Shown piece after piece: positions 1 to 64,000 of a DNA stretch of 64,000 nt. The notes beneath the pieces were generated by a model that saw nothing but the letters and a program-made list of their open reading frames with translations, was not told the DNA's origin and searched no databases. Source of the DNA: Nemertoderma westbladi (Eukaryota; Animalia; Xenacoelomorpha); the NCBI GenBank assembly GCA_032718475.1, contig JAUCBJ010009113.1:1-64000 (forward strand). Direction: 5' to 3'. Positions within the stretch are counted from its first letter, which is position 1, and each line of letters opens with the position of its first letter. Made by a program: the position numbers and the translations under genes.

Positions 1-54
1 AGAAGACATTCTAATTTGGCGGGTTAAACTGCCAAAGGTCTGAAAGCGCGAACA
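1..54 (+). mobile_element. 3' tip of an LTR (3' or solo LTR) of the same family as the outer BEL element
   Basis: Matches 20340-20393 and 48206-48259 with one mismatch and ends ...GCGAACA. It is followed by ACTTC (predicted TSD), not by the internal sequence ATAACGG. Confidence 0.9.
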
Positions 55-215
55 ACTTCTCTGCAGTGCATCTTGTCTCCACTTTTCACTTCTCTGCAGT
101 GCCTCTTGTCTCCATTTTTCACTTCTCTGCAGTGCCTCTTGTCTCCATTTTTCACTTCTTTGCAGTGCTTCTTGTCTCCCTTTTTCACTTCTTTGCAGTG
201 CATCTTGTCTCAATT
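55..215. repeat. 33-bp tandem repeat, ~5 diverged copies
   Basis: Unit ~CACTTCTCTGCAGTGCCTCTTGTCTCCATTTTT; lies in the C-terminal part of the minus-strand Rep-like gene. Confidence 0.85.
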
Positions 216-620
216 TCTCACATTCTAAATAATCTAGAATATCTATGTTCCTCTGCGCTCTTTTCCACGTTGACAACCAAGATACCTGATGTGTTTGCAA
301 GTATTCAGGCACCTCTAGTAGTTTCCATTGCATCTTTGCTGTTCCCAATGATTTGCAAGGCTCTTGCCTCCATGTCCACTCTATGAAATCTGTTGGTGGC
401 AACATTTCTTCCAATGGAATTCTTGCTTGAACTGACCTACACTGTGTTGGTAGTTTCGATGAGCAAAGTGTTGTTTTTGCAGTGGGGTCTTTGAAATAGC
501 ATTTCAGAGGTGCTATTTCTGTGCTCTTTCCTTTCAATTTCATTTTGATTTCTAATTTGGAAGCAAAATATAGGACAACCTCGAAATCCAACTTCTGAAC
601 AACTCCACAATATAGCCTTC

Positions 621-1238
621 TCCCATCTTTGTCTCCCATCTTTGTCTCCCATCTTTGTCTCCCATCTTTGTCTCCCATCTTTGTCTCCCATCTTTGTCTC
701 CCATCTTTGTTCCCATCTTTGTCTCCCATCTTTGTCTCCCATCTTTGTCTCCCATCTTTGTCTCCCATCTTTGTCTCCCATCTTTGTCTTCCATCTTTGT
801 CTCCCATCTTTGTCTCCCATCTTTGTCTCCCATCTTTGTCTCCCATCTTTGTCTCCCATCTTTGTCTCCCATCTTTGTCTCCCATCTTTGTCTCCCATCT
901 TTGTCTCCCATCTTTGTCTCCCATCTTTGTCTCCCATCTTTGTCTCCCATCTTTGTCTCCCATCTTTGTCTCCCATCTTTGTCTCCCATCTTTGTCTCCC
1001 ATCTTTGTCTCCCATCTTTGTCTCCCATCTTTGTCTCCCATCTTTGTCTCCCATCTTTGTCTCCCATCTTTGTCTCCCGTCTTTGTCTCCCGTCTTTGTC
1101 TCCCATCTTTGTCTCCCATCTTTGTCTCCCATCTTTGTCTCCCATATTTGTCTCCCATATTTGTCTCCCATATTTGTCTCCCATCTTTGTCTCCCATCTT
1201 TGTCTCCCATCTTCTCCCATCTTCTCCCATCTTTGTCT
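621..1238. repeat. 13-bp minisatellite (CCCATCTTTGTCT)n, ~47 copies
   Basis: Directly visible; amplified from the coding sequence AGACAAAGATGGG (RQRW). Confidence 0.97.
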
Positions 1239-2789
1239 ATTTTCTTGTATATCAAACTTACACTGCACTTTCACTCCAGAAACTTTCCCAGTTATTGTGT
1301 GAGCATACCAAGCTACATATATTGTTCCTGTTGTGTTAGATGCAATGACACAACACCTTGTCACCTCTTTTGCCAGAGCTAGCCAGTGAGTCCTCCCACT
1401 TTGCTGAACAAATAATCCCTCATATGGCTGTATGTCTTCTAATGCACTTCTCATTACTGTCACACCAAGATCTCTAGATATGTAATTCATAGAGTACAAG
1501 GACATCTCAACTCTTGTACATCCATATTGCTGGATCAATGGATGTTCTAAGGATTTCCGAAGACCAGGGTTCCTGCAATCAGCGTAGTCTGCCAAATGCC
1601 CTCGAAAATTCTCCAATACTTCTCCTGCTTGAAACTGACAAACAATTTTGTTGTACAGCTTCACTCTCATTGTATTTCCGCCCCAAGATGTGATGTATGT
1701 CAACACATGGTTTCCCACAGATGAAGTGTTTTCCAAAATTGTGGGCTGATCACCCTCCAATGCTGCTTGAAATGTCCCTTCCAACCTCCAACCTTTTGTT
1801 TCCACTAGATGTTTGACTATTGCCTTCCTATCGAGGGTTCCAGCAAAGTCCTTTGTATAGTCAACAGAGTATATTCCCCATCCACATGTCTGTAGTACTC
1901 TAACAAATTCAGCCAAGTGCTCCAGCAGATCATCTAGGTTGATTACAGATACATCCAACTTTGCAACAAAGACAGCAATAGGTTCTTTTTGTTCCAGGTT
2001 TTTCCAGTTTTTGATATTTTTCTCCTTCATCTCTCTTTCAATTTTATGCACTGTTTGCCTTATCACTCCATGAGATTGAAATGGTACAGAGGCTAATATT
2101 TTTGTGTGTATAAAGTCATCACAGTTCTTCCCGATTGTTTGTGTTGCCTCCCTCCTCAACTTCTCCACAATATACGAGGCAGACCAAAACCTTCCAGTTG
2201 TTAACATGACAGAACTTTTGGTTCTCACAACTTGATCTTCTCGAAGATACCCATACACATAAAGATCGTCAACAAACATTTCCAATTCAGGCACATCTTG
2301 AAGCAACATACTACCTCCATGGCCTGCTAGGTAATCTACTTTTGATATATCAGTTAAAAGATTAGACTCATAGGCATTCTCTAACAGTAGATGCATGCAA
2401 GCTGACTTCGGGGTTCTCAATCCCATCTGTTCAAATGTCAGGAACTGGGTAGTATCAATACTAGTTGGTTTAATCATGTTTTCACATATAGTAGTAGCCA
2501 TACAAATTTTCTATTAGTTTGATTTCTTAAGTAAATCAATTTTTTACATAATCTTAGTTACAGCAAGACAATAAATATATTGGACAGACCATTTGGATTG
2601 GTGCAACTCTACTCTGTATGAACTTCTAATCATATTGTGCTCATATAGAGTCAGAACATATGAACTATTTTCAGAAAATTTGAATCCATCAGTTTTTAAG
2701 TGAAAAATTAGGTGAATATGATAATTTTTGACAAATTGGTGTAAAAAAGTAGTTGAAATTTTACTGTAGTTTGAATTTTTTGTCAGTCT

Positions 2790-3800
2790 GGTAAGTAATT
2801 TGTTTGCATAATAGATCATTCTGGTTCATTGGTACATTTATGCCTTCAAAGTCTGCAACAATAACAAAAGGTAGCTTTGACTTATACCAATACTTTTCAA
2901 ATTTTAGAATATTATTTTTGTTTTTTTTATAGGCATGATGATTTTTGCTGATTTATTCCCATAACATAATTCTTCATGCTTTTGTAGACCTTCTGTTTTA
3001 AAGAAACTTCTCAGACAATTCCGACAGTAAAACAACGAGTGAGTAAGCGATGTATTTGTTTGAATGAAGCCATTTAAAAATGATGAAAATTTTGTAATCA
3101 AAGTATAATGTTGTTTCTCACCATCTGTAAGAAGCAACAAGTCTATCTGCTCTCTATCTCTGAAATTACTAATACGAAGGGGAAGAAGAGCTTTCTTATC
3201 TTCAATACAAAATACATTAATAGCATAATTGTTTTGTTTTTCAAATTTGTTAATTGACTTTAAAGTGACTGGGTAATCTATACCTTTCATATTTAGGATA
3301 TTTCCAAATGGTTTATACTTAGTAACTCGATATCTATGTTCTGATTGGGGTTGGATGTGTGCAAATATGCTCCATAGGAAACATTATTCATCATCATTCT
3401 TCACATTGACAATATAGGTTAATCTAAAAATATTATTTAAAAATATTTGAAAAAAACAGATAATTTTAATTTAGCTTCAGTGATTCCATTAAATATCAAC
3501 CCTGACTCTCTACCTTCCATTTCTTGAACCCATGTAGTTGTTTTAGTTTTTTTAGACTCTATTGCTTGATCAATGTTGTTTTCTGAAAGTATTAATTCTG
3601 GATCGTGGCTATTGTAATACAATTCAATGTCTCCCTTTATAGGATGTACAAATTTTATTCCCATAACAATTTGCAATTTGATTAATGATTTTGTTAACAT
3701 TCGTCTCATTTCAATCGAAGCTTTGTCTCTTATTGATTCAAAGAATGTATCAACAGATTGTTGTTCAAATGCCCTGATTTAATATTGGAAAGTTTTGTTT
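2790..3800 (-). pseudogene. Polinton/Maverick protein-primed DNA polymerase B, N-terminal/exonuclease fragment
   Basis: Fragments read EMEGRESGLIF, IVNVKNDDE*CFLWS, GIDYPVTLKSINKFEKQNNYAINVF, HYTLI, FYCRNCLRSF..LQKHEELC and, after a frameshift, LKFEKYWYKSKLPFVIVADFE (ExoI DxE). This is the typical Polinton pPolB N-terminal layout. Stops and frameshifts are present and the polymerase core is absent. Confidence 0.8.
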
Positions 3801-4124
3801 TTGAATTGCTTGGTCATGTGCAATTCAATTGAATGTTTACCTGACTGATTTTGTGTATTTGATAAACTCGCCATTTTATATATATTTTATTTCTTTAAAC
3901 CAATTATTTATAGATTACATCTTACTTCTAACATTAACCTTTGATCCCAAGATTAAACTATATAGAATGCAAGTCATTATAAAAATTACTTTAATTAACT
4001 TTCAATACCTCATGACCTTTGGTAAAGTGCTCATGGCATGAGCACTTGAATATCAATATAAATCATATATTGAGGAGGTTTCAATACCTTGGTTTCCAAA
4101 CCAAAGCCTACTCATACATTTTTT

Positions 4125-6063
4125 TTTTATCTACAATGACCTTTGATCAGCGTGTGAGAACCTATTATTTGTTTATCTACAATGACCTTTGATCAGCGTG
4201 TGAGAACCTATTATTTGTTTATCTACAATGACCTTTGATCAGCGTGTGAGAACCTATTATTTGTTTATCTACAATGACCTTTGATCAGCGTGTGAGAACC
4301 TATTATTTGTTTATCTACAATGACCTTTGATCAGCGTGTGAGAACCTATTATTTGTTTATCTACAATGACCTTTGATCAGCGTGTGAGAACCTATTATTT
4401 GTTTATCTACAATGACCTTTGATCAGCGTGTGAGAACCTATTATTTTTTTATCTACAATGACCTTTGATCAGCGTGTGAGAACCTATTATTTGTTTATCT
4501 ACAATGACCTTTGATCCGCGTGTGAGAACCTATTATTTGTTTATCTACAATGACCTTTGATCAGCGTATGAGAACCTATTATTTGTTTATCTACAATGAC
4601 CTTTGATCAGCGTGTGAGAACCTATTATTTTTTTATCTACAATGACCTTTGATCAGCGTGTGAGAACCTATTATTTTTTTATCTACAATGACCTTTGATC
4701 AGCGTGTGAGAACCTATTATTTGTTTATCTACAATAACCTTTGATCAGCGTGTGAGAACCTATTATTTGTTTATCTACAATGACCTTTGATCAGCGTGTG
4801 AGAACCTATTATTTGTTTATCTACAATGACCTTTGATCAGCGTGTGAGAACCTATTATTTTTTTATCTACAATGACCTTTGATCAGCGTGTGAGAACCTA
4901 TTATTTGTTTATCTACAATGACCTTTGATCAGCGTGTGAGAACCTATTATTTTTTTTATCTACAATGACCTTTGATCAGCGTGTGAGAACCTATTATTTT
5001 TTTATCTACAATGACCTTTGATCAGCGTGTGAGAACCTATTATTTGTTTATCTACAATAACCTTTGATCAGCGTGTGAGAACCTATTATTTGTTTATCTA
5101 CAATGACCTTTGATCAGCGTGTGAGAACCTATTATTTTTTTATCTACAATGACCTTTGATCAGCGTGTGAGAACCTATTATTTGTTTATCTACAATAACC
5201 TTTGATCAGCGTGTGAGAACCTATTATTTGTTTATCTACAATGACCTTTGATCAGCGTGTGAGAACCTATTATTTTTTTATCTACAATAACCTTTGATCA
5301 GCGTGTGAGAACCTATTATTTGTTTATCTACAATAACCTTTGATCCGCGTGTGAGAACCTATTATTTGTTTATCTACAATAACCTTTGATCCGCGTGTGA
5401 GAACCTATTATTTGTTTATCTACAATGACCTTTGATCAGCGTGTGAGAACCTATTATTTTTTTTATCTACAATAACCTTTGATCAGCGTGTGAGAACCTA
5501 TTATTTTTTTTATCTACAATGACCTTTGATCAGCGTGTGAGAACCTATTATTTTTTTATCTACAATGACCTTTGATCAGCGTGTGAGAACCTATTATTTG
5601 TTTATCTACAATAACCTTTGATCAGCGTGTGAGAACCTATTATTTGTTTATCTACAATGACCTTTGATCAGCGTGTGAGAACCTATTATTTTTTTATCTA
5701 CAATGACCTTTGATCAGCGTGTGAGAACCTATTATTTGTTTATCTACAATAACCTTTGATCAGCGTGTGAGAACCTATTATTTGTTTATCTACAATGACC
5801 TTTGATCAGCGTGTGAGAACCTATTATTTTTTTATCTACAATAACCTTTGATCAGCGTGTGAGAACCTATTATTTGTTTATCTACAATAACCTTTGATCC
5901 GCGTGTGAGAACCTATTATTTGTTTATCTACAATAACCTTTGATCCGCGTGTGAGAACCTATTATTTGTTTATCTACAATGACCTTTGATCAGCGTGTGA
6001 GAACCTATTATTTGTTTATCTACAATAACCTTTGATCCGCGTGTGAGAACCTATTATTTGTTT
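4125..6063. repeat. 46-bp tandem array, ~42 copies, subterminal
   Basis: Unit TTTGTTTATCTACAATGACCTTTGATCAGCGTGTGAGAACCTATTA with few variants. Confidence 0.97.
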
Positions 6064-6136
6064 AATATATATTGAAATAGCTCCACATGCATTATAAGGA
6101 GTAATTTTTAACCTGGGGGAGTAGTTGGTGGCCGCA

Positions 6137-9100
6137 TTATCCCTTTTTACTACTACTGTGAGGTTTCTTTGAGATTGACAAGAAATCGACCTCCGCACAT
6201 TTATCCCTTTTTACTACTACTGTGAGGTTTCTTTGAGACTGACAAGAAATCGACCTCCGCACATTTATCCCTTTTTACTACTACTGTGAGGTTTCTTTGA
6301 GATTGACAAGAAATCGACCTCCGCACATTTATCCCTTTTTACTACTACTGTGAGGTTTCTTTGAGACTGACAAGAAATCGACCTCCGCACATTTATCCCT
6401 TTTTACTACTACTGTGAGGTTTCTTTGAGATNNNNNNNNNNNNNNNNNNNNNNNNNNNNNNNNNNNNNNNNNNNNNNNNNNNNNNNNNNNNNNNNNNNNN
6501 NNNNNNNNNNNNNNNNNNNNNNNNNNNNNNNTGACAAGAAATCGACCTCCGCACATTTATCCCTTTTTACTACTACTGTGAGGTTTCTTTGAGATTGACA
6601 AGAAATCGACCTCCGCACATTTATCCCTTTTTACTACTACTGTGAGGTTTCTTTGAGATTGACAAGAAATCGACCTCCGCACATTTATCCCTTTTTACTA
6701 CTACTGTGAGGTTTCTTTGAGACTGACAAGAAATCGACCTCCGCACATTTATCCCTTTTTACTACTACTGTGAGGTTTCTTTGAGATTGACAAGAAATCG
6801 ACCTCCGCACATTTATCCCTTTTTACTACTACTGTGAGGTTTCTTTGAGACTGACAAGAAATCGACCTCCGCACATTTATCCCTTTTTACTACTACTGTG
6901 AGGTTTCTTTGAGATTGACAAGAAATCGACCTCCGCACATTTATCCCTTTTTACTACTACTGTGAGGTTTCTTTGAGACTGACAAGAAATCGACCTCCGC
7001 ACATTTATCCCTTTTTACTACTACTGTGAGGTTTCTTTGAGACTGACAAGAAATCGACCTCCGCACATTTATCCCTTTTTACTACTACTGTGAGGTTTCT
7101 TTGAGACTGACAAGAAATCGACCTCCGCACATTTATCCCTTTTTACTACTACTGTGAGGTTTCTTTGAGACTGACAAGAAATCGACCTCCGCACATTTAT
7201 CCCTTTTTACTACTACTGTGAGGTTTCTTTGAGACTGACAAGAAATCGACCTCCGCACATTTATCCCTTTTTACTACTACTGTGAGGTTTCTTTGAGACT
7301 GACAAGAAATCGACCTCCGCACATTTATCCCTTTTTACTACTACTGTGAGGTTTCTTTGAGACTGACAAGAAATCGACCTCCGCACATTTATCCCTTTTT
7401 ACTACTACTGTGAGGTTTCTTTGAGACTGACAAGAAATCGACCTCCGCACATTTATCCCTTTTTACTACTACTGTGAGGTTTCTTTGAGACTGACAAGAA
7501 ATCGACCTCCGCACATTTATCCCTTTTTACTACTACTGTGAGGTTTCTTTGAGACTGACAAGAAATCGACCTCCGCACATTTATCCCTTTTTACTACTAC
7601 TGTGAGGTTTCTTTGAGACTGACAAGAAATCGACCTCCGCACATTTATCCCTTTTTACTACTACTGTGAGGTTTCTTTGAGACTGACAAGAAATCGACCT
7701 CCGCACATTTATCCCTTTTTACTACTACTGTGAGGTTTCTTTGAGACTGACAAGAAATCGACCTCCGCACATTTATCCCTTTTTACTACTACTGTGAGGT
7801 TTCTTTGAGACTGACAAGAAATCGACCTCCGCACATTTATCCCTTTTTACTACTACTGTGAGGTTTCTTTGAGACTGACAAGAAATCGACCTCCGCACAT
7901 TTATCCCTTTTTACTACTACTGTGAGGTTTCTTTGAGACTGACAAGAAATCGACCTCCGCACATTTATCCCTTTTTACTACTACTGTGAGGTTTCTTTGA
8001 GACTGACAAGAAATCGACCTCCGCACATTTATCCCTTTTTACTACTACTGTGAGGTTTCTTTGAGACTGACAAGAAATCGACCTCCGCACATTTATCCCT
8101 TTTTACTACTACTGTGAGGTTTCTTTGAGACTGACAAGAAATCGACCTCCGCACATTTATCCCTTTTTACTACTACTGTGAGGTTTCTTTGAGACTGACA
8201 AGAAATCGACCTCCGCACATTTATCCCTTTTTACTACTACTGTGAGGTTTCTTTGAGACTGACAAGAAATCGACCTCCGCACATTTATCCCTTTTTACTA
8301 CTACTGTGAGGTTTCTTTGAGACTGACAAGAAATCGACCTCCGCACATTTATCCCTTTTTACTACTACTGTGAGGTTTCTTTGAGACTGACAAGAAATCG
8401 ACCTCCGCACATTTATCCCTTTTTACTACTACTGTGAGGTTTCTTTGAGACTGACAAGAAATCGACCTCCGCACATTTATCCCTTTTTACTACTACTGTG
8501 AGGTTTCTTTGAGACTGACAAGAAATCGACCTCCGCACATTTATCCCTTTTTACTACTACTGTGAGGTTTCTTTGAGACTGACAAGAAATCGACCTCCGC
8601 ACATTTATCCCTTTTTACTACTACTGTGAGGTTTCTTTGAGACTGACAAGAAATCGACCTCCGCACATTTATCCCTTTTTACTACTACTGTGAGGTTTCT
8701 TTGAGACTGACAAGAAATCGACCTCCGCACATTTATCCCTTTTTACTACTACTGTGAGGTTTCTTTGAGACTGACAAGAAATCGACCTCCGCACATTTAT
8801 CCCTTTTTACTACTACTGTGAGGTTTCTTTGAGACTGACAAGAAATCGACCTCCGCACATTTATCCCTTTTTACTACTACTGTGAGGTTTCTTTGAGACT
8901 GACAAGAAATCGACCTCCGCACATTTATCCCTTTTTACTACTACTGTGAGGTTTCTTTGAGACTGACAAGAAATCGACCTCCGCACATTTATCCCTTTTT
9001 ACTACTACTGTGAGGTTTCTTTGAGACTGACAAGAAATCGACCTCCGCACATTTATCCCTTTTTACTACTACTGTGAGGTTTCTTTGAGACTGACAAGAA

Positions 9101-12100
9101 ATCGACCTCCGCACATTTATCCCTTTTTACTACTACTGTGAGGTTTCTTTGAGACTGACAAGAAATCGACCTCCGCACATTTATCCCTTTTTACTACTAC
9201 TGTGAGGTTTCTTTGAGACTGACAAGAAATCGACCTCCGCACATTTATCCCTTTTTACTACTACTGTGAGGTTTCTTTGAGACTGACAAGAAATCGACCT
9301 CCGCACATTTATCCCTTTTTACTACTACTGTGAGGTTTCTTTGAGACTGACAAGAAATCGACCTCCGCACATTTATCCCTTTTTACTACTACTGTGAGGT
9401 TTCTTTGAGACTGACAAGAAATCGACCTCCGCACATTTATCCCTTTTTACTACTACTGTGAGGTTTCTTTGAGACTGACAAGAAATCGACCTCCGCACAT
9501 TTATCCCTTTTTACTACTACTGTGAGGTTTCTTTGAGACTGACAAGAAATCGACCTCCGCACATTTATCCCTTTTTACTACTACTGTGAGGTTTCTTTGA
9601 GACTGACAAGAAATCGACCTCCGCACATTTATCCCTTTTTACTACTACTGTGAGGTTTCTTTGAGACTGACAAGAAATCGACCTCCGCACATTTATCCCT
9701 TTTTACTACTACTGTGAGGTTTCTTTGAGACTGACAAGAAATCGACCTCCGCACATTTATCCCTTTTTACTACTACTGTGAGGTTTCTTTGAGACTGACA
9801 AGAAATCGACCTCCGCACATTTATCCCTTTTTACTACTACTGTGAGGTTTCTTTGAGACTGACAAGAAATCGACCTCCGCACATTTATCCCTTTTTACTA
9901 CTACTGTGAGGTTTCTTTGAGACTGACAAGAAATCGACCTCCGCACATTTATCCCTTTTTACTACTACTGTGAGGTTTCTTTGAGACTGACAAGAAATCG
10001 ACCTCCGCACATTTATCCCTTTTTACTACTACTGTGAGGTTTCTTTGAGACTGACAAGAAATCGACCTCCGCACATTTATCCCTTTTTACTACTACTGTG
10101 AGGTTTCTTTGAGACTGACAAGAAATCGACCTCCGCACATTTATCCCTTTTTACTACTACTGTGAGGTTTCTTTGAGACTGACAAGAAATCGACCTCCGC
10201 ACATTTATCCCTTTTTACTACTACTGTGAGGTTTCTTTGAGACTGACAAGAAATCGACCTCCGCACATTTATCCCTTTTTACTACTACTGTGAGGTTTCT
10301 TTGAGACTGACAAGAAATCGACCTCCGCACATTTATCCCTTTTTACTACTACTGTGAGGTTTCTTTGAGACTGACAAGAAATCGACCTCCGCACATTTAT
10401 CCCTTTTTACTACTACTGTGAGGTTTCTTTGAGACTGACAAGAAATCGACCTCCGCACATTTATCCCTTTTTACTACTACTGTGAGGTTTCTTTGAGACT
10501 GACAAGAAATCGACCTCCGCACATTTATCCCTTTTTACTACTACTGTGAGGTTTCTTTGAGACTGACAAGAAATCGACCTCCGCACATTTATCCCTTTTT
10601 ACTACTACTGTGAGGTTTCTTTGAGACTGACAAGAAATCGACCTCCGCACATTTATCCCTTTTTACTACTACTGTGAGGTTTCTTTGAGACTGACAAGAA
10701 ATCGACCTCCGCACATTTATCCCTTTTTACTACTACTGTGAGGTTTCTTTGAGACTGACAAGAAATCGACCTCCGCACATTTATCCCTTTTTACTACTAC
10801 TGTGAGGTTTCTTTGAGACTGACAAGAAATCGACCTCCGCACATTTATCCCTTTTTACTACTACTGTGAGGTTTCTTTGAGACTGACAAGAAATCGACCT
10901 CCGCACATTTATCCCTTTTTACTACTACTGTGAGGTTTCTTTGAGACTGACAAGAAATCGACCTCCGCACATTTATCCCTTTTTACTACTACTGTGAGGT
11001 TTCTTTGAGACTGACAAGAAATCGACCTCCGCACATTTATCCCTTTTTACTACTACTGTGAGGTTTCTTTGAGACTGACAAGAAATCGACCTCCGCACAT
11101 TTATCCCTTTTTACTACTACTGTGAGGTTTCTTTGAGACTGACAAGAAATCGACCTCCGCACATTTATCCCTTTTTACTACTACTGTGAGGTTTCTTTGA
11201 GACTGACAAGAAATCGACCTCCGCACATTTATCCCTTTTTACTACTACTGTGAGGTTTCTTTGAGACTGACAAGAAATCGACCTCCGCACATTTATCCCT
11301 TTTTACTACTACTGTGAGGTTTCTTTGAGACTGACAAGAAATCGACCTCCGCACATTTATCCCTTTTTACTACTACTGTGAGGTTTCTTTGAGACTGACA
11401 AGAAATCGACCTCCGCACATTTATCCCTTTTTACTACTACTGTGAGGTTTCTTTGAGACTGACAAGAAATCGACCTCCGCACATTTATCCCTTTTTACTA
11501 CTACTGTGAGGTTTCTTTGAGACTGACAAGAAATCGACCTCCGCACATTTATCCCTTTTTACTACTACTGTGAGGTTTCTTTGAGACTGACAAGAAATCG
11601 ACCTCCGCACATTTATCCCTTTTTACTACTACTGTGAGGTTTCTTTGAGACTGACAAGAAATCGACCTCCGCACATTTATCCCTTTTTACTACTACTGTG
11701 AGGTTTCTTTGAGACTGACAAGAAATCGACCTCCGCACATTTATCCCTTTTTACTACTACTGTGAGGTTTCTTTGAGACTGACAAGAAATCGACCTCCGC
11801 ACATTTATCCCTTTTTACTACTACTGTGAGGTTTCTTTGAGACTGACAAGAAATCGACCTCCGCACATTTATCCCTTTTTACTACTACTGTGAGGTTTCT
11901 TTGAGACTGACAAGAAATCGACCTCCGCACATTTATCCCTTTTTACTACTACTGTGAGGTTTCTTTGAGACTGACAAGAAATCGACCTCCGCACATTTAT
12001 CCCTTTTTACTACTACTGTGAGGTTTCTTTGAGACTGACAAGAAATCGACCTCCGCACATTTATCCCTTTTTACTACTACTGTGAGGTTTCTTTGAGACT

Positions 12101-15100
12101 GACAAGAAATCGACCTCCGCACATTTATCCCTTTTTACTACTACTGTGAGGTTTCTTTGAGACTGACAAGAAATCGACCTCCGCACATTTATCCCTTTTT
12201 ACTACTACTGTGAGGTTTCTTTGAGACTGACAAGAAATCGACCTCCGCACATTTATCCCTTTTTACTACTACTGTGAGGTTTCTTTGAGACTGACAAGAA
12301 ATCGACCTCCGCACATTTATCCCTTTTTACTACTACTGTGAGGTTTCTTTGAGACTGACAAGAAATCGACCTCCGCACATTTATCCCTTTTTACTACTAC
12401 TGTGAGGTTTCTTTGAGACTGACAAGAAATCGACCTCCGCACATTTATCCCTTTTTACTACTACTGTGAGGTTTCTTTGAGACTGACAAGAAATCGACCT
12501 CCGCACATTTATCCCTTTTTACTACTACTGTGAGGTTTCTTTGAGACTGACAAGAAATCGACCTCCGCACATTTATCCCTTTTTACTACTACTGTGAGGT
12601 TTCTTTGAGACTGACAAGAAATCGACCTCCGCACATTTATCCCTTTTTACTACTACTGTGAGGTTTCTTTGAGACTGACAAGAAATCGACCTCCGCACAT
12701 TTATCCCTTTTTACTACTACTGTGAGGTTTCTTTGAGACTGACAAGAAATCGACCTCCGCACATTTATCCCTTTTTACTACTACTGTGAGGTTTCTTTGA
12801 GATTGACAAGAAATCGACCTCCGCACATTTATCCCTTTTTACTACTACTGTGAGGTTTCTTTGAGACTGACAAGAAATCGACCTCCGCACATTTATCCCT
12901 TTTTACTACTACTGTGAGGTTTCTTTGAGACTGACAAGAAATCGACCTCCGCACATTTATCCCTTTTTACTACTACTGTGAGGTTTCTTTGAGACTGACA
13001 AGAAATCGACCTCCGCACATTTATCCCTTTTTACTACTACTGTGAGGTTTCTTTGAGATTGACAAGAAATCGACCTCCGCACATTTATCCCTTTTTACTA
13101 CTACTGTGAGGTTTCTTTGAGACTGACAAGAAATCGACCTCCGCACATTTATCCCTTTTTACTACTACTGTGAGGTTTCTTTGAGACTGACAAGAAATCG
13201 ACCTCCGCACATTTATCCCTTTTTACTACTACTGTGAGGTTTCTTTGAGACTGACAAGAAATCGACCTCCGCACATTTATCCCTTTTTACTACTACTGTG
13301 AGGTTTCTTTGAGACTGACAAGAAATCGACCTCCGCACATTTATCCCTTTTTACTACTACTGTGAGGTTTCTTTGAGACTGACAAGAAATCGACCTCCGC
13401 ACATTTATCCCTTTTTACTACTACTGTGAGGTTTCTTTGAGACTGACAAGAAATCGACCTCCGCACATTTATCCCTTTTTACTACTACTGTGAGGTTTCT
13501 TTGAGACTGACAAGAAATCGACCTCCGCACATTTATCCCTTTTTACTACTACTGTGAGGTTTCTTTGAGACTGACAAGAAATCGACCTCCGCACATTTAT
13601 CCCTTTTTACTACTACTGTGAGGTTTCTTTGAGACTGACAAGAAATCGACCTCCGCACATTTATCCCTTTTTACTACTACTGTGAGGTTTCTTTGAGACT
13701 GACAAGAAATCGACCTCCGCACATTTATCCCTTTTTACTACTACTGTGAGGTTTCTTTGAGACTGACAAGAAATCGACCTCCGCACATTTATCCCTTTTT
13801 ACTACTACTGTGAGGTTTCTTTGAGACTGACAAGAAATCGACCTCCGCACATTTATCCCTTTTTACTACTACTGTGAGGTTTCTTTGAGACTGACAAGAA
13901 ATCGACCTCCGCACATTTATCCCTTTTTACTACTACTGTGAGGTTTCTTTGAGACTGACAAGAAATCGACCTCCGCACATTTATCCCTTTTTACTACTAC
14001 TGTGAGGTTTCTTTGAGACTGACAAGAAATCGACCTCCGCACATTTATCCCTTTTTACTACTACTGTGAGGTTTCTTTGAGACTGACAAGAAATCGACCT
14101 CCGCACATTTATCCCTTTTTACTACTACTGTGAGGTTTCTTTGAGACTGACAAGAAATCGACCTCCGCACATTTATCCCTTTTTACTACTACTGTGAGGT
14201 TTCTTTGAGACTGACAAGAAATCGACCTCCGCACATTTATCCCTTTTTACTACTACTGTGAGGTTTCTTTGAGACTGACAAGAAATCGACCTCCATACAT
14301 TTATCCCTTTTTACTACTACTGTGAGGTTTCTTTGAGACTGACAAGAAATCGACCTCCGCACATTTATCCCTTTTTACTACTACTGTGAGGTTTCTTTGA
14401 GACTGACAAGAAATCGACCTCCGCACATTTATCCCTTTTTACTACTACTGTGAGGTTTCTTTGAGACTGACAAGAAATCGACCTCCGCACATTTATCCCT
14501 TTTTACTACTACTGTGAGGTTTCTTTGAGACTGACAAGAAATCGACCTCCGCACATTTATCCCTTTTTACTACTACTGTGAGGTTTCTTTGAGACTGACA
14601 AGAAATCGACCTCCGCACATTTATCCCTTTTTACTACTACTGTGAGGTTTCTTTGAGATTGACAAGAAATCGACCTCCGCACATTTATCCCTTTTTACTA
14701 CTACTGTGAGGTTTCTTTGAGACTGACAAGAAATCGACCTCCGCACATTTATCCCTTTTTACTACTACTGTGAGGTTTCTTTGAGACTGACAAGAAATCG
14801 ACCTCCACACATTTATCCCTTTTTACTACTACTGTGAGGTTTCTTTGAGACTGACAAGAAATCGACCTCCGCACATTTATTCCTTTTTACTACTACTGTG
14901 AGGTTTCTTTGAGACTGACAAGAAATCGACCTCCGCACATTCATCCCTTTTTACTACTACTGTGAGGTTTCTTTGAGACTGACAAGAAATCGACCTCCGC
15001 ACATTTATCCCTTTTTACTACTACTGTGAGGTTTCTTTGAGACTGACAAGAAATCGACCTCCGCACATTTATCCCTTTTTACTACTACTGTGAGGTTTCT

Positions 15101-16436
15101 TTGAGACTGACAAGAAATCGACCTCCGCACATTTATCCCTTTTTACTACTACTGTGAGGTTTCTTTGAGACTGACAAGAAATCGACCTCCGCACATTTAT
15201 CCCTTTTTACTACTACTGTGAGGTTTCTTTGAGACTGACAAGAAATCGACCTCCGCACATTTATCCCTTTTTACTACTACTGTGAGGTTTCTTTGAGACT
15301 GACAAGAAATCGACCTCCGCACATTTATCCCTTTTTACTACTACTGTGAGGTTTCTTTGAGATTGACAAGAAATCGACTTCCGCACATTTATCCCTTTTT
15401 ACTACTACTGTGAGGTTTCTTTGAGATTGACAAGAAATCGACCTCCGCACATTTATCCCTTTTTACTACTACTGTGAGGTTTCTTTGAGATTGACAAGAA
15501 ATCGACCTCCGCACATTTATCCCTTTTTACTACTACTGTGAGGTTTCTTTGAGACTGACAAGAAATCGACCTCCGCACATTTATCCCTTTTTACTACTAC
15601 TGTGAGGTTTCTTTGAGACTGACAAGAAATCGACCTCCATACATTTATCCCTTTTTACTACTACTGTGAGGATTCTTTGAGACTGACAAGAAATCGACCT
15701 CCGCACATTTATCCCTTTTTACTACTACTGTGAGGTTTCTTTGAGACTGACAAGAAATCGACCTCCGCACATTTATCCCTTTTTACTACTACTGTGAGGT
15801 TTCTTTGAGACTGACAAGAAATCGACCTCCGCACATTTATCCCTTTTTACTACTACTGTGAGGTTTCTTTGAGACTGACAAGAAATCGACCTCCGCACAT
15901 TTATCCCTTTTTACTACTACTGTGAGGTTTCTTTGAGATTGACAAGAAATCGACCTCCGCACATTTATCCCTTTTTACTACTACTGTGAGGTTTCTTTGA
16001 GATTGACAAGAAATCGACCTCCGCACATTTATCCCTTTTTACTACTACTGTGAGGTTTCTTTGAGACTGACAAGAAATCGACCTCCGCACATTTATCCCT
16101 TTTTACTACTACTGTGAGGTTTCTTTGAGACTGACAAGAAATCGACCTCCACACATTTATCCCTTTTTACTACTACTGTGAGGTTTCTTTGAGACTGACA
16201 AGAAATCGACCTCCGCACATTTATTCCTTTTTACTACTACTGTGAGGTTTCTTTGAGACTGACAAGAAATCGACCTCCGCACATTCATCCCTTTTTACTA
16301 CTACTGTGAGGTTTCTTTGAGACTGACAAGAAATCGACCTCCGCACATTTATCCCTTTTTACTACTACTGTGAGGTTTCTTTGAGACTGACAAGAAATCG
16401 ACCTCCGCACAATATTTATCCCTTTTTACTACTACT
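6137..16436. repeat. 64-bp satellite, ~160 near-identical copies
   Basis: Unit ACATTTATCCCTTTTTACTACTACTGTGAGGTTTCTTTGAGACTGACAAGAAATCGACCTCCGC. Variants cluster at the edges; true length is uncertain because of the gap. Confidence 0.98.
6432..6531. other. Assembly gap (100 N)
   Basis: Run of N inside the 64-bp array. Confidence 1.
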
Positions 16437-18271
16437 CCTCACAATAAAAATAAAACATCTCGCAGCTCCGATCCCTGATTAAAGAAAATATCGACGTTGA
16501 TGAAATTTTATCAAGTGAAAAAACCTTTCAGTTCCGCAAAGCAGCAATTTCGACTCTAACCAAGCAATATTAATTGAATATACTGTACTGTATTATATTT
16601 GCTATGTATTTTTACTCTTATGAGTTAATCTAGCTAAAAACTTACCAAATCGTGTTCGGACAGAATAGTTGAATTTCGCTAATCTAGAATTAAGTGAAAA
16701 GCGGTGTTTGTTTTCCGCTTATTTTTTCTTATCGAATAATTCAGTAGTCCCTTTTTGTGAATTCTACAACAAAATGAAAAATATACCAACAGCAATTAAT
16801 TGTATAAAATTTGCTCCAATCTACATAGTTTCTTGTTTTTGTTTACTTGTACTGTACCATGATTTTTTTTTAGAATGCATCACTTGTTTGAATCTTTTTC
16901 TTTACAAAAATGGCGCTTAAACCTGTTTATAATGTTTACTGTTCTGTACGTTTTTAACCAGATCCGTGTCGAAAATTAGTGCAATATTTAATTTACTCTT
17001 TTTTTAATTATCTTTATGTACAAATTATCAACTTTTTTGTCATTATCAATATTTTAAACTGCCAATTTTAATTATAATGCATTAGATATTTCTGTTATTT
17101 TTCAACCATCTGATATACCCCGTAATTGATTATAGGCCTACAGTAATGGTATTGGTATATATATATAGGTACGGCAACCAACCGAATTAATATCAACTAC
17201 AATTAATTCATTCATTAATATTTCCTAATCGTTGCGTTGTTAGTTATACTTATTTGTTTATATTTTACTTTGTTTTCTTTTGGAATAAATCCTACGGGAC
17301 GAATCCGGGCTGCCTTCATTGGACGACGAGCAAGTAAGGCGTATACGCGCACGTGTAATGAGACACAACATTCTAGAACATTTTGTTTTGTTTGTGTATC
17401 TAAGAAAGAGTGTAGTCATTTAGGCATACCGATGTTGCCCACCAAATCATGAAATAAATAACCCGTTCTAGAATTTTGTGTTTTTATTTAATAGAATAAA
17501 TGTCCTAAAGCGAACGATAATTCTTGCAATCTTTGAACGTCTATATCATAGCTGCTTCTAAACGAAACTCAGACACTGTTGCATTTATAGTAATATGTAC
17601 AAATCCCGCGGCTAATATTAAGAATGTAATTCACACTCTTTTTTTAAAAAAGCTAATAGAAAATCTTTAAAGGCAAAATCCGGTGGCGAATATAACTCCC
17701 AACTTTTCCGCTCAAGCATGTCTGTATGTGGTCTGTTAATCGGTTAGTAGTGTTTGACACAATGGCTATTCATATGGGGGTTTTGGGGGGGGGGGGGGGG
17801 GGGGTGATATCATTTCCGACGTCAGTTTTAATGTTTGGTTGTATCTAATATGTCTGTCAGATAGTTTGTTTGTCTTCTAAATCTTCACGGACAAATTATT
17901 TATAAAAAATATTTGAAATCCCCATTAAATTCTACATCATAAGAACACAAAAATAGGAAAATTGTACCCACCCAAGGTACCATATACTGCACACTTACAG
18001 TACCGTTTCCGTTATTAGCTTTAGCTCCTTAAGCCATACATTTCTACGCCCACATTTTAAAATGTCAATTTCAATAGATTTTCCATGAATAAATATATCG
18101 ATTCGCTAAAATTTTACAGACTCATTTTGTCTTTACAAGATATTATAGAATCTAATAAATTGGCTTGGATCATTGATTGCGAATTTCTTTCTGATTTTTT
18201 ATGTACCAGATTCACTGAACTAAAAAATAAATTAAATTTACTGCCAAAAAACTTCGTTAAATCAAAACAAA

Positions 18272-19196
18272 ATGAGAGAAAAAAGTAAAAATTGGGCACC
18301 AAGGCCGGCCAGAACTCCGGAAAAAACGGCGTATAATTATTGGACTTATTGCATTTGTGCTAGTGGCGATTGGAGCTGGTGTAATCGGGTGGTTTCTGGC
18401 AAATCAAGACAATGAAAATAGATTGGGGATACCAACATCGGCAGTCCCAAATACTACCGGCAATGATAGGCCTACTACTGGCTGGGAAGGCATCACTGGG
18501 ATACAGCTAGTAGTGAGTTATCCACCATCGAGAGTACAGCTAGTAGTGAGTTATCCACCACCGAGAGTACAGCTAGTAGTGAGTTATCCACCACCGAGAG
18601 TACAGCTAGTAGTGAGTTATCCACCACCGAGAGTACAGCTAGTAGTGAGTTATCCACCACCGAGAGTACAGCTAGTAGTGAGTTATCCACCACCGAGAGT
18701 ACAGCTAGTAGTGAGTTATCCACCACCGAGAGTACAGCTAGTAGTGAGTTATCCACCACCGAGAGTACAGCTAGTAGTGAGTTATCCACCACCGAGAGTA
18801 CAGCTAGTAGTGAGTTATTCACCACCCAGAGTACAGCTAGTAGTGAGTTATCCACCACCGAGAGTACAGCTAGTAGTGAGTTATCCACCACCGAGAGTAC
18901 AGCTAGTAGTGAGTTATCCACCACCGAGAATACAGCTAGTACTGAGTTATCCACCACCGAGAGTACAGCTAGTAGTGAGTTATCCACCACCGAGAGTACA
19001 GCTAGTAGTGAGTTATCCACCACCGAGAGTACAGCTAGTAGAGAGTTATCCACCACCGATATTACTACTACCACGACAACAATGACCTCAACCACCATCT
19101 CCAATAAGGATGACTTTTATCATTCGTTTATCGAATGCAATGCTGCACGACATTGTGATCCCTACACTCATTCTCATATATGCAATATTGCGACAC
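18272..19196 (+). pseudogene. 5' part of an intronless type II membrane protein gene with mucin-like stalk (continues at 48260)
   Basis: ATG at 18272, frameshift in an A-run, then RKKRR-IIIGLIAFVLVAIGAGVIGWFLA signal anchor, a frameshift near 18501, (STASSELSTTE)n, and a Thr-rich then Cys-containing segment up to TSD GACAC. Confidence 0.65.
18500..19059 (+). repeat. 33-bp coding tandem repeat, ~17 copies (STASSELSTTE)
   Basis: Unit AGTACAGCTAGTAGTGAGTTATCCACCACCGAG. Confidence 0.95.
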
Positions 19197-20393
19197 TGTA
19201 AAAGCTTTTGCGTAATTAGCCGGTTATTTTCCCTTAAAGTACTCTGTAGTTGGTTTGCCAGGCATAAAAAGGCCGTGCCCTTGCTGTACTGGTGTTTTAG
19301 GGGACATAAAAGTCATTTCTTATGTATTTGTACTGTATTTGTACTTTAGAGGACATAATCCACAATCTCGTGACGCAATAGCTGGATACTTTGAAAACAG
19401 TGTCGCTACCATGACGACGGCTAGCAGCTGATATTGCCACGTCGACGTTTCTTTGTTTCTTTGTTCTCTCGTTGTTCAGGTTGACCAATCAGAGCGTTTG
19501 TTGTCTCTGTGTTGAAGGTGTATACAGAAACTCAGTAGTTCAGTGTTATGTTTTTGCCCAGAGCCTAAGAACCGGCTTTTGGCACCTCCGTGTTTTCAGT
19601 TTTAGTCTTACACTAGTAGGCTTAATTATAAGGACATATATCCGTTATCTGATGTCTGATCACTGCATTTATCACAACATAACATACCATACCTAATCAA
19701 ACAACCTGTGCATACTTTTATATTGTTATACTGCTATTTACTGTCAGTTCTTCATAATATGGTTGATGAATTATTATATTTGGAATAACGATAAATAACC
19801 CCGAAACCCAATATTCTTGATATACCGAAGGTAAGAGAGAAGGGTTACATATAACAATTGTGACTTATGTTAAAGTGGTTTGAAGTGAATCTAATGTTAT
19901 TTGATAGACCCTACATGATTCGGTCCGTGTTCCTTTTATATATAACTAAAATCAGTGAAGATCGGCAGATCAGTGTGCAGTATTGTGCAGCATTGTGTAT
20001 GAGTGAACCTGATAACGAAGCATTTCCTAAAGAATGCGCCATATATGTGAATTATAACTAAGCCATATCGTTGTGAGTAGTTTAAGTCATAACTCTGTGT
20101 ATATAGATAGAGCGCCACGTCCTAAAGGAACTGTTAATATTTCCCGAAGGTGAATAATATTGTCAGAGATTATATAATACTGTCAGTCGAATAATACATT
20201 AAGCTTACATAGCAATAAGATTAAGCCGTCGAACCCAATCTCCCGGGTATATCCAGCGGGTGAATGATCGCGCACAGATTGGTTTCGACTAGTGTAGTGA
20301 ATTAAATACTTGTCATAGACTAAAAGTGATTTATTATCTAGAAGACATCCTAATTTGGCGGGTTAAACTGCCAAAGGTCTGAAAGCGCGAACA
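19197..20393 (+). repeat. Outer element 5' LTR (1197 bp)
   Basis: TGTAAAAG...GCGAACA; by eye identical to the 3' LTR except for a 5-bp indel near 20175. Confidence 0.97.
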
Positions 20394-20404
20394 ATAACGG
20401 ATAT
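20394..20404 (+). promoter_or_regulatory. Atypical primer-binding site of the outer element (ATAACGGATAT)
   Basis: Occupies the PBS position, has no TGG, and is the exact reverse complement of LTR 19638-19648. Confidence 0.6.
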
Positions 20405-20830
20405 TTAGTCTGTATTGCAGTGTAGGCACTAAATACAGTTTAATATTGTTCTGGTAAGAACAATAACGGATATAGCTTCTTTATTGCAGTAAGCAATAAA
20501 GTTGAAAGTACCGGTCAACCGGTAAACCTGAACGGTACTTCAGTAGGTCAGTAGGCCCAACTGTCAGAACCGGTACTGCCGTAGGTCCGTAGGTCCAACT
20601 GCCAGAACCGGTACTTCAGTAAGTCGGTAGGCCTAACTGTCCTAACCGGTACTTCCCGTATAAGTACAGCAGTATTATTCGATTTTGATAATTATAAGCC
20701 GGTAGGTCTTAATAATTAATCGGGGACGCCTGGTTTTTATTGGGATTTTACTTAGGCCTATTTCTGTCAGTTTTATTTATTTGTAGGCCAGTATTGAGCA
20801 GAAGGCGTGTAAGCCTGATCAGATTGTACA

Positions 20831-21402
20831 GATAATTTGTAGGTTGGACTGTTGTCTGATTGATGTTAGGTCTGAACGGATTACAGTGTGTGTAGAGCCT
20901 GTCCGATAAAGAACGGTTAGGAAGTAGGGGCAGCGAATGCTGTAAGGTAAACCCCCAACTAAAGAATAAGTCGTACTACTGGGTTAGAACGCATACTACC
21001 TAATTATTTCGGAGTCTGCATGTCCTGTAGTTTATTTAGGCTTGAGAGTAGTCTGCCATCGTTTAGTCTGTACTTTGTTTGTGTAAGTATATACGGGTAG
21101 CGTATAATATTTATTTAGATAATTTGTAGGCTGGATAGTTGTCTGGCTGTTATTAGGTCTGAACGGATTGCAGCGTGTGTAGATCACTTGTCCGATAAAG
21201 AACGGTTAGGAAGTAGGGGCAGCGAATGCTGTAAGGTAAACCCCCAACTAAAGAATAAGTCGTACTACTGGGTTAGAACGCATACTACCTAATTATTTCG
21301 GAGTCTGCATATACCGTAGTTTGTTTAGGCTTGATGGTAGTCTGTCAGTGTTCGGTCTGCATTTTGTTTGAGTAGTTTGTACGCGTAGCGTAATATTTAT
21401 TA
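20831..21402 (+). repeat. ~288-bp tandem duplication in the long 5' UTR of the outer element
   Basis: Two diverged copies sharing GTCCGATAAAGAACGGTTAGGAAGTAGGGGCAGCG...; short ~40-bp ACCGGTAC repeats also occur at 20505-20655. Confidence 0.85.
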
Positions 21403-22706
21403 TTCAGAGTTTATGCGATTATCCGCAACATTCATTCCCCAAGTTTGTTCCTACAGTAATTGTGTTTGTTATACATACCGCTATAGTTAAATTAACCCCG
21501 GTACTACACGGGCTGCTTGGCGTAGGTAAAGACTGGTGATTTTGTGCATCGGTCACTCCAGCAGATGCCGTGGTTCTTTTAGCTGTTCAAGTATATTTAA
21601 CTACTGATTATCTGATTATACAAGTACTCGTACCTAATTAGGGTTTAGTGTACAGTGCTTTCCGAAAGTAATTAGTGTAGGCATTATATTTGTGTTGTAA
21701 AGTGGTTGATAGGCACGTTCGATTAGCTCTATTAACTTCTAGGTAGGAACACTCCGTGATACATAACGTAGAACCTATAGCGATACGGCTATAGGTCGTC
21801 AGGCGGTGGTATTTTCCTATCTGGACAACGCAGTGTATTTACTACTACGTTTTATTTTCAAATACCGCAGTACCCTGTCCGTTGTAATAACCAGATTTCT
21901 AACCCTTTGTTAGGCTGGTTTGTAGACTTCTTGTAAAATTACCCAGAAAATTCGTATTTTGTGTTTTTGTAAATTTTTGTGTTTATTTAGAGATTGTAAT
22001 CTCACCCGAATTGTACGTAATTTGTAGTATTAAGTAACTTAGGTAAATTAGAATTATTTGTTTTAGTGTCCTATAAGTAACACTTCACTGAAAGCGCACC
22101 GCTTTGTGTAGTGATTACTCCCCAGAAATAATAACATTTATTTCAAATATTGACAAAACCCATTAAACGGGTATATATATATTATAAATCAACTCAAACG
22201 ATTTATAAATAGTAGGCCTGCCATACAACCATTAGGTCTCAATATCAGTTGGACTACTGCTCAAATAATGGTAATAAAGTAAGTAAAGTAACAAAGTAAC
22301 CCTAAAATTCAGAAATTCAATTATTTAAAATAATTGATATACCGGTATTTACGATAAGCCTATTATCTTTATTTCTATAAATTTAGGCTGAAATTATACC
22401 GGTACTTGTAATTAATTCTAGTCCAGAATTATATATACTACAAACTGTAAGCTGTATACCGGTATTCCCGATAGGCCTATTATATATTTATATATATTTG
22501 TGCTAAAATTATACCGGTATTCTGTGATAAACCTAGTCTGTAATAATACTTTTATAGTTATATATACTATAAGCATACCGGTGTTCTAATATATTATATA
22601 TATATCCTACTACACTGAGTAGCAGTATCGGTAATTAATTACTAGGCTAGCAGTTAATACTGAGTTACTAGACTTGCTCAGACTGTAATACAGCAGTAGA
22701 CATTCA

Positions 22707-23232
22707 ATGGTATACATAGATATGTCTGATACTAAGCAGAACCTGTCAGACAGTTTATTAGATGTAACTATCTGTGACTCAGATAGAGACGTAGAACCGT
22801 CTGGTCGTAAGTTCAGTTCACCTCCCACTGTGAGGAAGGTCATCCCTCCTATAGTAATAACCGAACCTAGGCTGGTCCAACATCGTAGGTCTATCATAGG
22901 CACTCGAGCTCAGGTCAAGCGGGACCAAGAAGCAGCAGAACAGCAACAACCCGCGAGACAAGAACTTATTTCTCAGCGGCCCAACAGTTCCGGTAGTGAT
23001 CATACTGTAGAGCTGACACCTGAGCGCGGAGCAAAGATGACGGATGCGGTTTATTCGGATCCCCTTCTCATCCTTCCTGCAGCCGTACTCACCAGGTTAT
23101 TGATCGCTGTGGAAGAACACCAGATCGATTGGGCGAGAAGCCAGCGTTCAACTAGAGATAGTTATGCTGGATACACAAGAGAAGAACTGAAGTCCATGGT
23201 CGAGTCGCAATGGAACTTCCCCGGACCCGGAC
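22707..23232 (+). pseudogene. gag: Outer element gag, N-terminal part (interrupted by the inner element)
   Basis: Removing 23233-40131 and one TSD copy joins ...WNFPGPG in frame to LPFDLSEAAWEDIHRMGVAKE... of the 40181 ORF. Confidence 0.9.
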
Positions 23233-25180
23233 TAATTGAAGAGATACGCCTATTCCTACTATTGGAAGAGACGGTAACAATACCTGCAATATCTTACTGT
23301 AAAGTTTGTAAATCAAATCATAAATCCGACCTTCTCACCAAAACAGTAAACTCTAAGTAAGCGAATATATTGCAGTATCGATCTCTTATAACCGGTGAGG
23401 CAGAAAACAGTCTACGAGCAGACAAACTTCGATAAAACAAAATCCCGCGCAGCGAATCCTAAAATCAGGCTGACTCACTGACGGACTAAAGGGCTCGTAT
23501 ACTTTGCCGCGGTGTGATTTATATAGTTGGGCAAAGGGACGCTAGCTAGGTACAGAGGCAGATATTTGGAGATGTCTAACTAGCGAGCAAAGTGCAGTAA
23601 GGACGAAAGTTAATTTTATATATTTTGAGGTGTAAAGAATTTCTAACGCGCGTGTGTCAATTCTGAACGGTCAAAGCAGTTTTGCTCCTTCACATATATA
23701 ATTACTGGGTACGGTGTGCATTTTACGAATATTCTAATTTTATAACTTGTAGGTCCAATACTCACGAATGATAAGGTTCCTTCCCCTCTTGCGTATTTCC
23801 AGGACTCAAATTCAGGCATAGGGTTAATGCTACGCCCAGAATTCGGCAATTTTAGGTACCAGGTCCCTGATACTAAGAAGAGATGTGTTAGTTTACTACT
23901 GTAGGCGTACGGGTACTAATAGCTATCCTGGCTCCTATCTAGAATTTTAGTCACCCAGGTAGTCCGGGTAACTTCCTATTAGGGCGTTGGCGGGGACACG
24001 GTAGATGTTAGTATATCCCTGATAGCCTCAATTTATTTGCGCCTAGTGTAAACTGCCCTACCGCCTGAACGGTACAATCCCAATTCAGGTGAAAACACAG
24101 CAACCCCCCTAGCCTACAAGTTCTAATGCAATGGACACTGTCGTACTACAAATAGTCGCACACACACCTGTACTTAGCAAGAGTTAAGCGTACAGTTTGC
24201 TGCACCCTAACCAATTGTATGCCTTGTACCGGTGTGCCTACGTCCTATCTGCGTACTAGTATCTGCCTGCGCTCTCTCCCTCCCCCGTAGGAATATGAAG
24301 GTCTACTGCGGTTTTTTCCTGAATCAAGACAGTACAGCCCCTATGATGTAATTTTAGGCTTACAGCGTGTCACTACGTCTACCTTTTGATCTTTTGGTCT
24401 TACACTTAGGTAGCAAGGATCGAACGCTGTCTAACCTTTCAGGCGATGGGCGAATAACTCTAGATGGTATTGCGGGTTGTCTCTCGTCTACATTCCCCCG
24501 ATGTTCCCGTTCATTGCTGCGGCCCGATCTCTAGCCGGCCATCCTGTCCCTTAAGTTTGTTCACCGTAGTGAATCATGGTAAAACAGATAGAAAAGCAGA
24601 TTAGCGATAATTCTGACTTTATTACAGAAGATATAATTATAATACAATGTAATCTGAAATAAACTAAGCACGACAGAATATTGATAAGATAATCTGAGAA
24701 GTAGAAGTGAATATAGATTGAGATATAAGATTGAAGTAGTGAACTAATGAACGAAATCGCACCTTTATATACCAAATTTGTGCCGCAATCAATCGAGAAA
24801 ATTCTCAATTGTTCTATGGGTTCTAACAGGGTTTTAAAGATAGCTATTGGTCCAGCTAATATATAACTTGCACGACATTGGTTACAATCAAATAACTACA
24901 GTCTCATTGGTACAGACAAATGCAATTAATTTGTAGCGGTTAATTTAAATGAGTTGAAATTCTGCACAAAAAATAATTCGCAATTACTAGGATTCGAACT
25001 CGATACCTACTACACATATAATTTCCAACGCTCTACCAACTGAGCTACTGAACCACTTGACCGATAGGCGCACAAATGATAGAACCAATACGAATGAGAA
25101 CTCAAAGCAATCTTTACAAAGTTAATTCGAATAAAATAAAATTTTGAAAATCCATGGCATTTAGGGAATATAATTCTATA
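23233..25180 (-). repeat. Inner element 3' LTR (1948 bp), TA...TA termini
   Basis: Direct repeat of 38182-40131 with ~5 substitutions and a 2-bp indel seen by eye. TATATAAA at 24764-24771 and AATAAA at 24032-24037 on the minus strand. Confidence 0.95.
24968..25054 (-). ncRNA. tRNA-derived Pol III-type unit inside the inner 3' LTR
   Basis: GGTTCAG-TAGCTCAGTTGGTAGAGC (A box, intact D-arm) ... GAGTTCGAATCC (B box) ... T6 terminator; no canonical acceptor or anticodon stems. Confidence 0.65.
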
Positions 25181-26070
25181 CCGCTCCATGAAAACAGGAT
25201 ATTATCGTGCATAAAATATACGGTTTTCACCAATAATCAATCAAACTATAGAATACTTAGGGCGTACTTACATATTTACAATTAAATTTCAAATAATACT
25301 TCCTTTCTACGTAATGATTCACTACAAAAATAATTACAAATTCAAACTTTACGTATTTAAGGCTTTACTAAGTAAGTACAATATAAATCTAAATTAAATT
25401 CACCAATATAAATCTATTGCATCTCAAATATTGCATAAATTCAAACAATTAAAAATACAAATAAATGAAAATATTGCATCTCAAATATTGCATAAATTCA
25501 AGTAATTACAAATACTTTCGTACCTAAATGTAGATTGCATAAGTTTGGAATAATTACAAATATGAGTCTTTCTGAGCACAAAATTTTCTAACTATAAAAC
25601 TTTCTAAATACAAAATATAACACTTTACAAATGAAACTATAAGAAAGGCCCACGAGTCTTCCATCTACTCTTACTTTCGATTTCACTGTAAATACAAATA
25701 CTGCTTATAAGATATAAATTGCATAATATTCGGAACAATATAAATTGCATAAGTTCGGAATAATATAAATTGCATAAGTTCGGAATAATCACAAATATAA
25801 AATATAAATTCTTACTAAATATAAATCTTTACTAAATATAAATATAAACTGCATAAGTTTAGAATAATATAAACTCCTTTGCATCTCAAATATGAAACAT
25901 AAATCTTTCAAATATAAGTTCCTTCTAAATATAAACCTTCTAAATTTCATAAATTTGGAACAATACAAATTGCATAAGTTCGGAATAAACACAAATATAA
26001 ATATAAATTCAAATAAATCACAAATCATAAGAAAGGCTCACGAGTCTTCCGTCCACCCTTGCCCTCCCTT

Positions 26071-27773
26071 TTATCGTTTTGTGGATCGAGCCCTGCCGCG
26101 TCCTCGAAAACTGCGCACAGGTGACTTTGCTCGCGATATGGGACTCGTGGGGCGAGTCACTGGTTTACTTGGGACGTTGAGAGACGGTGCGACCATTTCC
26201 TCACAAATTCGTCTATTTGGCATCCCAAAACCTCGACCAATTCCTCGTGACCGATCAGTCGTCACTACAGTTGGTAGAACGTCTGGGAACGCGCGAGAAG
26301 TGGACGACGCAGACCCAAGAGTAGCTTGCGCCCCCTGTTGATCAGCTGGTGTATGTCCCGATCCTCCTACTGGTTCTCTTGGAAGTGATACCGTATCCCG
26401 AGTAACTCGAATAGTCGGCTCAACTCCCTTGCGTTCTTCTACATTAATAATTTTCTTTAATTGTTGGCCCACTTTCTGGACCCGTATGATCCTACCCTGT
26501 CCGTCCTCCCGAGGGTGACGTGCAGACGGCGCAACCGGAGTGGCTGATATATTTGTCGCCTCTAGGACCTCCTCTTCCTCGAATACGCTCGCTCGTATAC
26601 GTTTGTGGTAAAACGCGGCTCGGTACGCCCATGCGACGGTTAATCAAGCTCCCTTGTTCCGCTTTTCGGTTCGGAAACGATCGAATTCACCATACGTAAT
26701 CCGATTAACGACTTTCTGAAAATTCCACGTGTTTTTGTTATCCGGGTGAATCTGTAGTAGATACTCGCGCACCACTCGGAATCCGCTGTCGTGGGGCAAA
26801 ATATCGACAACCTCGATAAGTTCGTCATATTGGGGCATAGCGGAGATATATCCTTCCGACATCATCGTTTGAGGATTTACCGCCCAAAATCCGAGATGCG
26901 CTCTCATCGGAAACCGTCTTCTTTGTGCTGATACATGTTCGTCGGCTAAATCTTCCCACTCGTCAAATAATTTCCTCACGAGTTTTACAGATTCGTGTTC
27001 ATAAGGTATGTCCCTTAGTTGGCATTCAGATGCTCGATGTCCCTTTATATTGCAATAAGTACATTGAGCCATAAATCTCCAGCAAGTATAAAAGGTATGA
27101 GACCCTTGATCCCCACACCATCCACAGATTAGCTGAGTCGTAGTAATGTGCTTTCCACTGCACTTTGTCATATGATGTCCAGCGACGCCACATTTACTAC
27201 ACATCGTATTGGCAGGGTACCACACTCGTTCGTATATAAGATCTCCAATCGGTCGAGCGCTTCCTCCCATACTATAATCGTAATCATCTGGGTCTATGGG
27301 TTGGTAGGTTTCTGAAGGTTGTATACAAACTATAGCATCTGTTGCTTCAAGTTGTCGAATCTCCGTCTGAGATTTCTTCGGGAGGTTCCTTTCTATCTCA
27401 AGAAGTTCCTCTAAAGGATCGTCGGCGATCGTAGTAGTTACTTCGAATTCATCACCAAGGTGACCGATAGGCGCGCGCGTCTGCCGTGATTCATCCATAA
27501 TCTCCACGACACGCTCTCCTTCATAGGGCAACAATGCAAACACAGATGGCCCTCCGACAAGAGATCCCGCACAGCGAAGATGCACGTCTCGAAATATGCT
27601 AAATCCTGCTCGAGTAAAGGCATTGCTGTCTTTGCGAGCTTCGCTGTACTTTCTGATAATTCCTTTATACCAAATATAGTGTAGTCTTTTGCTCCAAATC
27701 GTTCGAATGAAGCTGCCGCTTCCTCTTGGATATCATATCCCCATCTCGGCTCTCCTTGTATCCCTTTCTCCAT
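26071..27773 (-). pseudogene. Accessory ORF between pol and the 3' LTR: three CCHC zinc knuckles and an RG-rich tail
   Basis: CSKCGVAGHHMTKC, CGWCGDQGSHTFYTC and CTYCNIKGHRASEC. 26644-27585 continues in frame past a single TGA to 26071; upstream ORF 27438-27773 overlaps in another frame. Confidence 0.75.
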
Positions 27774-30334
27774 AATTAGAGGTGTAGTTACATAATCATT
27801 ACTACTAGAGGGAATACAACAGAGTTTGTGGTTAGTTGTGAGGAGACGTGAGAGTTTCGTCTGCCCTTTGGGCTCGACAACGCTCTAACCTCCTACCCAT
27901 AGCCTAAGATCTAGGGTTTCTTTAATGACACGCTGCTTCTTATCTAAAATTTTTTGCCGAAATAAAAACGAATTTGGGCTAAACTGGCTGTGAGTCTAAA
28001 ATACTCACTTTTGATCCCAAACTATTATCAGAAAATAAGCAGTCAAGAATTAGTAATAAATATAGGGGAGTCTATTTTGACGTAACTTATTGAAACAAGA
28101 CCGTGTAAAATTTAATTAAAATTTTAAGAAAGGCTCGCAAGTCTTCCTCTCTTGTTTCTCTAATTTTAAGTTCCACCCGACTGTACCCTGAAATCTATTC
28201 ACTGGAGAAAATTTTAAAAATTTTTCAAATCCAAATGGATTGTCTAAAATTTCGAAAATGTCTCAATATTGTGAGTTCCAAGTAGAATTCCATTTCTTAT
28301 ACCTACAAATCCCGCTCCTATGTGACACATAAGGGTACCACCCTCAATGTTCACATATAAAGACAATGGAATTCTACCGCTGTCCTTACTACGGTGTACA
28401 GGTACGTGGAAATCTATTTGTAAACTCCTAATTATTTACTAGTATTAGGTGGAGATTTGTAGTCTCCAGACTCGTTACGAGTCTCTTCAAGAAGTACGAG
28501 ACGTTGAGTCGGTCTGTCTACTGTTCGACCGTCAATTGTCCGTACCGTCACAGTTCTTGTCACTCCATCCATAGATGGATGTGTGGCTAAAATTACACCT
28601 GTTATCCAGAAGCGTCTTTTTAGATTCACTTCCGCTAACAGCACGTGATCTCCCGGCTTTAATGCGCGGGTGTTATTGTACCAGTTTGTTCTGGCAGAAA
28701 TAGAGGGCAAATAATGGTTTTGCCATATTTCCCAGAATTTGTTAGAAAGTAGTTGCGTGATTTTCCACGCTTTTCTACCGTAGCTGTCGCTTTCTATTGG
28801 AATAGAAATCGGCGTCAATGTGGTCGGTGCCTGCATAAGCAGGTGTGCCGGTGTTAAAGCGAACTGAGATTGTTTGTCATCGGGTACTAATACTATTGGT
28901 CTAGTATTTAGTATTGCCTCGATTTCAACAAACAATGTTGTCAGTTGGTCGTCTGTCAATATGTGGTTTACTGGAATGACCTTTGCCATTGCCGTCTTTA
29001 TAGATCTAATCAATCTCTCCCAGACTCCGCCTCTCCAAGGACTATCTGGAGGATTAAACTTCCAAACAATCTTGTGAGGTTGTAGTTCGTTCGAGATTTG
29101 ATCATGATCTAGTTTCTTAAAGGCTCTAGCAATCTCATTCCGAGCACCAACAAAGTTTGTCCCTTGGTCTGAGTACAAGCATTTTACTAGTCCGCGTCTA
29201 GCGATAAATCGCCGCAGTGCTAGTATAAACGCGTTGGTGGAAAGATCCATCACACGTTCAATGTGAACTGCCCTACTGGACATACATGTGAAAATCAGTC
29301 CCCAGCGTTTTACTAGTATACGTCCACGTTTCGTATGTATGGGACCAAAGCAATCAATTCCAGTCTCTGTAAAAGGTGGTCTGAATGCTTGAAGTCGTGC
29401 TTGTGGAAGTTCACTCATTTCTTGGGTACCTATTCTAGAGTGTACCTTTTTACAAATAATACACGTACGCGTCACTGAACTTAACGCTTTACTGGGTCTA
29501 ATTAATACAAATCTTGTACGTAAGTAGGAAAGACAGTGGTGTCTTCCAGCGTGTTTCAGATGTAAATGTGCGTCCAGTATCATTGCACGTTGTAGTTCGT
29601 GGTGTTGCGGTATTATTATTGGGTACCTAAAGTTTGTGTTAAAGTCAATGTTTTGAAGCCGAGATTTATGACAAATTAAGCCATTATAAATAATCGGACT
29701 CCAACTCAGTATTGGTGACGACTTGATTGGTTGACCTTGATTTATGGATGTGAATTCGCGCGCGAAATATCGCAGTTGGTAATGGCGAATTAATTTAATC
29801 TCACACCTGTCAATCTCAGCCAATGTAAGTCGACGTGTAAAGTCACGTTTGCCTTTAACGTATTGTACAAAACGTACAATCCACGCTAATTTTCGGCAAG
29901 CGTTTGTCCAAGAATCTGTTAGGTTTACAATCCGGTCGACGTGAGTATTTGTGACGTCATCAGGTAAGTCAATGGAGATTTTGGAAGGTTTTGAATTACT
30001 AGAAGGGCCCATGGGTCCGCCGGTAAGTATTCCCTTGTTGACTGTTGATCCGTCCGGGTCTACAAGTAATTTGTCCTTCTTCGTCTTCTTACCTTGATCG
30101 TCAGTACTTTGTAAGTCGATCGTTAATGGTGGTTTGAACTCTATGGGGTCAGCAGGTTTCGGTAAACTTATTTTCCTGCCGACATTAATCCCAGGTCTCA
30201 CCATAGGTTGCAAGTTTGGTATGTCTCTTGAGCGCAAAGTAACACCTGTATTTACATTAGCGTAGGTACTACCCACATCTGTAATACATGAGGTTTCACC
30301 GTGCTTATGGTTGCTCAAGCGTGTCAAAATTGGT

Positions 30335-30800
30335 AGTTTGTCGATACAAGGCCGCTCCAATAGAGAAACTGCGGCTTTACTGTTTGTCAATACATTACTA
30401 ATGTCCGGTAGAACATTTTGTGATGTTTCTGACAAAATGTCTAGTCGACTGTCTAGTAATGTGTCTGGCGATACGTCTGGTAACGTATCTGGTTGTTTGT
30501 CAATAGAAGGCCGCTCCAATAGAGAAACTGCGGCTTTACTGTTTGTCAATACATTACTAATGTCCGGTAGAACATTTTGTGATGTTTCTGACAAAATGTC
30601 TAGTCGACTGTCTAGTAATGTGTCTGGCGATACGTCTGGTAACGTATCTGTTTGTTTGTCAATAGAAGGCCGCTCCAATAGAGAAACTGCGGCTTTACTG
30701 TTTGTCAGTGTGTTACTAGCGTCTGGTGGAACATTTTGTGACATGTCTGGTTGACCGTCTAGTAACGTGTCTGGTTGACCGTCTGGCGATATGTCTGGTG
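30335..30800 (-). repeat. 159-bp (53-aa) coding tandem repeat, ~2.5-3 copies, in the RNase H-integrase linker
   Basis: GCCGCTCCAA recurs at 30351, 30510 and 30669; peptide LTNSKAAVSLLERP... is repeated. Confidence 0.9.
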
Positions 30801-33800
30801 TAGAAAGGCTCGCAAGTCTTCCTCTCTTGACCTTTGAAGTTATATCTTTCCATTTCGCCTTCGGTTTTTTCTTGAGTTTTGCCGCCGTCGTCCTTTTCTT
30901 TGTCTTCCCCTTTTTTGGTTTCTTGATTTCGGCGTCCTTAGGGATAGTGTTAGATTTGTTGTCGTATAACGGAGGCCAATCTTGCGTCGATTTCTGCAAG
31001 AATTGGGGTCCGTGTTGCCAAAATTCTTTGTTCTCCGGTTTACAGAATTCCTCAGGCATCATTCCTCGCGACGCAATATCAGCTGGGTTTTGTGGTCCGG
31101 GACAATGTCGCCAATCCTCTTTTATTGAACGGTCTAGAATTTCCGCGCGACGGTTAGCTACGAATGTCTTGAATTCGAGTGTGTCGTTGTTTATGTAAAA
31201 TTAAACCAACGTCGCGTCAGTCCAATAAAATATCTGTAAACTCGACTGTAGTTCTGTCTGTATGAGGTTCACGATGGTGGTTGACAGGGTTGCGGCTTGT
31301 AGCTCAGCTCGTGGTGTCGTCATATACTTAGTAGGCATGGTCTTAGCCTTAGAAGTAATGAGCGAAACATCGAACTCGTCTGAGTCTACTTGTCTGCGCA
31401 AGTACGCTGCCACACCAAAACCGTTGTCACTGGCGTCAGAAAAACAGTGTAATTCCAAGTTGTCAGGAAATGTACTTTGTAATGGAAAGTAAACCCTGGG
31501 TATGAAATAATCCTCTAGCGAAGATAATTCCGCCTCCCAGGTCTTCCATAAGTCCACTTGGTCTGATGAGATCGGCTCGTCCCATGTTAGTCCATCCTTC
31601 CATATACTGCGCATATAAATGCGGGCTTGCAGTATCACTGGACTGATGAATCCTAACGGATCGAACAATCGGCTCAATTTTGACAAGCATGATCTCTTTG
31701 TCAGTGTGTTCTCTTGACTGTCCAGTCTCACCTTCACTCGAAAGTTGTCTGTGTTTGGGTCCCAAAAGAGCCCCAACACCTTAGTCGTCGGTAGTGGTTC
31801 GAACTCTAGGTCTATGTCACCACCTCCACGCTCAGTCGTTCCGAATGAGTCTACTAATTCGGCACTGTTTGAGGCGAATTTGGTGAGGTTAAAACCTCCG
31901 CCCGCTAAGCAGTCCCGTAATTGATGTGCTACTGTTGTAGCACGTTCTACTGTGTCGCAACTCTGTAAACCGTCATCGACGTAAAAGTCACGTTCTACGA
32001 TTTTAATTATCTCTGGGTCATATAGATGTTTCTGATCCCTAGCGGCCTGCTTTAGGGCGTACATCGTGCAATTTGGGCTGTCTCTGGCACCGAAAACGCG
32101 AACTTGCATTTGGTAAGTCGCCGGTGGTAAACTTAAGTCTCCTTCCGGGTACCAGAGGAACCGCAAACTGTCTCTGTCTCGCTCTAACGCTCTCACTTGG
32201 TGAAACATCGCTTCAACGTCACAAGTAAAAGCTACTTGACGCTGACGGAAGCGCATAATCACCCCCATAAGATAATTATTCATGTTTGGTCCATCCATCA
32301 ACTCACTATTGAGGGACATTCCCTCAAATAGAGCCGCACAATCATTGACTACGCGTACTTTATCTGGTTTGTCGGGGTGTCTCACATAGTGATGTGGCAA
32401 GTAATATGTTTGGTCAGTCACTATCTCCGGGTTAGTCATTCGGATAGCGTATCCTTTTGTCAAATACGTCTCCATCTGAGTGTTGTACTGCAGATGGGCT
32501 TTCTCGTCCTTTAATAGACGTTGCCGTATTGAATGTAGACGTCTTAAAGCCAGTGGGTAGTTGTTTATAAGTTTAGGACTTTGGCTACGCCATAACATCC
32601 CTACCTCATAATGTCCGTCTTTCGTCTGGTGGATAGTATCTTCCATGATCTTCAGAGATTGTTTCTCCTGTTCCGACATACAAGGTTCGTAGCTACCAGG
32701 TTCAGCTGTATCTTGTTCTAACCACCTGATAGTCTTCTCCGTTAATTCTTTGTCCAAAGCGGCTTGTTCCATTTGATGATTTCTCAACACGTCATCATCG
32801 ATATCGACGGGCACTGTTGAGGTTATTGGGGTAGGTAGACTCGCAAGCCTATCATGTGTCGTCGATGGAATCTCTAGCTGACTTGTCTTCTCCCCAAGTT
32901 CTAAACTCACCTGGTGGGTTAGCTGCTCCTTGTGACTTATCATACTAGTTACACGTCTGTCATGTTTTGTCGACTGTAGTGTAGTATGGTTCACGTCGTG
33001 TGAAAAGGAATGAATTGAATTTGTAGTTAATAAACTACATGTACTTTGTACATCGTCTTCCTCGTCACTTACGTCTAGTGTGCGCACAGGCGCTCGAGTA
33101 TACCACCCTATCGGCGTTCTGCAGGCGTATGCGTTTCCCGCTACAACTGCCGATGGTCTGGTTTCCCACACCTGATGTAGGTTGAATTGGTCTGTCCCGA
33201 TCAGCATGGCTACCGATCTATAATTGACAGGACATTCGGGTACACCTAGGTGTCTGAAATACTTACGGTCCTCTAGAGATTGTTCCGGCACTGGACCTAG
33301 TAGATTACTAAAGTCCTTCGTGGCCGCAAAGGTTAGATCTTTAAAGGGCAACAAAGACCTCTCCCTCTCGCTGTGCTGCGATTTCGGAAGAAGAGAGTCT
33401 AAGTCCAACTTAACTCGTGTCACTGGTATTGCACGCTGTCCGTGCATACTACTTACGGTATAACTGACGTGCTTACCTTGTTTAAGATCCGTCACTACGT
33501 CAGCTATCTTTTCATCCACGTAGCTATGAGATGAGGCTGAATCTAGAATAGCGTAGATTCTTTTACTCCCATTTGTGCCGGTAATCTTAATCGGAATTAC
33601 ACTGAATCCCTTCAGTTGGTCAGTAGTCAGAAGCGCGATCGACGGTTGTTCGTCTCCATTGGAATATTCGTCGTCGTCTTCTAACTCTTCATCCGACGAT
33701 CCGGATTGTTCTGAGAAGCAATCCTCAATATGGGTCACGAAGGTTGGAGTCGTTTTCGATTCTCGCCTTTTGTAGGCCGCATCACATCTCGCTGCTGCTT

Positions 33801-36124
33801 CCGGGTGTTCCCTGGCGAAGCGTTTCGTCGGCGTGTGGCTGTCTGTATGGAGCAGACCGTCATGGTTGCGTCCACAGGATGGACAAGTGTCGGTATTTGG
33901 GCAATCTTTACGGACGTGTCCGTGTCGCGTACACCGCCAACAAGAGTCCAGTGGCCGTATTTGCAGCCGTCGTTCTTCCGAGTTCAACTCGCGAAATTGT
34001 CGACAACCTCGTAACTTGTGACCGATATACCGCTTGCCTAAATGCTCGCAGTATTGGCAGCCGCTGAAGTCGGTACTAAGTTGTTGTCTCGTCTGTTTTG
34101 TCCCAATGGGCGCAGATACCCTACTACCGTCCGAGAATTGTCGTGATTCCGTCGGTGTGGTGTAAGTGGCCGTCTTAGTGGATGTTGTCTGGGGTTTTTG
34201 TCGGTTGGAGGATGGCAATGTGATCCCTTCTGCCACGATGTGCTGGTCAGTGTAGTTAGATCGAGTTTCTACTACTGCCTCCCTGGATATTAAAAGGTAC
34301 ACATCTTCTAATTTTAAGAATCCTCCCCGCTCTTCTCGCTGGTATTCGACCTTTCTCCACTCCCGACGAAGTCGATGGTGGAGTCGTCCTATGATCTTTA
34401 ATAGGACTGTAGGGGTATTCCCGTAATCAAGTTGTCCAATGGATCTTAAGGTAGTGATAGCGTTCTTGATCTCGTCAGCTAGTTTTAATAAGTCGACGGG
34501 TTTAGTGATAGCCCCTCCCTTACAGAGTTCCTCTATTACTGACCTGGCCATACTAACTGTACCTCCGTATATCGAAGTTAAACGATCGTACGCTAGTTCA
34601 AAAGCGTCCGGTACACCGACGAAAGTCTCCGCCAAACGTTTAGGTTCTCCTGACAACGTTTGGAGCAGGTAATCGAACTTCTCCCGTGATGTAAAGGCGC
34701 ACACGGCGATCTGGGATTCGTTATAGTCTACGAAAGTATGCCAGTGTTTTGAGCTACCGGAAAACTTCGGTGGTTGTTGTACCGGCAATCCCTGTCTGGC
34801 TGCGAATTTCGCTATCTCCTCGGCAACGTTCAGAGTTTCGCGTCCTTGGTTGGTACGCTGGTTGATATCCCTTCTTGGCGCTTTTCCCTGATACGATGTG
34901 GGGTTTGAAGGTACCGGTCTTTGTGGTTCCTTCGGGTGTCTATTGTGTTCGAATTCGGAATTTCTCGAACTGTCGGTGTAACCTTCCTCCAGACGTTCCT
35001 CGATCTGAGCCAACTTATTGACAACTGGTCGCAGAATGTCGGCGAACTGTTGTGTACTAATTGCGTCCGTTGGTTGTAACGCCTTCTGTGTTGGTGTATT
35101 CTGTGGAGGATTGTCTGCAAAGGAGTTGTCTGAATGCTCGCGTTTATATTCATCGGCCGCCCCTGTTCTAAATACCTCGCGTTTCGGGTAATCCGATTCG
35201 CTCGAAGTACTACTATCATCCGGATATGGTGGTCGACGTGCTCGCGTCCGTTGCGTCGTTCGAATTCTAACGTTCCGTTTCGGAACATCGTCCACTGATC
35301 TCCGTTGTTCGGTAGGCTCACAAGTCTTCCTCGAAGTCGTAGATTGCGATGTAAATTGGTTGAATGGTCGCGTATCCACTGTTCTCCGTTGTTCGGTAGG
35401 CTCACAAGTCTTCCTCGAAGTCGTAGATTGCGATGTAAACTGAACCGGTGGGCGAATGACAGCATTTGAAACAACTGGCCTTGTGGGTCGAAACGTCATT
35501 GGGTAAGCGTAGTGTGTAACGGGTTTAGGTGTCGACGGTGGACTCACCTGTTTAGTCGTCAGTAGTGCAGGTCCAGTCAACAAACTACTACGATCCGTAA
35601 TCGGTGGGTTACTTACCTTGACTTTCGGAATGGGCGACGACGTTGCTCTTGGCGGTGTAAACTCGTCCGGAATAACAAACCTGTGTTCCGTCGCACCATG
35701 GATAGGAGAAATGTTACTACTACCCGCAATCGAAACAGGTTCCTTAGTCGTAACTGGTGCAAACATATGAGTTACCTGTGGGAATCGTTGACACAAGTCC
35801 TTTACTAATTGTCGTTCCCGTCCGGGTGCTCCCACGCTTCCTTCCTTCTTCCGTTCCTGAATTTGGCGATGTCTTACCTCTATCTGGTCCAAGTCATGTC
35901 CGTCTCGAGATCTCATTGATCGATCGCGGGCTAGAAGATCCAGATTTTCCTTGGCTTCGGCTACTTCTCTCGCCTTCTTCTCGAGTTCGAAATGGAGTTT
36001 AGCTGTCTTCTCTCGTTGTTCCGTTTGTTGTCGTTGCGCCTCAAACTCCGCTTGTCGTATAGCGGATTGAGCTTTTATTTGCCGTGTTTTCATTTCGGCC
36101 CGTGCTTCCGAAACTAATCTTTCT

Positions 36125-36360
36125 CTCTCTAAATCAGCCGCTGCGTTTCGTCGCTCTAAATCAGCCGCTGCGTTTCGTCGCTCTAAATCAGCCGCTGCGT
36201 TTCGTCGCTCCAAATCAGCCGCTGCCATTTGTCGCTCTAACTCGACCGCTGCGTTTCGTCGCTCCAAATCAGCCGCTGCGTTTTGTCGCTCCAAATCAGC
36301 CGCTGCCATCTGTCGCTCTAACTCGACCGCTGCGTTTCGTTGCGCTAAATCAACCGCTGC
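36125..36360 (-). repeat. 27-bp coding repeat (NAAADLERR) in inner Gag
   Basis: About 9 copies visible in DNA and protein. Confidence 0.9.
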
Positions 36361-38170
36361 TGTTTGTTGGGCGATGTCTACCTCTAACCTTTCTACTTCA
36401 GCTGCTTCTAATTCAGCTTGTTCCTGTAGATGAGAGATTCTCGCTACATTTGCAACGCGCAGCTTCTCTTCCTCTACTGCTGCCTGCATCACTAGAAGTT
36501 GAGCTTGTTCCTCGATTTCTCGTTGTTGTTGGTAGAATTCTTGCTGTTGTCGAGCAACTTCTGACGTGACCATACTTCCCTCGCAGATTTCGCTACGAAT
36601 ACTTACCAGCGATTGATTTAGTATTCCCGGTGCCGATTCGATTTGTGCGAATGAAGTTTCCTTCGTATATTCCGGCACGGTTTCCAAATCACCGACGTCT
36701 TCGCCGCACATGCGTAAGTGGTCCGTCAGGTGTTTCAATTGTCCATCCAGTCGGTACAGTTCCTGTTCTTCCTCGGGTTGTAATAATTCGTCCGAAACTG
36801 ACTCACCTAACAACTGGTCCGCTTGTTCCTGTTGTATCTGTCTAATCGTCGACTTAAACTGAATCAGTTTCTCTCTAGCGATCATTAGTTTCTCGAGGAT
36901 TCTAAGTTGAGTATCCACGTCCTGTCTCTGTCTAGCTAGATCTTGTAGACCAATTAGGTTATCTACGGACTTGTGTACTCTACTTTGTACTCTAACCTGG
37001 AGGGTGTAGAACTCGAATCGAGACATCGGAGCGGTCAACTCGTCTAATGTGCGTTGGCCTTCCCCAATACTCCTGGTTATATGCGCCATATATCCTCCGA
37101 CGCTTCTAACCACACTTTCTGTGCTTCCTGCTGAACTTACCATGTCCGATTCCCTATATCTAGGTTGCGGAACAATTAGAAAGTCCTCGGTCCTGCCGTC
37201 GCCTCGTACTACGGCATCCGGTACTCCCGTTGGATGTACTGGTGACGCACACGGTGTAGGTTCGGTAGGCTCGCGAGTCTTCCCCTGTTGTTCTTCCGCT
37301 GCTGACTTATCTCCGTTGCATGAGTCATAGTCGGTAGGTGTGTTCTTCGTATAGTCTTGTTTGTCACTCATTTCGGTAGTTGTAAGTCAAGTAAAGTGAG
37401 TGTCAAAGTATCGAGTTTACCGTATTTATCTAAACGGTACTAATTACAGTCTTATAAAATTAGCCTACCGGCCGATTTTATAGCAGATGGATAAAATTAG
37501 CCTAAAACGGCCAATTTTACAGCAAATAAATGTCACGGAATAAGTATATAATAAAATTAGCCTAGCGGCCAATTTTATAACAAATAAATCGGATAACGAT
37601 ATGCGTTATCAAAAGGTAAATTAAATACAATAATACGGACTAATTCAGCAACGAACAAAGAAATCATACGGAATGCATAAATACTTGAGACAGTGGAACC
37701 CACAATAATTTTAACTAATACGGTAATGCCTAACTTATTTATGCAACTTTTCGAACTCACCCACTCCAATAATTCTCCAGAAAAACAGATTCCCAGATAC
37801 AAACCGGACGTGAACCTTTCCGTTTTTAACGTTGCGGACGAAACGCGATTTTCCCAACCAAAGTTGTTGAGTTATCTATCTCCCAAACTTGCTAAACACG
37901 GTCTTGCTCCCGTTACAGTCTAGAAATGAGTTCTGAATCCTGAAAAACAAAAGAGTTAGGTTTTACTTTACGAAAAATTTTTGTACCGGTACAATATGGT
38001 ATTTAAACCCTTTTAAACACCGGTATTCAATTCCAAAAATATTTTACACGCGGTTCAAATCAAATTTTATTTCAAAAAATTAGCACTTAGCTAATCAAAT
38101 ACAAAATTTTTACCTCAAAATACAAAATTTTCAAATAACTTTAGTCCTACCGAACCGTAGTTCAGTAAAA

Positions 38171-38180
38171 CATATTCCTA
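38171..38180 (-). promoter_or_regulatory. Atypical primer-binding site of the inner element (TAGGAATATG)
   Basis: 1 nt after the 5' LTR end, no TGG, and exactly complementary to LTR sense segment CATATTCCTA at 39239-39248. Confidence 0.55.
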
Positions 38181-38181
38181 A

Positions 38182-40131
38182 TAATTGAAGAGATACGCCT
38201 ATTCCTACTATTGGAAGAGACGGTAACAATACCTGCAATATCTTACTGTAAAGTTTGTAAATCAAATCATAAATCCGACCTTCTCACCAAAACAGTAAAC
38301 TCTAAGTAAGCGAATATATTGCAGTATCAATCTCTTATAACCGGTGAGGCAGAAAACAGTCTACGAGCAGACAAACTTCGATAAAACAAAATCCCGCGCA
38401 GCGAATCCTAAAATCAGGCTGACTCACTGACGGACTAAAGGGCTCGTATACTTTGCCGCGGTGTGATTTATATAGTTGGGCAAAGGGATGCTAGCTAGGT
38501 ACAGAGGCAGATATTTGGAGATGTCTAACTAGAGCGAGCAAAGTGCAGTAAGGACGAAAGTTAATTTTATATATTTTGAGGTGTAAAGAATTTCTAACGC
38601 GCGTGTGTCAATTCTGAACGGTCAAAGCAGTTTTGCTCCTTCACATATATAATTACTGGGTACGGTGTGCATTTTACGAATATTCTAATTTTATAACTTG
38701 TAGGTCCAATACTCACGAATGATAAGGTTCCTTCCCCTCTTGCGTATTTCCAGGACTCAAATTCAGGCATAGGGTTAATGCTACGCCCAGAATTCGGCAA
38801 TTTTAGGTACCAGGTCCCTGATACTAAGAAGAGATGTGTTAGTTTACTACTGTAGGCGTACGGGTACTAATAGCTATCCTGGCTCCTATCTAGAATTTTA
38901 GTCACCCAGGTAGTCCGGGTAACTTCCTATTAGGGCGTTGGCGGGGACACGGTAGATGTTAGTATATCCCTGATAGCCTCAATTTATTTGCGCCTAGTGT
39001 AAACTGCCCTACCGCCTGAACGGTACAATCCCAATTCAGGTGAAAACACAGCAACCCCCCTAGCCTACAAGTTCTAATGCAATGGACACTGTCGTACTAC
39101 AAATAGTCGCACACACACCTGTACTTAGCAAGAGTTAAGCGTACAGTTTGCTGCACCCTAACCAATTGTATGCCTTGTACCGGTGTGCCTACGTCCTATC
39201 TGCGTACTAGTATCTGCCTGCGCTCTCTCCCTCCCCCGTAGGAATATGAAGGTCTACTGCGGTTTTTTCCTGAATCAAGACAGTACAGCCCCTATGATGT
39301 AATTTTAGGCTTACAGCGTGTCACTACGTCTACCTTTTGATCTTTTGGTCTTACACTTAGGTAGCAAGGATCGAACGCTGTCTAACCTTTCAGGCGATGG
39401 GCGAATAACTCTAGATGGTATTGCGGGTTGTCTCTCGTCTACATTCCCCCGATGTTCCCGTTCATTGCTGCGGCCCGATCTCTAGCCGGCCATCCTGTCC
39501 CTTAAGTTTGTTCACCGTAGTGAATCATGGTAAAACAGATAGAAAAGCAGATTAGCGATAATTCTGACTTTATTACAGAAGATATAATTATAATACAATG
39601 TAATCTGAAATAAACTAAGCACGACAGAATATTGATAAGATAATCTGAGAAGTAGAAGTGAATATAGATTGAGATATAAGATTGAAGTAGTGAACTAATG
39701 AACGAAATCGCACCTTTATATACCAAATTTGTGCCGCAATCAATCGAGAAAATTCTCGATTGTTCTATGGGTTCTAACAGGGTTTTAAAGATAGCTATTG
39801 GTCCAGCTAATATATAACTTGCACGACATTGGTTACAATCAAATAACTACAGTCTCATTGGTACAGACAAATGCAATTAATTTGTAGCGGTTAATTTAAA
39901 TGAGTTGAAATTCTGCACAAAAAATAATTCGCACTTACTAGGATTCGAACTCGATACCTACTACACATATAATTTCCAACGCTCTACCAACTGAGCTACT
40001 GAACCACTTGACCGATAGGCGCACAAATGATAGAACCAATACGAATGAGAACTCAAAGCAATCTTTACAAAGTTAATTCGAATAAAATAAAATTTTGAAA
40101 ATCCACGGCATTTAGGGAATATAATTCTATA
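38182..40131 (-). repeat. Inner element 5' LTR (1950 bp), TA...TA termini
   Basis: Minus strand TATAGAATT...CTTCAATTA, flanked by TSD CGGAC. Confidence 0.95.
39919..40005 (-). ncRNA. tRNA-derived Pol III-type unit inside the inner 5' LTR
   Basis: Copy of 24968-25054 (A box, B box, T6). Confidence 0.65.
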
Positions 40132-43100
40132 CGGACTCCCGTTTGATTTATCAGAAGCTGCCTGGGAAGACATACACCGGATGGGAGTAGCCAAAGAAAC
40201 CATAGATCCCGCTGTGTGGAAGAGGTCCGCAGCCGGATACGCACAGGGATTCTTCAGCTCTATGGAGCGAGTAGAAAAACAACTGTTACAACAACCTCAG
40301 GGACCTCAAGAGCAGGGACAGCTGCTTTATCAAGTAAGAGAAAGAATTCTACGAATCAGGTTAATATTATCGGCCTTTGAGGAGGCTTCTAAACGAAGAC
40401 AAGACACGTCGTTGCAAGTTGCCGTAAAAACTTGGTTTCAACGGGTGAGTCGCCAGGTTCAAGGAACAGCTCAGTGGAAAGCTCAGCTAGAGGAGCGATC
40501 AACCCATGGAGAATCAACAGACGCTACTTTTTCCCAAGTGGAAAGTGAAGCGACGGCAGAGAAACCGCATAAGAGGGATGCCATTGACATCTATCTGTCG
40601 GACTATCAACGTTTTTTAGGTAATGACGAGTTGAGGAGAAGGTTAGAGGGACTTAGCCCTAATAGTGAAGGAACCAAGCTTGTGTTGGATGCCATCGATG
40701 TGGAAATGAGAGCTGCGAATCAGGCTAAATTCGATGAACAACTCCGCATCGCTAGAGACCAAGAGGAAAGGGTTAAGAAAAAACGTATAGAAGACAGAAA
40801 GGCAGCGGCAGTAGCAGCAGCAGTGGCATCGGCAGAAGCGGAAAGAAAGGCGGCAGCGGCAGAGGCAGAAGCGGGAAGAAAGGCGGCAGCGGCAGAAGCC
40901 GAAGCGGAAAGAAAGGCGGCAGCGGCAGAGGCCGAAGCGGAAAGAAAGGCGACAGCGGCAGAGGCCGAAGTGGAAAGAAAAGTGGCAGAGGCAGTAGCAG
41001 AAGCAGAACGGAGAGCGACTGAAGAAATCACCCAGTTAGAATTGGAAAACATTCAGGAGAATCAAGACTGCATAAATAAACAGTTAACAGCTAGCAATAT
41101 GCAGATGATGAATCGATCTACTCCCAAACGACAGGGATATACATCATCTGAGGAAGGTGATACCACCGATACTGAAGGCAAAGGAAATAGATCTCGTTTA
41201 AGCAGACGTAAAAGAACATTCCACCGTCAGAAATTGCCTGATTTGCCTCCAGCTGTTAGAAGGCAACTAAATAACACCAACTTAGGTAGTACAGAGCCCA
41301 CAGACCAAATAATTAAAATAGAAAGACTCCCTACTATAGTAGATGAGCCTGAAATAATTAGGCCTGTTCTTGAAATCACCCCTTCGGTGATAGACATACC
41401 TGTGCTCCCTGAGACTACCTCTAAATTCCCTTTGCATAGCACTAAGCTACCTGTGCCCCGTAGAACTGCCCCGGATACAGTTCAGGTCCTGGACCCCGAG
41501 CGAATTATTCATAATTTGTCGCCCGTTGTCCCTCGTCCGCCCGCTACAACGTTGGCGACTCCCGCTTCGGCGGTCGAATGGGTGGACGAGAGACGGCGGG
41601 GGATGGATATCCTGCTCGGGCAGATGCAGGAGACTGTCCAGCAATTCAAGGGCACAGTAAGGGAAAGTAGGCTAGAGTTGCAAGAAGTGCAGCAAAGTAT
41701 CGCGCTCGAACGCGATAAATTAGTAAACACACAAAGGGGTATACCACCACCCTCAGTAACAATGTGTCAACCTGTTAGGTCTGAAGTATCTCATGCGCAA
41801 GGTGTGGAGCCTACACGCATATATACTGCTAGCGAAGTCGAAACTCCTATAGTGAACCCTATTAAGGGTAATTATATGCCTGTTGATAATGACATTCCCT
41901 ATAGAGTTTATCATAATCCGAGAAATTTATATACCGATAACTCGATATTAAATAACACGATGGCCCAAGAAAGTTTTACGCGTCAAATGGCTAGAACCGA
42001 AGCCCGGCAAGCGGTGAAGGTGGGAGAGATAGTCAAATTCAATGGAGATGAGATGAAATGGTTACCTTTTAATGAATATTACAAAGATAACATACAGAAC
42101 TCTGTACTATCTAATGGAGAAAAACTTAGATACCTCATCGAGTGCTTGGAAGGATCTCCCAAGTTAATGGCGTTAAAGTTTATTGGACATCCAGACGGAT
42201 TAAGACAAGTTTGGGACACACTAAACATCAGGTATGGTAATAGGAATAATATCGCTAAGTATTTATATGCAAAATTAGTAGCGCCCAGAAAGTTCATCAG
42301 CAGTGGGATAATAGAGTTTTCCGATGAGATTCAAGTGATCTGTAGACAATTAGATTGGTTAGGTAAGTCTCATGAATACCAAAGTTCTATGGTCATTGGA
42401 GCTGTGGCTTCTACTTTACCGAAAGGTGGGGTAGGCACACGCTGGGATAAGAAAGTACTATATATGATGGAACAACAACGACGAGACCCTACCATGGCTG
42501 ATCTCATGTCATTCTTGGATGGAGAAGTGAAATTGCAACTCCTCAAGCAGTCCCGAGAGAAGACACCGGAAAACAAGGTAAGTGAAAAACCCGTCTCTAG
42601 GAGAAAGGTAACACCAGTGTGTTATACAGACGACGGCGAAAGCCAGACTTCTCAAGGAGAAGATAGCGGGAAAGACACTGATAGATCTTATTATGTCAAT
42701 AAAATGCCTAAAGATCAGGTAAGTAAATTCAAGTCTCGAGCAAATGACAGGAGAGAACCGATAAGAAAAACTCCTCCCACGTCTCCCAAGAGAATTCAGG
42801 TGAGAAAGCCCGAAGAAAAGGCAAGTCTACACAATGTGACTCAGAATAAAGTAAGTAACATCAAACCGAAATGTGCGCTGTGTGACGGGACCCACCATTT
42901 GAATAGGTGTGATGAATTTCTAAAGAAATCATTAACGGAGAGACGCGAAGTCATGTGGGATAAGCGGTTATGTTATAATTGCCTCAGACAAGGACACCAA
43001 CGGCGAACCTGTTTCTCTGACATAAGGTGTGCAAAGTGTGGTGCGAAACATCATATCTTGTTGCACGCTGAATTCGATCGAAATAGTCCGAATCAGGTAA

Positions 43101-44704
43101 GTGATTCCGAGCTACATGTCCAATTCAGTGATGTGAACGACACTGATCAATCTGAGATGGAAGGATTCTATACAGACGAGTTCTCCGACGAAAACGAATC
43201 CTGTTACATGATAAATACCGCAGTGTATCGAGCACTCACATATGAAAAAGATACAGACAACGACTTTACTCTAACTACTTCTGAGCGACAACCATCTTGG
43301 AAAGAGCCATCTTCCAATGTAGGGATCCGAGAGTTTCCTGTGGTGCAAGTAAGGGTTCACGGACCTGAGAGGAGTTATGTAGTGAACGCCCTCCTTGACT
43401 CCGGTAGTACAGGAACATTCATCGACAAAGAGCTAGCCGAAGATATATTTGCTGGACAACCCAAGTTCCAAACTAAGCTCAACATGTCCGGCATTATGCA
43501 AGTTTGGAAATCTACAATAACAGCTGATTATTATGTAGGCGCGTTGTCCACCCCACAAGACGAACTAGGAGAACATAGCATAAGGTCAGTGAAAATGGTA
43601 GCTATAAAGAACTTCGCTACTACTCAAGCAGACCTTTATAATTGGGACGAGGATGAGAGCATCCAACATCTTAACATACCTCGATTCCAGACTGATTATC
43701 CTGGAGTGCAAATACTCATCGGCCAAAACGCGCATGAGGCGCTGGAGACATTAGAGAAACGGCCTGCTCAACCGCAGCCACTACAGACCTATGCGGTAAG
43801 AACTAGAGTAGGTTGGTACTTTACTGGCCCTTCCCGTAGAACACTCAGAGAAAGACTACCGCCAGAGAGCGTATGCCAGGTGAGTGAATGGGAAGATGAT
43901 ACCAGTGAGGGAGACAACTTAACTGAGGGAACTCCATACTCCTCAGATAATGACGACGTTCACCAGCTTTTTGATGAGGAGAATACCATCGATCTCCTTA
44001 AGGAAAACGAGGCTTGGCAAAACCAAGTGAACTTATGTCAACTTCTCTATCCATCTGAACGAGAAGCTTACAACGACGAGTTAAATGACGTCATTGAGCG
44101 TTGCAATGCCAAGACTCGAGATGAACATGCTGTACGATTCTTTACGCAAGAGGCGGTAGAGCCCAATTCCTACGATAAAGCCTTGTCGGTGGAAGAGGAA
44201 AGGGCCAAGCAGATCCAAGAGACAACTACACGTTTCCTCAAAGATCAAGGAAGGTACGAAGTCGGTTTACCTTTTCGCAAGAGAGAACCGAAGTTCATCA
44301 ATAACAGACCTTTGGCGGAAAAAAGAATCGCGCAACTCCATCGACGCCTTACGGCTAATTCTTCAGCTAAAGCAATGTATCAAACGCAGCTGGAAAAATT
44401 TATTAGTAAGGGATACGCAGAGAGAGTACCGGAAGAAACACCTATGACTGAAAGAACGTATTACTTAACTCACCATTACGTTCCTAAACCCGGTAAGCCA
44501 CACGAAGTGAGAGTAGTGTTTGATGGCTCCGCTCTTTACATGGGTCAATCCCTTAACTCTGAATTGTTACCCGAACCCAACTTGCTTCAATCTTTGTTGG
44601 GAATTCTTTTAAGATTGAGACAATATTCGATTGCTTTCGCCTCCGATATAGAAGGCATGTTCTTACAAGTCAAGGTGCTAGATAGGGATCGAGATAGTAA
44701 TTAA
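40132..44704 (+). pseudogene. gag-pol: Outer element Gag-protease-partial RT, truncated
   Basis: KAAAAEAEAER repeats, KFNGDEMKW Gag core, knuckles CALCDGTHHLNRC / CYNCLRQGHQRRTC / CAKCGAKHHILLH, protease LLDSGS, and RT start YLTHH..RVVFD..SDIEGMFLQV. Ends abruptly before YxDD, with no RNase H or integrase. Confidence 0.93.
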
Positions 44705-45627
44705 ATAAATAATAAGCAAATATTAATTATTTAATATTTGCAAATCTAATAAATCAAAATCTGTAAATTCAGATCCTTCAACAATTCTAGTCAATTAAGA
44801 TATCGTAGCATTTACCGATATTCTTAAAAAGACAATTGTCATAGAATTAAGGATCTTGTGTCCCCAGACATATTCTAGAATCAAAATATGTCCATTTAAT
44901 TATCAAATAATAAAATTTCAGGGAATAATTTAAATTCATGCCTTTTAATGAATTTAATAAATTGCCATTTTTACGCAATTTATAACATTCCCAAAATTCC
45001 ATTAATTAATAGATCAAGGGAGCGGAGATTTATCTTATTATGCCTATGAGTGTGCGAAAGTCTCCCAAACATAGTCAATAGCCGATAAAATTCATAAAGT
45101 CATGTATAAAACCGAACATTGACTATTAAAGAATACTATTAAATAACATCCCAGATCTGTATGCATTGGAATTACCCTAATTCTACCGCTAGCTTTGCAT
45201 AATGTCACCATAGCAACAACCACGCTAGAATTAGAATTGAGTTAAAAGAACAATAGAAAGCTTGTCCCATTGAATAGCATAGGGAATAAATAGCGCACTA
45301 CTAGTATCCAAGGATACATAATAATACAGTGACATTCTGGAAGGCATTGACTAACGGACAAATGGCCCGAATGTGCGTAGTTGTGACCAGTTGTGTGGTA
45401 TTTGTGAGTTTATAGGTGAATGTTACTGCTAAGGTGTGTTTACAGTAGCTAGTCGCAATCGTAAAAGTAACCTAACTCTCCAAGGAAAACCTGAAGTACA
45501 TCTAAGCCTTTGGGACGGACAGTTGAGTGACTTGTGCCGGTTGTCGTTGTCGTTGTGCGGCTACGTCGTTGGCGAAAGTACAGCGGCGACGACACATCGG
45601 CGCTGAGGATCTCGTACTGTCCGGGGG

Positions 45628-47040
45628 TTGATTGGGGTAGGCAGCGACGCCCGCTCGCCTAAATGTGGACTCATTATAATATGGACAAACTCATATATAG
45701 CAAATATGACGGAGTTGATAGAAGATGGTCTTGGTATCGGGGAGCGATATACTCTACTTTTACAAGCGTTTGTTGATAGCTTAATACGCGGCGACGTTAG
45801 TCCAACTGCTGCGGAGGACGATGGTCGTTATATCGAACCGCCAATGTCCCAAGAGCAGCTCACGCGTGAGTTGGACTACAGAAAATTCGCTGCTCGATAT
45901 ACGCAGCGTAATGGTACGTATATGGGCTTCTTAACTACTGGTCATCCTATCGATTTACACAATACGGACTATGTCGACTATATATCCTGCCCAGCGGAGT
46001 CGGAACCATAAACTGAAATTCGAATGCGAAAATTCTATTCGAAATCGACTCGAAAGAAAAGACACTAAAGAAACAAATGGACGCGGTAACTCCAACGTAT
46101 ATTTGGAATTCTTGATAGAAGCATTGTAACAATAAATAAATATCACCGCGTTTACCTTACCAGACGTGCGTCTTTGGTATTATTACGATAAATGCCCTAG
46201 ACCCAACTAATAAACGGAAAGACATAAACATCCACGGAAACCGAAACTTGTTGACGTATCACCTATGCTCACTCGGCTCGAACGATCCTGGAGTAAACCT
46301 ACGATCAGAGTCCCGGAATACTCGGTCAAACCTCCTCATTCCTTAGTTGGACCTCAGACCTGCGATCCTGGTGGTGTCGCGGATCCTCGCGGACTGTATT
46401 CACTGTTCAAGATCTAGTGCTACCCTAACAATTAATCGGTAACACTCCGACAGTGATTTCTAGCTAGCCGCCCATCTTACCTAGCCGGATTGTGACGCGG
46501 ACACCTAATATCATTATCCAACCGGATGGTTGTCCCCGTTTAACGCGATACAACCCCTCATCAAGGTGAAGGAGAGCGTTGTACGAAACGAGTTAAACGC
46601 TATTCTATAAAGATCAAAAAAGAAACCTGCGTTTGTTCAGATAAACGTAAGTTATAACAGTAAGTCCAATCGATAAACGAATTGGCCTTATCTCAATTCG
46701 ATTGGGAAATCCAGAATCTCTAAGAAGTTATCGAACTTGGACGATCCTATTCTCTGCGAGAGTTTTTGGATGAACGTATCCAGCTACGAGCGGAGGAAAA
46801 TCAGCTCGAGGAGAAGCATATCGAAACGGCAGATACCTCGACCACAATCCTACACCTTCTGATGCAATCATATTGCACCCTTCACCCAGGAGTTATGGCC
46901 CTCCTAGTAAAGTGGCTCCCCCCAAAGAGAAAAAGACTCTTGCTAGCCTCAAAAAACTGCGTAAACGCCGTCTGCGTAAGAAAGGCTAACTGTTTAGAGT
47001 ATCTTTATATTTTAGAAACTGTGATTTGTTATATTTTATA
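45628..47040 (+). pseudogene. Degenerate accessory coding region before the outer 3' LTR, function unknown
   Basis: GC-richer, coding-like stretch with ORF fragments 45628-46011 and 46766-47041 and many stops; same position as the inner accessory ORF but no visible similarity to it. Confidence 0.4.
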
Positions 47041-47067
47041 GACTTAAATCCCATTTTCTGGGAGCGG

Positions 47068-48259
47068 TGTAAAAGCTTTTGCGTAATTAGCCGGTTATTT
47101 TCCCTTAAAGTACTCTGTAGTTGGTTTGCCAGGCATAAAAAGGCCGTGCCCTTGCTGTACTGGTGTTTTAGGGGACATAAAAGTCATTTCTTATGTATTT
47201 GTACTGTATTTGTACTTTAGAGGACATAATCCACAATCTCGTGACGCAATAGCTGGATACTTTGAAAACAGTGTCGCTACCATGACGACGGCTAGCAGCT
47301 GATATTGCCACGTCGACGTTTCTTTGTTTCTTTGTTCTCTCGTTGTTCAGGTTGACCAATCAGAGCGTTTGTTGTCTCTGTGTTGAAGGTGTATACAGAA
47401 ACTCAGTAGTTCAGTGTTATGTTTTTGCCCAGAGCCTAAGAACCGGCTTTTGGCACCTCCGTGTTTTCAGTTTTAGTCTTACACTAGTAGGCTTAATTAT
47501 AAGGACATATATCCGTTATCTGATGTCTGATCACTGCATTTATCACAACATAACATACCATACCTAATCAAACAACCTGTGCATACTTTTATATTGTTAT
47601 ACTGCTATTTACTGTCAGTTCTTCATAATATGGTTGATGAATTATTATATTTGGAATAACGATAAATAACCCCGAAACCCAATATTCTTGATATACCGAA
47701 GGTAAGAGAGAAGGGTTACATATAACAATTGTGACTTATGTTAAAGTGGTTTGAAGTGAATCTAATGTTATTTGATAGACCCTACATGATTCGGTCCGTG
47801 TTCCTTTTATATATAACTAAAATCAGTGAAGATCGGCAGATCAGTGTGCAGTATTGTGCAGCATTGTGTATGAGTGAACCTGATAACGAAGCATTTCCTA
47901 AAGAATGCGCCATATATGTGAATTATAACTAAGCCATATCGTTGTGAGTAGTTTAAGTCATAACTCTGTGTATATAGATAGAGCGCCACGTCCTAAAGGA
48001 ACTGTTAATATTTCCCGAAGGTGAATAATATTGTCAGAGATTATACTGTCAGTCGAATAATACATTAAGCTTACATAGCAATAAGATTAAGCCGTCGAAC
48101 CCAATCTCCCGGGTATATCCAGCGGGTGAATGATCGCGCACAGATTGGTTTCGACTAGTGTAGTGAATTAAATACTTGTCATAGACTAAAAGTGATTTAT
48201 TATCTAGAAGACATCCTAATTTGGCGGGTTAAACTGCCAAAGGTCTGAAAGCGCGAACA
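47068..48259 (+). repeat. Outer element 3' LTR (1192 bp)
   Basis: TGTAAAAG...GCGAACA followed by TSD GACAC. Confidence 0.97.
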
Positions 48260-48762
48260 GACACAATCCAAGAAGCAATATACCGTCGGTAAAGGCGATC
48301 CCGCCCATTCAGTTACTACACACCTCTACCAATCAACTGAGATGCGATGGTGGATTGCTCGTATTTTATAGTCGCATCAACGGTGTCATCGCGGTTGGAA
48401 GTGATTATTATTACGGATTCGGAGATCCCGAACGATCTTACTTTCTAGGCGTGAGTAATGTCTTAAGGCTGACACGAGGGGATGATTATTGTTTCGTAAA
48501 GGTCGATTTGGGTAACTCAACGAGAATCTACAGTAACTTTACTGTGGCGCGTGGATATAAGCTAAAGATTACAAATTATAACAATTCACATAATTCTGGT
48601 GATCTTACTAAAGAAGAATACGACCTCACTCGCCCGAATAACACGAAGTTTGACTTCGGTAGCGGATGGTGGACTGGAGGTGGAGGTACTCACCCAAATG
48701 AATGGGACCCGAAGAATGAGAATTTAGAGATGAAACTGAAATGTCTAGAGTTACAAATATAA
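48260..48762 (+). pseudogene. 3' part of the interrupted gene: divergent fibrinogen C-terminal (FReD)-like domain
   Basis: LRCDGGLLVFYSRING..DYYYGFGDPERSYFLGVSNVLRLT..KVDL..YSNFTV..YKLKI..GWW follows the FReD pattern CD..GGWTVFQRR.DG..YK.GFG..EFWLG...I..LT. Confidence 0.7.
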
Positions 48763-49372
48763 AAGAACAAACTGTAGTGTAGCAGTAGGTTACTTATTGT
48801 TATTGTATTACACACAAACATAATTTACATAATTTATTAATAATTTTATAATACAATAATAATACAAATCAAGAATCAAAAATCGCTCGACATTGGAGTG
48901 CATTTTTACGCTTGATGCTATCTTCAACCCGGAAGATAGCATGGGGGAATGTTAGCGGATCCATTCCGCTATGCACTCCCATTTCAAAGTGGATCAGGGG
49001 CCAATTTAGAAGTATTGGCCAGAACAAACATCAGGCTAGTAAGTGAGGTTATCCTTATTTAGACGGCTTTTTCTTTGCTTCCAGTTCCCATTATCCTCCA
49101 TTATCCATTACAACCTTTGGTCGCCTAGCTGTATGAGTCTATGTTGTTGCTAGTATTGCATATAAACTCACTATCTTTATCCCAACAACGGGCTCAGAGG
49201 GGTGGTTTTTAATTGTAACATCAGTGTTGGGGGGTTCTATCACTACAAACTTCATTATCAATTCTAACCTCCTTAACATTGTTTTCCAGATTGTCCGTAC
49301 TTTTTGGATGTGGATGGAAGGATCATGAGTAGCGGTGGGAGGGGGTGGTTGGATGTGTGTGGGGCGAGACAC

Positions 49373-50068
<696 letters not shown>

Positions 50069-51579
50069 ATACGTGCTGCGCGAAGTCCCCACGAACGTGT
50101 TGGTGGTGTGTGGGTATAGGTGAGTTACTAATGTCGAATTTCTCACACATAAATAAGATTATGTGTGGGTGTGTTGACATGAGTTTGGTGTCAAATCCTC
50201 TCACACAAAAATGGGGGTGTCGATTCTCTGCTCACACAGAAATAAGATTGGTTGTGTTGGTGGGATGACATGATTTACTGGTACCAATAATCTCACACAC
50301 GATATTTATAAACTATGAGAGAAATTTAAACAGTGCTAGGTGCTGTAGCTATATATTCCTGCTAATTGCTGCTTTTCCTGTCTTCTAAAATAATCAATGC
50401 TACCCTAGCGACTTGAAGTAGACTAAGTCTGCGGTACATACTAAAATATACAGTAGAACGACGGCTGTAGAACGACAAACAGTGCTGGGCATAGCGGCTG
50501 TTTGAATTTCCCACCTACTGTAATATTTGAATATCATAAACAAATACTGTAGAATGTGAGAGGATTCACACCAGTAACTCATATCAACCCCCCTCGCCCC
50601 TCACTATTTATGTGTGAGTGTGAGAAGATCGACAGTGTATTATTACTGTCAGTCAATCCAACACACTCAAACGTATTTATATGTGTGAGATGATTAACAA
50701 CGTCATGTCATTCCTTTCACAGAAACCACTTGAGTGTGAGAGGAGCGGCATGGCAGTTGTCGTAGGCCTATTCATTAGCATAGAATACTGGAATAGCCTG
50801 CGATCGTATTTACCTATCGTATTTGAGTCAATCATATGCGCTGCTCCTGTCACAAGCTTAGCCAATAGTATCTACATCATTGTCCAGAATAGGGTGTTTC
50901 CCTTCACTTCTATGGGGCTTTCTATTATTCCTACCTGTCCCAAATACGTTGTCTAATGATTTCCAACCTGTCCAATATAGGGGCATCCAATCAAATCATC
51001 ATATGAGCCAACTCCTCTTCATCGGACCAATACCAACATTCCTAAAGTTAGGCATCTCCCTTATTGGCTATATAATGTAAAGGTTAATGGAAAATTCCAC
51101 TGATATATAATCCAAGTGTCAACTACGAATCCAGGGCTCATTATAACAACCTATACTGGACAGAGCAACATATTTGGGACAAGAGCTGGTTGAGGTATAT
51201 GTACAGTGGAAATTCCCATTCTAAATAAGGGCATTTGGAGTACTTGTTCCCTAGTTATGGTTAAAGATATACTGTGGGTGCCTTGCAAATGGCCTGTAAG
51301 ACTGTGATGCATTATAGGCTATAGTGTCATCATAGTCACGTTATTTAATTTAATGTTGTACAATTTATTCATATTTTGCAATTTATCATGTTGTGCAATT
51401 TATTCATTATGCAATTTATTCATTGTGCAATTTATTCATGTGGTGCAATTTATTCACTTATAATAAATCTAAATACATTCGTATATTAATAATTAAATGA
51501 CAATCAAATTAGTGATATCGCAACCTCCTCCCCCGGACTCAACTTCATCCCAAATAGTCCTTAATAAGTCTTAAATTTG

Positions 51580-53883
51580 AATCAAATAGGTTGTTAGTGT
51601 CTCATATAGGGTGTTTGTGTCCCATATACGTTGATTTTATCCAAAATAGCCTGTAGCTTTATCAAAATTATTTCAAATGGTTTATAAATGTAAAGGAATA
51701 CTGAAAAGAATATTGACTTCATAATCATAGCTTTACTTCCAATTTGTCCCAAATAGGTTGTTTATGTCCCATATAGGGTGTTTGTGTCCCACACAGGGTG
51801 TTTTTATACCAAATAGCATGTAACTTTCTCAAAATGATTTTACATCGTTTATAAATATGATGGAAATACTCAAAAGAAAATAGAATTCACTATCATAGCT
51901 TTAATTTAAATTTTAATTAAAAGTTTGTCCCAAATAGGATGTTTTTGTCCCATATAGGGTGTTTGTGTCCCGTATAGAGTGTGAATTGCTTATAATGATT
52001 TCAAATAGTTTCTAAATGTAATGGAATACTCAAAAGAATATAGAATTCACTATCATAGCTTTAATTTCAATTTGTCCCAAATAGGTTGTTTTTGTCCCAT
52101 ATAGGGTGTTTGTGTCCCGTATAGGGTGTGAATTGCTTATAATGATTTCAAATATTTTCTAAATGTAATGGAATACTCAAAAGAATATAGAATTCACTAT
52201 CATAGCTTTGTAGGGTCCCATATAGGGTGTTTGTGTCCCAAATTGCGTGTGACTTTCTCAAAATGATTTTACATAGTTTATAAATATAATGGAATACTCA
52301 AAAGAAAATAGAATTCACTATCATAGCTTTAATTTCAATTTGTCCCAAATAGGTTGTTTTTGTCCCATATAGGGTGTTTGTGTCCCAAATAGCGTGTTAC
52401 TTTCAAAAAATGATTTTAATTAGTTTCTAAATCTCATGGAATACTCAAAAGAATATAGAATTCACTACCATAGCTTTAATTTCAATTTGTCCCAAATAGG
52501 TTGTTTTTGTCCCATATAGGGTGTTTGTGTCCCGTAAAGGGTGTGAAATGCTTATAATAGATTTCAAATAGTTTCAAAATGTAATGGAATACTCAAAAGA
52601 ATATAGAATTCACTATCATAGCTTTAATTTAAATTTGTCCCAAATAGGTTGTTTTTGTCCCACATAGGGTGTTTGTGTGCCAAATAGCGTGTGACTTTCT
52701 CAAAATTATTTTACATAGTTTATAAATATAATGGAATACCGTACTTAAAAGAAAATATAATTCACTATCATTTTTTCTTTAATTTAAATTTGTCCCAAAT
52801 AGGTTGTTTGTGTCCTGTATAGGATGTTTCTGTCCTGAATAGGGGAATACAGCTTGCCAACACATTGTTGCTGAATAGGGTGTACATTTCTTATAATGAT
52901 TTTATTTAAATAGTTTCTAAATGTAATGGAATACTCAAAAGAATATAGAATTCACTATCAGAGCGTTAATTTAAATTTGTTCCAAATATGTTGTTTGTGT
53001 CCCAAACTAGATGTTTGTGTCCTATATAGGGTGTTTTTGTCCCATATAGCGTGTGACTTTCTCAAAATGATTTTAAATAGTTTCTAAATCTCATGGAATC
53101 ATCAAAAGAATATAGAATTCACTACCATAGCTTTAATTTCAATTTGTCCCAAATGGGTTGTTTTTGTCCCATATAGGGTGTTTGTGTCCCGTATAGGGTG
53201 TGTTTTGCTTATGATGATTTCCAATAGTTTCTAAATGTAGGGGAATACTCAAAAGAATAGCGAATTCACTACCATAGCTTTAATTTCAATTTGTCCCAAA
53301 TAGGTTGTTTTTGGCCCATATAGGGTGTTTATGTCCCGTATAAGGTGTTTGTATCCCAAATAGCGTGTAACTTTCTCAAAATGATTTTAAATAGTTTCTA
53401 AATCTCATGGAATCCTCAAAAGAATATAGAATTCACTACCATAGATTTAATTTCAATTTGTCCCAAATGGGTTGTTTTTGTCCCATATAGGTTGTTTGTG
53501 TGCCAAATAGCGTGTGACTTTCTCAAAATGATTTTACATAGTTTATAAATATAATGGAATACTTAAAAGAAAATATAATTCACTATCATTTTTTCTTTAA
53601 TTTAAATTTGCCCCAAATAGGTTGTTTGTGTCCTGTATAGGGTGTTTCTGTCCTGAATAGGGGAATACAGCTTGCCAAACACATTGTTGCTGAATAGGGT
53701 GTACATTTCTTATAATGATTTTAAATAGTTTCTAAATGTAATGGAATACTCAAAAGAAAATATAATTCACTATCATAGCTTTAATTTAAATTTGTCACAA
53801 ATAGCTTGTTTATGTCCCATATAGGGTGTTTGTGTCCGAAATGGCGTGTGACTTTCTCAAAATGATTTTACATAGTTTATAAA
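51580..53883 (-). repeat. Left satellite arm, ~15 diverged ~147-bp monomers
   Basis: TTTGTCCCAAATAGGTTG...GTCCCATATAGGGTGTTTGTGTCCC, the reverse complement of the right-arm units. Confidence 0.92.
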
Positions 53884-53904
53884 GAAAAAATATTTTTTTT
53901 ATTA

Positions 53905-56900
53905 TTCCATTATATTTATAAACTATGTAAAATCATTTTGAGAAAGTCATACGCTATTTGGGACACAAACACCCTATATGGGACACAAACACCCTATATG
54001 GGACATAAACAACCTATTTGGGACAAATTTAAATTAAAGCTATGATACTGAATTATATTTTCTTTTGAGTATTCCATTATATTTATAAACTATGTAAAAT
54101 CATTTTGAGAAAGTCACACGCTATTTGGGACACAAACACCCTATATGGGACACAAACACCCTATATGGGACATAAACAACCTATTTGGGACAAATTTAAA
54201 TTAAAGCTATGATAGTGAATTCTATATTCTTTTGAGTATTTCCATTATATTTATAAACTATGTAAAATAATTTTGAGACAGTCATAAGCTATTTGGCACA
54301 CAAACACCCTATATGGGACAAAAACAACCTATTTGGGACAAATTTAAATTAAAGCTATGATACTGAATTATATTTTCTTTTGAGTATTCAATGAGATTTA
54401 GAAACTAATTAAAATCATTTTGAGAAAGTAACACGCTATTTGGGACACAAACACCCTATATGGGACACAAACAACCTATTTGGGACAAATTTAAATGAAA
54501 GCTATGATATTGAATTCTATTTTCTTTTGAGTATTCCATTACATTTCGAAACTATTTGGAATCATTATAAGCACTTCACACCCTATACTGGACACAAACA
54601 CCCTATATGGGACACAAACAACCTATTTGGGACAAATTTAAATTAAAGCTATGATAGTGGATTCTATATTCTTTTGAGTATTCCACTACATTTCGAAACT
54701 ATTTGAAATCTATTATAAGCACTTCTCACCCTTTACGGGACACAAACACCCTATATGGGACAAAAACAACCTATTTGGGACAAATTTAAATTAAAGCTAT
54801 GATACTGAATTATATTTTCTTTTGAGTATTCCATGAGATTTAGAAACTAATTAAAATCATTTTGAGAAAGTAACACGCTATTTGGGACACAAACACCCTA
54901 TATGGGACACAAACAACCTATTTGGGACAAATTTAAATGAAAGCTATGATAGTGAATTCTATTTTCTTTTGAGTATTCCATTACATTTCGAAACTATTTG
55001 GAATCATTATAAGCACTTCACACCCTATACTGGACACAAACACCCTATATGGGACACAAACAACCTATTTGGGACAAATTTAAATTAAAGCTATGATAGT
55101 GGATTCTATATTCTTTTGAGTATTCCACTACATTTCGAAACTATTTGAAATCTATTATAAGCACTTCTCACCCTTTACGGGACACAAACACCCTATATGG
55201 GACAAAAACAACCTATTTGGGACAAATTTAAATTAAAGCTATGATACTGAATTATATTTTCTTTTGAGTATTCCATGAGATTTAGAAACTAATTAAAATC
55301 ATTTTGAGAAAGTAACACGCTATTTGGGACACAAACACCCTATATGGGACACAAACAACCTATTTGGGACAAATTTAAATGAAAGCTATGATAGTGAATT
55401 CTATTTTCTTTTGAGTATTCCATTACATTTCGAAACTATTTGGAATCATTATAAGCACTTCACACCCTATACTGGACACAAACACCCTATATGGGACACA
55501 AACAACCTATTTGGGACAAATTTAAATTAAAGCTATGATAGTGGATTCTATATTCTTTTGAGTATTCCACTACATTTCGAAACTATTTGAAATCTATTAT
55601 AAGCACTTCTCACCCTTTACGGGACACAAACACCCTATATGGGACAAAAACAACCTATTTGGGACAAATTTAAATTAAAGCTATGATACTGAATTATATT
55701 TTCTTTTGAGTATTCCATGAGATTTAGAAACTAATTAAAATCATTTTGAGAAAGTAACACGCTATTTGGGACACAAACACCCTATATGGGACACAAACAA
55801 CCTATTTGGGACAAATTTAAATGAAAGCTATGGTAGTGAATTCTATTTTCTTTTAAGTATTCCATTACATTTCGAAACTATTTGGAATCATTATAAGCAC
55901 TTTACACCCTATACCGGACATAAACACCCTATATGGGACAAAAACAACCTATTTGGGACAAATTTAAATTAAAGCTATGATACTGAATTATATTTTCTTT
56001 TGAGTATTTCATGAGATTTAGAAACTAATTAAAATCATTTTGAGAAAGTAACACGCTATTTGGGACACAAACACCCTATATGGGACACAAACAACCTATT
56101 TGGGACAAATTTAAATTAAAGCTATGATAGTGGATTCTATTTTCTTTTTGAGTATTTCCATTATATTTATAAACTATGTAAATTCATTTTGAGAAAGTCA
56201 CACATAATTTGGGACACAAACACCCTATATGGGACACAAACACCCTATATGGGACATAAACAACCTATTTGGGACAAATTTAAATTAAAGCTATTATACT
56301 GAATTATATTTTCTTTTGAGTATTCCATTATATTTATAAAGTATGTAAAATCATTTTGAGAAAGTCACACGCTATTTGGTACACAAACACCCTATATGGG
56401 ACACAAACACCCTATATGGGACATAAACAACCTATTTGGGACAAATTTAAATTAAAGCTATGATAGTGAATTCTATATTCTTTTGAGTATTCCATTACAT
56501 TTCGAAACTATTTGAAATCTATTATAAGCACTTCACACCCTTTACGGGACACAAACACCCTATATGGGACAAAAACAACCTATTTGGGACAAATTGAAAT
56601 TAAAGCTATGGTAGTGAATTCTATTTTCTTTTTAGTATTCCATTACATTTCGAAACTATTTGGAATCATTATAAGCACTTCACACCCTATTCCGGACACA
56701 AACACCCTATATGGGACACAAACAACCTATTTGAGTCAAATTTAAATTAAAGCTATGATAGTGGATTCTATTTTCTTTTGAGTATTTCCATTATATTTAT
56801 AAACTATGTAAAATAATTTTGAGAAAGTCATACGCTATTTGGCACACAAACACCCTATATGGGACAAAAACAACCTATTTGGGACAAATTTAAAGTAAAG

Positions 56901-59900
56901 CTATGATACTGAATTATATTTTCTTTTGAGTATTCCATGAGATTTAGAAACTAATTAAAATCATTTTGAGAAAGTAACACGCTATTTGGGACACAAACAC
57001 CCTATATGGGACACAAACAACCTATTTGGGACAAATTTAAATGAAAGCTATGATAGTGAATTCTATTTTCTTTTAAGTATTCCATTACATTTCGAAACTA
57101 TTTGGAATCATTATAAGCACTTCACACCCTATACCGGACATAAACACCCTATATGGGACACAAACAACCTATTTGGGACAAATTTAAATTAAAGCTATGA
57201 TAGTGGATTCTATTTTCTTTTTGAGTATTTCCATTATATTTATAAACTATGTAAATTTATTTTGAGAAAGTCACACATAATTTGGGACACAAACACCCTA
57301 TATGGGACACAAACACCCTATATGGGACATAAACAACCTATTTGGGACAAATTTAAATTAAAGCTATGATAGTGGATTCTATTTTCTTTTGAGTATTTCC
57401 ATTATATTTATAAACCATGTAAAATAATTTTGAGAAAGTCATACGCTATTTGGCACGCAAACACCCTATATGGGACAAAAACAACCTATTTGGGACAAAT
57501 TTAAATTAAAGCTATGATACTGAATTATATTTTCGTTTGTTTATTCCATTATATTTATAAACTATGTAAAATCATTTTGAGAAAGTCACACGCTATTTGG
57601 GACACAAACACCCTATATGGGACACAAACACCCTATATGGGACATAAACAACCTATTTGGGACAAATTTAAATTAAAGCTATGATAGTGGATTCTATTTT
57701 CTTTTGAGTATTTCCATTATATTTATAAACTATGTAAAATAATTTTGAGAAAGTCATACGCTATTTGGCACACAAACACCCTATATGGGACAAAAACAAC
57801 CTATTTGGGACAAATTTAAATTAAAGCTATGATACTGAATTATATTTTCTTTTGAGTATTCCATGAGATTTAGAAACTAATTAAAATCATTTTGAGAAAG
57901 TAACACGCTATTTGGGACACAAACACCCTATATGGGACACAAACAACCTATTTGGGACAAATTTAAATGAAAGCTATGATAGTGAATTCTATTTTCTTTT
58001 AAGTATTCCATTACATTTCGAAACTACTTGGAATCATTATAAGCACTTCACACCCTATACCGGACATAAACACCCTATATGGGACACAAACAACCTATTT
58101 GGGACAAATTTAAATTAAAGCTATGATAGTGGATTCTATTTTCTTTTTGAGTATTTCCATTATATTTATAAACTATGTAAATTCATTTTGAGAAAGTCAC
58201 ACATAATTTGGGACACAAACACCCTATATGGGACACAAACACCCTATATGGGACATAAACAACCTATTTGGGACAAATTTAAATTAAAGCTATGATACTG
58301 AATTATATTTTCTTTTGAGTATTCCATTACATTTCGAAACTATTTCGAATCATTATAAGCACTTCACACCCTATACCGGACACAAACACCCTATATGGGA
58401 AACAAACAACCTATTTGGGACAAATTTAAATTAAAGCTATGATAGTGGATTCTATTTTCTTTTGAGTATTTCCATTATATTTATAAACTATGTAAAATCA
58501 TTTTGAGAAAGTCATACGCTATTTGGCACACAAACACCCTATATGGGACAAAAACAACCTATTTGGGACAAATTTAAATTAAAGCTATGATACTGAATTA
58601 TATTTTCTTTTGAGTATTCCATTACATTTCGAAACTATTTCGAATCATTATAAGCACTTCACACCCTATACCGGACACAAACACCCTATATGGGAAACAA
58701 ACAACCTATTTGGGACAAATTTAAATTAAAGCTATGATAGTGGATTCTATTTTCTTTTGAGTATTTCCATTATATTTATAAACTATGTAAAATAATTTTG
58801 AGAAAGTCATACGCTATTTGGCACACAAACACCCTATATGGGACAAAAACAACCTATTTGGGACAAATTTAAATTAAAGCTATGATACTGAATTATATTT
58901 TCTTTTGAGTATTCCATGAGATTTAGAAAATAATTAAAATCATTTTGAGAAAGTAACACGCTATTTGGGACACAAACACCCTATATGGGACACAAACAAC
59001 ATATTTGGGACAAATTTAAATGAAAGCTATGATAGTGAATTCTATTTTCTTTTAAGTATTCCATTACATTTCCAAACTATTTGGAATCATTATAAGCACT
59101 TCACACCCTATACCGGACATAAACACCCTATATGGGACACAAACAACCTATTTGGGACAAATTTAAATTAAAGCTATGATAGTGGATTCTATTTTCTTTT
59201 TGAGTATTTCCATTATATTTATAAACTATGTAAATTCATTTTGAGACAGTCACACATAATTTGGGACACAAACACCCAATATGGGACACAAACACCCTAT
59301 ATGGGACATAAACAACCTATTTGGGACAAATTTAAATTAAAGCTATGATAGTGGATTCTATTTTCTTTTGAGTATTTCCATTATATTTATAAACTATGTA
59401 AAATAATTTTGCGAAAGTCATACGCTATTTGGCACACAAACACCCTATATGGGACAAAAACAACCTATTTGGGACAAATTTAAATTAAAGCTATGATACT
59501 GAATTATATTTTCTTTTGAGTATTTCATGAGATTTAGAAACTAATTAAAATCATTTTGAGAAAGTAACACGCTATTTGGGACACAAACACCCTATATGGG
59601 ACACAAACAACCTATTTGGGACAAATTTAAATTAAAGCTATGATAGTGGATTCTATTTTCTTTTTGAGTATTTCCATTATATTTATAAACTATGTAAATT
59701 CATTTTGAGAAAGTCACACATAATTTGGGACACAAACACCCTATATGGGACACAAACACCCTATATGGGACATAAACAACCTATTTGGGACAAATTTAAA
59801 TTAAAGCTATTATACTGAATTATATTTTCTTTTGAGTATTCCATTATATTTATAAAGTATGTAAAATCATTTTGAGAAAGTCACACGCTATTTGGTACAC

Positions 59901-62900
59901 AAACACCCTATATGGGACACAAACACCCTATATGGGACATAAACAACCTATTTGGGACAAATTTAAATTAAAGCTATGATAGTGAATTCTATATTCTTTT
60001 GAGTATTCCATTACATTTCGAAACTATTTGAAATCTATTATAAGCACTTCACACCCTTTACGGGACACAAACACCCTATATGGGACAAAAACAACCTATT
60101 TGGGACAAATTGAAATTAAAGCTATGGTAGTGAATTCTATTTTCTTTTTAGTATTCCATTACATTTCGAAACTATTTGGAATCATTATAAGCACTTCACA
60201 CCCTATTCCGGACACAAACACCCTATATGGGACACAAACAACCTATTTGAGTCAAATTTAAATTAAAGCTATGATAGTGGATTCTATTTTCTTTTGAGTA
60301 TTTCCATTATATTTATAAACTATGTAAAATAATTTTGAGAAAGTCATACGCTATTTGGCACACAAACACCCTATATGGGACAAAAACAACCTATTTGGGA
60401 CAAATTTAAAGTAAAGCTATGATACTGAATTATATTTTCTTTTGAGTATTCCATGAGATTTAGAAACTAATTAAAATCATTTTGAGAAAGTAACACGCTA
60501 TTTGGGACACAAACACCCTATATGGGACACAAACAACCTATTTGGGACAAATTTAAATGAAAGCTATGATAGTGAATTCTATTTTCTTTTAAGTATTCCA
60601 TTACATTTCGAAACTATTTGGAATCATTATAAGCACTTCACACCCTATACCGGACATAAACACCCTATATGGGACACAAACAACCTATTTGGGACAAATT
60701 TAAATTAAAGCTATGATAGTGGATTCTATTTTCTTTTTGAGTATTTCCATTATATTTATAAACTATGTAAATTTATTTTGAGAAAGTCACACATAATTTG
60801 GGACACAAACACCCTATATGGGACACAAACACCCTATATGGGACATAAACAACCTATTTGGGACAAATTTAAATTAAAGCTATGATAGTGGATTCTATTT
60901 TCTTTTGAGTATTTCCATTATATTTATAAACCATGTAAAATAATTTTGAGAAAGTCATACGCTATTTGGCACGCAAACACCCTATATGGGACAAAAACAA
61001 CCTATTTGGGACAAATTTAAATTAAAGCTATGATACTGAATTATATTTTCGTTTGTTTATTCCATTATATTTATAAACTATGTAAAATCATTTTGAGAAA
61101 GTCACACGCTATTTGGGACACAAACACCCTATATGGGACACAAACACCCTATATGGGACATAAACAACCTATTTGGGACAAATTTAAATTAAAGCTATGA
61201 TAGTGGATTCTATTTTCTTTTGAGTATTTCCATTATATTTATAAACTATGTAAAATAATTTTGAGAAAGTCATACGCTATTTGGCACACAAACACCCTAT
61301 ATGGGACAAAAACAACCTATTTGGGACAAATTTAAATTAAAGCTATGATACTGAATTATATTTTCTTTTGAGTATTCCATGAGATTTAGAAACTAATTAA
61401 AATCATTTTGAGAAAGTAACACGCTATTTGGGACACAAACACCCTATATGGGACACAAACAACCTATTTGGGACAAATTTAAATGAAAGCTATGATAGTG
61501 AATTCTATTTTCTTTTAAGTATTCCATTACATTTCGAAACTACTTGGAATCATTATAAGCACTTCACACCCTATACCGGACATAAACACCCTATATGGGA
61601 CACAAACAACCTATTTGGGACAAATTTAAATTAAAGCTATGATAGTGGATTCTATTTTCTTTTTGAGTATTTCCATTATATTTATAAACTATGTAAATTC
61701 ATTTTGAGAAAGTCACACATAATTTGGGACACAAACACCCTATATGGGACACAAACACCCTATATGGGACATAAACAACCTATTTGGGACAAATTTAAAT
61801 TAAAGCTATGATACTGAATTATATTTTCTTTTGAGTATTCCATTACATTTCGAAACTATTTCGAATCATTATAAGCACTTCACACCCTATACCGGACACA
61901 AACACCCTATATGGGAAACAAACAACCTATTTGGGACAAATTTAAATTAAAGCTATGATAGTGGATTCTATTTTCTTTTGAGTATTTCCATTATATTTAT
62001 AAACTATGTAAAATCATTTTGAGAAAGTCATACGCTATTTGGCACACAAACACCCTATATGGGACAAAAACAACCTATTTGGGACAAATTTAAATTAAAG
62101 CTATGATACTGAATTATATTTTCTTTTGAGTATTCCATTACATTTCGAAACTATTTCGAATCATTATAAGCACTTCACACCCTATACCGGACACAAACAC
62201 CCTATATGGGAAACAAACAACCTATTTGGGACAAATTTAAATTAAAGCTATGATAGTGGATTCTATTTTCTTTTGAGTATTTCCATTATATTTATAAACT
62301 ATGTAAAATAATTTTGAGAAAGTCATACGCTATTTGGCACACAAACACCCTATATGGGACAAAAACAACCTATTTGGGACAAATTTAAATTAAAGCTATG
62401 ATACTGAATTATATTTTCTTTTGAGTATTCCATGAGATTTAGAAAATAATTAAAATCATTTTGAGAAAGTAACACGCTATTTGGGACACAAACACCCTAT
62501 ATGGGACACAAACAACATATTTGGGACAAATTTAAATGAAAGCTATGATAGTGAATTCTATTTTCTTTTAAGTATTCCATTACATTTCCAAACTATTTGG
62601 AATCATTATAAGCACTTCACACCCTATACCGGACATAAACACCCTATATGGGACACAAACAACCTATTTGGGACAAATTTAAATTAAAGCTATGATAGTG
62701 GATTCTATTTTCTTTTTGAGTATTTCCATTATATTTATAAACTATGTAAATTCATTTTGAGACAGTCACACATAATTTGGGACACAAACACCCAATATGG
62801 GACACAAACACCCTATATGGGACATAAACAACCTATTTGGGACAAATTTAAATTAAAGCTATGATAGTGGATTCTATTTTCTTTTGAGTATTTCCATTAT

Positions 62901-63810
62901 ATTTATAAACTATGTAAAATAATTTTGCGAAAGTCATACGCTATTTGGCACGCAAACACCCTATATGGGACAAAAACAACCTATTTGGGACAAATTTAAA
63001 TTAAAGCTATGATACTGAATTATATTTTCGTTTGTTTATTCCATTATATTTATAAACTATGTAAAATCATTTTGAGAAAGTCATACGCTATTTGGGACAC
63101 AAACACCCTATATGGGACACAAACACCCTATATGGGACATAAACAACCTATTTGGGACAAATTTAAATTAAAGCTATGATACTGAATTATATTTTCGTTT
63201 GTTTATTCCATTATATTTATAAACTATGTAAAATCATTTTGAGAAAGTCATACGCTATTTGGGACACAAACACCCTATATGGGACACAAACACCCTATAT
63301 GGGACACAAACAACCTATTTGGGACAAATTTAAATGAAAGCTATGATGGTGAATTCTATATTCTTTTGGGTATTCCATTACATTTCGAAACTATTTGAAA
63401 TCATTATAAGCACTTCACACCCTATACCGGACACAAACACCCTATATGGGACATAAACAACCTATTCGGGACAAATTTAAATTAAAGCTATGATAGTGGA
63501 TTCTATTTTCTTTTGAGTATTTCCATTATATTTATAAACTCGTAAAATCATTTTGAGAAAGTCATACGCTATTTGGGACACAACCACCCTATATGGGACA
63601 CAAACACCCTATATGGGACACAAACACCCTATATGGGACACAAACAACCTATTTGGGACAAATTTAAATGAAAGCTATGGTGGTGAATTCTATATTCTTT
63701 TGGGTATTCCATTACATTTCGAAACTATTCGAAATCATTATAAGCACTTCACACCCTATACGGGACACAAACACCCTATATGGGACACAAACAACCTATT
63801 TGAGTCAAAT
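53905..63810 (+). repeat. Right satellite arm, ~65 monomers of 147/148 or 167 bp with higher-order repeats
   Basis: Anchor GGACAAATTT at 54021, 54188, 54336, 54483, 54630 and 54778. A 442-bp trimer period and a 3516-bp duplication are evident from the ORF track offsets. Confidence 0.95.
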
Positions 63811-64000
63811 TTAAGACTTATTAAGGACTATTTGGGATGAAGTTGAGTCTGGGGGAGGAGGTTGCGATATCACTAATTTGATTGTCATTTAATTATTATT
63901 ATACGAATGTATTTAGATTTATTATATGTGAATAAATTGCACCACATGAATAAATTGCACAATGAATAAATTTGCACAACATGAATAAATTGCACAATAT

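Follow-up and report, generated by a model that had tools for sequence, protein, structure and literature searches.

The question raised by this locus is how reverse transcription is primed in two BEL/Pao retrotransposons, one nested in the other, that lie within a 64-kb stretch of Nemertoderma westbladi DNA (the window, by which we mean the whole stretch analyzed). To our knowledge, the mode of priming has not been shown so far for any BEL/Pao element. An earlier reading of the letters alone (the sequence-only reading) had proposed that both elements use RNA of their own long terminal repeat (LTR) instead of the 3' end of a tRNA. We found that the putative primer-binding site of each of these two sister elements pairs with an 11-nt segment of its own LTR, and this segment probably serves as the minus-strand primer in place of a tRNA.

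Self-comparison of the window delimited the outer element at 19197-48259 on the plus strand. Its 5' LTR (19197-20393, 1197 bp, TG...CA) differs from the 3' LTR (47068-48259) by a single 5-nt indel, and the element is flanked by the target-site duplication GACAC (19192-19196 on the left, 48260-48264 on the right). A polypurine tract (47058-47067) adjoins the 3' LTR. The 5' part of gag (22707-23232) is split from the remainder by the inner element, and a second coding stretch (40137-44704) carries gag-protease and an N-terminal reverse transcriptase (RT) that stops short of the catalytic motif. Coding thus ends in the first part of RT, and this copy is devoid of most of RT, RNase H and integrase; no pol remnant was seen past the N-terminal RT. 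The only Pfam families detected were DUF1759 and the N-terminal RT.

The inner element (40131-23233, minus strand, 16.9 kb) is inserted in the outer gag, with a 5-bp target-site duplication at 23228-23232 and 40132-40136; contigs with the empty site are also present in public runs. Its LTRs (5', 38182-40131, 1950 bp; 3', 23233-25180; both minus) are 99.6% identical, and a polypurine tract (25181-25187, minus) adjoins the 3' LTR. The LTR ends are TA...TA, which is atypical compared with the usual TG...CA. From the single copy in the window, this parse is inseparable from one that is one base longer; the flanks of other inner-family copies in public run X4 depart at 40131 and 38182, which gives TA...TA. 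The gag-pol frame (31201-37371, minus) encodes DUF1759, zinc knuckles, protease, RT with a YVDD motif and Peptidase_A17/RNase H. It is closed by an in-frame stop at 31201-31203, behind which the 3' part of pol (28432-31200, minus) encodes the integrase zinc finger (below the Pfam cut-off), the integrase core and DUF5641. DUF1759, Peptidase_A17 and DUF5641 all scored above the cut-off. An extra open reading frame of 284 amino acids (26644-27498, minus) is CCHC-rich and zinc-knuckle-like; it had no Pfam match, and all Atlas leads for it were under 0.9. With LTR pairs more than 99.5% identical and 5-bp target duplications, both elements are young insertions.

Domains, LTRs, polypurine tracts and target duplications place both elements in BEL/Pao (Belpaoviridae). 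The RT-RNase H region of the inner element is 36 to 43% identical to BEL-type proteins in databases, the named ones being from marine invertebrates. Among 124 proteins compared, the inner element was the best match of the outer proteins. The two formed sister rows and a long-branch pair in a quick tree (SH-aLRT 95), which is unrooted, has no named BEL/Pao references among its rows and has an outer row filling 37% of the columns.

Upon re-reading the letters, we confirmed the two complementarities on which the sequence-only reading was built, including their coordinates. The outer site (20394-20404, plus strand) is the exact 11-nt reverse complement of LTR positions 19638-19648, and on the minus strand 38180-38171 complements 39248-39239 exactly over 10 nt. 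The 11-nt outer site starts at the first base past the 5' LTR (offset 0). The inner site spans 38171-38181 (minus), of which 10 nt pair here and 11 nt in other copies, and in the window copy the pairing begins one base past the 5' LTR. Both candidate self-primer segments, 19638-19648 (plus; 3' LTR copy at 47509-47519) and 39238-39248 (minus; 3' LTR copy at 24288-24297), are contiguous and intron-free. A primer split by an intron was considered in the window's own LTRs and rejected, as the best junctions reached 8 and 9 nt, less than the contiguous 11 and 10 nt. The absence of a TGG-initiated site also held, in that the first 6 bases after both LTRs are free of TGG. The two pairs had been described as independent of each other. 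Their letters do differ; their origin, on the other hand, is shared, since each element is the best match of the other and the two are sisters in the tree.

We compared the match lengths with several controls. Dinucleotide-shuffled LTRs reached the observed length in 6 of 3000 cases for the outer element and 44 of 3000 for the inner, and other start points in the non-coding internal sequence did so in 4 of 438 and 18 of 789, respectively. When each site was matched to the LTR of the other element, only 5 and 7 nt paired, and exact complements of both sites were confined to the LTRs. The inner match taken alone is therefore modest, being reached in about 1.5 to 2% of controls, and a genome scan covers many elements; these points are what speaks for reading the matches as chance, or as functionless relics of local inverted duplications. 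Taken jointly, the outer and inner matches are not chance-like.

The surroundings of the sites, which add supporting detail for self-priming, are also alike in the two elements. In both, a unit made of the LTR end and the site has been duplicated, and the site has been kept while neighboring sequence diverged. In the outer element, an old 69-nt duplication of LTR end, site and hairpin (20458-20501, plus) retains 16 identical nucleotides, covering the LTR end and the site, and has diverged over the remainder. In the inner element, a 28-nt duplication of LTR end and site left a partial second copy of the site at 38200-38208 (minus). This upstream copy now lies within U5, as would be expected if priming at the outermost of the two copies had shifted the LTR end. 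Hairpins are predicted directly 3' of the site in both elements: at 20410-20438 (plus, z -2.2) and in the duplicated unit (z -3.1) for the outer, and at 38145-38170 (minus, 11 bp with a UACG loop, z -4.8) for the inner.

Covariation between site and segment was assessed within the inner family only, which reaches a very high summed depth (not a copy number) in contigs from public runs. At position 38181, almost every contig in four runs has a letter other than that of the window, so that in those other copies the inner pairing is 11 nt long and begins at the LTR edge, the same geometry as in the outer element. Within the segment, a variant at 39246 had a share of 13% (run X1), 15% (X3) and 94% (X4). 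Its exact partner change was found in the site at 38173, at 25% (X1), 22% (X2), 19% (X3) and 31% (X4), across three samples; together the two changes turn a U-A pair into a C-G pair. The change at 38173 was expected from 39246 beforehand, though a first set of contigs had already given a hint of it. Across 141 bases, 6 substitution sites were listed at a frequency of at least 1%, and only 38173 and the window-private 38181 exceeded 5%. The two positions were counted separately, as they lie 1.07 kb apart and the contigs are too short to link them; their shares are up to twofold apart, and those of X4, from two contigs, conflict (94% in the LTR versus 31% in the site).

To follow the pairing across related families, as the sequence-only reading had advised, we used 79 BEL/Pao loci from a metagenome scan; scans of viral contigs yielded no relatives. 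For 16 loci, the terminal repeat fixed the position of the 5' LTR end, and these were scored; 10 entered a looser scan, and 53, in which neither LTR boundary was fixed, were left unscored. In two loci (L032 and L049) the second repeat copy ends at the contig end, and in L021 the LTR start was not fixed. The site paired with its own LTR over at least 10 nt (10 to 15) in 14 of the 16 scored relatives, compared with 12 of 290 cross-family pairs. Such a match occurred in 10 of 11 family groups (our own grouping), and the letters of the site differ among groups. A lack of the LTR complement in sister families, which had been named as evidence that would speak against self-priming, was thus not what we observed. 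The two misses were read by eye: L035 shows 12 pairs, including one G-U, across a junction, and L028 shows 13 contiguous nucleotides, though at a distance of 8 nt from the end of the repeat, in a copy that has diverged. In the looser scan of loci without a located LTR end, 6 of 10 matched over at least 10 nt (control, 17 of 90), which lends the pairing weak support. TGG was found near the LTR end in 1 of the 16 relatives, and that site still matches its own LTR junction. In several families the offsets of the polypurine tract and of the site from the LTR seem to agree.

In 13 of the 14 matching relatives, the LTR carries a GT-AG intron (GT...YAG), and the site finds its partner only in the sequence joined by removing it. 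These introns are 67 to 329 nt long, mostly with GTAAG donors and pyrimidine tracts, and short complements of the site lie directly behind pyrimidine-rich AG sites. The AG in front of the segments was considered as a transcription start site; this was dropped because upstream donors extended the match. A first pass, limited to consensus-type donors and one intron, gave 11 of 14 loci matching over 10 to 15 nt; the junction rule was then widened to any GT and two loci were added, giving the 14 of 16. The exception, L001, pairs contiguously without splicing. The two sister elements of the window also match unspliced, unlike the 13 relatives. The position of L001 amid junction types in the unrooted tree suggests that the intron was lost repeatedly, and the window lineage possibly carries its primer ready-made through such a loss. 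The presence of two matching elements, the expected compensatory variant and the matches of the relatives against their controls leave chance or relics very improbable; the variant at 38173 and the relatives have already largely refuted that reading.

Half-tRNA priming is known from Drosophila copia. This precedent lends some credit to a host RNA, such as an internal or half tRNA or another small RNA, as the primer, in which case the LTR segment would pair with the site in a regulatory role, masking it or governing packaging or translation. The same explanation gains from the ICTV account, in which Belpaoviridae are tRNA primed (PMC8742986). A host primer would be expected to fix the letters of the site, but the inner site is polymorphic in step with its LTR, and the site differs among 11 related family groups of which 10 match their own LTR. 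Moreover, a match that exists only at a splice junction is what is expected of a site copied from spliced LTR RNA. We therefore consider priming by a host RNA unlikely. A tRNA primer encoded by the elements was not seen either: ARAGORN detected no tRNA gene in the window and none in the 20 relative loci, out of 79, that it covered, and Rfam gave no match at E<=1 within 19100-48400.

The end of an LTR is defined by the 3' end of the primer, and any primer must therefore pair at this site. In retroviruses, the site is written anew from the primer during plus-strand synthesis. When a site tracks its own LTR, and does so even where the match spans a splice junction, the simplest reading is thus that it records an LTR-derived primer. 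Covariation within the inner family and across families accordingly supports a self-priming BEL lineage as the best reading of these sequences, as had been proposed.

We next consider where the segment would lie in the transcript. The inner LTR contains a promoter-like block (39715-39861, minus), predicted from motifs, with three putative CCAAT boxes about 30 nt apart and a presumed TATA box at 39722-39715, about 470 nt upstream of the segment. As the sequence-only reading had cautioned, the inner segment would then probably lie inside R, unlike the first 11 nt that prime Tf1. In relatives, poly(A) hexamers, where present, lie 17 to 135 nt downstream of the segment, which fits a location in R. 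Two motifs allow other arrangements. If the TATAAG that lies 11 nt upstream of the outer segment were used, transcription could start downstream of that segment; if the AATAAA at 39574, which precedes the inner segment, were used, the inner segment could fall in U5. In run X5, tentatively classed as RNA, contig cover was flat and low, including over U3, with none over the segment or the site.

Structure prediction fits self-priming less well. When whole leaders were folded, 3 of 9 cases contained the site-segment helix, and the first site of the outer element was not among them. A second helix like that of Tf1 ranked in the top 2% for the inner element and L077 only, among 17 elements (rank 0.01 for the inner and 0.70 for the outer), and was not predicted in 14 of 15 relatives. 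A common variant at 39222 falls within this helix of the inner element, with no partner change listed. By these predictions, the three-duplex structure of Tf1 does not seem to be general among these elements.

The poor fold-back over 745 to 1057 nt would not be needed if the primer were a separate short LTR RNA, arising from solo LTRs, the 3' LTR or early termination and trimmed at its end to the segment, with the genomic RNA left uncut. Such an RNA would account equally well for all covariation, and would explain how the intron survives in the genome alongside a spliced primer in the relatives. At the 3' end of the segment, though, neither the window elements nor the relatives have a terminator or poly(A) signal. 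Forming that end would still take a specific step, and we regard a separate RNA as an unlikely source.

In the reading that we favor, priming from the element's own genomic transcript, transcription would start upstream of the segment and so place it inside R. The segment would anneal to the site either within one RNA, by fold-back, or from one co-packaged RNA to another. Cleavage directly behind the 3' end of the segment would free a 3'-OH; by analogy with Tf1, the agent is probably the RT/RNase H of the element. RT would copy U5 and the remnant of R and then jump to the 3' R. Plus-strand synthesis would copy the primer, rewriting the site from the LTR segment in each cycle and keeping the pair in step. 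In most relatives, the primer sequence would form only once the GT-AG intron of the LTR has been removed. Whether BEL/Pao as a whole is in large part tRNA free, primed by an internal piece of its own R that the host spliceosome assembles in most families, with the intron lost in the window lineage and site and segment changing together through re-copying in each cycle, we hold to be evenly balanced.

The closest known system is that of Tf1 and Tf2 of Schizosaccharomyces pombe, members of the Tf1/sushi group. In the available portions of the Tf1 studies, these elements likewise have no tRNA site, and a site of about 11 nt abutting the 5' LTR pairs with their own LTR RNA (PMC7175516; 10.1101/2022.12.06.519325); priming involves RNase H cleavage of that RNA (PMC7175516) and a three-duplex "pretzel" structure (PMC7175516; 10.1101/2022.12.06.519325; PMC5341516). 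The window elements differ from the Tf1/sushi group (Ty3/gypsy chromoviruses) in having BEL/Pao proteins; neither had a Pfam match to a chromodomain, and BEL families were matched instead. They further differ from Tf1 in that the segment probably lies 40 to 450 nt within R, whereas Tf1 uses the first 11 nt, in that the pretzel does not seem to be general, and in that the primer of the relatives is split by an intron. We conclude that the feature in the window is real and that it likely marks a tRNA-free, LTR-primed BEL/Pao lineage, similar to Tf1 in its working and not a member of Tf1/sushi.

Compared with the ICTV description of Belpaoviridae (PMC8742986), the elements share LTRs, a polypurine tract, a single gag-pol, the order PR-RT-RH-IN, BEL-type Pfam families and an animal host. 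That description gives an 18-nt site complementary to the 3' end of tRNA-Arg or tRNA-Gly, LTRs of 0.2 to 1.2 kb and genomes of 4.2 to 10 kb, and calls replication poorly understood; in contrast, the window elements have no tRNA-type site, and the inner one has LTRs of 1.95 kb, a length of 16.9 kb and TA...TA ends. The missing tRNA-type site departs from the description, and the elements stay in the BEL/Pao group as defined by RT. Fungal GalEa Copia elements and bivalve TRIMs resemble them in lacking a canonical site and having a hairpin just inside the 5' LTR; as far as the available part of PMC6934838 goes, the complementarity of those elements takes the form of a local inverted repeat within the internal region, and no primer is named, whereas the window elements have their partner in the LTR, where it covaries with the site. 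The words PBS and tRNA occur neither in the main text of a BEL/Pao survey (PMC3118150) nor in the Sinbad paper (PMC554778), and the survey text also lacks primer and intron. BEL self-priming is absent from the available portions of PMC3601003, PMC3286476 and PMC6934838, and the literature searched, which had subscription journals, Repbase, GyDB and supplements outside its scope, contained no report of self-primed or splice-primed BEL/Pao elements.

The contribution of this window is twofold: a long-branch pair that carries the intron-less form, and a naturally occurring compensatory polymorphism. The two-allele pair sits in the very abundant inner family, which makes the question directly testable. 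If the proposal is true, self-priming here would represent a second origin of tRNA-free priming, with a geometry unlike that of Tf1; in the relatives, priming would further depend on splicing by the host. The failure of tRNA-based annotation to find a site in such elements would then be explained, and a simple sequence rule for locating the primer would be available. Self-priming would also imply that these elements escape control by tRNA 3' fragments.

Behind its 5' LTR, the outer BEL/Pao element carries a 2.3-kb leader (20394-22706), in which we found tandem repeats of 38 nt and 289 nt. At the other end of this element, non-pol sequence (44705-47057) stands in place of the end of RT, RNase H and integrase, and includes a 101-amino-acid ORF (45706-46011) with no assigned family. 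The outer family is represented by a third LTR too, whose end opens the window (1-54); unrelated sequence follows it, and not the primer site.

Satellite arrays with units of 46, 64 and 147/167 nt occupy 4118-16436 and 51356-64000, the last of them switching orientation near 53885, and positions 6432-6531 are a gap of 100 N.

In-frame tandem repeats of 159 nt (30331-30799), 27/81 nt (36120-36365) and 33 nt (40820-41008) lengthen the RNase H-integrase linker of the nested inner element and the gag of both elements. Behind its integrase, the inner element has an additional 284-amino-acid ORF (26644-27498, minus strand) with several CCHC knuckles, for which the Atlas leads, scoring 0.80-0.89, were zinc-knuckle proteins resembling hexamer-binding proteins.

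The inner LTR ends in TA...TA (38182 and 40131), a symmetric departure from TG...CA, and the 5-bp target duplication is normal. Within U3, an A box, a B box and a T run form a tRNA-like block (39919-39998, minus strand), with a second copy in the 3' LTR. The block resembles a fragment of a Pol III gene or a SINE; ARAGORN, scanning the window, and Rfam, searched over 19100-48400 at E<=1, gave no match to it. Directly downstream of the TATA box, the stretch 39527-39700 is hypervariable, since few public-run contigs cover it and several segments are replaced among copies.

We also noted the spacing at the LTR ends in five related BEL/Pao loci (L011, L022, L029, L032 and L049). A gap of 0 between the polypurine tract and the 3' LTR occurred with a gap of 0 from the 5' LTR to the primer site, the bases complementary to the element's own LTR, and a gap of 2-3 with one of 2-3. 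In these relatives, the first spacing seems to track the second.
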